In this document: piece by piece, positions 1-64,000 of the stretch | Layout: each line of letters begins with the position of its first letter | How positions within the stretch are numbered: the first letter of the stretch is position 1 | Source of the DNA: Gonapodya sp. JEL0774 | Taxonomy: Eukaryota | Length of the DNA: 64,000 bases | NCBI GenBank assembly: GCA_027604505.1 | Contig: JADIIX010000021.1 | Location: 1 to 64,000, forward strand | Direction of reading: 5' to 3' | Notes under the pieces: generated by a model | Database searches by the model: none | Told to the model about the DNA's origin: nothing | The model's input: the letters and a program-made list of their open reading frames with translations, nothing else | Made by a program: the position numbers and the translations under genes

Positions 1-365
1 GCACAATTTTCGGACAAAGTGGCGAGAGGATATGTATGTATTCCTTAGAACTGTCTATCCCCAATGTGTTGAACGTGACTCATGGGGAAACCCTAGGCTA
101 GATTTGCTAACATTCTGAATACACATTTCTCCCAATTATTCAAGAGATTATGGTTATCTTACATCATTTCACAGGTTCATCTTGCATCGATTTTATGGGT
201 GGGTGAAGTAAATTACAGGGTGGGGGGTGTAAAAAATGCGACAGCTGACATCTTTTTGGTTTGCACTGTGGATGATCCCTCGGCAGGTTTGGGTGAGGTG
301 ACAGTCGGTTGATCATCCACCATAACTGCATCAACGTTGATGGTGTTCTGGGGGATTGAATTGTG

Positions 366-1141
366 TTAGCAAGAAGGTTGATTCCGCAGAAATGGAAAAT
401 TCACCTGGAGTTGCTCCCCCCTCTCCACTGCCTTGCCACGCTCGAGGGTGCAAACTACATCATTGACGGCTCCAAGAGTGAGTCCGGTGGCGGTGTTCAA
501 ATTCAGCCCCTCGTTGATGGCGGTGGCTGCATGCTCCGTCTTGGTCTGGAAATCCTTGACGGACGGCAAGTTCTCAAGTGCAGACTGGATGCAATTTATT
601 ACGCCCTTGTTCATCGCAGAGACATTGATGGTCCCGATGTCAACTCTGGTGTCGTCTCTGGCGACCATTCTGAGATGCTGCTTTGCGGAGCTTGCGGAGC
701 TTGCGGAGCTGCACTGCTGAAAGTTGATGTTCTTAATGGCCGTCACCACGTCCCTGGAGACTTGGGTTGTGTTCACCGAGACACTTGCTCCAATGTTCAA
801 GCCATCGAGCTTTGACTGGGCGGCCTGCTTAATAGTGGCCTCGAGCTTGTCCATCTGCTGAGAATTTCTGGTGATCTCCTGGGCACAGTGTGTCGTGAGG
901 TTCGACTGCGCGGACATGTTCAGAGTTCCGATTTTGGTTTTGGAGTTCCCTCCAAACACCAAGTCGGTGTCTTGATCGATGCTGGACGACGAGGTGCATG
1001 TTTGGCTTGGTTCCGAGAAGAGGTCTGTGGAGATTTTTGTCATGTCGCTCACGTTGTTGACGACCACACGCATATTCCAAAGAAATGCCATTTCTCAATG
1101 TGGCTCAATGGAAGCTGAGTGCCAGAGAAAAAAAGACCCAA
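366..1141 (-). pseudogene. Remnant of an NCLDV L1R/F9-like myristoylated membrane protein (poxvirus L1, iridovirus/marseillevirus lipid-membrane protein family)
   Basis: Intronless ORF 366-1091 has the family's repeated S/T/Q/N-rich helical pattern: QTCTSSSSIDQ, IKQAAQSKLDGLNIG, QQCSSASS, NCIQSALEN, QTKTEHAATAINEGLNL. There is no C-terminal TM helix and no in-frame MG start, but an out-of-frame (T)TG-G-L-F-F-S at 1141 fits MGxxxS. Recognised from memory of the family, not by search. Confidence 0.65.
683..710. repeat. 9-bp tandem repeat (TTGCGGAGC) x3, coding SSA-SSA-SSA inside the L1R-like ORF
   Basis: Directly visible: ttgcggagc ttgcggagc ttgcggagc. Confidence 0.9.
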
Positions 1142-2222
1142 CCTAAGTTTTTTGGTAGCACACTGGCCCCTGGTTGGTTTTCCACGCCAGGTTGTAGCAC
1201 CCCTGCTGCGTCTTTTGGCAGTCTGCTTGCATTGCTATTGCGTTCTCCTGCTCGGTTTTGGCGTTGTCGCAAGGGAGCCTTGGAAGATATAGGTCCCTCA
1301 TCGCTTCCACTGTCGTTGGAAACTTGCACTTTGGTTTGAAGCCTGAATAGAGAGGTAAATGTCCATGGCATAAGTGGTAATCATCATCGCGATCAGTACC
1401 AAGCAGAGCATCCTTACGGGGGTTGGAACAATCATCGCGCGCTGTTCAAAGGTGGCTCTATGAAAGAAAAAGATTCAGAATGCCAGATGATGAGCCGGAT
1501 CCTTCACAATTTTCTCTGAGTAAGGGGGTACGCCGTTCCGTTGAAACTATTGCACCGCAAATGCCATCACTCCTTATACTCAGAAGGCCCAAACCATCGC
1601 CCCCCTTAGTGAGACATTTAGATTGTGATTGTCGTGAGTTCGAGTTTTGTTACGCCGTCCTTATTCAGGTGGGTTCTCATGTGAAATTGTCCACTCAATT
1701 GCGAAGGTCCATTCAGTGACTGGACTTGTCCAGCGAATCTTCATCTTTATTGTGAACTTGGTGTGGCGTTACAATATATTCTGCATATATAACCCTGGTG
1801 TCGGCCACAGCACACAGAACTGGAGAATCACCGATTCTCATTTCCGTCTTTCCAATCCCAACACACATTGATTCGAAGTGGCTTTTTGCCAGGGACAGGT
1901 TTCTAGTGCGCGAAATCATCGTGAAGCGTAACGACCTGCCCTCTTTCCACCTTACAGAAAGAATCTCGGGACGACTGTCTGAAGGCGAGAGAAGGTCTGT
2001 AGTTACAAACACGGAAGAGCTACATCAAGTCCAAGGCTGTCAATGGCACTGGAGTACCAGATACTCGACAGCAGTGGAACGTGGAAGGAATTGGAAGAGT
2101 ACGATAATAAATTTCATAAATGGTGAACGACTTTGAGGATCGCAAGTCCAGCAGGTGTTTCAAAGAGTTTTCGAGATGAATGTGTGTTTTTGTACAGCTA
2201 TTCCAAGCGGAACGCTAACTAC

Positions 2223-2285
2223 TCTAGAACTAATCTAGAACTATCTCTAGAAGTATCTCTAGAACTGTCTGTAGAACTATCTCTA
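2223..2285. repeat. Degenerate 12-bp minisatellite (TCTAGAACTATC), about 5 copies
   Basis: tctagaactaa tctagaactatc tctagaagtatc tctagaactgtc tgtagaactatc tcta, immediately after the F-box ORF stop. Confidence 0.85.
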
Positions 2286-3200
2286 CGATCCAACGTAAAA
2301 GTCGGCCACCACCTTCTGAATCTTCCCACTTTTCCTTGTACGTCGCCCGTTGAGCTTGGCACGTCGAGGGTGCGCCGGCCTACTTTTCATTGATGGCTGC
2401 CTCACCAAAGCCAAAGACATGATTCCGATGTTGCCCTCTCCACGGGGGCAAAGAGCTGCTTTTCTTTTCGATTTATCCCTAGGGTCCTTTCGCCAACCTC
2501 GCCCCCCGCCTTCGTCTCTCCACATTGTCTTACTTGGAGTGTCCTCTATCGGAAGACAATAATAGTCATCGATCTCCCCGGCTTCGCAAGCATACACAAA
2601 TATCCGTAGCCACCGCTTTTCCTCGTGGAGCCAACTTTGGTGCGTCTTGACAACCACGTTAAGAGCATTTTGGAATATCGAGTTTTCATTTGGCCAATTC
2701 GGTTTTGTGTGCTCAAAGTCAAAATATTGGTGGCACGTCACGACAGAAACAAACACATCGAATTGAACAGGCTGCCAAAACTGATTCATGTGGTACGGCT
2801 CATATGGTGGCAGATAAAGTGACGGCGGTGGCAAGTTATGATGCTTTCTCTTTCTCCAGACTCGGCTGTCGAGGTCTCCTTCCCAATTGAGTGACTGTAA
2901 GATGGCTTTCTCATCGTGCCACCCACTGGCCAGGGTGGCGACATGGCGTATGACTGCAGCACGCCAGGTGGAGCACACGCGTGGGATGGCAGTCAACATA
3001 TCGATTGCCGGAAGCAGTGTGAAGATTGAGAGCCATATTTCGATTGGGAGCGCAACATTTCTGCGTCGTCGGCGGCAATGACTGACGGTAGTCCAAGTCA
3101 TAGGGGTGGAGTATGTGAGGTCGGGTCGGCGTCCAGCAAAGAAGAGGCTACCGAGCCGGGGCAAGTGAACATTTGCCCGCACCAGGGTCGATCTGTCCAT
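2283..3200 (-). CDS. F-box domain protein (apparently intronless)
   Basis: F-box motif LPIEIWLSIFTLLPAIDMLTAIPRVCSTWRAAV. The start may be the ATG at 3101. The C-terminal part is not recognised. Confidence 0.7.
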   Translation of the reverse strand: MDRSTLVRANVHLPRLGSLFFAGRRPDLTYSTPMTWTTVSHCRRRRRNVALPIEIWLSIFTLLPAIDMLTAIPRVCSTWRAAVIRHVATLASGWHDEKAILQSLNWEGDLDSRVWRKRKHHNLPPPSLYLPPYEPYHMNQFWQPVQFDVFVSVVTCHQYFDFEHTKPNWPNENSIFQNALNVVVKTHQSWLHEEKRWLRIFVYACEAGEIDDYYCLPIEDTPSKTMWRDEGGGRGWRKDPRDKSKRKAALCPRGEGNIGIMSLALVRQPSMKSRPAHPRRAKLNGRRTRKSGKIQKVVADFYVGS

Positions 3201-4555
3201 AAGGGTTCCCCTGGTCTGCAGCCTTGCGATACCAATTTACGGCCTCCACCTCGTCCTTGACCACGCATCTTCCAATAGTGTACATCACAGCAAGGTAAAT
3301 GTGTCCATAATCGTAACCCTGGTCCGCGACCATGCTATAGAAGCGAGCCGCCTCCACCTTGTCCTTCTGCACGTCTTCTCCCTTAGCGTAGCACACCCGG
3401 AATCTAAACTGAGATTGTACGAGCCCCTTGTTTGCTGCTTTCAGGTGCCATATCAGAGCCTGCGCCTTGTCTTTTTCTTGTCCTGTCACAAAGTAGAAGC
3501 AACTTTCCATGCCCCTGAACGTCTTGATGACCCACACGTTGACACCATTGGAACGCGGTTTTAAGGTCCTTTGGAAGTATCCCAAGTCCATTCTTGTAGC
3601 AGAAGCAGAGTTGATGCTGCGACCCTGCATGACCAAATTCCGCTGCGCGTAAATAGACTTGTGATGCCTTGTGTAAATCTTGATTGAGTTCATCACGACC
3701 ATGAAGAAATGACTCCGCCAATGAAAACAAACCGTTCGCGTCACTGGTATGTTTTGCTTCTTCAGCCGATTCAATGGCTTTTGATTCTCGTTGAGAACTA
3801 GAATGACATGTGATGAGAAGGCAGGCACACAGCAAATGAATATATTGGCTCTCGTGATTTGAGAAAGCGTGTCTGTGATTAAAGTAAAGGGTGGACGATT
3901 GTTTGGCAGTGGATCCCAGCACTGTCTCAAAAGCGATTCAAGTTCAGTAGGCATTTCAGCATCCAAAGGAACATCTGGTCGATGATGGGGTGATTATATA
4001 TCGAACGCAAAATGGCATAAAATTTGATCGTTGGGAGGTGACCAGAAGGTTCCTCCTTCCTCCAAAGCTGAATCACACGTATGGAGAGGTTTGACATCGA
4101 GCAGTCGAACGTGGCAACCTACTGAAGCTACTGAAGATACTCACAGAATATATGACCGTGGCAAAAGCATATATGTCGTCTTTCTTCGTCGTCCCTTCCC
4201 CGCGTAATCATTCAGGTGACATGTACCGCACTTTCCTCACGGGGTTCCCGGTTCCGTGAAATGCCGGTGCATTCAAGTGTTTGGAGTTTCCAAAATCTGT
4301 CAGAACTGTATGTTTCACTTTGTCTACGAGGGCGTTGTTAGGAGATAGATCAGCGTGGACGATCCCTAAGCTGTGAAGTACTCCATTCACCGGGACATGT
4401 CGAAAAGCTGGCAGAGATACCAGATAGTCTCGGAGATGATGCTTAAACCGATATTGACTCACCAGTAGGAGGATTTCACGTCGCCATGGTGCTTCATCTG
4501 ACTCATATCTTGCAAGATATTTCGCTACACTCCCGTACTCGGGAAACAAAAGCAA
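3148..4555 (-). pseudogene. Tyrosine-kinase-like (TKL) kinase fused to Sel1-like repeats, disrupted
   Basis: Kinase motifs LHSLGIVHADLSPNN, DFG, RYMSPE, DIYAF and CWDPLPNNRPPF. An in-frame TGA at 4208-4210 follows SPE. Sel1 repeats (AAEFGHAGSQHQL, WYRKAADQGNPYGQ) are split by a frameshift near 3520-3540. Confidence 0.85.
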
Positions 4556-4869
4556 AGAATTTTCCTCGATTCACAATTCCATACAAGCGTAACACTCATT
4601 TCATATTTTTCTCTTATACTACAGATATAGAACTTCCAGAAAATGTAAGCTTTATCTTGCTACCTGATTTATTTACACCAATTAATAGTGTGTGGGAGGA
4701 CAACCCACCACCCCAACAACACATCAACCTTCAGTCAGAATTGTTAGTGGGGGCCAACGAAATAGGCTAGTGCTGGAAATTTAAATTTTCATAGTGAGTC
4801 AAAATTATGATTTACAAAAGATTGATGCCTCATAAAAGTGAAACTTGAAAGGGATGGAGTCAAAGAATG

Positions 4870-6583
4870 CTAATCAAGTCTGATTCCAACAATCCCACCC
4901 GAGCGAATCAATTCCATAGCCCATTTCCTTGCATTTGCATACGATGTCACAATCTCCCCAGGGTCGTCCCTAAAATAACCAATATCCGAATCGGAAGGCC
5001 ATTGGCCGTCGTCTCCTGTGCTACCTGAACGCCCCAAAAAGTGGCTGGATACCCGCTCTTGGAAACTCTCCTTCCCTGAGATTTTAGTAGGTCCACTATC
5101 GTCATCTGGCTTGCGAAGCCCTCCGCTGCCGCCACCTGCACTGTCCGAAAATTGCGTCCGCTTCGTTCCTCGGCCGTCCGGAGGCTTAATATACTTCACC
5201 AACTCCTCCCGTAGCACAGTGATGGCAGAGCCACGGTCCATCTTCTGAGATGCGATGAGAGGACTCTCATCTCGTTCTCCGGTTCTCGGGTTGTTAAGAG
5301 TCAGCCAAAAAAGCATCCACCAGTCATTCAGGTCCGTGAGGACAATAAACGGCTTAGATTTAAACTTTTCTTGAAGTCGAGCCAGCGTCATAAGCTCACC
5401 ACACGCTTGGCTAATGTTGGCTGCTGCCTGTCCGACTCTTTTGACCTCTATTCCGCACATTGCGGCAATAGCCATTCCTAGTGCTGTGGCCGTCCTCCAG
5501 GTTACCAGTAGGTCGATCGTGCCCTTCACTGAAACATCCCCAATTTCACCATTAAGTAAATTGCCGTGCTGGCTTGAGTCGAATATGTCGAGCAACGGGT
5601 AACGCGATAGCTGGAGAACATCTTCTAGGTATTTCTTGTACTTTGCTCGCTGGGTTCGGTGACTCTCAGCAACATCCGCAATCCACTGATAGGCAGGAAA
5701 TCTACTGCTGAGCTGTCCATCCAGATCGGGGAACTCGTAGTAGTAATAGGGGCTCTTGCTCAAATCGAATTTAGATAAGCTAACAGTTTGCTCTCCTTGT
5801 ACTATATAAAAGCGTATTGGAAGAAAACAAGGCGATTAGAAAGAAGTAAAATGTCGGAGGAACTTAGATTCTCACTCTGCTCCTTTAATTTCTCTGGTAG
5901 TTTCCGTACTTCATCGCGAACTGTTGATATTCGTGAATTAGCATGTAGATGGTGTCAAAACGAGAGCGCGATTAATCTTACGTAGTTCAATCTCAGATGA
6001 AAACGACGGGTTGGCAGATGCTAGATGTGGAACCGAGAATGAAGTAAGCAAACTGTGCTCCCTCAGGCACATCTCCACGCAAACCGAACAAACCTGCAGG
6101 CCGGCGGACAACAACGTGTATGTATTCTTCCTCAGGAGGCCTTGGGAAGTAGAATGCGACCCTTTTCAAAGGATCCATCACATCTTCATCCTTGAACGCT
6201 TCCTCTCTCAAAGTGGTAATTTCCGAAGAAGGTACGTTGACTTTCCAGAGGTCGAGATCTGCAGCGTCAACATCTGAAAGCGCTCGAGGTCGCACTTCCT
6301 TGATGGCGGTCTGGAGGGAGTTGATTGACGCCGAAGGAGTTACGGAGACCTCAAAAATGGGTTTCTTCTCGCCAAACAGAAAACAGGCGAGAGTAAAAGT
6401 TGTGGTGGCGATCTTGGATGCTTTGAAAGGGCGCTGAGACGTGGACGGTGTTGGTTGAGTGTCGCGTGCGGGTATGGGGGTGGAGTCAGCGGAAAGGTGG
6501 CGCTTGCGGGAGGAGGAGCCCCGGCGAAGCGACTCGGGAAGGTCGTCGACGTCAATATCGGTGTCTGCGGCGGAGTCTGACAT
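4870..6583 (-). CDS. Crinkler (CRN) family effector with C-terminal PD-(D/E)xK restriction-endonuclease-like domain
   Basis: CRN N-terminal domain (LACFLFGE...LDLWKV...IHVVVRRP) in 5993-6658. The last exon has VKGTIDLL...IEVK...QACGEL...VLTDL. ATG at 6583; introns lie between ~6093 and ~5770. Confidence 0.85.
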
Positions 6584-7431
6584 GCAAATCGTTCTCTTGC
6601 TACAATAGCATAACTGAGTGACCAAAGTATCGGCTTGTGTTTGTGCTCTTCCCCGCAACGCACGGGGCAGCCGACCAAGACTCTTAGTTTAGAACGCAAA
6701 TGTAATAGAGAGCTTAGTTTTAATACAATGATAACGCTACTTATAAAGTCCAAGTCCTGGCCTCTTTGCGGCCTGCCCACATATGGTTGCCGCGGGCCTA
6801 GGCTATGAGATGTGATAAGTGCACATTCCCCCGGCAGCGAAGAACCAACTCTACATTTCGACTAAGCTAATTGCTGCTCTATACTTACCTAACAATTTAT
6901 AGCTTAATGGTTTTGTAAATATGTCCGCCTTTTGGAGTTGAAGGATTGTTTACAGACCTTTTCGACAATACCGCAAAAACGATCTCAAAGGCACTCTCTG
7001 CTGCAGGTGGAGGGATCAGTGTGGCACATGGGGCTTGTGGGTTCTGAGTTTGGCAGCGCGGTGACTCTAAAAACGATGTAACAGCGCCAACTGTGAAGTT
7101 TAAGCAGAGTGAGCGAAATGGCAGTCGTAATATGATCTTTGTTTGTCCATGGCGCCATTCATTCTCTCCACACACGTGACCACAGAATGTGAAAAGTAAT
7201 GAACGACCTCACTACATCAGTGGACTCTGTGCTATTTTGTAGAATAAGCGTTGCCAAGGTGGATTCCACGCGAGATGGGCATCAGAAGACCGTCTGATTT
7301 GATGTTGAACCTCTGGCAACGCGAAAACCACAAACTGCCCCACTCACAATCCACCACCTATCACTGCGTTGCCCTTTTCCAATCATATCCACTCCACTCC
7401 AGCCGTAAGACAACACTGACTTCTTTCTTTG

Positions 7432-9076
7432 CTAGCTCCCTAACTCATTCGCTCGGGCTGCGCAAGCGTGGAGAGAGCATCCAGCTCGTCTCTTCGTCAT
7501 TCTGGCGAGGTGGAGCTTCATTGCGCGAACAAAATTGGCAGGTCGAGCCATTGGACCGTTGCCGCGATAAATCACATTCATTCCGATTGAGTGCAGGTAC
7601 ATTTGAATTTCCGAGGGGCTTGCATGGCGATTAAACTGCTCGGGAACCATGATGTTGAAGATTTCAGCTTCTCTTAATTGCTGCTGTTCTCGCTCGTCCC
7701 GGTTTTGTCGGATTTCCCGCCTTCCCCACAACCCGAGATCGGATGTCGCTCGCGGATTAGCTACGATATGTTGTTCTTGTCTGATTCACAGCATTCCAAA
7801 TTCCTCCATACGGCGCAATCTACCCTGAGCACCGTCCGGCAAGTCCAAGATGAGAGTGACTGTCCTTGGCTCTTTTTCCGAATACTCACTTTCTCCATTT
7901 CTGCCTGAAGTGCAGTGAAGAAGAAGTGCAGCGTATTCTCGTAGCCATGTTGACAAAAAGGACCGAAGGAGCTTATCTGGCTGAGTCACGGCGATGAAAG
8001 TCTTGTCCGCGAACCGAAGACGATCTCCAATCCACCACCAGTTCCATCACGAGCGAGACGCTCCAATCTGTAAGATGCGATCCCAGCCACGTATCCCGCG
8101 TTTCCATCCTCGTCTAGAGTAGCGATAGCTCCCATCTTGTCCGTTTTCATTGCCGGTGATGCGTCTTGGTCGCCACGCACGAGGGACAGAGCTTGTTGTA
8201 ATCCATCGCGGTCCTTCTTGCCGAGACCAGGTGGGCGTGCCCCGCTCTTCATATCGTGAAAGAACGTTTGGTGCAAACCAGAGCCACGCTGTTTCAGGTC
8301 GCGACGAATGATCTCGAGCGGAGCAGGCGCCAGTATGCCGATAATGAAACGAGGTTGGTAGAATCAGTAGCGGTACCAGAGCAACCCAGAAACGTGTATG
8401 AATGCCCACCTGCGCGTCAATTGAGATCCTCTGACCCTTTGACTCATCCTTGGACTTCCGGAGGTCGGCAAAGTTGCCGATCCTTGGCGATGAGATACTC
8501 ACAATGTAACATTGTTCCTCACCCAACCACTCACCAATCATTGACCACATTAAAAGCATAACTGGTCCCATTAAAAGGTTGTTGTTTGGCGCCAACGGAC
8601 CAAAAAAGATGTCCGGTTGCACCACACACGCAAAACTCTTCTGCGCTGCGTCTGTCAAGTCCGAGATAAACTTCAAACTGATTTGCACCTCGCGAGACAG
8701 ACAATCCAGTGCATACACAATAATCCCGACAACAAATGGGCTCGCGAGACATATCTGTTGCGCCGCCCAAAGTCCTGCACACGCAACATCAAATGTTATC
8801 AAGTACAAACATGACGCTCCATGAACTCATAACGTTAAAGAGCTTACCATAACGTTGATTTGCAGAAGATCCATATTCCGCCGCACCGGATCTAACAACC
8901 TGAAACACAAACGAAGATACTCTAAAGCTCCGCTCCAATGCCCATTGGTGAGCCATTACAGCCTGATCAGCGAATAAGACGTTATCACGACGGTCATCGA
9001 CTGATTTACGGGCATAGATGAGCCAGAATGATGGCCGCTGACCAATGTTCAGTGCGGGGTTGACTTCGGAGTCCAT
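7432..9076 (-). pseudogene. Spliced serine recombinase gene with two tandem resolvase domains and a recombinase-like C-terminal domain; disrupted
   Basis: Domain 1: IYARKS (Ser codon 9002-9004)...DQ...RSG...RYG|LWAA (GT-AG intron 8775-8847 restores the frame)...IIVYALDCLSRE. Domain 2: DLRKS (Ser codon 8452-8454) KDESKGQRISIDAQ| (intron from 8409 to ~8313)...FFHDMKSGARP..DRDGLQQAL...YRLERLARD...FFTALQAEMEKVSIRKK. C-terminal: FGML...EAEIFNIM...SPSEIQMYLHSIG. Frameshifts or stops near 8040, 7986 and 7786. Confidence 0.8.
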
Positions 9077-9300
9077 TGAAGTTTGAGCTTGAAGCCGGCA
9101 CTGAACAGCTTGTTGAGAGATAGACGATTGCAGAGAGAGAGAGAGATCGGATCCCTTGATGATGTAGGTGAACGGGTAGCGCCGAAGGGTCTGCAAAATG
9201 GGTCAAAGGACACTTGGGCGTCAACCCATGGATTGAGGATTGAGGGATTTGTTATTGTACGCCGAGCGCCTTAATTTCTATGCTTTTTTATGCGTTCGCC

Positions 9301-9365
9301 GCTATCCCCCCCGTTCCCCCCGTGGGGTCTCCCGCTGCGCGGGGGCCCGTGCGTTCCCACCCCGT
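9301..9365. other. GC-rich hairpin and C-tract element between divergent genes
   Basis: GGGTC(T)CCCGC-tgc-GCGGGGGCCC stem at 9325-9348, with outer GTGGG/CCCAC arms, preceded by C7-GTT-C6. Confidence 0.55.
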
Positions 9366-9538
9366 ACCCTTTACAGGCCGATTACAGTGCTGAGGCCGAG
9401 GTTTCCGAACTGAGGTTGCCCAAGCAAACGAGTTAACGTCCATTCAAGGAATGTGGGTTAAAAACGAAGGTGCGATGTGCCCTTCTCGGACATAATCTCC
9501 CCGTCCACATCCCAGATTCATCTGAGTGCTCCCAGGCA

Positions 9539-11098
9539 ATGGCTGTCCCAGCTCTCCTGGTCAAGCTGCCAACCAAACCTGGCCCTTACTCTCTCGAATC
9601 AAAAATTCTGAATCAGTTTCCGGAACTTCCGGACCCGGACTTTCTATCTTTCACGCGACGTCCGGACTTTTCTGGGCTGTTGAAAATAGCGTTTGTCAGT
9701 ACACGTTCAACACGAGGACAAATGTACAATATTGGAGACGCCGTGGGATCGCCCTTTCCAATCAACTCCCCTATCCCTCCAGGCACACTATTCGCCGTAT
9801 TTGAGTGGCTATGCGAGCAACGATACACCCATGTCCTCCTGAAGCCGGTTCTAGAGAGCTCATTCCCTTGGTCGAACCCCGGCTTTTACAGGACTGCAAT
9901 TCGATCACTCCTGGAGCACGTCCACACGCTCTTTGTACTGGTGCCGGACGAAGGAGGGAACTATTTTGTGAAAAGAATTTTACATGCCGTGATTGGGGAT
10001 CATGAATGCAAGAGGTCTAACTGCAAGATTGCTATGGAGAGCTGGTTTGACCCAACCAACATGATAGAATCAATGCTGGTGAAACGGAAAAAAGTCCTCA
10101 TTCACGACGGCAGTACTACCGTGAGCAATGGCTCTCGGTCTATAACAATTATGGAATCGTGGAATGCCTACTGCAAAGCTTTGATAGAGACGAGTGCGTT
10201 CGTTGTCTCTGCCATGGAGTTAAATGAGGTGAATAGGAAGATTGAACTCCTCGATGAAAGCAGGCAGCATGGATTTGGAAGGGCATTCCAGATCGCCCTA
10301 CATGCACACAGCGATGCAAATGGTGGTATCGTAGACGCTCTGAAGAGCGTCTGGATAATGCTAAGCAACCCCTTGGAGTGGCCACAGGACGGAGATTCTA
10401 GCGTCGTTCTGATGACAAAATTCTTGCGCAACCTGACGGAAGAGGAATGCGCCGCCATTGCCGTGATTGATTGCAGTCCCGCAACTGCTCTCCAACCAAG
10501 CTGGATGCCAAACTTTAAACGCTATTATGCTGGGGCAAAAGACTTGATCCTGGGTGGTGCTGAAACGCTGGACAAAACGCTCTCACCCAGAGTGCGAACA
10601 ATCACGCCAATTGCGCTTCGGCTACACATAAATGATGAGAACAGAGTTGTTTCCGTACATCCAATTCCCAATAATTTCGAGCTATCAGCATCTCATTCCC
10701 GAGACTTGAATAAGATCTGCGAGAACAAAGGACTTTTTGCTTTGAGCGGAACTAACCCGCTAACATGGCTGGCGCTGTTCAACCTATCAGAGTACAAGGC
10801 CGTCAGTCGGCGTTTAAATGAAAGCTTACGGACCTGTAAGGTAGTACTGGCCTCCAACCAGACAGTGTCACTAAGCGGATCACCTGATGTCACAATTCAA
10901 CCCGGGCACATCCTTGTGTACATGGGCCGGGAAAGCGGTTCGTGGCCATTTGATCTTGGCCATGCTGTAATGGCCGTGCGCCTCGAGGATAATTTCGGCC
11001 GAGTTACCAAGGTTGGCGCCTTCTCAGCAGACGCGCCACTTACCAATGTGCCGAGGAATCGCGTCTTAAGCGAGCGTGGCAGCTGGACAGTTGAGTAG
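9539..11098 (+). CDS. Hypothetical protein, ~520 aa, intronless, unknown function
   Basis: Uninterrupted ORF of complex, globular-looking composition (ORF track 9470-11098; first ATG at 9539). No motif recognised. Confidence 0.7.
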   Translation: MAVPALLVKLPTKPGPYSLESKILNQFPELPDPDFLSFTRRPDFSGLLKIAFVSTRSTRGQMYNIGDAVGSPFPINSPIPPGTLFAVFEWLCEQRYTHVLLKPVLESSFPWSNPGFYRTAIRSLLEHVHTLFVLVPDEGGNYFVKRILHAVIGDHECKRSNCKIAMESWFDPTNMIESMLVKRKKVLIHDGSTTVSNGSRSITIMESWNAYCKALIETSAFVVSAMELNEVNRKIELLDESRQHGFGRAFQIALHAHSDANGGIVDALKSVWIMLSNPLEWPQDGDSSVVLMTKFLRNLTEEECAAIAVIDCSPATALQPSWMPNFKRYYAGAKDLILGGAETLDKTLSPRVRTITPIALRLHINDENRVVSVHPIPNNFELSASHSRDLNKICENKGLFALSGTNPLTWLALFNLSEYKAVSRRLNESLRTCKVVLASNQTVSLSGSPDVTIQPGHILVYMGRESGSWPFDLGHAVMAVRLEDNFGRVTKVGAFSADAPLTNVPRNRVLSERGSWTVE

Positions 11099-11104
11099 AG
11101 GAAA

Positions 11105-11200
11105 TTCCTCTGCAGGCAAGAATGAGTACCACAGTGCGTGTGTGCGCGTGCGCTTCCTTCCTCTGCAGGCAAGAATGAGTACCACAGTGCGTGTGTGCGC
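11105..11200. repeat. Perfect 43-bp direct duplication (11105-11147 and 11158-11200)
   Basis: ttcctctgcaggcaagaatgagtaccacagtgcgtgtgtgcgc occurs twice, separated by 10 bp. Confidence 0.95.
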
Positions 11201-12253
11201 CTGTTGCGGATGGAACAGCACACCAGATTGTTGCTATTTGTATTTTGAAAAGGAACGTGACATTCACAATCATGAAGCTATATCTGGACGCGTTTCATTA
11301 ATCTTTAAGCTCCTGAAAAGGACAAAGGTGAGCTGGGACAACTACAATTTGAAATCTGCTCTCAAGCACCGGGTAGGGCACCAGGACGAGTCCCCTGAGA
11401 GTTACTGTCAACTATGATAGTTTCCGTTTTTGAGCACGGAACGTACGGAGCTGATGGTTTATAAAACGTCTCGTTGATCTCCATTCGCGTCCAACCAGTT
11501 AAAAGATTAACAGGTGGTCACGACATTTGGGAGTTTCTAAATTGGCGTTCAAGAATCGTAACATTGTATCAATGCTATGCCACGGCCGTTCGCGGTGGAG
11601 TTCCGCATCTGAGACACTCAGAGTATTCGCTTTAGGATTTGAAAGGATTCTGCATCAAACAGTAGTGCTTCTAGAGTCTAGAGCAAAGGCCGGGTTCAGT
11701 CCCGACGAAAATGGAAGCCAGGATGCCAATCGCTATCATCATGTGAGCAAGGTTCAAACTGCAACACCGTGGAAGAGAGAAAATTCCACAATTAACGTGA
11801 AGTTCTCTGCGGAGGATTGACTGAGGACTTGCATTGTGATTCTTCGAGCCTCGTGATGAGGTTCAACCTGATGGGAATGCGCTCTTTGAGTAATTGAGTT
11901 GGATGAAGAGGTTTTTGAAATTAACTGGCACAAGAGCGGACGGTTGGCGAACATTTGATTGTACTTGAGAATAATTCAGATCGCGTCATTTGCCAAGCAA
12001 CCTGAAATTGTACAACGATGGGATCAGCGATCGCCTTTCCCTTGCCGGATTCCCGGTGAATCCATCTCCACAGTCTAATTTAACTGCACCGCTGCTGAAC
12101 CGAATCCGATCCCAAATTCATTCAAATAGATTGACGTCGAGTTAATCGATTCATCGCCGAATCGATCCGTTGTGGCTCTTTTGCGCGATTCTGAATTCGC
12201 GTCATTCCCTGGACTGTTGTGCTCGGAATCCACGCCGATCAAACCCACTCGCC

Positions 12254-15200
12254 ATGCGCGCTTCAGGTGTGTTCATCACCGTTGCTGATGCGGCATATGC
12301 GCACTCCCGTTCACGGCCGCGGTGGCGATCGACGTGCCTTCAACCTCCAGCGTCCCATCACCCCTTTCTTCTGCCCCTCCTCCTCCTCTTCGCGGCTCTG
12401 TCTCCCGCCGTAACCGCCCAGAGAGCAGGCAGAAGTCTCCTGCAGTCGATCGTCCAGGGTCCCTCCCCTGCGTCCTATCCCGTTCCCCAAGGAGTCCAAA
12501 TCCTCAACCTCGTTCCATCCTCGCAGTCCACTCCTCTGGCAAATACGTCATTCGGACAGTCGGTTACGTACATTGATATAGATGGCACTGGTACGCCAGA
12601 GATGGTTGTAGGTGCTCCAAGTGGGTAGCAGAGCCGCGAAGGAGGAACGAGCCCCACCGGGGCGCAACAAGTGTGAGAGGAGACAGTTAGCGACCAGGGA
12701 ACTTCACCACAAATGGCTGGTATTGTGAGCGTAGCGGGATGGTCCTGACGAGATGGTGCGACCAGAGTGTAAAGTCCAGACTGAACGCCGAATCCGTGAT
12801 TTCATTGTCGGAAACCCTTGTGTTTAAACGGCCAGACCGTGTGTGTCCCAAAGGAGTATCGTATTTTACACATCCATTCGTGTGTGGGAGCGCTCATTTC
12901 ATTCGGCTTTTATGCTCACCGCCCTTTCACTCTCCCCCCGAATCCCCACCTTCCACCTCCCTCACTTTCTTCCACACTACGCGCTCACCCAGGCTGGAAC
13001 GGAACTGGAGCCGTCCTCATCTTTACACTAGACTCGTTCGGAGTTCCCGTGGGTCTCCTCGCTTCTTTTCGTTCCTCGGCGTCTCCTAAGCTCATCTCAT
13101 AACCCATCAAATCATAGAACGTCACCAACTACACTGTCATCACCCACGGAATGACCAACATAAGTATCTCCTCTGCGACTCAGTTCGGCTGGTCTGTCTT
13201 CCCCATGGGGGATCTCGACGGGGACGGCAACGTGGACTTGCTCGTGCGGGCGGGAGCCTCAGGTATGTTGTGTGTTTGAGGGGGCTTGGTTGGCAGGGTC
13301 GCGGGAGTGGAGGGATGGGGGAGCGTGGTACTCCGTGATAGAGGCTGCGAAGGGATAACCACACTTCCACAGCGTGCAAGAGCGCTCAATAACGCCCATC
13401 GTTTTCCCACTCTTCCGTAACCCGCCCTCCAGCCCCCTTCGTCTACACCTCCACAGGCGCCAACACAGCCTCGTACCCCACCTCGGCTAACAAAACCTGG
13501 GGCGCTTCGTTCCAGTCCGTGGTTGTCATGATGGGAAAGAGCAACGGAGCGTATTTCGCGCGGAGAGCTTGTGTGCTCAGCGGAGTGGTGGTGAGTCGAG
13601 CTTTTGGTCTCCTCCTTGGGGTTCGTCGTTGGGTGTGGTACGGCAGATTGGAAATTGGGTGGGCAAGGCGAGGAGGGTTGGCGATATGGTTTGGTAGGGC
13701 ACCGAAGGCAACCCGACCGCGACTCCATTTCACCCGATCCGTCATGCTTGAGTGAACTCACTGACACACTCTCGTCCATTCCACCCATCCATCCTACCCC
13801 ATCCAATCCCTTTCTCATAGGGAAACTCTATCCCAATCGGAGACATTGACGGGAACGGGGTGAGCTAGTGGATCCAGACCGGACCGCACTCCATATGCAA
13901 TGTACCAACCGTTTCACGCCTTGACACAAACCCCCACGCTCACCGATTGTCACCGGCGCGCAACCCCGCAACCCCGCACACTGTGCTGTCTCAGGTCACC
14001 GACCTCCTCAGCACCTTCTACAACGCTACATCGGGGAAGGTCGTTCACCATTTCAACCGGATGGCGTACAACGTCACATCGGGGTGCCCGTACATGGTGG
14101 GGAGGTACTCGGCCGTGTCTGACGATTGGTAAGTGTGAGAGCTGTAAACTAAGTCTTCCGTCGCATTCGCGCGATGCTCACACTCCCCGTCGCCCGCCCT
14201 CCCTCCCCACCCCCCCACCCCCCCGGCCTCTCACCCCACTCGTCCCTCCAGGGCCACCAAGAACTACAACGGCACCATCCCCTACGCTAACCTCTCGTTC
14301 GGTCTCGGCGCAGGAACGTCAGAGTACCACCTGGTGAACACCATGTTCCCTGCCGGGAGGACAGACGCTGTGGGATCTGCGAATTGCTCGGATGTGGGGT
14401 TCTATCAGCCGGTCGTGAGGAATGGTGGGTTGTGGCGGAGGACTGAGGGTAGTGGGGGAAGGGGGGGGAGGGCTTGGCTGTTGTGGTATCACGTGGTCAT
14501 ATCCTTGGTTTTGGCTCGAGTGGCTCCGCCCGCGCCGCGATGTTTTGTGCTTTGGAGATGTCGTTGTGTCCTACCCCTATATCGCCAGTGTTCTTATGTC
14601 GTGCTCCTTCTCCTTCGCTGTCGGCTTCTCTAGGAACCTTCAACAACTTCACCGGAGGCATCATAGGCATCATTCAGCTCAACTGCGACAGGACCAACAA
14701 CAACTTGTCCCTGCCAGGAAGCTTGTTCAGGGGATGGAAGATTTTTGGTAAGTTCGGCCGAGGGGACGTGGTCCATGGAGGGTTGGTTAGTTCGATTAGT
14801 ATGAGTATGCTTCATTGATTTGGCTCCGTTTACTCCCCCAGGCTCAACGGGAAACTTTGGATCGGCTTCAGGTGAGGCTAAGTGCCAGATTAGTATACCG
14901 CTGGAGATAATGTGGTTCATCAACTCTTTCCTCTCCTACAGGAGTCTCTTGGTCTCGGGGTGTCCCGAATTCGTTTGGCAATTTCACCAACGGCGGTGAG
15001 ACTATTCTTTTTGTGTGGTGTTGTAACCTACTCTCAAGCCTCAGCGCCCCTCCGCCCTCCTTCTACAGGTGCGGTCTCCGCCAACGTTGCCCCTGTCTTG
15101 GTGCCTCCCACCTCCAGCGCCGTCCGAGCCAACTACAATTTCTCCACCTGGAATCAGTATCTCGTCCTTCAGTCCAGCTTCCCCGACGTGACCGTCGCAT

Positions 15201-18107
15201 CCCAGCAGCTTGGCGTCAAGTTGGTGTCTCTTAGCAAGAGCTCCAACGCCCTGGGCGACGTGGCTGATGTGTGGAACTCAACCGTCGACCAGCCTCTCGT
15301 GAATTCGTCGTTCCCGCAAGCGGACTTGATCACGTCAAGTTATGGAAACGTGAGGGCGTTGTGGACATGTCAAGGCGCGATATTAGGCTGGGTGGTCGTT
15401 CTGATGCTCTAAATGACATTCCTCGCAGTCGTACGGTGTCGGGATCGCCAATCTGGCTTCCAAAGAGAGTTATTTTCTGTACACTATCGTGAGTCGTATC
15501 TGCGGCGAGCTTCCGATTTCACCAGCTCAATGTTACTCGTGTTTTTCTTTGAAGGGAAAAGGCAATGCGGTTCCGGGACAGAACGGCCTACTGATGACGT
15601 TTAAACGTAGGTCCAGTGCATCTTTCAGTGAAAAGTACTTGAGTGTCAAAGTCATACTCTCTTTGAACATTTTTGTATCTTCTTTTGGCAGAATGTAAGC
15701 TTCTTAAATGTTTGCTCAATTTTCTTCTTGCTCATATTTACTTTTAACTTTCCACGTCCTCAGATCTCTGGTCGTGTCCGGCAAGTTGCGATGATTGCTC
15801 CAACAGTGCGAATTGTACTTCATGTCTTGCAGGTAAGCAAACCGCAGTTATGCAGATACAGCCTGTTCAGTGACCTTCGGCCGACGCGGCGTGTCTTTCG
15901 CAGGAAACTATCTTCAGGTTAATGGCACAAACATGACCTGCGCGGCGAGCTGCCCCCAAGCATTCTACGCAAACACGACGACCCAAAGCTGTGTCACCTG
16001 CTCAACGAATTGCACCAACTGCACGTCTGGAACAAACTGCACAACGTGCGCCACCGGTAAAGATTTAACTTCATCTAGCTTGTTTTGTTACCATTCTCTT
16101 CATCATTCGAGTTTCAGGTACTTTCCTCAATGCCACGACCGGCATGTGCTCCGGATGCTCTGCCAACTGTATATCTTGTACTTCAAGCGGCTGTTCCAAT
16201 TGCACCACAGGTGTGCGACGGATGTTTCAGTGGACAGAATTCTTTCAGTAGTCGCTCAATAATTTGTTTGAATCCTTGCCCAGGAACATACCTAAATGCG
16301 ACCAGTAAAACGTGCACTGCTTGTTCCGCGAATTGTACGGCTTGTAATTCGAACCAACAATGCACCAAATGCGCCTCTTGTAGGTTCTGCTCTGGTGTTC
16401 TGGTTGCGGTGTAATCATTCGGTTCACTAAAATTCGCATACTCGCTCGGGACAGCGTTTGTACTCAACCTTAATGGCACTTCTTGCACCAGCAACTGCTC
16501 TGTGGGAAGCTATCTTCCTCCAAACTCTACCACGTGCGCCGCGTGTACTGGAAACTGTTCAATGTGCTCAAGTAACAGCACCTGCAGCCAATGCTACCCT
16601 CGTAAGGATCAAACCTTGGAGCGGCTGTGATATCTCCCCCTTAACTCGTTCCCCGTCGACTCTATTCAGCTTATATATTTTGGAGAGGTGCTTGCATTAT
16701 GTCTTGCCCGAGTGGATATTACCAGTGGAACGCGTCGTCGACAAATATGACGTGTGCAAGTAAGTTCTCGAAGCAAATGCTCTTACCGCGCTATACTAGA
16801 GCAGAAGTTTTGTTTACTTTCGTTTAGGCTGCTCAGCGAACTGCACCACCTGTGACAGTTCGAACACGTGCTCTGCTTGCACAACGGACACCTTCCTCTG
16901 GAGCGATGGCACTTGCCAGACAACTGCTCAGCAGTCTCAATCAATTTTCTCAAACTACTATGTTGTAGGCGGGATTGCAGGTGGAGGTGCGCTGCTCCTT
17001 GGGCTCGGTGCAGTTGGCACTGTTCTCCTCGTCAAGAAGAGTAAGGCAAATCGCCTTTCAAAACAAAAGAAAGAAAAGGAAGACAAAGAGAAAGAAGAGC
17101 AATCCAAGAGGCTCAAAGATTTAGCGACAAGAGCGAATGCAGCTCCTGCGCCGACTGCTCAGACGACCCCGCGCTCACCGGGACCATCTGGACCACCCGG
17201 AGGAATGGCTAGCAGGAGTCCAATGAATGCAGGCCCTGAGTCTCGGGGCCCGATCCCCATGAATCAACAACAAGGTGGTGCGAGCGCTAACTTTACCGTA
17301 AGCTCTTTGTGTATATCCTTCATTCTTCTGCAAGATTTGACAAAATATCTCCGAAAAAACATACTGTAGGCCGACCAAGTTGCTGCTATCATGCAAATGA
17401 CAATGAATGCTTCATATGCAACCACGTCCCCACTTGTAGCAAGTGCAGGAAGCAATTTCCGAGGTCCACAGATGATTCCTCAGGATCAGGCACCCATGTC
17501 GCCAATGATGATGACCTCGGGACCAGCAATGAACGTATTTGCGTCGCGAGGCCCCACCAACGTTTTCGCTTCTCGTGGCAATGCCATGCAAACCCAGCCT
17601 CAAATGGCGAATCTCATGCAAACGCAGTTCTCAACCGTCGGCCAGACTGACTATGGTCCGGGACCGGCCGAGTACACCTCAGTTACACCTGCGTTCCAAC
17701 CCTCTGTAGCAATGCAGGCAATGGCGACCGGTAACTACAACATGCAACCCCAGCAGGCGAGGTCCATGGCGGCACCGGTCATGATGCAACGGTCAATGGG
17801 GCCCACAATGATGATGAACCCGAATCAAGGAATGATGTCGATGCAGCCCATGGGACAGGGCTATGGGATGCAGCAGATGGGCCAGCAACTGGGACAAGGT
17901 GGTTACGGAATGGCTTCTATGCCCATGATGCACGGAGGTGGTGGAATGCAAATGCAAGTGGCCGGTATGCCAATGCAGAATGGTGTCATGCCGATGCAAG
18001 GCGGAGGCATGCAGATGGGAATGGGAGCTCAACAGCAACAGCAACCGCAAAATGTGGGAGAAGAGTTTGATGACATGCTGAACCAATTGAACAACCTGCA
18101 GTCGTGA
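12254..18107 (+). CDS. Type I membrane protein: FG-GAP (integrin-alpha-like) repeats, furin-like Cys-rich repeats, TM helix, Met/Gln/Pro-rich tail; multi-exon
   Basis: Hydrophobic leader FLLPLLLLFAALSPAVTA. FG-GAP segments FGQSVTYIDIDGTGTPEMVVGAP, FGWSVFPMGDLDGDGNVDLLV and IGDIDGNG. CxxC repeats at 15770-16920. TM YYVVGGIAGGGALLLGLGAVGTVLLV-KK at ~16955-17040. Stop at 18107. Confidence 0.8.
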
Positions 18108-18292
18108 AGTACCGGTGCACGGGATGCTAACATAGGCCGTTCGAGAGAAACTAGCACCTTATGAGATGGAACAAGCAATGAACCCATCGATGTCTATTAA
18201 AATCAGTCAAACTTTTGTATGATAAAACGTATGATTGTTTCTGTGCGGCAATCGATCGGTTTTTCCTCTTGCCGCAGTCTCGCCCATTCTAT

Positions 18293-19835
18293 TCACATTT
18301 GATATGCCGAAAATGCGGCGCCCGCCAAACTCGCCACGCTAAGTTTTCCGACGTAAGCCAGCGGCGCAATCGTTGCCACGAGGGCGGGAATCATGATATC
18401 GTAAGTGTTGGTAGAGGGAGGGAAGATTTCACCGAGGATGAAAGTAAGTAGCATTCTACGAAGAAAGAGAAAAAGCGGTATCGGATATCCTGCTTTGGGG
18501 CAGCGAGAGAAATTGGGAAACACGAAAGCCACTCACCGGTTGATCAACCTCACTCGGAAGTCCCTCTCGAATACAATGGGTGTCGCACCGGCAACTGATA
18601 ACAGATAGTATGCTAGCCTGTGTTTGTACAGAGGCTCCCCAGTGGTGCGAAGCAGGTAGCATTGTCCCAATCGATGAAGGAACATGTTGGTGGACAGGAA
18701 CAGTGTTGACCTGAACCATCCTTCGATGAAGTCCTTGATATCTCTCAAGATTACTCGAATGACAAAAACGTAGAGCGGATCCTTGTGTTTCGACTTCCCA
18801 CCGCTCTGCTGACCGTTCTCAACCGCACCGTTGCTCGTGGGAGGTGACGTTGGGCCACCACCTAACGAGTTCCTGCGAACCTTTTCAATTACCGCGGGGA
18901 GTTGCTTTGGTAGGTTTGGCAGTTTCGACATGCCGCCAAAATAAGTCGACATTTCCACGGCAGAGTCGATCCGCTTGGGTTTTTCGTTTGCCTGCTGCTC
19001 CTTTTCACGCTCCAACCGCTCCTGTTCCGCTTTCCGCTCTCTTCGACGATGAAGGTAAGCCGAAAGCTGGCCGTAGAGGAAGCTCACTATTCGGACAACC
19101 ATGGTGTACACGTACTGAACCATGTAGAATCGGATGTCTTTGTGTGTTCAAAGGGTGAGAATAGCCCTCGGCGACGAACTGGTCCCATTGCGCACAATGG
19201 GAGGTGAACTCGTGACAACTCACAAATGTTGGAAACTTTTTGAACGGTGACGGGCCATTCGGAGAATGCGGCTGACGTGCAGTTTGGGTTGCCAGGGTGC
19301 AGTTGCGAGCATGAGTCCACAGTGACATATCGTCTTCCAATAGTGGGGTACATACTGATACGAAGTACAAAGTCAGTCGATCAAGTCCCGCGCGCTCGGA
19401 TGCTGCTCAACTTTACAACACCCACTTTCTGTCCAGCATTGCTCGGTACTTTTCAGTTAACGTCCGCCGTGAGCCGACAGTGTGACTGCAAGCGTACAAA
19501 ACAAAGACAAGGCCACGTTTAGCTGTGTAAGTTAGGTGGAAACTTCCGAGACAAAAGGCTTACAGGAGGATGAACATCGTGGGTTCCAAAAATCCAAAGT
19601 AAAACATGTGTTCGGTCCTCATCGAAATTTTGGAGTTGGGCAAAAACGACGATTGCAAGTATCGAAGAAGGACGAGGATGATGAAGTACTTGAGGGATCG
19701 TGCGGGAAAGGTTGCTGATACGTATTTTATCACGGGCGAGAGCCTGGTTGAAAGCTGTTGTAGGAGTGGTGCTGGTAAAGTGGAGAGGAGCGAGGAGGAC
19801 AAAGAAGACAACAGAGTCGACTGAGACGGCGCCAT
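18293..19835 (-). CDS. TMEM135/PMP52-like membrane protein; multi-exon
   Basis: CSQLHPGNPNC motif followed by several hydrophobic segments (RSTLFLS, YYLLSVAG, FERDFR). Splice signals are visible. Confidence 0.5.
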
Positions 19836-20453
19836 CGTCGATGGTTTTGAAGAGAATGGGAGCGTTTATATGGTCTGATGGGTTAACAGCGGCCTTGATG
19901 TTCCGATTCGATGCGAATATCTCCAGAGTATCTTTTACTCGTCAACTGGCGAACAAAGCGGCGCGAATGGCAGATTCCTTCCAGAATTCGAGTTGTGAAA
20001 GAAGACGGCGTTTCCAAACCGCGTCAAAACGTCGGTTTTCAATGAGACGTGAAAGTTGGATCAGCAGATGCGGAGGCAAAATGCACCGCTTACTCGGAAC
20101 CAGTGTTGCCTGCGAGGCGCACCTCATTCCCCCAAAACATCCTGTTTGCCAATTTATTTCTATTGTAAATGGCACCGAAGCTTTCATTATTCAGCCAACT
20201 CTCGTTATTTCTGTCTTTGTTTTGGTGCTCAGAAATGGATCATCTTTTCGCGGTTTGAAACAGACTCTGGATCCTCGACGCACGATCACGGTCTTTTGGA
20301 ATCACGGGAATCGTTTTCATTCAACATAACTCTGCACAGTATGCTGTACATTCACGCACTTTCTCTCGATTTCTCACTTATTTAAGATAGCACTCAAACA
20401 TAACTTAACTCCCTGCTTGCATGCTCCCAGACTGACGAGTGTCATAATAGTTA

Positions 20454-21326
20454 CTACACACCAGAATTGACTTCATTGCTGTTGAGAACTTTCGGTGCTT
20501 GGCTTGTGCTACCCTTGACTGGTCGCCCAATGCGAGTTTGATCGTTTCCACTCGACAAAGAAGGTCTGTGATCCGACGTAGGTATTGCGCTGGCCTTGTT
20601 CGATCCACCAGACCGCTTCTCAAGTTTGCTGTATACGCTCATGATGCAGTACAAAGCGCCCACGACGATGAAATCCGATGTTCCCATCTCCAAGATCTTG
20701 ACAAAGTTGATCTCCGCCAGCGGCTTGGGGAGTTCAGAGAGAAGCAAGACGGCTTCTGCAGTGGAGACAACCAGCGTGGCGAAAACGCATAGGTCGACGA
20801 TGAGCGAGATCCAGCTCATGTCGCTCTTGCGGCGCCGGTAGTCGGAAAGGACAAACAGGAATCTCCCCGACGCCACAACATCAACAGCGAGCTGCCACGT
20901 GTAAATGGGATACAAGGGCATGAGAGCGTAGAACATTTGGCAGCCCACAAAGACCGAGATAGATTGAATGACAATCAGCCAGGTTCCGTACCAGAGTGCA
21001 CTGAACACTCGCAAAGGGATTCGCAGCTTCTGTGGATAATCTGGAGTGACCATCTCGAATCGAACGAGAGCAATGTCGGTAAAGAGGAGCTTGGTGATAC
21101 CCCAGCAGATGTTGTTGAGGCGGGACCAGATTGCTTCGCATGCCCCCCTATTAGTTGTCACTGCAGTCATTACATTCGAAAGCATGCCAATGAAAATGGC
21201 TATACAGTCAGAAACAAAATGAAGGGGTTTCCGGCAGAGTATTGGGATGATTAATACAGTCAAGGAAGCAAGTGATGGAGGGCCCCCACCAGTAATGAAA
21301 ATAAGGTACAGGCCGTGCAAGAGCAT
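20454..21326 (-). CDS. Multi-pass (about 7 TM) GPCR-like membrane protein
   Basis: Six to seven hydrophobic segments, a Cys at the start of a TM3-like helix ending in IALVRF (DRY-like position), and a Ser-rich C-tail. Confidence 0.55.
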   Translation of the reverse strand: MLLHGLYLIFITGGGPPSLASLTVLIIPILCRKPLHFVSDCIAIFIGMLSNVMTAVTTNRGACEAIWSRLNNICWGITKLLFTDIALVRFEMVTPDYPQKLRIPLRVFSALWYGTWLIVIQSISVFVGCQMFYALMPLYPIYTWQLAVDVVASGRFLFVLSDYRRRKSDMSWISLIVDLCVFATLVVSTAEAVLLLSELPKPLAEINFVKILEMGTSDFIVVGALYCIMSVYSKLEKRSGGSNKASAIPTSDHRPSLSSGNDQTRIGRPVKGSTSQAPKVLNSNEVNSGV

Positions 21327-22325
21327 CCTGTCGAATACGAGACATACACAAGATCAGCCATTAGACATGCAGAGTTCGAATTTGAGTACTTTGATCTGAT
21401 TTCGCAGACCTTACCCGTAACTCCTTTGGTTCTGGCAGTTGATCGCCACGACAAGGAACGCCATACCAGCGACACCGCAGCCTCCAGCATTCAAAAGAGC
21501 GTTTACGAATGTGACGTTATCCATGTAATATCAATCCGAACTCGGCGATGAGTAATGGGTAGGAGTTTGGGATAGAACAATCAGCCAATTCAACAAGTCG
21601 AACAGAAGACTTGACAAGATGTTGTGATCTTTTAAGAGATTCCGGGTGGGCGAACTCGAGTTGTTAATAGTTTGTTTCAGACGGCGAAGGGCGACAAGCG
21701 CTCTTTCTCATCCAAGAATTGACTGTGATTGATCCGTGCCTGCCTGATGGTGCTCGGCCTGTGGTGCTCGGCCTGATCGGATGCCGATCCCGCCCCCCGC
21801 CATCCCCCTATTCCATATGCAAAAGAACTCTGAGTCGTGTCCGCGCAAAGTGTGGTAGCACGGACCAGGAAGAGTTTTTACTCAGAATCTGCGATGCGCA
21901 GCTAGCTATAGGGACCTGTCTAATATTCTGGAAACTGTGGTCGAGGGCAATGAATCTTTGAGAGAAGAAGGCCGGTTTTCGTAGATATATTCACCACCAT
22001 AGATCATCAGTGAAAGAATTGTATTTCAGTGATGTTGATGAGATGTACAGGCCAAAGCAGCCCCCGGAGTTCGCGTCTTGCGCACCCAGACTGAAGGCGG
22101 GCCTGGTGCACCCTCACCTGGGCCGTGCACGGTGCAAGGCCAAGCAAAGAACCGTCTGAAATCCGAAGGGCGAATCTCCAAGATCTTGACAAAAAAAGGG
22201 AAGTCTCCACGAAACTGAAAATACGTTGAAAGATACATACGATGTGATCATGGCCAAACTATTTACAATCTAATATACGACGTCTTTCCCCAACTTCCCG
22301 AAGAGCTTATCTCCTCTGACGTGCC

Positions 22326-23639
22326 CTAGTCATCGTAATCCTCAACACCAGCAAGTCGCAGCCCGGCTTTCGATACAATCGGACGCTTGGGGATCGTTGG
22401 TTTCGAGTTTTTAAAGTAATCTGTACCATTTGGATCGTGTCCGTGTCCCTCCATGTCCCAAAACGCCTTCTTCTTTCTTTCCAGCTCCTCGGGGCTGATA
22501 CGGGATTTGGGAGCCATGCAAACGTACGCGACAGCTCTGTCAGAGTAAATGATCGAGCAACGTCAGACTTGAGATTGTTTCTTGGCAATCTGAGAACAAG
22601 GTCGAAGACAAACCTGGGGTAGGGTTCTGCGAGTCGACGGTTGTGTTTCGGAGCGGCACTGCAGTGTACAGTCCGTGAGTCCCAGAGAATCAAGGTTCCG
22701 GCCTGACATGGGGTCGCCGGACCAATTAGTATCGCTTCACTCACAGTCAATGAAAGACCTCCAAGGTTACTCACAGGTGCGCATGTCTTCACTTGCTTGC
22801 AGCCCCTGATATAAGAAAAGGTTTCCGTAGCGAGGGTATTGTAAGCACTCGAAGCCATCTTGTGTGCCCAAGGGATGTCTGTGACTTTCAAGTGACTGTT
22901 TTTCCAAACGAGAAGCCCTCCATCGTCAGGACCGGAGTTGTACAGAGTAACCATTCCCTGTATCGCCACGAGGCCCTTTTGCTTGGCGGGCTGGTCGACG
23001 TGGGCCCAGTGTGGGAATACTCGCCATTTGTTGGGGAAGTATTCGGGTGGTTGCACTGATTTGTGATTTGGTTCCGGATGAGCTTCGTACAAAACCCCTC
23101 TGGGAAACTCATCGAGCGGGAGGACTCACTGAATGAAGCTCCGTCAAATGATGTCAGTAGTTTCTCAGTACCCCAGAGGTGGGCGAATACCTGGAACATT
23201 CGTAGCGGGGGTTAGACTGCAGTCGCCGACTCGAACGATGAATTGCACTTCCTACCAACCTTGATAACTTTCTCGTTTTGCCGTACATCCCACAAAAACT
23301 GAGAATGCGAGATTCCCTGCTTGTGAATGACGCCGACTGGGAGCGCTCCGGGATCGGTCCACGTTGTCGGATCTTTTCGGTCAAACCCAGTCCTGCGATT
23401 CCCAATTACCGAAAGGCCATCAGTTCATACGTCTTGGAAGATATTGTCAAAAAAACGATGGATTCTAGCGAATCTTACCCAAGACCTTCAAGCCAGTCGA
23501 AAAAATCTCCCCGGAGAACCTCCAGCTCCTCTTGTGTCAATACTTGAACTCCCGCGAATCCATCGCGGTCCAAGTCTTCGCGGACGAGATCGAGCTGATC
23601 CATTGTACGAACAATGGGAAGATTCGTAGTTGGTGCCAT
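22326..23639 (-). CDS. Phytanoyl-CoA dioxygenase-like 2OG-Fe(II) oxygenase; multi-exon
   Basis: LDRDGF at the N-terminus, SFDG, HVDQ (HxD), IQGMV, DGGL...SH, and WDSRTVH. Confidence 0.85.
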
Positions 23640-23972
23640 TGAATGCGGTGTTGCAGATGTGAATACAGAAATCGAAGTTGGTGCCCCCCTTTTGAGGTGA
23701 TCGGTTTCGCAAAACTCAGCAGCCGGATTTACGAGATACACCGGTCGTCGCCGCGGGTAAACGGTTGAAACGAAAAAAAGTGACTGAGCTTTTCAGTGAA
23801 TCGTAGAGTCACTTGACTAATCAAGCTGAGTTACACGTCATCGTACAATCAGTTGGTTGCATTATACTTGTGAACTACGTGTCTGCGGAATCACTCCGGG
23901 ACATGATGATGAGTCTCTTTGTGTATCATTCGGTCAAATTTGCTCTCTCCTAAGTAGTCCGAGTGATTAAAT

Positions 23973-26900
23973 TTATGAACGCCTTCTCGGGGGTGGTGAG
24001 TGTCCTTCCACTCCCACGTCTCCATTACTTTTCCTCGCTCTCAAAGTGCTCGATGGACCGCTCACCGATGTGAACTCATTCTCTGTAAAATTGTATTGCT
24101 GCTGGTGAGCCACCACGCTTACGTTGCTCCCACGTGCATCCATCGATATATGCAGAAGTCCGGGTGTCAGCAAGTCCTGACCAGTAACAGCGAGGGGGAT
24201 CGAGACGCTATCAAACCCGCGAGATTGGGGCTTCTGATATCTTGCACTGAGCAGATTTTGTCCGTTTTGAGATTGTGTGGCTCGCTGTCCCTGCAATTTT
24301 GAAGATTCCTTGGACCTTTGCAAGGTGCTTGTAGCATTTTCATCCAATGTGGAGAGAAGCCCTTGACCATCAATTATAGTGGCGTCTCCTCCCTCTCTGT
24401 TGATGCGTAAATTCATGTCTGCTTCATTACCCGCATCTGCAAGAAGATCTTGCCCTGCGTTATTCATTTTCGTTTCAGACCATGGCTCACCAGTTACTGG
24501 GAGCAGCGTTTGTCCTTGCACTCCGAAACTCGCTTTAATTTGTCTCAATACCCCTGCATCCCCTTTGGTCTGCAGAAGATTTTGACCTGACTCGCCAGAG
24601 AGCGTTATTGCTTGTCGACCATCTCTGAGCTCGTCTTGGGATGCCAATAAATCTTGTCCAGGGTGGTTCGTCTTCAACCTGGACCCTGGCACAACGTCAT
24701 CGCCCACAATGAGCAACCCTTGGCCAGGGTACTTTTCTCTGACCTCCGTTCTGTTCTCGAATGAATCGCTTCCACCCTGATCGTCCTCCAAGAGCGCCGA
24801 AGCGGACATTCGCCTTGCATCTTGATGGGTGCTCCGTCGCTTTTGTGATGTGGTTCTCTGCTCCGGCGGTGGTGGTGGCGGAGCTCTGTACCGACTTTTG
24901 GGACGCTCCGGCTTGTCCGATTGCATTAATCCACTGGACTGAACCTGCTGCGCTCGCGGATCCAAGTGGTCCTCACTGGTAGAGTGGGAGTCGTCCTTGA
25001 CAATTGTAGCGCGGCGTCTTGGATGACTATTAGTCGTTTTGGTGCGGCAAATCAAAATCGTCACGATAACCTGTTTGGGGAAAGTGTGAGTGTTTTCGGT
25101 TGTGACAAAAGCTGATCTGACCACGACACTGACTGTGATCAAGGCAACGCCGCCACCGATTCCAGCAGTAATGGGGATAAGCAAGCCAGCTGTTACGTTT
25201 TATGAAATGAATGGAACTGCAACATCATCCGATTCCCAATACACTTTCACTTACTTGATTCAGCACTTTGCCAAACTGAAAAAGAAAAACTGCTGTCCTC
25301 TCCATACGAGTCGGAGATCCCGACAGTCACACTCGCGTTGCCATTCGGGATGGTGTACGCGCTGATGTTACACTTGCCGGGTGACTTTACGGAGAACGTG
25401 CAGGTAGCACCAGTACCTGTGAGATCGGAGCACCACTTGGTGAGGTTCATGGCTGGCTCGCAAATTAGGGACAAGTCGGCAAGGCTTATGGTCGACTTGG
25501 CACTGGTGCTGAGGAACTGGATATTCAGGGGGACCCGGGACCCACGTACTCGAACCCCGACGGCATCGTTTGCGGTACGCAGGGCACCACTCGATAGAGG
25601 CAGAAGCTCGATCCAAGGCCTATCATAGATTTCGTACTGGAAAGAGGCTATCCCTGTGCGATTCGCGGAGTCAGAAACCACGAAGGAAACGTTAGCTTGT
25701 CCAGGTGACAAGATTGGAGGAAAAGTGGCGGTGCAAGTGCAGTCGCCGTTGCAGGTCGTAGGGCATGAGGTAGATATTGAAGCTGGTCGGAGGACGGATG
25801 AGTTTGTTGAGGCGAGTACTTGCAGCTGGAAAGGAATGCGAGACGCAGAAACGAGAAGACTAAGTATCATCGATGTATTGAGGTAAGTCATGTTCCTTGG
25901 TGGAAGCAGCTGAAGCGTGGGAGCTAGGCAGGAGATCTCTGATGATTAAATCGGATTTCACAAGAGAGACTCTACTGCTCTTCTTCACTTACCTCGACCA
26001 ACCGATAATACCATCAATCCTGTTTCGCCCATGCCATCTGTGACGCCAACTTGTACGGCTGCCGCCGGCCCTCCTGCCAACCTCGCCACTGCCAGGACAC
26101 ATCTACCACCACTTATCACAGTGATTTTACACGGAATGACGGGCCAAGCCCAGCAGTCACTCTGCGGTCCCATAAGCGGCTCACAGCTGACGGAAACTTC
26201 AGACGTGGTCACCGTGTCTGGATTAGTCGAGGAGACAACTTGTATGGTCAACGGGGTCCGGGATCCACGAACTAGAGCGAAAAAGGCATCATTTGAAGAG
26301 GTGAGAACACCGTCAGCTGGTGGTAGAAAGGCGAAAGAGGGAGCATCGTAGGCTTGAAAAAGAACAGTGTCATTGGCGGTTTTGTTACCGGCGTCCGTAA
26401 GGACGAAGGTGAGGTTGGAGAACCCCAAAGTAGTAGAGCTGGTAACATTTGCAAAACATGTGCAGTTGGTACCACAGACTGGTGGACACGCAAACGTGGC
26501 TCCTAAGAAAGGCACAGCGATGCTGGTGTTCGACGATAAAACGAGTTGGAACGAAAATGGTGGTCGGGCGCCGGTCACTACGAGAGTGAGCCTGGAAGAT
26601 GAATTGAGATGTGCCGCTACTGTTTTCGGTGACACCGAGAGAGCGGGAACCCAGTACTTCCTTAGCACAATGGAAAGAGTTGAATTGGCACCCAGAGCGT
26701 CTACAACCCTTATTGCGAGCACAGCCTGCCCGTCCAATATGCCGTTGTCTGGATGAGTTAGAGCACAGTCACCCAATGGATTGCACCGCAGTTGAATGTT
26801 GCGAGGATCTACTACGATCGAATTGCTTGAAGACAGGACGGAGAGATTAAAGGGTGCTAAACCACCCGTCACCATGACCGAAATATTCCAACTTCCAGGA

Positions 26901-29083
26901 GTGACCAAGTGAGTCAAATCCGTAACAACGACCTGTGGCACTGCATACACATCAACTGAGAAAGTTTGATTGCTCAGAGTTGTAGTCGCGTCTGCCAAGG
27001 CTAAAGTGATTGTTGCGTTGCCCGGCGTTGTCGGCAAAGTGATGTTACCCCAGCAAGATACGTTCAGCGTCCTCTTAGGGCATGCGAGATTGCTCACAGA
27101 CATGACGCTCCACCAAGACTCATTGCTCGATGCCACAGCGCGGAATTTGAAAGGTAAGTTCGTCCCGCTGCCGTTCACCATCACCCGCACTGTCGTGATC
27201 GTACCTATCGGCGGCACCGTCACGACGAACCTCGTTGGCGATACCACCCTCGCCATTGACGCCCACGGGTCGCTCAACAACCTTTCGATCAAGTAAGGTC
27301 CCAAGAAAGGTGGCACTGTCATCCACCAGGAAGGTGCAATCTGCTGATTCCCGCAATTCCGATCGCTCAATCCCGTACTATCGACCCAAAAGCAGTGCTC
27401 TGGCGCCCACCAGTCCTGATATTCGGGGTCTGGATCTTGAAACGAATTAATACCGTCGTCAGGCTCGCCTGGGGCCCAGAGGAACAGGTCTCGGCGAATT
27501 TGAATAGAGGCAGCGTAAGACGCAGTGTGGTGAATCTCATCCCGGCGAACAGATCCATCAGGCCAGAATAGGGGCTGAAACAGATGAGGAGGAACGTGGG
27601 ACCCAGGGTCGGTGTATTTGAGCCAGATTGGACATCCGAGAAACAACTCACCCCCGGTTTCCCAAGACGGCCCAGCGAAGTCATGCCAATCCTGAGCGAG
27701 CAAATTCCGAGAAAGACGTGGAAATGTGAAGTGATGTCAAAGGATTGGCAACGAACTTTAATTGATTACAGGGTTCTCCGTACTTACCAAGCTCTCCCGA
27801 TCACGACAAAACAACAAGGGAAGAGAATGTAACCCGGCAGAAATGTAAAATAAGTCAGTCGCTCTAAACTGTTTTTCCATAACTTGCACTTCCGTGCAAC
27901 TTACCCGTTCGAGCCTCCAACGTCCAAAAGCAACAACTGATCCTCGCCGTCCCAGAGTGTTGCCATTTCGGCGAGATAGGTGAATCGGGAGTAGTAAGAC
28001 TATAATTTTTCGGTAGATTGGAGGATGGAGAGGTGCAACGTAGAATTTGTAAGTGTTTATGCATGCAGAAGCGCACTTCAAGTGGAAGAAATCACCGATA
28101 TCCTCCACTTCAGGTTCTTGAACTCACTGCTTCGATCCACGTCCAATTTCCTTGCACGAGTTTCACAGCCCGGTTACGGAATATGATCCAGCCGGACGCC
28201 AGAGCGGTTGAGAGGGTGCTGCGTGAGATAACAAGGCCAGACGACAAGAGTTGTGTCGGCGAATGAGATGTTGGATGCCATGAGGTACGAAGGCTCGCTC
28301 TCCACCAAATTTGCTTTGCAAAATTAAGATTTTCAGAAAGCACACCCACATGTTTTTACCTGGAGGCATAATCTCAAACAATGGTACCGGAAAGAACGGG
28401 TACGTCCCACCCAAATGATACCCCGACATGGCGATGGTTACATTCGAGTTGCTGGCGGTGTATGTGTTCCAGTAGCCAGCGCTGGTCTGTGGAGATTGAG
28501 TGGACAAGGTCGAGACATTCAGAGAGTGTTTGGAACTGCGCGATGGCAGAGTTCCACAAATATGACAGAGCGGTGGTTCTTCACCCCCCATATTTATCGT
28601 CTTGTCCAGTTGTCCTTTAATGAAAGAGAATCTGATCCGGCGTTTGATACGCCGCCAAGAGGTGTCAAAAGTAGCAAACTTTGCACGCTGTGCAAAGTAT
28701 ACTCCAGCAGCACCTATCGATATAATCCCGAAAGTTCATCAGCCGATGAACTCTCGTTCGGCTCAATATCGGCTTTCATCCAGGGCCGTACTCCCCTCAT
28801 GGATTTAAGTGCAACATGCCTGGCCCGTCAGACAACTCCTTTTCTCCGCCGTTCCATCCACTCTTACGTTTTGACTCCATTCTACACTGCATCCAGCCTT
28901 GTATGTCATTGTCATCGTGAGGTTGTAAATTGGGTATGGTCCATAGCTCACGGTAGCGCGGGGTGGGGGGATTTGGGGGAGTTGAGCAGCGACCCCTCCA
29001 ACGAACAAGGCGATGATAAGAAATTGGGCAAGAAGCACATGTGTTGGGGATCGGATGGGTACGAGGGGTTGAGAAATGGCCAT
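23973..29083 (-). CDS. Large type I surface protein with repeated Cys-containing beta-sandwich (Ig/cadherin-like) modules and a GQxLL-repeat cytoplasmic tail; multi-exon
   Basis: Signal peptide VLLAQFLIIALFVGGVAA. Repeated V(L)SSxN...C...C...G...(V/T)D modules at 25250-27200 with many NxS/T sites. TM LLIPITAGIGGGVALITVSV at ~25120-25185. The tail ends at 23973. Confidence 0.65.
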
Positions 29084-29574
29084 CCGTTGTTTCATTTCGT
29101 GGTGACTTTATGGCTCGAATTTGCACCGATTTGGACCGAGTTTGGAGAACAGCAAGGGGTCTGTCGTCTTATGATGAACGAAATCCTCGATCTTTGGTTC
29201 CTGCTGCAATTGGCGTGTTCCCGCTTTAGACAGACGCTTGGCGGGAGCCAACGATTGTGCCCATAAGGGCTGTGGCCTCGCACATACTATGAATGTGGAG
29301 AATAAAGTGTCTGAAGCTTACCTTTTGGTTTTCATAAGTTTGGGTTACAGGCTGGCGACACTTAACATTTCTTTTCTGAGACAAGTCTTGGTCGTCATCA
29401 TTGAGAAACTGTCGCTTTGGTTGGGGCAAGTCGCAGTGCTGCCACTCACAGCAGTCATGCTCTTACAATGAAATCATCCGCATATGTCTCAATATGACGA
29501 GTCCAATAATTTAAAATAGAAAGGCTGACTTCCGCTGATGCAGTCCTCCCCCCGGCACAGACGCCTTCTGATGA

Positions 29575-32236
29575 TCAGACACCATCCGATCCCGCCACAC
29601 CCGCAACCCACTCGTCCCACTTTTCCTCCCACATGTCCAACAACATTTTCCGTTCCTTTATCTCTTTATCTCCGTCACTCGTGCTCAGTTCGGCCCACTC
29701 CACAGACCACCTCCCTAGCATCTCCAACGCCTTCAAGAGTGTCACTGGAACGTCGGGCCGATCTTGCTCGAATTCTTGCTGGCTGTCCACTGATCCATCT
29801 ACAGATACGGATCGCGGAGCGGCGTACGTAAAAGCTAACGCTGTGTACAGCAAATCGTACCCAGTCAGGTTCGTTCCCGCCCCGTCCTGCCCCTCATCCA
29901 CACTTCCACCACCCAGTCCCCAGCATGCTGGATCGTCGGGCCCGATGACGATGGATAATAGGTGGTGAGATCGAGGTGCATCTGTGCGAACCGCGGAAGC
30001 AAGTGGAGACTCGAATCTTGCAGTAGAAGAGGGGGAGGTGGGAATAACATGGGTACTTTCTGCCGTGGCGGCGGCGGCGAGGGACAGAATGGTTGGGAGA
30101 TGGGTCCACTCGGTACGCCAGTCCACGATGCCGAGTCCAAGGTGGTTGGACACGGGTTGGGCTTCGATGCACGTCGGTGGTAGTTTTTGTTGATGAGCAG
30201 AAGAATGCACGTTGGTAGCAGTGGTGCCAGCGTCACAATCGGTCCAAGGTGTCTGAACCCCGTTGGAGGATGCAGCCGTGTGGAAATACGGAGCCAGACT
30301 TGCCACCAGTGCTTCATCCTCTGATTTGAGGTGGGGCAGCTTCTCACCTCGGTATCCGATCGCCACACATGAGAGACACCCGTGGCCAATCCTTTGTGCG
30401 CGTGCGATTCGCTTGCCACGCGTCGGGTCGTGACCCGGCACTCCAGAATCCTCCACCTCCACACCTTCCAGCGCCGCTCTCAAATTCCTGCAGCCAGCCG
30501 GAGTCCCCCTACCCACCAACTCCTGTCCCGCATGCCAAAAGAACTTCTCCACGCTGTCCACCAACCCAGGTTCCCTTCGTTCCACATCCCTCACATACTC
30601 TTCCAGTGTCCACCCGTTTCCCGCAGTATCCGCCCCGACCACATCAAACCCTGCCCATAATGCCGGGTGGGTCGCCCGGAGTGCGAGGTAGTCGCGCATG
30701 TGACGGGCAAGGTCGGCGGGGGATGAGATTGCGGCCCGGGGTACGGAGTAAATGAGACGGACGCGCGGGGAAGTTGATTGGGATACCAGGGTTGCAAATG
30801 CCTCAATTGCGTCGGTGAATGTCAAGGTCGACGAAATTTGTGGTAGCTCATCGGATCGTAAGATGTAGGGTGTAAATGGGCATATGCGCATTTCGAGGTG
30901 GACACAGGGTTGCGGTGAGAGTGAAAGGTGCTGGAGCAGCCTTCGGAAGTAACGAGTGAAGGTGGGGAGGTGGTGGAAAAGGCCTGCGATCCGCACGACG
31001 ATTTTGTCATGAATTTTGGTGTTGCGAGGGCCGGATTTAGTTAGAACGAGTATGCGCGAGGGTAGAGAACACATAGAGGTGAGCTGAAAATGTTTTGTGT
31101 GCAAGAGGGAGTGCCATGTAACCTCTGATCATTCCGATTCTCGTCAACATGAAAACGACTATCTTTTCCATCACCATGTCCTTCCCAACAATTGCCCATT
31201 CCACAACAACAACAGCATCCACCGCACCAATGTACCATAACGCACCAACTCACCTTCAAATGCCACCATCTTGCCCACAAAGGTTGCCCAGACCACCCCC
31301 TCCTTGCCCACATCGCCCTCTGTAAGTTCCATCTTACCCCTCAGCCACTCGTCGAATGCATGGGGACCGTCCGGGTGTGATGATCGCATGGCCGATACGG
31401 GAGTCCAGGGTGTGTTTGGGTCGGTGAGAGTTGGAATTGGGTGGGCGTCGGCGAAACGGAGGAGGAGCGGGGTTGGGGACAGGGGGTTGTGAAGGGCGTA
31501 GAGGCGGGGGTCGTCTGGAGAATTTGAGAATAGCGATTAAAATTGTCTTCTGCTATTCACTGGTTTCAAGGCACTTGTTGGGATTGTCTCTCAATCATTG
31601 CGAATCCAGTACGCCATCTGATTATCACGCATCAATTCCTGATAGATTTGAAAAGCATTCGTCTCGTTGTCTTCTTTTCGGTGAGCGAAAAGGAAAATGG
31701 AAAAGGAGAGGAACACCTGCCGCCCAACCACCGTTTACTCCAACGACACCCAACCATTGTGAACCAAGGCACGACTCAAGCCCATTTTATACAATTCCTA
31801 TTTTCTGTCGAAAGCTTGTCTGAAAGACGAAAGACGGAACTCACATGTCAAATCCTTGACGACCCAGCCGAAATCAACCGCTGCTTCTGCGTGGAGATGG
31901 AGGACAGCAAGAGGAAGTTTTTGAAGCCACGGCAGCAACTTTGAACGGCGTTGAATGAGTTTTCGGTTGGTGCAGATGTTCACATGTGGATCGATGTGCG
32001 CGGTGTTCACGTCGTGGTGTCGCATGGCGTTTAAAGCATTGGCGGCTTGAAACCAGATGTCTCGAGAAGGCATCGTGGAGCGACGTGGTTGTGAAAATGT
32101 TTGAGCTCGATTTGAACGATAGCAGTATATGTACGAACGATTCGGTATGATCGGCTGTGTAGTCCCTGCCGTTCTCGATCGTGCCCAACATGAATGCCTG
32201 GCCTGATAGGGAACGAACCATTACTGATACCAGCAC
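29575..32236 (-). CDS. Adenosine deaminase-related (ADA2/ADGF-like) protein; 5' end uncertain
   Basis: SKLLPWLQKLPLAVLHLHAEAAVDFGW (HxH), AGFDVVG, FFWHAGQ, RIGHG, PVSN and DDP. Confidence 0.8.
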
Positions 32237-32485
32237 AAATAGTACGTGTAATTTGAAACGTAATATTTATCTTGATCGCTACTGGAGACTGATGTACATC
32301 TGGGTTTCGGAAAAGGCGTTCCGATGGAGGTGCTGAGCGAAGATCCCCAGGTGTGTCGCGGCAACCTTTGTCTCGGCACTGCCTTTGTTTCCGGATACCA
32401 AACGTACGGCCGTCCAACCAGTCGGCATACTTCATCCAAATTATATCCTTGCCCCTCCGGCCTCTGGACACAAAAGATTTCTCAT

Positions 32486-33466
32486 TTACAGCTTGCTTCC
32501 TCCAGCCGACGCAATGCACTCAATCTCCACCAAACCACCGAGCACAGGTAAGTTCGCCACTTGGAACGCCGACCGGGCCGGCCGGTGGGCCCCAAATGCC
32601 TCGGCGTACGCGCGGTTCATGAGCGGGAAGTCCGCGATGTTGGCCAGGAATACGGTGCATTTTAAGACCTCAAAGGAAAAGCGGGTGGTTGGTGGTTGGT
32701 GGTAGGAGCGAGGAAGATTTGGAATGGTGGGTTGAGGTATGGCATGATGTCAGTTTTCGAGGGACTTGTCATAATGCCGCCTGAGAGAAGGAACGAGCAC
32801 GAGCTTGTCTGTAGCGGACGAGACACCCAGATCTTCTAAACCCGCCATTCACTTCTCCCCCAAAAGCTGTGGCGGGTATGAATCGTTTGCCGAGTAGAGA
32901 CCTTATGTTCATTATTGTCCCCAACCGTGTCTCCCATGTCCGCAACATCATTTGCGTCCGACAGCAAGCACTCACGCTCATGGCCAGGTATTGTCTCGTT
33001 ATGCCTCGCATCACCTTGCAGTCAAGCTCACCTTGTCCATGGAACTCCCCGCCTTCTCCAGAATACCGCGAACGTTCTTTAACGTCTGCACGGTCTGGGC
33101 GTAGCAATCACCCGCAACAAGCTCTTGAGAAACGATAGATACCAAATCGGATAAGTGACGAGAAGGTGGGTGATTCAATGCAAATGAAAAGAGCGCAGTG
33201 ACAGGAACGAAGTACAAATTACTCACTCCCATCCGATCCAAACCCAAGTTGCCCGCTGCCAGGTGTTTCCACAACGGGTTGACGGGTTGATATCGATGCC
33301 GAAGAAAATCAAAATTGACATTTGCGTTCGGAGTGGGACATCACTAAGAGCAAGGGCATAATATGTACAACAGTGGCCCTTACCTCACGTATACCGTGTT
33401 CCCGTGCTTCACCGCTGCGGCGAGAGGAATGGCAGGATGGGGGTCGATGATTTTGATGGCAGACAT
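32486..33466 (-). CDS. RidA/YjgF/UK114 family reactive-intermediate deaminase; multi-exon
   Basis: AVKHGNTVY, QTVQTLKNVRGILEKAGSSMDK|VLKCTVFLANIADF..MNRAYA, PARSAFQVANLP and VEIECIA. Confidence 0.9.
32742..32955 (-). ncRNA. Candidate structured intronic RNA (snoRNA-like) in the long RidA intron
   Basis: Nested stems 32814-32826/32927-32943 and 32840-32847/32870-32877, with terminal ATGATGT/ACATCAT complementarity. The intron is much longer (~360 nt) than most neighbouring introns. Confidence 0.35.
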
Positions 33467-33854
33467 GGTCGGGATGTAATCGGTGTTTGGGTCTTCCACT
33501 TCTTCGCGAACTACCTCACCCAGCTAACAATAATGTTCGCACTCTTTTCGGCTCCACGGCCCGTAGAGCTCTCACTCAAGGAAAAAGAATCTCTCTGTAT
33601 GTAGAAGGTGTGATTATCTGGGAGTTTTGTGAAAAGTAAAAGGAGAGAATATCGCCGATGTAGATGAAAACAAAAATTAATAAGTAAGAAATCGTCACTA
33701 TTGCCTGACACACTTCAAAAATCAATGACGATACGGCGAGTCCGGCGAGTCAGGGATGGGCCGCTTGATTCTGTCGGTAGGGATGTTGCCCAGTGTCCAC
33801 GCATTTGGTGACCAGCACTGACTTCTATCCCAATTCATTTGATTGCGCACGCCG

Positions 33855-36151
33855 ATGCCACCACCGATGGCGGCTTTTCTTGAACTTTTGACCTTTGGAA
33901 ATGTCGTCTTGGCTCTTGTCATCGTCATCGTCACCCGTCGTTTGGTCGCTGCCTACGACGCCCTGGTGGTCTCCCCGTTGCGACTGCTCCCAAGCAAGCT
34001 GATGCCGTTTCTCGCTCCGGAAATGACGTTGTGGTATATACTGCGAGGGAAATTCTTCTCATACGTGTGGAACTTGCACAGCGAGCTGGGATCAATCGTC
34101 AGGTGCGGCGAATGGAATGGGGCAGCCCGCATCCCAGTCTGTGGTTTCACTCATTTCATTTCGGTTTTATTATTTCATTCAAATCGTCAGAGTCGGACCG
34201 GATTCGGTCAGTATCGCTGATCCACGGGTCGCTTACCAGGTGATTGCCGAGAGGCCCGATGTTGCGCCAAAGCACACTCATCGAATCACCATCCAACACT
34301 TGTGATTCGTTCAAAGCTCCTTCGCATTGACGACATCAGTAAGAATGAACAAGTTTACAGGCGCCTTCGTCTTATCGATGGAGTGCGTGGATATTTTGCG
34401 ATGACGCATGCCTATTTGGCTCCGTCCCACCAACCACCTTTCACAACTCTACCGCAACCACCACCAGGAACCGGAGAATCTCCTACAAACCGTCGACCGT
34501 GGTGTCCACAAACGCGCCCGACGGATGGTCTCGCCCGCGTTCAGCATAAAGTACCTCAACAACCTCGAGCACTTTATCTACGAAGTGTGGGAGACGTTCG
34601 AACACAAGTGCAAGACCGATATCGCTGCGAGCGTGGATGGAAGTGTGACAGTAGAGGCAATGGGTTTCTTCCATGTAAGTGGATCGGGAACAATTTTTGT
34701 GTTAACTCTGACTATCCGCGTTAATTACAAATTTCGATGACACTTTCTTGCTCGAATCACTTACCTCGAAAAGAACATTGCCATGGACGTGATCGGCACA
34801 ACAGCATTCGGCAAATCGTTCGGCATGGTCGAGTCTGGAAAGCACCCACTCCTCTCCGCGATCAACAACCTCCTAATATTTGCGCAAGTATGAATCTCCC
34901 TGCTTGCTACTGTCACGCTCTTTGCATTGCCTTTCCGCCAACGTACCGCTTCTCGTGGTCAGATCAAAATGGCGATTCCTATCCTGCAAAAGATACCCTG
35001 GAAGTACCTTCCCATCCGGGCCTCCATGGAACTCATGTCTTCGGTCCGCTCCAGCATGCTCCAAGATCGACAAAATCTCAATGCTACAGGAGTGAAGCGC
35101 ACAGACATTTTGCAGATGCTGCTCGACCACGTCGATTCTCTCTCGGGCACCCGTCTTACACCAGTAGAGGTGACCAACAATGCTAATCTATTCATTATTG
35201 CAGGAAGGTGAGAGACTCGTGCTCTTTGCAGGTGCTTGGGTCCATTTCGAGTAACATTTTAACAAATGACACAACTTTTACCTTCAGTGAAACGAGCTCG
35301 AATGTCATGGCTTGGTTCATGTACTTCGCCCTCCGAGATCCCAAGGTGCACGCCCGCCTCGTGGAGGAGCTCGACAATACCTTCCCCAATGGTCTCACCG
35401 AGCCCCTCAGTCTCAGCAAGCTGAAAACCCTCACCTATCTCGATGCTGCAATTAAAGAGACGATGAGGCTGCGACCGGTGGTTACGGGAGTGGCGCGCAA
35501 GCTGGACAACACCACCGTCGTGACGGGAATCGGAGTTGACGGGATACAGACCAACTACACTCTTCCAGCAGGCACGAAAATGTCAATATCGTTTTATGCA
35601 ATACAGACTAGTCCGAAAAGTAAGTTTACTTTAATCGGTTGTAGGGCCTTGCAGTATTACCAACCGGACTCTCACCTCTCGTTTGATCACATTTCCACAG
35701 TTTGGCTACGGGCTGGCGAGTTTCTCCCCGAGCGGTGGATGTCTGACTCGACGGATCACCCTGCCGAAGAAGAAGCGTGGGGGATCGATGGGATAGAACA
35801 CGAAGATTCCGAAACTGACCAAGCAAGTGCGATGTATGGAAAGCCCAGGCTCGTCAACAGAGATGCGTACTGGCCCTTCTCACTGGGTTCGAGGTGAGGT
35901 CTAAATTGACCGCGCTGTAAAATCACGAACCTTTCCTCACCGCGCCAGAGAATATTTTGCTTCTCAGAGACTGTGTCGGTCGCAACTTTGCCCTCAATGA
36001 AATCCGGATGGTGCTAGGCCACCTCTTCCGGCGGTTTGAGATCCAGCCCGCGTACGACCCGAAGGGGATAATCGTTGGTACATCAATCTTGACTCTCCGC
36101 ATCGACAGGAAAGATGGTTTGCCTTTACGTTTGATCCCGCGGAAAGCGTAA
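33855..36151 (+). CDS. Cytochrome P450; multi-exon
   Basis: N-terminal TM, I-helix FIIAG|SETS, ExxR (KETMR), PERW, and heme motif PFSLGSR|DCVG. Confidence 0.95.
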
Positions 36152-36738
36152 ATGTCGAGGACTTCTTGCCCCACCAACTCAGATATATTGCATGAAGCAC
36201 ATGTAAAGGAGCATTCCATTCAACCGGCAAGACTCCCTCAGGCAAAATAAGATGTGCATGAGCTTCAAAAGCTCATGCAATCTTTCCTCTATGAGACAAT
36301 GAAAGGTATTTTTCAGAAAGAGACGACCGGAGCAGGCAACGAAATATTATCCTCTCTAACGGGTGTGTTTCGTTCATTCGTTTGTGGGGTGAGGGTGCTT
36401 GCTTTACAACATTAGATATATATATATTATTATTATCATAATTATATTACGAGGTAGAAAACCTTGTCCAGGTCTTGGCGCCTCAGCGGATATATACTTT
36501 ATTCGATGCTCCAGTATTTTGGATATCACCGATATCCATATATATCAACGTACCATTTAAAGTGAAATATCTGTTTTCGACATCGTCATTCCGAATCGAA
36601 ATCTCCGTGGAAAATGTCTTCCAAAACTCTTGATGGGGGTCCGAAGGTCGTGAATGAAGGTGGGGAGACAGTCCAATGATGATCCGTCCTTGCAAACCCC
36701 CTCATCTTGCGTCGAATCTTCTTTAACGTTGCGGATAG

Positions 36739-39584
36739 ATGAATTACTAGTGAGATTTTCAATCGTTTCGTGTGATCAGCTCCGTGCAGTAAGGGCTTGA
36801 CCATTTTCATCTCGTGATGAAGCTCGCCAAGCTGGGATACCGTGAGCTGAAAACGACTATTCCAGAGTTCCGTAAACTGTAGTCTGATCACCAACTCTCC
36901 AATTTAATTTAAACAGGCCAGGAGCTCAAGCGTTCATGGGGATTCCTCCTCAATATGGGTGGGCTCGTGTAACTGCTCTCACCCTCCGAGTACTCTGACA
37001 TATGCGTTCGAACCATGCACCATATAGGAACAGGCTTGGGGTACATCGGTGTGCTTCATGTTCTCTGCTATTTCTTGCCCTTCTTCTGCTGATTGTATCT
37101 AACAACTCAGGGATCATTTCGTCTATTGCTACTCTGTACTCCTTCGCGGTACGCAAAAAATGCCGGGGCAGCAATGCAGCCTAGGGTGTTTGAACTCACA
37201 CTCGAGCTTCCACTTCATTATCCAGTTCAGAACCGGTGGTCCCCAGACCATGCTGATCGGATGGGTGCGTGCATCAATTCATATTTCGCATTCCACACAC
37301 AAAACAAAACAAAAACAACACTTACCTCTGCTGATACAATAAACTTCAGCCCGTCGCCGCGTTCTTTTGCATGTCTACCTGTCTTTCTATGGCCGAGATT
37401 TGTTCAACGTATCCTACAGCAGGCGGACTCTACTACTGGTGAGAGATTACAACACAATGCGCGCACCAGAGGGAAGCAATACTTGACATCTGCCATTTCT
37501 GTAAAGGTCCGCAAAGCTTGCATCGAATGGCTGGGGGCCATATATGGCCTGGGTCACGGTATGACAAAGACCCTTGTTCATACTCGGGATTCGTTCCTCG
37601 CTCAAACATTGGTTTTTACTAGGGTTGGTTCAACATATTCGGGATGTTGAATGGAAGTCCCGCAACTGCGTTGGAGTTTGCCAACATTTTCGTGAGCAAA
37701 TACCTGTTTTGACCTGAGGCGCTAGTTCACGTTAACTGTTCCCAATCGTGTCAAAAGGCATCTGCCGTCCAGCTAAACGACCCCGATTTCGTTCCATCTG
37801 CGGGTTGGCTGTATGGTATTGCACTCGTGTACGCGTTCTTGGGTAGCTTCACGAACTCGATAGGAGAGAAGTCGCTTCGCGCCTTCACTTATCTGGCATT
37901 GTTTGGTATCGGAACTGGGGTAATAGTTATGGGAGGTGAGTTTTTTCTGGACGCTCCCTTTAGCGCATAGATTGACTTTAATGTGGTGCGCATAGTCCCG
38001 CTGTTGGTAATGGCCCCGACAAAAGCCTCCGCATCTTTCGCTTTCGGAACTTTTGTGGACAAGACCGGTGAGTCAAATTCTTATGGAGGTGCCTTGCTTC
38101 GGTTCTTTCCGCCGTAATTATTTGTCACTTTAGGATGGCATAGCCAGGCAGTTGTGTTCCAGTTGGGACTGCTGTGAGTGAGATACATTCATGGCGAGGT
38201 TTCCACAGTGCCCTCACGAACTTCAAAAAGTCTTCCGATCTGGTGCTTCTGGGGATACGATGCATCTGCTCACATCAGTGAGGAAACCGTGGACGCCGCC
38301 AGCACGCCTGCGAAATCCATTATTGCCGCATTGGGCTTGTCCATCGTGCTCGGCTACATCTTCCTATTGATCCTCAATTTCATTGTTGTTGATGTGGATT
38401 ACGTCCTGGACTGCCCGTACAACGAAGACTTGGTCTGCGTGTTCTTACTCGTGAGCTTCGGTGCGCGCTGTTCCGCTTTCTCGAATCACAGTTGAGTTTA
38501 CCGCCAAAATAGGGAACCAATGGCAACAAGAGCATGACAATGTTCCTCACTATTTGGACGCTGTTCCAGTTCTTGTTCATGACCATCGCCGCTCACAACG
38601 GAGCATCCCGTGCCATTTGTGGGTGTTGCCGCGTGCTTGTATTTTAGTTCCGCACCACCTAACCGTTCCCCTACTACTACGCATTAATTGCACTCGGTCA
38701 ACACAGATTCTTGGTGAGTGCACTTGTTGTGTCCAGTTTTGTCGCCGCATCAGTTTCTGATATCAAGCGTTTCCTTTCCAGGGCAAGAGATGGAGCCATT
38801 CCTCAGTGGTTCGCATACGTTCATCCCGGAACACAGCAGCCGCTGAGGACCATCTGGGCACATTTCTTCTTCACTGCACTTCTAATGCTGGTTAACTTTG
38901 GAAGTACGACAGCCATTAGTGCTTTCTCGGCATTCAGTACTGTCGGGATGTACACGGCGTAAGTACATTTTATGGGCACGTCGGGACCACGTGATGAATG
39001 CGATTCTGTGCCTCCAGATACACACTTCCGACAATTTGCAAACTCATTTGGGCCAGGGACACATTCAAGCAGAGTGCTGTCAGTGAGTTGCAGCTCTGAA
39101 GCATTCTACTGGAACCCGCATATTATATGCTGATCAATTTCTGCGGCACTGTGAAAACAGATCTCGGATCTTTCTCTCTCATTGTGAATAGTGTCGCTAC
39201 TGCTTGGTTGGTTTACGTCATTATCATTCTATCGTTGCCGCATGTGAGTGTCAGACAAGCACTGTTGCATTTGCAATGCTCGCATTCTGACAGCCGCCGT
39301 ATTCGCAATCTAGAAAATTCCAGTCACGCAGAAAAACATCAACTACACCCCGATCAGTGAGTGCCTCTTCTTTCGGCGTGAGATGTGATCGTCTGGAAAC
39401 GTCTTCCCGTTTCTGAATTCCAGTGTTCGTCGGCATCTTATCCCTGATCACACTCTGGTGGGTATTGGGCGCCAAGAATTATTTCACTGGTCCAAAGCAG
39501 CACGTATCTCCGGAGGAGGTGGAAGCGTTGGAGAAGGACGCTGCTGCATGGGGTACGAAAGGTGGCGCGGCAGACACCGCCTGA
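36739..39584 (+). CDS. APC-superfamily amino acid/GABA-type permease, paralog 1; many small exons, start approximate
   Basis: LAKLGY, QELKRSWG, AEICSTYPTAGGLYYW, FWGYDASAHISEET, ARDGAIP and YFTGP. Confidence 0.9.
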
Positions 39585-39822
39585 AAGTCAGTTGAACAGT
39601 CGTGTAACCAGAAGTCCTCCTTTGCTCTGTCGAAATTTCTTTCATTGATAGCGAAATGTAGTATAATTGAAAGGGATAAGTGAAAGTGAGATCCTGAGTA
39701 TTGTTCCCCCCACAATCTCACCCAAAGCCCCTTCGGGGTGGAACCTCGACGCATTGGAAAATGCTGGATTCCCACACTATGGTGTAATGCCGATCTTTCA
39801 CCAATACTATCATCATTCTCAC

Positions 39823-41960
39823 TCAACCTGATACACCGATAGTCCCTGGCTCGCCAGCGCTACGATCATCAATTATCCACCGTCCAAACTCAACGTCATC
39901 TGCCCTCCATTCCACCTTCCACCCTCCATCCGCCAGTTTACTAACGCTCACCCCGGGCAACGCCTTGTCGCTCAATACCTCGGGAATCCACCGTTCCGGT
40001 AACTGAATCGCCAACGACTCGGCGTGAAGACACATACGCGGGCTAGCAACCGCTTCCCACCGAGGGCGCAACATCGCTTCTGGAAGCGTAGTGGAGTCGG
40101 ATACGAGTGGGGTCTGGACAGTGGAGTCCGTCACGAGGTCGTAGGTCGTGTCACCGAGGACCGGACACCCCAGGCAAAATGCGGCGTGGACACGGATTTG
40201 ATGGCGGCGGCCGGTGATGGGATAAGCACGAAGGAGGGTGCAAGGAGATGGGTGTCCAGGTTGGGAAAGAAGTGCGATCGTCTGGGGTGGCGAACCGCGA
40301 GGTGCAATGGGAGGTGGAGGGGAGGGAAGACGTACATGACCGATGCGCAAGATTTCAAACTCAGTGGTAGCTGACTTTGGTCGTGAATGAGCTCACAGTC
40401 AGTCTCTGAGATTCAAAATGCGTAAACTCGAAGGCAGCCAACACTAACCCGGCCTTCACCTTTGGCACCGATTCTCATCCTCCTATTCGTTCCTATCACA
40501 TCTGCCACCGGTGCTTCAACTCGGAGACGGCTTACCGAGGACTCCGAGTACGAGGGAACCATTGTGACCGTTTGCGTGTCGGGGGAACCATTCGCCGGAT
40601 TCGGATCGGCCGCGGGCTGGGAACGGGGCGAGTGTGCGAAAGAAGAGATATCAACGTGACCTCGAACGAGCACGAGGTAGGTTTTGCGGGCGGCACGAGA
40701 TTGGAACTGTTTGCCGCTGGGGAGGAAGATGACGGACAAGACACAACCGTCGCGAGCCTCAGACATTCGCCACTCGCCGTATCCGCCACACCACACACGG
40801 CGAGACTCACACGATGCCCGCAGCTCCAGATGATGTCGCCCACAAGTGTACACCGCTGGTGGCAGAGTCCAGCTGGTGGGTGGGAAAAAGTTTAGAGTTC
40901 CTCGTGCGATCGGGAGGAGTCACACTCGAGAAGGAGGAGAGAGGGGTGGGGGCGGGAAAGAGGTGGGATTCGAGGAGATTTTGTTCGTTGGGGCGAGTGA
41001 GGAAGTGCGGGTTGGGTGGTGCGGTATTGAGGCGGGAGGAGGCAACCATATGGGCGGGGCCGGGTGGTGGAACGGGTGGTTCAGCGGACGAGAAAAGAGT
41101 ACCCGAGTTGTTTGCGCATGTGACGTCGGGGAATGTGCCGTTGTCGTCTCTTTGTCGACTATTGGTGTCACTGACGTTTGTTTCAGAGGAGGCTCCCGGT
41201 TGGATGGTCGAGTTGACCAGTCCCCCTCCACTCGCACCTTTGTGGTACCGCGCAGGCTCGTCAATGGGCAGATCCCAACTACATGGTACCATTGTACACG
41301 ATCGGGCGCCGTGGATAGTGGATATGAATTCAGTGAAGCGAGAGACACCCAGGAGGTGTCCGTGTGAGAGTGAGCTCCAACGAGTGTTCTAAGAACGTGC
41401 ATCATTCGTGGCCACGGTGAAGTCACTCACGGCTTGTTCACGACTACAAAGTTGGTGTCCCAATACAGCAAGGGAACATGAACCCGTCGAGACGGCACGT
41501 CTTGATTCTGGAGTTGTGACATTCCCGACCACGAGTTTTCCAACTCTGGATTATTGTCCATGTCGATGGCGTCAGAACTGGAATCCCCGTGACGCCATGC
41601 ACGTCTGTTGACCTCTCTCCAATCCACCGTTGTGCATGTCACCTCAGGCCATCGTGTCTCGGGCACAAGTACAGGTCCGCTGATACTCGAGCTTGATCCT
41701 CCTCCGCTGGGATCATATTTGTAGCGATCGCGAGCGAGTTTCCGATTCTCGTGAAGCAAACGTTTCCGCAGTGATTTCGGGAGTTTCGGGACGGAAGCGG
41801 TTTCATCCTGGTTTCCTACTACTGCAGACTGGTCGTCGACGATCAATTCTCGGGCGTCCGAATCGAGCTCAAATGACGAAAGTTCGTCCATGAATTGATA
41901 GTAGCAAACTGTACAACCCGAAGAACAAGTGGGAATTTTTCTATGGGTTTTATGGTCCAT
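39823..41960 (-). CDS. RluA-family pseudouridine synthase (RPUSD1-like); multi-exon
   Basis: VVVNKP, HQLDSATSG, KTYLVLVRG, PITGRRHQIRVH, PVLGDTTY and RMCLHA. Confidence 0.9.
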
Positions 41961-43140
41961 GATACTGCAACCATGGCGGTGGTTTACTCCAACACCGACA
42001 GCGCATCACTATTACGCTGTACTACGATTGAAAAGCATCGTAACATCAACAAATCCGTCTCAATTTGCACTTGGATAGCTGTGACATTTATCTAAGATGC
42101 TCTTCGGTGATTTGAGGTAAGCCCTCGACACGTCGAGCTATAATGGGAGCTATTATAATGGACTCTGAACGAAGGAGTATATGTGGAAGATTCTTGATGT
42201 GTTAATATCTGCTCAAAGTTGCCGTGGACAAGACTACATATATGGACTTATTCACAACATACATGATCACATCCGTTTACAGCGAGCTTGAATGGCAGTT
42301 CGTCCGCAAACTTGTGTCCTGATTATCACTAGGTGGAACTACAGTAATTTGGTCTTTACAAAATCTTTAGTCCAGAGAATGTTGCTATCGTCAAAGAACA
42401 GACCACACCGAGAACAACATATAACTGGGTAACGCGGATAAGCAAACATTATGGCTTCTCTTGGTATAACGACGAAACTCTGAGTTCAGAAAAGGCACCA
42501 ACACAGTATTAATTACATATCCGTATATTACATATATGTCTGTGCCAAGAGAGGAACATGCCGAGTCACCTCCGATCAAAACACAAAACAGTGCCGGGGT
42601 TTATCTTTATCGACAAACACAACAGACAGGCACAACAACAGAGTGTAGCTTACTTCGCTCCACAGCGGTAGTCCTGACAAATTTGCGCATCCCGGTGTCG
42701 ATGTCGGACAAGCGTTTGCTTCCGGTTCAAAAGTGACGTGCATCGCATAACACAACGACAACAGCATCAGCAGAAACAGCACTCGACCGCTCGAAATGGA
42801 TAAAACCAAGTAGCAGTAATATATAAAGATTGTGGCGGAGGACGAAGGGGCGTTTGATTTGTCGGCCCGCTTTATGGCGCGGTTCTCTATGAAAGAAGGA
42901 TCCATTTGATCCACCACCTCCCGAAATTTCAGAAACCAATTGATTCCGGTTTCCACAAACTTGCCCGAGCTTCAAATCTGAACTTTCTTGATGTCTGCAG
43001 GAGTCTTGAACGACGGTATGCTCCCTGTTACGTGTACGAGCGAATTCGCGGAGAGTCTGAGATTCGGCCTTGGCCCTCGCTCCGCCCATCGCTCCTCTGT
43101 GTTGGTAAACCCCCCACCCTTTTTGAAACAACCAAAACAG

Positions 43141-46008
43141 ATGAGCTCCAGGTACGCACTCCCGCCGACATATTTTGTATTCTTTTCGCGATCTGACTGT
43201 CTCGATCTCCCGGTTGCGCAGCTCGCCAAGCTCGGATACCGTAAGCTGGAGATGACCGTTTTACAAGTGCTAAAAATTGCAACCTGAGCACCGATCTTCA
43301 TCTTTGAATAGGCCAGGAACTGAATCGTTCATGGGGATTCTTCCTCAACATGGGTAAGTGGGGTCTCGCTGCGGCTTCCCTTGCGCCGATAAATTTCTAA
43401 CATAAACTATTCGAACAATAAAAAACAACGTAGGAACGAGCTTGGGCTACATCGGTAAGCTTCACTGTTTCCACGAGTGCTTCTGTATTCCTGTTTCACA
43501 CCGAGCCATATGTTCAGGTATCATTTCCTCTATTGCGACTCTCTACTCCTTTGCGGTACGCAGAAACGTTTAGCAGCATGCAAAAGTAACTTCCACGCTA
43601 GACCATTTCCATGTTTTATTCTAGTTCAAATCCGGTGGTCCCCAGACCATGCTGATCGGATGGGTGAGTGATCTCGTTGTTGTTCTTCGTTGCTCACACA
43701 ACCCTCACCCGTCCGAAACAATGAAAACCTACAGCCCGTCGCCGCCTTCTTCTGCATGTCTACTTGTCTCTCTATGGCTGAAATTTGTTCGACGTACCCC
43801 ACGGCAGGTGGACTCTACTACTGGTGAGAATCGCACCAGAATCGCCTGTTCAGAATCGGTTTGATGTCGCATTAACTTCGACCGCAAATGTCCCGTGTCA
43901 TTTCAGGTCAGCGAAATTGGCGACTGGTGGATGGGGACCGTACATGGCCTGGATCACGGTACGAAAAATTTGTCCGGTGCGCACGATGCTATAGATCGAC
44001 CCAACCCTTAATCGGCTCATTTAGGGCTGGTTCAACATTTTTGGAATGCTCAACGGAAGTCCCGCTACGGCCCTGCAGTTCGCCAGTATTGCTGTGAGTT
44101 TTGGATCATTTTCGAAAAGTCACCAAATGAATGAATGTTCACGAAAATGCACCCTTTTAAGGCCGCCGCTGTGCAGATTCATGACCCTGACTTTGTTCCT
44201 TCGAACGGCTGGCTCTACGGTGTCGCCATTGTGTACGCCTTCCTGGGTAGCTTCACCAACTCGATCGGAGAGAAGCCCTTGCGTGCCTTCACTTGGCTTG
44301 CACTCGTGGGCATCGCTTCCGGAGTAGTTGTCATTGGCGGTGAGTAACGTAATGGTAATGTTCGGGCACACAGGGAGCTCAAGAACTGTGGGTCACACAT
44401 CCATAGTGCCGCTCCTCGTGTTGGCGCCAACCAAGGCCTCGGCATCGTTTGCTTTCGGAACTTTTGTTGATAAAACAGGTGAGCCGGTTTGGGCCACACA
44501 CAGCTCTTGTATGCGTGTTCACCAGATCGCGTTTGCGGTTGGCAGGATGGAACAGCCAGGCAACCGTATTCCAGCTGGGATTTTTGTAAGTTCACATCTT
44601 CCCAATTTAGTATTGGTATTGTTTCCGACCCTAGTGATCCCCTTGTAAGACTTCCCATCTGGTGCTTCTGGGGTTACGACGCCTCGGCCCACATTTCGGA
44701 AGAAACCGTGGACGCTTCGAGCACACCCGCCAAATCTATCATTGCCTCGCTGAGCTTGTCTATTGTCCTTGGTTACATATTCCTCCTGATTCTCAACTTT
44801 GTCGTCACTGATATCGAGTACGTTTTGGACTGCCCATACAATGAAGATTTAGTCTGCGTCTATTTGTTGGTACGTTCAATTACACATGCGAGCCCCATTA
44901 TTGGATCAGCCGTCAACAGAGATTTCCACAGGGAAGCGGTGGTAACAAGGAAATGGCTTTGTTCCTTACGATCTGGACCCTTCTGCAGTTCGTATTCATG
45001 ACCATCGCGGCACACAACGGAGCATCTCGTGCTATCTGTGAGTATTCACCCCAGAAAAGAAGTTTACGTGATTGCAACTCAATTCACCAACAACGAAACA
45101 CGTTCCACGTGTGGGAATGCTGGCATCCACCTCCAGATTCTTGGTGAGTTGACTTGTTGTACGCCATCATCTGTAACTGTATTTTCACCGCTTGACGCAC
45201 ACATTCACCCATGTAGGGCGAGAGACGGTGCCATTCCACAATGGTTCGCATACGTACACCCGGGCACAAAGCAGCCGCTGAGAACCATTTGGGTTCACTT
45301 CTTCTTCACGGCTTTCTTGATGCTTGTGAACTTTGGAAGTTCGACTGCTATCAGTGCGTTCTCGGCATTCAGTACTGTCGGAATGTACACAGCGTAAGTA
45401 CACTTCATCCGCGGTGACTCGACTGTGCGCTGACCGTTGCTAATCCTTCCTTAGCTACACAATACCAACGATTTGCAAACTTATCTGGGCAAGGGACTCT
45501 TTCAAGCAAAGCTCCATCAGTGAGTCGGTGCATTTGAAAGTCTAACCCACGTCCTGATTCTAATGGTTTCACAACTTGCCGCCCTCTATGAAGACCTTGG
45601 ACGCTTCTCTCTCTTGATCAATGCTGTTGCCACTGCTTGGCTTGTTTATGTCGTTGTTATTTTATCTTTGCCACACGTGAGTTTGTCCGGTGGTGGTCGC
45701 CTGTTTTGAGTGTTGAGAGACTGAACGAATCTCTGTCAACTTCAGAAAATACCCGTTACCCAGAAGAACATCAACTACACTCCCATCAGTAAGTGTTTTG
45801 CGGCAAAGGAATCTATTGTTTATTAATCTTACTTTGGAACTGCTGTCACTTCTTGTTTCCAGTGTTTGTCGGAATTTTCGTCCTCATCAACATCTGGTGG
45901 GTCCTTGGCGCCAAGAAATACTTCACCGGACCAAGACAGCATGTGTCAGTCGAGGAGGTGGAGGCTATGGAAAAGGAAAAGCTTGCACTCGACACAATCG
46001 AGGCTTGA
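43141..46008 (+). CDS. APC-superfamily amino acid/GABA-type permease, paralog 2; start approximate
   Basis: Same motifs and apparently the same intron positions as 36739-39584; exons are highly similar and introns have diverged. Confidence 0.9.
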
Positions 46009-46507
46009 CGGCTACTTTGAGAGAGTGATGTTTTCGTGTATATATAGTTGTATGTGTCATTTCTACTGACAAGAAGGGGATCCATGATCGTTCTCTCTAT
46101 GATTATGAGTTTGCTAGAGAAATTTTGTGTGTTCAATATGAGCAGTGGTGCTATCCTCTTCGCTTCCGCCACCTTCAAACATCAATCGCGTTCCTTAAAA
46201 CGGTCCAGTTATCTGTCGGGACTTGCACATTTGAACACCTTACATTCCACCTCTTCCGCGAAGCTGTGAATGTACATACAGAAGGGTGACCGCGTCGCGC
46301 GTTCACCGACAACGTTTCTCCAACAATTGCATTGAACACTTTAGCACTAGAATATCAGATTCTTGGGACAAACGAAAATGTGCGGTTTTCGTTTTGTAAT
46401 CATGTGAATCGCAACTCGGGTCGTATCCGTGCACTGGGCGAACCTGCGAACCCGGCAGTACAATCAAAACCTTGATTTGAGCTCGGAAAACGCAGAGGAG
46501 CGCGGAA

Positions 46508-47948
46508 ATGTATGGCCGAAAGCAGAAACGGCCAGTGCCACGCTCATTTTCCTTTGTCGAATCGGATGGACGGTCGCGGGAAGGAGGGAGCTGGGAACGA
46601 ACTCTGGTTTCTGCTGGGGGCAAAAGCGAGGAGGTTGGAGGGCGAGAGAAGGCAGATGTGGAAAAAAATCGAGAAGCTCACATTACTTCCGCCGCTGGAC
46701 CTGTCGATGGCCCAAGGGACGGTCCCATGAACGATTTTGGGGGGGCAGCCGCTTTGGCTGCAGACTCGCCCCAGTCTTTCCATACGGCTGAGATGGAAAG
46801 CTCTCCGGTTACGGATCCTGCTTGGACTCGGACCGCGACGACGCGGGCGCGGACAGTTCGACCAACACCGGCTGTGGGTGCAAGGTCGAGGGCGGAGAAA
46901 CCAGCAAGGGATGCAGGGAACGGGAGACCTTTGACCGCACACGTAACAGACATTGGCGAGTCGGACCTTTTCGTGGCAGATGTGCCTGTATTCTCGGTCA
47001 CGCTGGTGGCGACCCCGACAACGGCTGTGAATGGTCGGGCAGGGCGCACAGCCGTGGGTCGTACCGGGATCCCTGCAGGTGCAGCGGGTCTAGCAGCAGC
47101 GAGAGTATCTCGCCAATATGGCGCATCTCGATCGGGAAATAGAGTCAGCCGGACGGACCCGTTCCCGTTACCCGGCTCAGAGGAGAGGCATCGTCCATCC
47201 CTGCACACCGGGAAAAGGCCAGGCCCCCGTTCGCCCCCTGCCACTACACCCACTTTGGATGAGTCAGAGACCCAAGGGATTGACGCTGGAGCTGATATCA
47301 GGACGAGGCGGAAGGTAGCACCAAAACCGACTCCAGGTCAGTTGAAAATCAGACCACCGAAGCACGACGAGCTTGGAGCTGAAGCCAATCGAAAGAATCA
47401 ACCATGGTGTGAGCATGTCGTCTCACCGGACACCACGTCCGAATGGATAGCCCTAATTCTGGACAGCGAAGTCACGAACGAGCGGATGAATCTGTTCAAA
47501 GCATGGACGATTGTCTGAGACCAGAATCGGAGACGCATCTCTGTCCGAAAAAACTTCTTTTGTTCAAGCGTCTTCATTTGTATTGACAACTCCACATTCC
47601 CTCTTCAGAAGCAGCTGCGCGAGCCTCCTCTCACACCCCTCCAACACCCCCTACATCCACTTCAGCCCGCTCACGCCACACGGTACCATCACCTGGTCCA
47701 TCATACGGGAACACCACTGTGCGACGAAAGCCTATGGACCACGGTGAGATTCGTGTAGCCTGATGGAACGACGGGGATTTGCGCGCTTGGTCGTCGATTC
47801 GCTGTTGCAGCGTGCTGACCAACTTTACATGGTCTTGTGGTTGTATTGTTTCTTCCCATTCAACGTTCCAGCACCAGTTACGACGGTCAAGCCAACAAGG
47901 ACGCGGAGAGAAGGCGGTGTTAGTGAGTTCAAATCTGTTTGGGCTTAA
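46508..47948 (+). pseudogene. Low-complexity ORF plus fragments, possibly a decayed haspin paralog
   Basis: 336-aa disordered ORF. Downstream fragments GFARL and QLYMVL echo GFVKL and QLYMVL of the adjacent haspin. Confidence 0.3.
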
Positions 47949-48146
47949 CTTGGTGTTGTCCTTTAAAGGGTGGTTTATGGGTGATGCTGACGTATTGTTT
48001 CTTGTTCTCTAATTAACATTACAATGCAGCTGCGCCGACTCTTGCCACCGCTGCGAAGGCGAAACGACAAGCGCGGTCTGGTGAAAGTGAGTGATCCCAG
48101 TATTGCCTCTGGCGATGCTTCAGTCTACTCAATCACGGTTTAACAC

Positions 48147-51100
48147 ATGTTCGTCACTACTGCAGAACATGCGCCACCTCCTAACCCTCCGACTACTTTC
48201 CACCTTTCCTTGCTCGGTCGGACACCACCAACACTAACCGCCGCTAGCGTATTTGTGCCGGATTCCCCTGAAACCCCTCACCCTCAACCGCCGTTGCATG
48301 CAGGCACTTCGACCGCTCCACGTCGCTCCCGGAGATCGTCCCGTGCGGTTGCGAGTCCATCAGCATCAGAAACCACTTCCTCAGTATCTTTAACGCCATC
48401 TCTGACGCCCTCAGCGCGTGCTCGTCGAGCAGTCACACGTTCCGCCAGGGCTGCCCATCACCCTCCGGCACCACCGTCAGATCTATCGTCGGCATCGGCG
48501 TCTGATTTGCCGGCTCCAGGGACGGGGAGACGGAGGGCAGCGAGAACCAGGAATGTGACGCAAGGGTCTATAACATCTGAGACGCCGTCAGGGAGTGGGA
48601 GGCCGGCGGTAGTACCTGTGGGTGTGAGGAATCAGAGCAGATCCGGAGCTGAGGATGGATCTGAATTCGGCGTAGATGGGAGGCCGCGACGTGCAGCGGC
48701 TCGACTGGCCGGGGAGCGTACACGGAAAATGGTGGGATCGGAGGTAGAGCAACTGGTTGAACGGACATCCAAAGAGTCGAAAGGAAAGACGATGGATTCT
48801 TTGCAGTTCCCGAATGAGTCGGCAGTCCCCCCTGCCCTAGGGGATAGGTCAAGGCGCGGCAAACGCGGTAAACGAAAGGGTGATGATGGGGACTACGATG
48901 CATGTTCCGAGAGTGGTAGCTTGGCGCCCAGTGATTCAGCGTCCAATGTGGGTGGCTCGCGGCAGAATTCTGATGCCGGTGGGAGAATCCAGGGTGATCA
49001 GGAGTTCGACCACTGGGATGCGGAAATCGATGTTCAAGTTGTTGGATGGGAGAATGGTGGGGCCTGGGAGGATGGACGGCCTTTAGAGAATGACGATGAA
49101 CAAAAGAGGAGGCGGAAGCCAAGTGCAGCAGCAGGACCCATGGTCCTTCCACCAGCTGATCCCCTTGTCGTTTCTGGACCTGCTCCGACACCATCTGCGC
49201 TCGCATCTCCAACGACTCCTTCGCTTCCTTTCCGCGCCCCCGCGCCGGTGTCATTCCCCTTCCCGGTCGACGATGATGTTTCGTTGATAGGACCCACATT
49301 CAACCGGGGTGGCGCAGAGCACTCGCCGTTTCTTCGCGAGTTACTCGAGAATGTTCAGAGTGTCGGTGCCCTGACGGGATCAGACATGGATGATGCTGAG
49401 GGACAGTCGCTCGGCTCGAGAAGTCGTTGGGCAACCGGGGGAAGTGGAACTAGCGAGTCTGACGGAGCAGGGGGGGGCGATTATGGCACTGGTTCCGAGA
49501 GTGAATCAGAATCTTCAAGAAAAACAGATGAAGGAGTGGGTTGGAAGCTGGGAGGGACGGTGGGAGGAAAGTGGAGTCTTCAGACACCCGAACCTCTGGG
49601 GGATTGGCGAGCACCGGGACTACGTGATCGCCGAGTGAGGCCCCATGCTCCTGCGAACACCTTACTTGCGGCGGCAGGATCTTTTACGTTGCCGCTTAAT
49701 CCGGGGATTGGCTTGTTTGTCCCGGAGACGCCGATGACGGGTCAGTCAAAGTTCCCTGACTTATCGAGGAGTGACAACGAGACCTCTTCAGGGTCTACTG
49801 CGACCTACTCCGTTGTGTCCGTCGGATCCTCCGCGGCCAAGCCCAAAAAGGTGACAAAGCTGAGGATGGCGTCGGGGGCTACAGTGCGGAAAGTGGTACC
49901 AAGTGCCCAAAGAAAGGTGATCACCGCACCGTCAGCAACTTATACAGGACGGAAAAAGAAAGCCGATTTGGACATAGTGGCGAGCTTGTGGGCAGGTGGT
50001 GATAACCCTGGGCAACTCCTATTGCCTGGAAGAACTTGGGCAGTTTCGGAGGATGAGCTCACTGAGCGGGCAGCTGGTGATATAGAAGCAATGGATATTG
50101 AACATATCTCCCCTGTTGCTACTCAAGCGTCTAGTGCACTGATTCGAGGCAAGGTTGATCCCCCTGTCCCAAGAAAACTGGTGTTGGGACCTGCAAAAGG
50201 GACAGCACCTGTCATTCCGCGAAGTCTCAGATCAGGAGAAAAGACGACTGGAATAGGATCTGGGATTACCGGTACTGTGGCTCCAAAACGTATCCGTAAC
50301 AAGACCCCACCTTTAAACTATGGTATAGCCCGATCAAGCACCGGAGGGTCATCACCAGACCTCGCTCTCAAGGCGAAGATGAAAGATCGCCGGGAAGAAC
50401 CCAAACCCAGAACCAGATACACACCACCTATCGCAAGATTGGCCACCAACAGTGGTGCCACTGCGAGTCCTTCAGACAATATCAAGACTAAGATCACCCC
50501 TCGAAAAGCCCCAACAACAGCAAGCTCGGCTGAGAAGATCGCCGTTCCTTTACGTGGTAGTGTTGGTCTGGGATTGAGATCTTCGCCGTCTAGCACCCGT
50601 CAGACAGCTCCCAAAGCCCCCAAGAAGACTGCCCTTGAGGAAGCTCGAGCGGCCGCGTCAATCGCCCGTGTCAAGGCGAGACAGGATGCAATGGCGCGAC
50701 AGGACAGTTTGCTTGCGAATAAGAAAACGGGCGCCAGGTCCAGGACGGCAGAGAGTGAAGGCTTGGTCTCTGCTGGAGAAGGGATCCCTACCTCGCCCCG
50801 GAGCCCCTACTCGAAAGTGTTCGCTAAAAGTGTCGGAGACTGGCCCATTACGCACGCTGACGCTATTGTACATGATCGCGTGGTTGTTCGATCGAGGACG
50901 CACAGCGAAGCCGTGTCTCCGAATGCACACAATGCCTATCAATCCGCCTATGAATCTCTTGACGAAGCTGGAACAGCACGAAAGTTAGCTGGCAAGCGGG
51001 TTATGGACAAGGGAAAGATGCGAGCCGACATTCATAGCAACGGAATCGATGGTGACACCACAGCCAGAGCGTTAGTGGACCTAGAATATGTCAACGGTAC

Positions 51101-53716
51101 AAAACCCGCAGTTGCTAAGACCAAGAGAGGACTTGGTGACCCTAACTTTGCGAAACCCCTCGAAAATCAGCCATTTAAATCATTGGGTGAGTCGAGGTAT
51201 GGCTCTGGAAAGGGATCTAAATTCCTGCCTTCGAGTTCAACCGGCCAGAGAGTTGAGTCAAGAGTGCATCCCAAGTCGTCTACGCCTCGGCCCAGCGCCA
51301 ATGTTCGCCCGTCCTCAGCTACCCGAGAGTCAACTGGGGATCTCGCGGAACCAGTGACGCCGGGAAGAACTGTGTATGGTGTTCGTAGGAGGGTGGTGGA
51401 AGATACCCCATCGCCTGTCCCACAGAGGAGTGGCAAAGATTCGTACATCGATTCTCGCATAATGGAGCTTGAACACTCAAAAGTGCCAAGTAGTCACGTT
51501 GATTCAACATCCGTCACTCCTCCCTCTGAGTATTCGACTTCGTTGGTCCAGCCATCTCTGTCTGTCGCTGAAACAACTCCTACCAACAAAAGCGCTTCCA
51601 TGAATGCAAACGGGGGCTCTGGAGAAAGTTCGACTTGGGCTCCTTCGGGGATCGTTTGTACCGTAGATGTGAATGTCGACAGTGTTCCTGATTTGGATGG
51701 TGTCGATGTCGATCCATCTGGAAAATTGATTGCGGCACCGGCGGAGGCCGGGAACGAAGAGTTTAATTCACCAACCACCGATGTCGCACAGACCATGTTG
51801 GTACCTGACACGGACACAGATATCACGAAGGTTCAGAGGCTCACTGATCCTGCAGTGAGTCAGGGATCAGTAAGCCAATTAGCAAGTCTTGCTCAGTTTA
51901 GCGCTTCTGGATCCATGTCGCCTGACCAAGCAGCACATCTTCGCACACCTGAGGATCGTAAAGCAATGCGGAGGGTGCGGGCGTCCATGAAAAGACATCG
52001 GATGAGCATAATTACACCCAACGATTCTCCGTGGATCGAGGTGGGAGATACGCGTCCTCTGAAACTGCCGTCTCTTTGCCACTCAGTAATCTACTCGCAG
52101 CTTCCGACACCAAAACCCCATCTCCAGCACTTTGGACATAAATCAAGAGCTGCAGGGCTTTCGTCATCTTTCAGCGCTGGGGACTTTACTGGGTTATTGA
52201 GCGCAGCACGACGAGTACCTTTTGTTGGAGACCTTGCTTCCGTAGGTGTTTGTACTCAGAGCAAGTTCTTCGTTGAAATTAATCATTCAATCCACCAGGT
52301 AACCCTCGACGATCTTCTACCGTATTTCACAATGCGCCGTGTGGTCACTTTCGAAGATGGACTTACCTTTTCTGCTCCCAGTCGTTCTACTTCGTTGCTG
52401 TCCACTCTGAAAAAGATTGCGGAAGCGACCTATTCCGAAGTCTACGAGATGACGATTCCTGATAGTGTGGATAAAAAACGGCCAGGCACGCGTTGTGTCG
52501 TAAAGGTGGTGCCAGTCGGTGGCGATATAAGCGTGAATGACTCTCCTCAACTCACTTTGAAGGAGGTCGCTGCTGAGGTGGTCTGCACGAGTGCTGTGAG
52601 TGAATTGGGCCCTGGATTCGTGAAGCTTGCGCGCAGCTTCATAGCACAGGGGCGATACCCCAAAGCTTTACTGAATGAATGGGATAAATTTGCGAAGAAG
52701 CGAGGAACAGAAAACGAGAGGCCAGGTTGGTAGATGAGTCTTACTCGCATGCACTACTTCCCTCTAACTCTGTTCTGTCTGGCCAGACTTCCTTCCTTCA
52801 GAGCAGCTCTACATGGTTTTAGTATTGGAGCATGCTGGAACGGAGCTTGAGAAGTTCAAGATTCGTTCGTGGAAGGAAAGTGAGTCGGTGTTTGTACAGC
52901 TTGTGCTTGCTCTTGCAGCCGCGGAGGAGAAAATCCGATTCGAGGTGGGTATCACAGATTGTGCGTCTAGAATGACCTTCATCTGAGTCCCTTATCATCC
53001 AATTGAACCCTTGCAGCATCGGGACCTTCATTGGGGCAACGTCATGATCCTTCCGTCTTCTTCTGAAATTGCGAATGTGACTTGGCGTCGATACCCAGCA
53101 ACGTTACTTCCCGGTGGTCTCCACTCGCCGGGTTCGAGTCGAGCAGGTGTAGCGTCCGTCAGTGTTCCCTCGGCGGGTTTGGAAGTTCGCATTATCGATT
53201 ACACACTCTCGAGATGCAATGCTGGCGGTCGTGTATGGTTCAATAACATGGCGGATGAGGACATTTTTAAAAGCGAAGGTGAGATAGAGTGCCTAGTCGT
53301 TACGGTCACTTTCTCAAGCTTTTTGTTGAAAGGTGACCGCCAATTTGATGTGTACCGCGAGATGCGCGACCACACGGCAAAAGATTGGGGCGGGTTTTAT
53401 CCTAAAACCAACTTGATGGTGAGCCTCGCGTGTATGAAAGCATTATCTCTAGTGGTTGATTTCATATGTGGGATTCTCAACTCAGTGGCTCTCGTATATA
53501 CTGGACAAACTTCTCAATAGCAAGGAGAAAAAACCTCCCACCCTGCGAGGGAAGGCAAAGAGTGAAGAAGAGGCAGCCAAAAAGCGCCTTCAGGATGTGG
53601 CCCTCAGGCTGGAGGGATACGCAGACACACGAGAGTTGCTGAAAACCGAACTGGAGGGGTGGACCCGATTGGGTCTCACTGTTGGTAGAACGTCTGGAAG
53701 GACCTCGTCGATGTGA
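48147..53716 (+). CDS. Haspin-family atypical Ser/Thr kinase with a very long disordered N-terminus
   Basis: KIAEATYSEVY, YPKALLNEWD, ENERP, QLYMVL, HRDLHWGNV, IIDYTLSR, QFDVYREMR and PKTNL.WL. Confidence 0.93.
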
Positions 53717-54099
53717 ATCGTGGTGTTTTGAGCTTCGCCGGAGTGAAACTTTATGCTGGGTTCGTGTGGGAGGTATATTCAAGTCACAGGGACTGAATGG
53801 GGGGGATTGTTAATTGGAAGAAGGTGAGGGTGGAAGAAGTACAGGGTGCTGTTGGATGGGGGGTTGGACATTCGTTTGGCCTGAAAAAGATTACTACTCC
53901 TCATTAATGTTTTGTCTGCAATTCTGCACAATTGTCAATTTTGTTATTTTTTTCTTAGAATAGTTATACGTGTAATGTCTTGAAGAGGTGGAACAGTGGG
54001 TCGCACGACTTAGTTGGGAGCACATCAAGTGTTATCGATATATACAATGGATGTATATTTTTGTCTGATTTCTTAGCAAGTACAAAATTCGCGTCCTTT

Positions 54100-57000
54100 T
54101 CAGTATCCTTCAGTGAAGCTCAGGTGCCTGGTGTTTGATTAATCCGATAAGTGACAGAAGAAGGGACTGGAAAACCGGACTACACTCACCAGTAAGACTC
54201 AATAACCATGAGGACGAATCCAAGCACTGCATACAATCCGAACAGAGCGATCATGAAGCCCTGCTTCCACCATTGACCACTTGGGGTCTTGGATTTCTGC
54301 TCGGCCCAGTAAGCAACTCCCATGAAAATGCTAACTCCGAAAGGAATGTTCATGAGTTGCGCCAATGTCGGAGCAACCAGCAATAACCTGTGGCTGAAGG
54401 GATTCATCGGCTGCCCCACTTCAAGAGCGAAGTATCGCAGGCCCCCTGCAGCGTACAAGTAACACAGAGGGAGAAACACGAGGGCGTGGGCAACCGAAGC
54501 GTGCTTCGCATAGTTAGGGAGGTTTTCTCCGTCAATAGGGTCAACCATGGGAGGTTCTTCGGCGGCTTTTCGCTTCGCAGCAGCCTTAGCGGCCTTTGCT
54601 GCCTCTTCTTCCTCCTTCGCCTTTTGTGCCTTACGTTCATCAGCTTGCTTGTCTTTCCGAGTCTTCCTCCGTCTGCGAATCACTTGACCATCCGCACCTT
54701 TCACCTCCTCTACTTCCTCCTCGCTCCCATCATCATCCTTTTTCTTGTCTCCATCTGTCTTCTTGTTTGAAGCCGCCTCATCTTCGTCCGTGCCATACCA
54801 CCAATCCCGCGCTTTCTGTGGATACGTGGGTATGGTGGGAATCCAAAGGATGACTTCATAGACCCAGATGACCGCCAAAATTGTCGAAAATGGCGTGATA
54901 AAGAGGGTCAACGGGATCACCACATTTGTCCAGTCTTCATACCAATAACGAGCCTGCTCATAGATGTGGCCTGGGTTGCCCTCGAAGTCAAAAGCCTGAG
55001 GAAATTAGTATGGAAGGAACCCATGAGTACTGATGAACACCAAAGCGTTGCACGCTTCCATACTGACGATGTGCTGTAAAGGAGCCGAATTCTCGATTTC
55101 AATCGTCACAATTGCTGCGATGGGATCACCTCGGAGGAAGAAGTCCTTGGCCTCTTCACCCCATACTTCCGGAACCACACGGAAAACATCCGGGGACCCC
55201 TGTCAGACATTGACGCAAAGTCAAATAGCCAATGGAAAAGTTGTCCTCATTATTAGAAACACGATGATGGCCATAAACAGCCAATAATTATACCCACCTC
55301 AATAGGTACCAACTCTAATTTTCCGACCTTGCCAAGTACATCCTTATTCCCTGTGACAATGAGGGTGCCTTTTCCTGAATCTGACACCCTGGCTTGACAA
55401 TCCAGCTTGAAAATCTCTTCGTAAGAGTTCTGGGAACGGGGAAGAATGTTGTAAAGACCCACGAACGGGGCGGGATCGAACTCTGGGGACGCTTTCGGTG
55501 CAGGAACCTGGGTACCGATCGTGGGCAAGACAAATCGGGCAAGGAATCGACGGAGGAGAGCATTTCTTTGAGGGTCGGTTCGGGTTTAGGTTGGGATATG
55601 CTGTATCAAAAATCACTCAACCGAGACCACAAACGGCCGAGACACTCACTTCACAGATTCACTGCCAGAGTTCATTCCAACCCAAACACCAAAATCGCGT
55701 TCCGGTACCAAGGCCAAGAATCCCTGAGATCCCTCGACTGTGCCGAGTCTGGTGAACACCTTGACCCCATTCTCAAGTTCGAAGCTCGAGAAGCCCATGG
55801 TTGCCCCTGCGCGCAGTTTCGGGTTGTTCTTCACAGCAGTTTTGACCATGCGGGCGTGCAAGTCCTTGGGAATGATTCCCGATCCGTGGGAGAGGTGGAA
55901 TCCGAGCCACGCCGCCATGTCCTTGGCGGTCGACCACGCGCCCGACGCCGGGTACACGGTGGGCCACGCGAGTCTGGACTTTGAGAACTTGCCCGTGGCG
56001 TCACGGGTGTGTGGGAACGCCAGATCGGCCAGACGATTGTGCAAAGGGTCCGTGGGGTCATGAGGCGCGACGGTTGTTTGAGTCATGCTCAGCGGTTCCA
56101 AGAGGTTCTTGCGGACGTAGGAGGCAAACGGAGTCGAAGCAGCATTTTCAACGAGCTGACCAAGAAGAGCGTAGGCTGGAAGTGATGACAGGCATGCGGT
56201 TCGTATTACAGAGCAACTACCACCGGATAGTTCGACTGAAACGTACTGTGGTCCGAAGGCATATAGACAACATTGGGTGATTTCACGCGGCGTGGGAATA
56301 TTTGGAGAGTGTGGGTGAGGTTGAGGGCCTATGTGTTCGGAAGACAAAAGCGGTGAGGTGACGTGTGACTGAGACGCAAGTCTTCGTGACCGTTTCCTTT
56401 TACTAAATTGACTTGTCCACGCGTAGAATATGCTTGATCCTTCAACCCCGCACCATGATAATCCTTCACATCCCTTTGTCCAACGCAGATGCCCCGCGGA
56501 CCTGTCGAACTCATTTGAGCACTCACATCCTCCGATTTCCAGCTCATGCTCCCGGTGACCTTCTCCTCGATCCCCGAAGCCTCAGTAAGAAGGTGCGCGA
56601 AGTTGAGAACTTCATCTGGATAGCCCTCCTGGCGACGAGGAGCACCTCGGAGGATTCGAGTCGACCCTTGGAGGGAGATGTCGACATCTTCCTCGAGGCG
56701 GAGGATGTGTTTGGAGTGCAGTGCGTGTAGGACGGCTGATTAACAGTAGATGAGTTTGGATTGTGAATACACAGCGGGGAGGATTGGGAATAATAACCAT
56801 GCGGAGCTCTAGCTATCAGGATGTCCCGAAATCATACTTCCTCATGGACGTCCCCGGGCACTCAAACGCCGCAACTCGCGAGTGACTCAATTGCTTCTCC
56901 GTTCTTGCTTTCGTCTTCGACAAGTTTCAGAAGATCTTTCGTCCCAATCTTCACCATTGATCCCACTCACCAGCAGCGGTAAATGTTTTCGTGACTTGGC

Positions 57001-57472
57001 CCAATTGGAAGAGCGTGGAGTCGGGATTCACTTTCGCACCAGTCTCGGCATTAGCGATACCGTAACTAATTGTTGGATGGGTCGACATGAAGACATTAGC
57101 AAGTTGTGTAGGATGGGAGAACAAGAGAGCCGAAGGCAATCGTTTCTTCCATTGATAGATTAATTCGCTAATTATCAAGGTGATGGGAGTATGCCGCTTT
57201 CGCTGGTATACCGGGTCCGCCATCCGATGTTATGGAAATGCCAACCACGGTGACAGGACTCACCCTTTGACGAGGACTGGTCCGCGCGCGTCCGCTACTG
57301 CGACTGCGGCTCCAGCTACACCCCAAGTTGGATCAGCAAAGAATTCATCAAAGAATTTTGAGGCGGAAGCCGCGTCCAGAGTCTCTGGGGTCGAGATGGG
57401 AGACGCCGTGACCCAGGGAGGCAGAACCAGCCCGAGCGCTACGGCGGCAAACACTGCAAGCTTGAGTGTCAT
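54100..57472 (-). CDS. Beta-lactamase-related (serine hydrolase fold) protein with signal peptide and C-terminal multi-TM region; catalytic Ser absent
   Basis: Signal peptide, GAAVAV..LVKG|YGIAN, TLFQLGQVTKTFTA, YALLGQLVE, LEPLSMTQT, ASGAWSTAKDMA and LVPERDFGVWV. TM segments lie in 54186-55280. Confidence 0.8.
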
Positions 57473-58304
57473 TCGTCTCGAATTCTGTTCTTTGATGGAA
57501 CGCATCCCAGCACAAAACGCGGATTCGGACAAAAGAATAAACTAGCCGAATCGCGGAACAGACTTGGACCGAACCCCCTCTTTTCATCACTTTCTGAGGC
57601 GACCACCTGGGTCCAAGTACTACATTTCCATGACAAGTTGACATGGTGACGGCGCCAAAACGATATTAGATCTTTCTCGATTTCAAGAAATATTTGGCAA
57701 TCATTTTTCCAAGTCATATGGGGAATACATGGATTGTTGGACAGTTGATCTGCCTCCCAATCCCCCGGCTCCGCACCCAAAACGGACATCAACGAACTCC
57801 GGCGATTCTCTGAAGGAGGAAAATTCCTCCGACTTCGAAGCACAGCTTTGCATTCTTTGTTTCCAGCTACGTGTGTTACACGTTTACATTTTGTTTGGAT
57901 TTGTGTCTCACTACCAAAACTTGCTTCAAAACCTATGTATGTTCATTTACTTGATTATTCCACTAAGATGGATTCCAAACAGAGCAAGAGACTTGTTCGT
58001 TGCATACCGCGCGATCAGTGTTACCACAACCGTTTGTTTCCACCACCCTCCACGAAGAGAACTACTTTCGGACCAGAGACAGTTACGGTCACTCCAAAGT
58101 CTGCTCGCTATTACAACTTGTACGTCAGCATGTGGCTTTGTTAGATTTCCCCAAATGCACTCAACAGCTAGTCTTGTGGCTGATTGTGGCCCTTCGAGAT
58201 CCCCCAGAACCCAGCCTCGAAAACCGTGATGACGGCACCCTGAGTTTCCAGTCGAGATGAGTATTTTTTTAATCTCTGTGTAGTAACGGCAACAACATTT
58301 CAGC

Positions 58305-61300
58305 TCACTCGGAGTGAAGACGGGAGTGCTCCCTAGAGGTCCCCAGTACCCTAGACAAGGACCCGACACTACGTGAGTTGATTTTCGTTTGGATCGAAGC
58401 TTGTGGTCTACTTTGAGAAGGGGAGAAAACAGTGGCCGTAACCCTCGACGGCGCTCCCAAACCGTTGGTCGACCTGGGCAGCTCCATGAGACTCTGGGAA
58501 TCTTCCCTTGTCGTCAACGCTTCTGAATTCCAAGAGGAGCGCGCGATTGTGGTTGCATCCAGAGAACTCGAACGGGTCATCTCCGTTGGAGATGGAACTG
58601 GGGTGGTGATAAATCCAGTGAATGAGGACGGCTCATCGACAGAATCTGGAAAAGAAACTAGTGGACCCTGTGAAGTGGATGGAAATGGTGGGGGCCGTGG
58701 ACGACTCGAAGTGTCCCGAGTGTTGAGTCCAGGCTGAGCATCCGTTCCCACGGACTGAACCGGTCCCGTGGGCCCAGAAGAAAGCAAAGGTACCGCACTA
58801 GACGCCTCACGAGTCACCGCCATTGTTGTTGCACTGACAAGGAGTTTTGAATTTAACGTCATCGAAGTTGGTGACGAAGTGAAGCTGATTTCCGAAGCTG
58901 AGACTCCCAACGGAGACGACACCACGCTGATCTCGGAAGCTGAGATCCTAAACGGAGATGTCACGGCGCTTGCGCCGATGACTCGACGAGAAGTGGAAGG
59001 CGAAACATCGATCGGGTTTGCACTATCTGCCGAAGGGGCACTGGAAGAGGCCATTATCCCTCCCGAAGAAAAACTCAGGGTGCCACTCTTGACAATAACT
59101 GTTGAAGATGAATTGATTGGGAAAGACGATTCTGGAACGATGACCAGAGGTGCAGTCTCTGTAGATCGCCGTGGAATCAGCGTCGGGACAGTGCTGGCAA
59201 GCTCAGACGGGACAACCACTGATGTTAATATCGAGGACGAAACCTGTGTGTCGTTTGGCTGGTATACCGCTGACGGGAATGCAGCATTGGTGGAGATTGG
59301 CATCGAAGGTGAACCGAATGGGGATTGGTGAGAGGGACTCGCGACGGACGAAGGAGGTGCCTGCAGATTACTCGTTTGGGACGGAATTGGTGGCATTGTC
59401 GTAGTGTCGGTCGCTGTTGTGGTGAGATCGAGTGTAATCGACGCTGTGGTAGGAATGAGGGCAAAAGGATAGTGGCAGATGAGGCCACCATTGTCGGAGG
59501 TCCATCTCCCCGAAACGAGCTTTGAGAAGAGTACATTGATGTTGCAGTGTACACGGAATCTCTACTCGTGGAACTTGGCACTGGCGTTCCGGATACTCTT
59601 ATTGGTACTTGAGTTGTAGGAATGATGGGATATGAAGGTGAAATGAGAGTAGCAGAGGAGGTCACTGTCGTCGTAGATCCATCTCCCTGAAACGAACTTT
59701 GAGAAGAGTATATTGATGGTGCAGTGTACACGAAATCTCTACTCGTGGAACTTGTCACAGGCGGTGCGGTTACACCTGTTTGCCCAAACGAAGGCTGCAG
59801 AGAAGAAGTGGTCTCCGGAGTCCCCGAGGTTGCAATGGGTGCAATTGTTGTCGTTGTCCTCCTCGAAGATGAAGACGAGGAGGACGTCTCTGAAGTCCCC
59901 GAGGTTGCCATGGGTGTAGTTGGAGAGGTACTCGGTGATGAAGGCGAAGAGACTGTGGGAGGCCGGTTTGTGCGCGGGACACCACCTGATGGAGGCGTTG
60001 ACGTTGTGATTCGTGAGACAGAAGGTAGCTGGGTTGTCAACGACTCTGATGGCGTAGAAGTGGGCCCGGGAGCGGTGACACCAGCCGAGCTGGCAGGACG
60101 CGACGCTGAGGTGGCGCGTGTTGGTGACAGCGATGTGATATCAGGTGGAGGACTCGATCTTGTCGACGGTGATGTTTGAGCAATCGAAGGTCCTCTGGGA
60201 ATAGATTGCGACTGCGTTGCTGCACTTGATCGCGAGAGCGAGCCACTCGTCATATTTGTGGGAGAAGACACAGTCGACCCAACCACACCTCCCACAGAAC
60301 GCGACGCCGTCTCGACAGGACTGGACCTGGGTCTCGTCGAGACCACTGTGCTAGCTCCGTACACTACTGTTGTGGACTTGATCTGTGAGTTCCCGGCGGT
60401 CGGTGAGAAGATCGGGCTGCAGCTGACGTTGGCTGTAAGGTTCGTCGAGTTGAGTCCGCACTCGGAGACAGTCGGTGGGAGCATGGCGGGGCCAGTGAGG
60501 CTGGTGTTGGAGACGTCTATGCTGGTAAGGTTTGTGGAGGTAAGAGGGCTGGGGTGGTGGTGGCGGCATGAGTTCGACGAAGGTGCCTTCCCCGACATGT
60601 ACCCAATTCATGAACTGAGCAAACAACATACGGAAGTTCGCCGGAAATTCCTTGATTCCCAGCCAAAGACAAATTATTGAGCGTCGTTATATTGGAGATG
60701 GAGTCCGGCACCGATCCTGTAAGATTGTTTTGCGATATGTCCAGCACAGTGAGATTGCCGGCCTTGTAAATGTCATACGGCTTGGATGAAAGGAGAACAC
60801 GGAAGGCAAAACAGCATGAGCGTACGGATGTTTTGATAGAAAGAGCTGTCTGAGGCACAGATGCTACCAACGCACTATTTCTCCCGAAATGCGGTTCTCC
60901 GAAAGATCGAGGACTCTACAGCTGGTAAGCTTGGACACGTTCGCAGGGATGGATCCGGACAAGTCGTTATTGGACAAGCGAAGCTCGGTGATGGTCGGCT
61001 TCCATAGCGTGGGCGGCATGGATCCGTTGAGACGGTTGCTTTCGAAGGTTGGGGGTGTTGGCATGTTAGAACATCGAAGAAGCTTCTCACGTAGCACCAC
61101 ACAATCTGCCCCCGACTCACTCACTGTGACAGATCAATAACCTCGACTCTCGTGAGTTTCGCGATGGCCTCCCCCGGTATCCCTCCGCGAAAATAATTGC
61201 TGCTGAGGTCGAGGATCTTCAAGCTTGGCCAGCTCGACACCCACGTAGGCTCGATGACACCGTCGAGGTTGTTCCATGACAAGCGCAAAATGGTGAGATT

Positions 61301-62348
61301 GGCAGGTAGAGTGATGTTGCTGGTGTTAGTATTTGAGCCCGGTTGGTATTGATACTGGCGGGGGGTGAGGCGACTGGTCTTGTATGGCCACCAGCTCCGT
61401 CGGGCGATACCCGGTTGTGAGGTGGATGATCCGGAGACGGCAAAATTGTTGTTGATGGTGTTGGACAGAGAGGGAAGGTGGCCGGTAAGTTGGTTGGTGC
61501 TCTGGTTTGGTGGGGGGTTGTGGAGTTTGACGTTGTTCGAGATAAATTGAACGCAGAAGAGAACAGCGGTGTAAGCCCACCAAATCTAAGAGATTTAATT
61601 TAGGCGCTGCCACGCTGGACTTTGTGATTGTACCCGACAAGCTGTTCTTGCTGAGATCGACCACCTTGAGATTCGGATGCGACACCAAACTGGGAACAGA
61701 TCCGGATAGGTTGCCGTTCCCGGACAAATTAAGCGTCCCAAGCTGAGTGAGACGATCCATCACTGGAATAGAACCCGAGAGTGAGTTGAAGGCGAGGAGA
61801 AGTCCCTTGATGGTGATGATGCGGTTGATCGATTCGGGGATCGTGCCGTTGATCAAACCATTTTCAGACAAGTCCACGTATTCCAACATGGGCAGTTGGG
61901 GTGGTTGTTGTGGAGTTGGTGCCGAGAGATTCAGTAGGTGCAAGGGTCCGTGGAGAGAATTGTTCCTGAGGGTGAGTGAGCGTAATTTGGCGTTGGAGTT
62001 CCCCACGAGAAGCGGGAGCGTTCCGACCAGACCAAGATTGTCGAGGGAAACTGAGTTCACGCGGTAGTCTGGTGTGCAGTTGATGAAAAGAGTTATGTTG
62101 CAACAGGTTCCCACAGGCCCTGATAGGTTTGAGAAGGAAACAGGACCAACCGGCCGTCATCACATGCGGTAAGAAGAGGAACGAGCGATGCACGTACATG
62201 GCAAGGGCAGATTTGATTGATAGAAAAGAGATTCCCACGGAGCGCAGTCAGCTGATTGGTTCTGTGCGCGAGAGATGGTCGCCGCCGCGATGAAGATGAC
62301 GACCACAAGGTAGATCAGACTAGTCGGGAAAGCGAACAAGACACGCAT
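58305..62348 (-). CDS. Secreted or surface protein with plant-type LRRs and a long Ser/Thr/Pro-rich stalk; carries a frameshift; 3' end uncertain
   Basis: Signal peptide LIYLVVVIFIAAA and LRRs of the LxLSxNxLSGxIP type (60640-62050). The S/T-rich region switches frame near 59460. Confidence 0.8.
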
Positions 62349-63313
62349 TTTGCGATGGACTCCTAGGACATGAAGATAGAACGATTTGCCGGCCACCATC
62401 GAATATTTCTCATTTTGCGAAAGTATACGTCATCCGGTCATCCAGCCTTGTGCTGTTCCATCCTGGACTGCCGAATGTGCCTGTTCCACCTTCGGCACCA
62501 AAGTCGCCCATCCGCATGACAACTTTGCTGCGCCAAAAACACCTCAAATACTCTGAATAAACTAAGATAAAGATACAGCGCAATGATAGAACTAGTTGTT
62601 ACCGTCTTACTTTTGTGGCATCGTGACCTCGCCCACGCACTGGACTCATAAAAAAATGAAAAAGCGAATAGTACACAAAATTCAATACCGTAAACGGCGT
62701 AGCCGAATACATTCATATTTCTCGTTCGTGGACGGAAAAAAGTGGCGCAGTTGATGACTCGTTGCTGTCTCCTCCAGTCCACCCACAGATTTTTCAACCA
62801 TATACACGGGTCACAGTCGCAGCAGGAACAGGCTGGAAAATCGGCAGAGTCCAGAAGGCACAGAACACATTTCAATCAAGTTTTAAGGTGGAAAACGAAG
62901 ACGACAAAGGGCGAAGAAGACGTCGCTTGGAAGTGGAGGGGCGACGATCGAGGTTGGAGGGGCGATTCAGCAAAACAGAGCGAAATCGCGAATCGGAACG
63001 TGAAGTCTTGGAGGATTTGTCGAAAAACTGGACGGATTCGTCGTGGAATCGGCGTTTAGAGTCTGCGATTCGACGTGCAGATCGCCCAAGATTTGGGAAC
63101 TGAATTACGCTGGAGCCGCCGCTTTGTTGGACACAATCGCCCTCAAAAAACGAAACCTGTAATTAGAATTTTTGGTTTCAAGTGAGTGATAGTTTGTCTA
63201 GAGACGGTGCATGGATGGGTGTTCATGGCCAACCGTGGGCGACTAGCTCTACGTGCTATTATTAGGTCCCGAAAGATGCACCTCTCAATCGCACTTGTCT
63301 CCGAGCAATCCCG

Positions 63314-64000
63314 TTACTTGGAACGAAATCTCGCCGTTGCGCGACCATCCTCCGTCACGGTATCCAACCCGCCGACGTCTGATTCTTCAAAGTTGTCGAC
63401 AACCCGATCCACCTTCACCCCGTCCAAAATCTCTCTCACCATCGGCCTTCTTCCCCTCCTCCGCCTCCCATTCTCCTCGTACGCCGACCTCCTTTTCCGA
63501 CTCGCCCGTCTCGCCCGACGCGTGTCTCCAAGCATCGTCGCCCACTTGGGCGCCCTCACCGCAGCCCAGCAAGTCGCAGCAATGGGCCAGGCTGGACTCT
63601 TGGCCGGACCATCTTCGGTGCGGAGGGAAGGCGTTGTGAAAGGACTCGGTGTTCCTACAGCTGCCATGGCGGTCATCCTGGCCGCGTCCCGCAGCCGACT
63701 GAGGGAGACCGTCGTGGAAACCACATGGACAGTACCTGTCTTGGCCTTCTATGGTGAATCACATTCATCAGCTGTGCCACTGGAATTTTCTGCGAGAGTA
63801 ACTGTGCTAGCGCCGGTGCCAGAGCCAGTGCAAACGCGAGAGCCAGTGCGACCGCCAGAGCCAATACCGACATCATCCGCAGCCGTCTCTGCCTCCACCT
63901 CAATCTCACCCACCGATGCTCCGTCGACCCCATCGACCGATCCTCCGTCCAACTCATCCCGCCGCTCAGCCCGCCGCCGCCGTCGTTCCCGTCCTCGCGC
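63314..64000 (-). CDS. Probable 3' end of a low-complexity protein running off the window
   Basis: Minus-strand open frames with coding-like composition up to the window edge. No motif recognised; frame uncertain. Confidence 0.3.

Follow-up and report, generated by a model that had tools for sequence, protein, structure and literature searches.

Introduction

Proteins of the F9/L1 family, as described in the literature, are myristoylated in the virus, hold a C-terminal helix in the inner membrane and have a role in capsid assembly and entry. In the published grouping (NCVOG0211; PMC10100723), they are cysteine-rich, carry a C-terminal helix and mostly begin with Met-Gly, and the members include proteins of SGIV, IIV-3 and Solumvirus; Table S1 of that source has nine non-viral F9/L1 rows, none of them fungal. 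The SGIV member VP88 is an anchor protein with membrane helices in the inner membrane and an N-terminal myristylation site, and it is 58% identical to ranavirus 53R (PMC10090177).

Giant-virus relics are widespread (PMC11244446; preprint 10.1101/2025.04.19.649669). In Gonapodya prolifera, viral genes lie in small islands amid host genes (PMC5294986), and a study of Mycodnaviridae describes capsid genes in 17 of 141 fungi, including two monoblepharids, with some lone viral genes on host contigs (PMC13533422). The main text of the latter does not mention Gonapodya, L1R or myristoylation, and its own preprint does not mention Gonapodya. Our literature search found no paper on the gene described below; it covered the supplements of PMC13533422 in part, and the strain may be listed there. 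With giant-virus islands in Gonapodya already published, the phenomenon is known, and the gene itself is the addition.

The window that we analysed is a 64,000-nucleotide stretch of a contig from the early-diverging fungus Gonapodya sp. JEL0774. Near its left end lie the following features.

1094..366, minus strand: open frame (from the ORF list) of 242 codons between two stops; its ATG at 1091 opens a Met-Ala start
474..1058, minus strand: predicted F9/L1-like (VP88/53R-type) ectodomain, ORF residues 13-207, with two tandem repeats of ~95 residues and four conserved cysteines
683..710, strand not given: perfect 9-bp tandem repeat, 3.1 copies, encoding a Ser-Ala-Ser run in frame
405..473, minus strand: polar tail at the position of the homologues' membrane helix, delimited by hydropathy and GC3
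348..404, minus strand: predicted spliceosomal intron of 57 nt (GT donor, CTAAC branch, CAG acceptor), used in an NCBI model
213..347, minus strand: predicted second exon of 44 residues, Pro/Thr/Ser-rich, GC3 0.50, equal to the C-terminus of that model
1124..1141, minus strand: TTG-GLFFS motif in a frame other than that of the ORF, probably not the original start
1143..1435, minus strand: possible second broken gene in two frames, with a hydrophobic N-terminus (ATG 1435, hydropathy 2.16) and a Cys-rich stretch of ~65 residues

Compared with SGIV VP88 and ranavirus 53R (PDB 8hif_y4), the ORF is alike in the ectodomain, a cysteine-bearing stretch of about 200 residues, but it lacks both the Met-Gly start and the C-terminal helix and has a 9-bp expansion, a predicted intron and a foreign second exon. 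Unlike the iridovirus form, it sits in a eukaryotic chromosome. Poxvirus L1/F9 (PF02442) and ASFV pE248R belong to the same family by the published grouping (PMC10100723), although the ORF has four cysteines where vaccinia L1 has six and gives no direct profile match to PF02442. It shares with the giant-virus relics reported from zoosporic fungi both the fungal group and a setting of eukaryotic genes around a viral one; the lone cases described there are capsid genes, whereas this one is a membrane-anchor gene and not a capsid, PolB or chitinase gene. Its best-ranked named matches are iridovirus- and pithovirus-like. The ORF lacks both membrane anchors, and we put at about 65% the probability that it is a small and decaying remnant of giant-virus DNA that entered the fungal chromosome.

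Results

The open frame encodes a predicted F9/L1-like ectodomain

Direct searches with the ORF returned little. Pfam, including PF02442, gave no match at E up to 1, so the HMM check proposed in an earlier note on this DNA came back negative. PF02442 was equally silent on all 12 of the homologues scanned (see below); because neither the ORF nor these proteins score, we conclude that this branch lies outside the reach of the model. Sequence searches of NCBIfam and the PDB gave nothing, and PHROGs gave three weak rows (E 0.026 or worse). A word-indexed search of 5.8 billion proteins recovered a sole record, the hypothetical protein HDU93_003520 of Gonapodya sp. JEL0774 (P0001 here), whose cluster has one member. 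With phmmer, 1.84 billion representatives yielded 13 matches at E up to 0.001, comprising P0001 and 12 metagenomic proteins (E 2.6e-10 to 8.9e-4, identity 22-34%). An alignment-based word-indexed search added one new protein, and the homologue set used here consists of the 12 metagenomic proteins plus three from further searches. No locus came from scans of IMG/VR or from scanning a metagenome with the ORF. The one GTDB match (L003, 41% over 48 residues) was dropped, as the frame that contains it exceeds 2,000 residues and is not recognised by the family profile. In a tree of 14 rows the window protein was left unplaced.

A profile built from the first 13 sequences, query included, had SGIV VP88 as its sole significant PDB match (E 2.1e-29, residues 1-209). 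When the profile was built without the query and run on 1,918 window pieces, the ORF scored 114 bits (E 7.7e-34), with a runner-up at E 2.8; its reversed sequence scored -5.7, and of 1,000 shuffles (995 scored) none exceeded 10.2. The 114 bits are inflated, since the homologues had been selected by likeness to the query, and the family name therefore rests on the VP88 match.

The cysteine spacing and the GLN / C..SS / CIQ / EG motifs that had first drawn attention to the frame align to the family profile across ORF residues 13-207. The cysteine codons begin at 998, 887, 713 and 593 (residues 32, 69, 127 and 167 from ATG 1091) and align with cysteines in 13, 14, 12 and 12 of the 15 homologues, respectively. 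The conserved cysteines include the last pair, as in the family, and any disulfides among them are putative. The two halves of the ectodomain share 26% identity over 98 residues (E 1e-9), with two cysteines in each repeat. The stretch at 474-1058 (minus) is an internal tandem duplication with a unit of ~95 residues, which may apply family-wide.

A language-model search (ESM Atlas) returned 30 matches, of which the four listed fall in clusters that are 98-100% viral (top score 0.90, low recognition); one of these four, at rank 9, is a cluster with PF02442 on 13% of its members. We treat this search as a lead that agrees with the F9/L1 family. Structure prediction gave a single-sequence model that was unusable (pLDDT 36.8) and an alignment-based model of low confidence (pLDDT 41.3). 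Against viral models, Foldseek, which also uses sequence and is not fully independent of the profile evidence, had a Solumvirus protein as its top match (E 2.4e-4, TM 0.70) and the sole one at E up to 0.001. Iridovirus 118R was third and the IIV-3 'myristoylated protein 006R' fifth, ranks 2, 4, 6 and 7 being nameless; farther down came ASFV pE248R (rank 15, E 0.52) and a pair of pithovirus lipid membrane proteins, in the range E 0.5-0.9. We take the SGIV and IIV-3 rows of the published F9/L1 table to be VP88 and 006R, from the order of the accessions. The L1 fold is a helical bundle set against beta-sheets. Against the PDB, Foldseek with the low-confidence model found nothing, and in a fold comparison with the same model (pLDDT 41.3) VP88 came sixth (Z 6.6, rmsd 4.2, 116 aligned) and did not outscore bundles of unrelated proteins. 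Poxvirus L1 was absent among the PDB fold matches listed.

Taken together, profile, fold and language-model searches agree with the original call of an L1R-like NCLDV entry protein, and none of them brought up a competing cellular family: the named close matches are viral. Sequence comparison thus assigns the ORF to the F9/L1-like virion membrane proteins of Nucleocytoviricota, the closest form in these searches being that of iridoviruses, pithoviruses and Solumvirus rather than poxvirus L1.

Two of the contigs that carry homologues fit a giant virus: one is gene-dense with a GC content of 31%, and the second also encodes TFIIS and thymidylate synthase. No hallmark gene tying the homologues' contigs to a named virus family was found. 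Two other homologues lie on contigs of 200,592 and 191,336 bases. On contig L001, two large Cys-rich proteins (5780-7855, minus; 8750-9826, plus) flank the homologue, one of them head to head. The layout resembles that of an F9/L1 gene paired with A16/G9/J5, and a motif in the Cys-rich neighbour pointed the same way. As an A16/G9/J5 partner, this neighbour was unsupported by Pfam or PDB and was set aside.

Both membrane anchors are absent

All 15 homologues have a hydrophobic helix, with a best 19-residue hydropathy of 2.24-3.74, compared with 1.04 in both the ORF and the spliced P0001. No membrane helix occurs in any minus frame from 520 to 1. The C-terminal transmembrane segment is therefore missing, as had been claimed. 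The myristoylation motif is gone as well: 12 of the 15 homologues start with Met-Gly, 11 of the 15 having Ser or Thr at position 6 too, whereas the in-frame start of the ORF reads Met-Ala.

An out-of-frame GLFFS had been offered as a remnant of the old start. The motif is present at 1141, with TTG in place of ATG, but its role as the original start is doubtful on three counts: its frame, the cysteine spacing and the rate at which such motifs arise. It stands 143 nt ahead of the first cysteine, about 19 codons too far upstream, as the first cysteine is at residue 28-30 in 12 of the 15 homologues and at residue 32 when counted from ATG 1091. By chance, a near-ATG G..[ST] motif turns up in roughly 12% of stretches of 100 nt. 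We also rejected the idea that an intron connects GLFFS with the main frame, as no donor or branch motif was found between 1141 and 1060.

At the other end, GC3 falls from 0.72 in the ORF core, which exceeds all 11 host frames measured (0.49-0.67), to 0.60 in 405..473 and 0.50 in the second exon. Because of this drop, the viral sequence is suggested to end near 474-405, and we infer that 405..473 is either the virus-to-host junction or a decayed helix. The ectodomain frame is open for about 195 codons and keeps all four cysteines in a sequence rich in Ser, Thr and Asn. The 9-bp repeat, which coincides with a 3-residue insertion relative to the family profile, is likely a slippage expansion, as the earlier note had it. 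We conclude that the ORF is a derived, anchorless homologue rather than a working F9/L1 member.

Upstream of it, the frames at 1143..1435 run to a stop 51 nt before ATG 1091, with a GC3 (0.63-0.65) similar to that of the viral gene. Pfam, NCBIfam, PHROGs and further homology searches found no homologue of these frames, which are possibly a second broken viral membrane protein.

A probable relic among host genes

In the reading that we prefer, a short piece of giant-virus DNA, holding the gene of the ORF and perhaps 1143-1435 too, would have integrated during infection. Its anchor-coding end would then have been lost through truncation or decay while small lesions gathered, and the viral frame would now continue into an intron and exon of host type. 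A protein made from it would be soluble, with no means of anchoring a capsid or doing its viral job. Against the relic reading count the lack of a direct PF02442 or PDB match to the ORF and the low confidence of both models, and the unbroken domain of ~195 codons, the intron-covered stop and the lack of excess CpG loss would fit a live gene equally well.

The surroundings were surveyed with a Pfam scan of 419 window frames, comprising all frames of at least 110 codons, every frame of 45-109 codons within the first 12.5 kb, and beyond 12.5 kb 149 of the 171 frames of 75-109 codons (the 22 omitted lie in or over scanned long frames or the window end). The matches are eukaryotic: F-box, Sel1, kinase, Crinkler, P450, permeases, pseudouridine synthase, haspin, beta-lactamase-like and LRR, and the host families begin at 2.3 kb. 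Pfam presumably includes models for the capsid, A32, PolB and VLTF3 families. The check for MCP, A32, PolB and VLTF3 suggested earlier found none of them, nor D5, among the 419 frames, all of which lie in the window from base 1 rightward, and no A16/G9/J5 partner was detected beside the ORF. The GC content of positions 1-2000 (0.49) shows no shift against the rest of the window (0.46-0.58), and the window has no gene-dense, intron-poor block with shifted GC of the kind that marks a giant endogenous viral element.

Several features of these surroundings deserve description in their own right. A 12-bp tandem repeat of 5.9 copies (2217-2285) separates the viral piece from the end of an F-box gene. 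At 2283-4570 (minus), this gene is accompanied by fragments of a kinase / Sel1-repeat gene in several frames, a region of expanded gene families. At 4870-6688 (minus), a Crinkler N-terminal domain (E 1.8e-19) is followed by a 321-codon frame free of Pfam matches that is likely its C-terminal part. A 553-codon unbroken frame at 9437-11098 (plus) has no Pfam, NCBIfam or PHROG match and is followed by a 46-nt direct repeat at 11105-11203. Farther along, two amino-acid permease genes with the same profile positions (38178-38959 and 44483-45394, plus) are apparently a local duplication.

A run of broken frames at 7285-9250 (minus) contains a His..Gly-Trp-Ser stretch and is presumably the recombinase that the earlier note would have derived from the same insertion. 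The stretch is reminiscent of the tyrosine recombinases of DIRS/Crypton-type elements. The frames at 7.3-9.2 kb have no Pfam match, the one frame searched against the PDB gave none, and F-box, Sel1/kinase and Crinkler genes separate them from the viral gene. We find no reason to make the insertion the source of the recombinase.

The first alternative is that a larger endogenous giant-virus island extends left of the window and that the ORF marks its right-hand end. The gene does lie within 0.4 kb of the window start, the contig of P0001 is 205,892 bases long, and mosaic islands of up to about 350 kb are described in zoosporic fungi (PMC13533422). Among 42 blocks, the first 1.5 kb also ranks lowest in CpG ratio (0.69, against a median of 0.95). 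However, this signal disappears in a codon-aware test, in which the ORF (0.87) shows no excess loss compared with 11 host frames (0.71-1.01), and we accordingly dropped CpG decay as proof of silencing. Moreover, both the homology and the high GC3 end near 474, and bases 1-404 have an intron pattern, a GC3 of 0.50 and no Pfam match. We consider a larger island unlikely. Of the degraded viral insertion that had been proposed, the viral origin remains likely, in keeping with the species label of P0001 and the published islands of Gonapodya prolifera; a larger insertion is unsupported, given the end of homology near 474, the intron- and host-like bases 1-404 and the lack of viral hallmark families among the 419 frames.

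A predicted intron and second exon

The ORF had been described as intronless, yet its stop lies in a canonical-looking intron. P0001 is identical, letter for letter, to the translation of 1091-405 plus 347-216, which means that the NCBI model removes the 57 nt at 404..348, and the TAA stop of the ORF falls inside the CTAAC branch motif. Judged from these signals, the intron is plausible. The second exon has neither family homology nor a Pfam match. A frame-keeping intron pattern spans just 4 of the 995 TAA sites in the window, a post hoc count, and across the window a looser pattern shows no enrichment (21 cases; shuffled sequences average 16.3, with a maximum of 22).

These observations bear on a second alternative, in which the viral ectodomain has been taken over by the host as a two-exon, spliced gene whose soluble product would bind capsid or entry partners and interfere with an infecting giant virus. 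The domain is unbroken and keeps its four cysteines with both anchors gone, the NCBI model splices the rare frame-keeping intron, and the crown domain of VP88 touches the major capsid proteins (PMC10090177). Against this, no orthologue from another fungus is present among the 13 phmmer matches or in the word-indexed searches, and the cluster has a single member. A young relic would be expected to keep an open frame in any case, the adjoining frame is broken, and the NCBI model may be an unverified prediction of an intron whose pattern is not enriched. We therefore hold co-option to be quite unlikely. Its boldest version, that the fungus has made a giant-virus anchor protein its own spliced gene, keeping the capsid-contacting domain as a soluble decoy against giant-virus assembly, with a donor lineage that may be iridovirus- or pithovirus-like and separate from the Mycodnaviridae, is a long shot.

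Remaining alternatives

An assembly chimera, or a contaminant from a free virus in the culture, is very unlikely. There is a published caution that some non-viral F9/L1 records may be contamination (PMC10100723), but the GC content of the viral piece (0.53) matches that of host frames (0.50-0.58) and the record sits on a long contig. Lost anchors, a repeat expansion and a broken neighbour are also unlike a working virus gene. That the ORF is an ordinary fungal orphan gene with a compositional likeness to viruses, as its Ser/Thr/Asn-rich sequence, the blank Pfam and NCBIfam results and the weak PHROG rows might suggest, is hardly tenable and largely refuted by the profile evidence, given shuffled and reversed controls of at most 10.2 bits against 114, matching cysteine positions and internal repeat, and named close matches that are all viral.

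Discussion

Our preferred reading, a small and decaying relic of giant-virus DNA in a host chromosome, extends the known traces of giant-virus infection in zoosporic fungi by a gene for a virion membrane protein. This gene is invisible both to Pfam and to capsid-based screens, which implies that such screens undercount relics. Iridovirus-like L1/F9 proteins are also described in a nucleus-dependent order (preprint 10.64898/2026.08.29.747986), making that order another possible donor. As a lone broken gene, the ORF is a modest addition to a known phenomenon. If its donor was iridovirus- or pithovirus-like, a wider range of giant-virus groups would have infected fungi, and if the two-exon form proves to be both conserved and expressed, it would represent a giant-virus structural gene co-opted by its host and a testable candidate for fungal immunity of viral origin.

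Follow-up and report, generated by a model that had tools for sequence, protein, structure and literature searches.

Probable decayed junction of two serine recombinase genes, likely from an undescribed mobile element, in Gonapodya sp. JEL0774

A minus-strand locus of the early-branching fungus Gonapodya sp. JEL0774 contains the 5′ half of one serine recombinase sequence followed by a frameshifted, near-whole second one. It is quite probable that these are two genes joined by a deletion or rearrangement, and that the family to which they belong supplies the enzyme, a transposase or an integrase, that moves an undescribed element. The window analyzed here is a 64,000 nt stretch of contig JADIIX010000021.1 that contains no Ns. 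A first-pass annotation, made from the letters alone, had joined four ORFs and the frames between them into one gene, read as a single-chain pseudo-dimer recombinase that later decayed. The decay is confirmed, as unit 1 is cut off and unit 2 carries nine lesions, and the host is indeed eukaryotic. The single gene does not hold, unit 2 having seven frameshifts and two stops, and the pseudo-dimer is best abandoned, since both units have intact relatives that are separate single-domain proteins, an outcome that the annotation itself had named as refuting it.

The resolvase-type motifs all lie on the minus strand, in window frames and at the positions first proposed. The span given for them, 7432..9076, does enclose the motifs, but gene B extends to ~7364 and gene A probably starts at ~9121. 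Serine recombinase homology of both units was verified with a catalytic-domain profile of the family built without Gonapodya rows: unit 1 scores 115 bits (profile positions 2-139 of 157), unit 2 scores 43 + 23 bits, and reversed controls give nothing. Compared with each other as proteins, in hand-picked frames, the two units reach a local score of 63 (no shuffle out of 2000 exceeds 48), whereas as DNA they show no likeness (28 vs 23.5 ± 2.8, maximum 36 of 200), and their split must therefore be an old one. The two Pfam Resolvase (PF00239) matches and one PF07508 match that had been predicted did not appear, with Resolvase found in none of six raw window pieces and PF07508 in no window piece and in none of 13 relatives. 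The raw pieces also gave no match to PDB sequences, NCBIfam, or PHROGs, and none to each other by BLASTP.

NCBI's automatic annotation holds a hypothetical protein from Gonapodya sp. JEL0774, here P0001, whose exons equal the window letter for letter and which uses the same first intron; it is therefore a model of this locus. P0001 falls just below the Pfam Resolvase cut-off (E = 2.6e-4; 21.6 bits against 23.3), and all 30 of its 30 Atlas neighbors are Resolvase clusters; the C-terminal ORF has no usable Atlas match. P0001 has no phage match and five plasmid matches, the only recombinase among them at E = 7, and its single-sequence fold has a pLDDT of 34. It joins both units, but its predicted introns after the first excise conserved motifs, so we regard it as unreliable beyond intron 1.

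Exon 1 of gene A (8848..9121, minus strand) encodes an N-terminal extension, the nucleophile motif Y-A-R-K-S, the Q and S-G motifs, and the sequence up to the R of R-x-G-L. NCBI places the start at 9076; a probable older start lies at ~9121, where the Met of the paralog P0004, 82% identical to this exon over 87 aa, aligns with an Ile codon. The spliceosomal intron 1 (8775..8847, minus strand; 73 nt, GTAAGC...TGCAG, phase 1) had been correctly recognized as a GT-AG intron, and P0001 uses it too. Its removal restores the R-x-G-L motif common to the family alignment, and P0004 ends exactly at its position. Exon 2 (8530..8774, minus strand) supplies the remaining catalytic domain, in which D-R-x-x-R reads D-C-L-S-R, with Cys for the first Arg, and no C-terminal domain comes after it. 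Homology of unit 1 to P0006, P0014, and P0016 stops at 8530, in the first turn of helix E. Judged by these sequence comparisons, unit 1 is the 5′ half of a single-domain recombinase gene. When its second half was used as query against proteins of 215 to 2000 aa, P0001 alone was retrieved (one of 82 candidates). A displaced 3′ half of gene A was not found in any of the six frames of the window, nor was a displaced N-terminus of gene B; this is a low-power test and the blank is weak, since the same profile missed unit 2's own broken C-terminus.

Gene B begins with a coding piece at 8410..8469 (minus strand) that carries the nucleophile motif as D-L-R-K-S, with Asp at the first position, which is Tyr or His in the paralogs. 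The match of unit 2 to P0002 and P0003, which are ~73% to 76% identical to it, begins at 8469. Just before the equivalent point, each of these proteins carries a Met followed by a hydrophobic first strand, neither of which is present in the window; P0007 likewise carries the first strand after its own Met. The following 91 nt (8319..8409, minus strand) are likely a second intron: the stretch starts with GT and has no counterpart in the intact P0007, but no AG is present at the expected 3′ end. The remainder of gene B (7364..8318, minus strand) encodes the catalytic domain with its B-type insertion, helix E, an I-A-P-Y-G motif, and a C-terminal domain. From 8469 to 7364, unit 2 is collinear with residues 18 to 344 of the intact, stand-alone P0007. 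An extra intron at V-S-I (GTGAGT) in unit 2 was considered and rejected, the sequence being collinear with P0007 there; the V-S-I site that unit 1 also has could mark one.

Frameshift-aware alignment places frameshifts on the minus strand near 8023, 7971, 7874, 7714, 7491, 7456, and 7436 (four relative to P0007, plus three relative to P0003 at the 3′ end), and minus-strand stops lie at 7822 and 7759. These nine lesions fall in 1015 nt of unit 2, whereas the 474 nt of unit 1 are free of both frameshifts and stops (binomial p = 0.03 at the rate of unit 2); unit 1 could have been under selection for longer or have arrived later. With most of helix E absent from unit 1 and Asp replacing the Tyr of Y-x-R-x-S in unit 2, the window copy is a pseudogene that would be unable to recombine.

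Relatives were collected by a phmmer search of P0001 against 1.84 billion protein representatives (E ≤ 0.001). The library is clustered at 50%, at which level a representative could conceal a fused protein, and many of the relatives are fragments or automatic models. Each of the 15 proteins retrieved has one matched catalytic region. Among them, five come from Gonapodya sp. JEL0774, two from Hyaloraphidium curvatum, and one each from Amoeboaphelidium occidentale, Chytridium lagenaria, and Quaeritorhiza haematococci. Two Hyaloraphidium members already bear the label "Resolvase" at NCBI. A single catalytic domain is likewise seen in all 19 stored relatives (P0002-P0020), many of them fragments and ten of them (non-Gonapodya) used to build the profile; the two matching stretches of P0002 are halves of one domain. 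The Pfam Resolvase (PF00239) cut-off is exceeded by 11 of the 13 relatives scanned, and P0002 and P0003, which are decayed models, have no Pfam match. None of the 13 matches PF07508 or PF13408, and none gives a helix-turn-helix (HTH) Pfam match at E ≤ 1.

An alignment of 11 members shows Y-x-R-x-S, Q, S-G, R-x-x-L, and R-x-x-R to be invariant, with Y14, R16, S18, R112, and R115 kept in all 11. Near-complete members of 294 to 375 aa form five clusters (P0006, P0007, P0008/17, P0013, and P0016/19/20). A C-terminal profile built from A-type proteins finds the B-type P0007 (E = 1.4e-7), which indicates that each gene has its own C-terminal domain; together with the sizes of the near-complete members, this common domain makes one catalytic plus one C-terminal domain the normal unit. 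The protein search found no A-type model of at least 158 aa besides P0001, which argues weakly against an obligate A-B pair. In a tree of 29 catalytic domains, which includes no giant-virus rows, the 14 family rows separate from 15 prokaryotic rows with a support of 100/100, and the family thus forms a distinct clade. Unit 2 groups with P0002 and P0007 (100/100), and unit 1 forms a long branch within the family. The metagenomic proteins P0011 and P0012 break off at V-S, which could reflect read-through of further introns. A word-based profile search, too insensitive to exclude fusions, recovered two family proteins and one bacterial large serine recombinase (LSR) among 7996 candidates. Scans of metagenome contigs, prokaryotic genomes, and viral contigs, which need near-exact peptide words, returned no family member; one ordinary phage recombinase (L008) came from the viral contigs.

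A link to an undescribed mobile element, first raised as a possibility, is probable, and the near-identical copies and many pseudogenes agree with it. In Hyaloraphidium, P0008 and P0017 are identical at 330 of 332 residues, in four accessions, with P0017 on three contigs. These copies point to recent mobility, and Gonapodya has at least six family loci, mostly broken models, on contigs that differ in length. Taken together, near-identical copies and many dead ones suggest the pattern of a transposon family, and we think it fairly likely that the family members are mobile-element enzymes; segmental duplication, or redundancy in the assembly, could also have produced the identical copies. The four accessions (KAI9026947.1, KAI9000166.1, KAI9007001.1, and KAI9031229.1), 99% to 100% identical, encode an apparently intact 332-aa recombinase, and P0015, 93 accession numbers from P0008 and listed on a contig of equal length, is a divergent second Hyaloraphidium member. 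No convincing terminal repeats were seen around the Gonapodya locus (6600-12200), as expected of a serine recombinase element or of a decayed one; IS607 elements have neither terminal inverted repeats nor target site duplications according to the excerpted text of PMC13565253.

The neighborhood of the locus is host-like and repeat-prone, with Crinkler, kinase/Sel1, F-box, and P450 genes. Right after the 3′ end of gene B comes a Crinkler N-terminal domain (5996-6688, minus strand; E = 2e-19), followed by a 321-aa ORF (4873-5835, minus strand) that has no Pfam match and looks by eye to be of restriction endonuclease type, and by kinase, Sel1-repeat, and F-box fragments in several frames (2286-4570, minus strand) that are apparently decayed. 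On the other side, divergent from the recombinase locus, an orphan intron-free ORF of 553 aa from stop to stop (9437-11098, plus strand) has no Pfam, NCBIfam, PHROG, PDB, or viral-contig match and could be a cargo or partner gene of the element. Right behind its stop lies a tandem duplication (11105-11203; 53-nt spacing, 46 nt 98% identical), a possible element edge. Farther away, blocks at 36800-39550 and 43200-46000, 72% to 88% identical at ~6.4-kb spacing, form a tandem gene duplication with a weak amino acid permease match, and an ORF at 55649-56581 (minus strand) belongs to the Beta-lactamase family of serine hydrolases (E = 2e-17). Rfam gave no match in positions 1 to 20000.

How the two units came to stand side by side can be weighed at their junction (8470..8529, minus strand), 60 nt that are in frame and stop-free and that resemble neither the part of helix E with which A-type relatives continue nor the N-termini of B-type ones. 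A genuine single-chain fusion with two catalytic domains, since decayed, would account for a reading frame that stays open from 8774 through 8410, for a unit 1 free of frameshifts, and for the NCBI model P0001 also joining the units. A stretch of 60 random nt would keep the frame and contain no stop with a probability of ~0.12 (~1 in 8), a point against the two-gene reading. P0001, however, is unreliable beyond intron 1. Two domains occur in none of the 19 relatives, and the proteins P0002 and P0003, ~73% to 76% identical to unit 2, have their own Met and first strand where the fusion would run on. With helix E of unit 1 breaking off after one turn and strand 1 missing from unit 2, the units could presumably not pack as a normal dimer. 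We therefore hold a fusion to be very unlikely. An assembly chimera of two repeat copies is more improbable still: the repeats are multi-copy and the assembly fragmented, with paralog contigs of 1.7 to 40 kb, but this locus is inside a 206-kb contig, the window has no Ns, and there is no DNA similarity between A and B through which they could be mis-joined. The most likely explanation of the locus is thus that two genes meet at a decayed junction. Whether they met within a tandem two-gene element that lost its middle is about an even bet, a route slightly favored by two deeply diverged paralogs lying 60 nt apart on one strand; insertion or recombination of an A element with a B element is a reasonable if somewhat less probable route.

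The nature of the family itself could be explained in another way, as a relic of endogenized giant-virus DNA or as a domesticated gene whose copies spread passively. Among viral folds, the serine recombinases of giant viruses match the family best (E = 7e-9 for Bodo saltans virus), and giant-virus DNA has been reported in Gonapodya prolifera, in the excerpted text of PMC5294986, and in zoosporic fungi, in the main text of PMC13533422. The latter main text, as available, names no serine recombinase, and identity to the viral folds is only 13% to 17%, no better than to phage integrases. None of the 43 window ORFs or pieces scanned with Pfam is a viral marker, the neighbors are Crinkler, kinase/Sel1, F-box, and P450 genes, and the viral-contig scans returned no family member. 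Domestication, for its part, fits near-identical copies and many pseudogenes less well than transposition does. Either origin is therefore unlikely, and mobile-element enzymes remain our preferred reading of the family.

Serine recombinases bind each site as a dimer, assemble into a tetramer, make serine-linked double-strand cuts, rotate their subunits, and religate the ends, with helix E as the dimer and synapse interface. Intact family members would accordingly sit as a dimer on each end of the element, using helix E together with the C-terminal domain, the latter likely reading the site. Two such dimers would join as a tetramer at synapsis and cut four strands through the serine of Y-x-R-x-S; the subunits would then swap by rotation and religate, which would excise or insert the element without inverted repeats or target duplication. 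At the Gonapodya locus, a single deletion or rearrangement has most likely removed the 3′ half of gene A together with the start of gene B.

A eukaryotic, intron-bearing, non-IS607 family of serine recombinases is apparently undescribed, and it is probably mobile. No description of it was found in the main texts of the full-text literature searched, including the excerpted texts of PMC6431247 and PMC5871332; no paper in that literature combines "serine recombinase" with "chytrid", and the main text of bioRxiv 10.1101/2021.12.02.471044, in its accessible portion, contains neither "resolvase" nor "recombinase". The serine recombinases of eukaryotic mobile DNA in the excerpted texts of PMC3627910, PMC2715888, and PMC10711439 are of IS607 type only: the family gained by the yeast Lachancea/Saccharomyces kluyveri (PMC2715888), and IS607 TnpA in association with Fanzor2 elements (PMC3627910, PMC10711439). 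If correct, our reading would mean a separate lineage that has acquired spliceosomal introns and is retained by zoosporic fungi and aphelids, in five genera altogether, and hence a new eukaryotic route of transposition. It would also provide compact (~335 aa) recombinases already adapted to chromatin and of possible use in DNA insertion. With four near-identical copies available in Hyaloraphidium, the ends and the target of the element can be tested directly.

A structural model of P0007 was built with AlphaFold2 on an 11-row alignment (pLDDT = 77, pTM = 0.54). Its best PDB match by Foldseek is Bxb1 integrase (E = 3.5e-8), VIA-align superposes 128 residues on TP901-1 integrase (3bvp) with Z = 14.9 and an rmsd of 3.8, and the top 13 rows of a wide structure search are serine recombinases. 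Family members are thus predicted to have the Resolvase catalytic fold. Giant-virus serine recombinases of 230 to 337 aa (Bodo saltans virus, Edafosvirus, Pithovirus LCPAC104) are the top viral fold matches, with ~300 aligned columns at rmsd 11 to 18 and 13% to 17% identity to the family model, and could possibly be the source or sister group of the family. Among giant viruses more broadly, including Gaeavirus and Yasminevirus, serine recombinases of 230 to 557 aa align over ~300 columns.

The family resembles IS607-like elements in being a serine recombinase present in multiple copies in a eukaryotic genome, and at E ≤ 0.01 the NCBIfam IS607 model recognizes the catalytic domain in 9 of 11 members. 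IS607 TnpA, however, has an N-terminal DNA-binding domain and ~190 to 250 aa in the excerpted text of PMC2715888. The family has instead a C-terminal domain of 150 to 190 aa and no HTH Pfam match in 13 relatives, and strand 1 of P0007, a protein whose record is labeled partial, is preceded by eight residues. Of the 43 ORFs and pieces of the window that were scanned with Pfam, none is a TnpB or Fanzor. In build, as far as sequence can tell, the family is not IS607-like.

CcrA and CcrB of SCCmec are encoded by two tandem, divergent serine recombinase genes. Anciently diverged paralogs head to tail on one strand are also what we see here, in one broken locus only, but the family proteins are shorter, lack a zinc ribbon, and come from a fungal host. 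The CcrB model matches 8 of 11 members and the CcrA model 3 of 11, a generic likeness of catalytic domains. A more far-reaching reading, tentative and as a whole rather doubtful, would see an undescribed class of eukaryotic DNA transposons whose intron-bearing, non-IS607 recombinases descend from the large serine integrases. Such transposons would occur in chytrids, monoblephs, and aphelids and would have moved recently in Hyaloraphidium, with the Gonapodya tandem of A and B as a CcrA/CcrB-like heteromer and the present locus internally deleted.

Large serine integrases (Bxb1, TP901-1, phiC31, CisA-like) are the known system towards which the family leans. All 11 members match a PHROG integrase family, and the P0007 model aligns to residues 1 to 285 of Bxb1 (242 residues, rmsd 12.3), reaching its second domain. 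The nearest sequences of P0016 comprise 94 phage and 210 plasmid records, the plasmid matches being recombinase-family proteins; its best phage tblastn matches are serine integrases of ~30% identity that extend past helix E through P-Y-G. The recombinase DNA-binding domain annotated after unit 2 is weakly supported: a C-terminal domain is there, but its likeness to the LSR recombinase domain is weak (HHalign E = 0.0055 with a probability of 6.6%, against 0.09 for the reversed control). With a local recombinase-domain profile, the ORF at 7785-7435 ranks first of 2306 window segments at E = 0.7, with collinear motifs. Unlike LSRs of 460 to 650 aa (outgroup rows 460-685 aa), the family proteins have 332 to 375 aa, without a zinc ribbon, a coiled coil, or a PF07508/PF13408 match (P0008, P0013, and P0016 end at 332-372 aa), and they differ further in having a spliceosomal intron and eukaryotic hosts.
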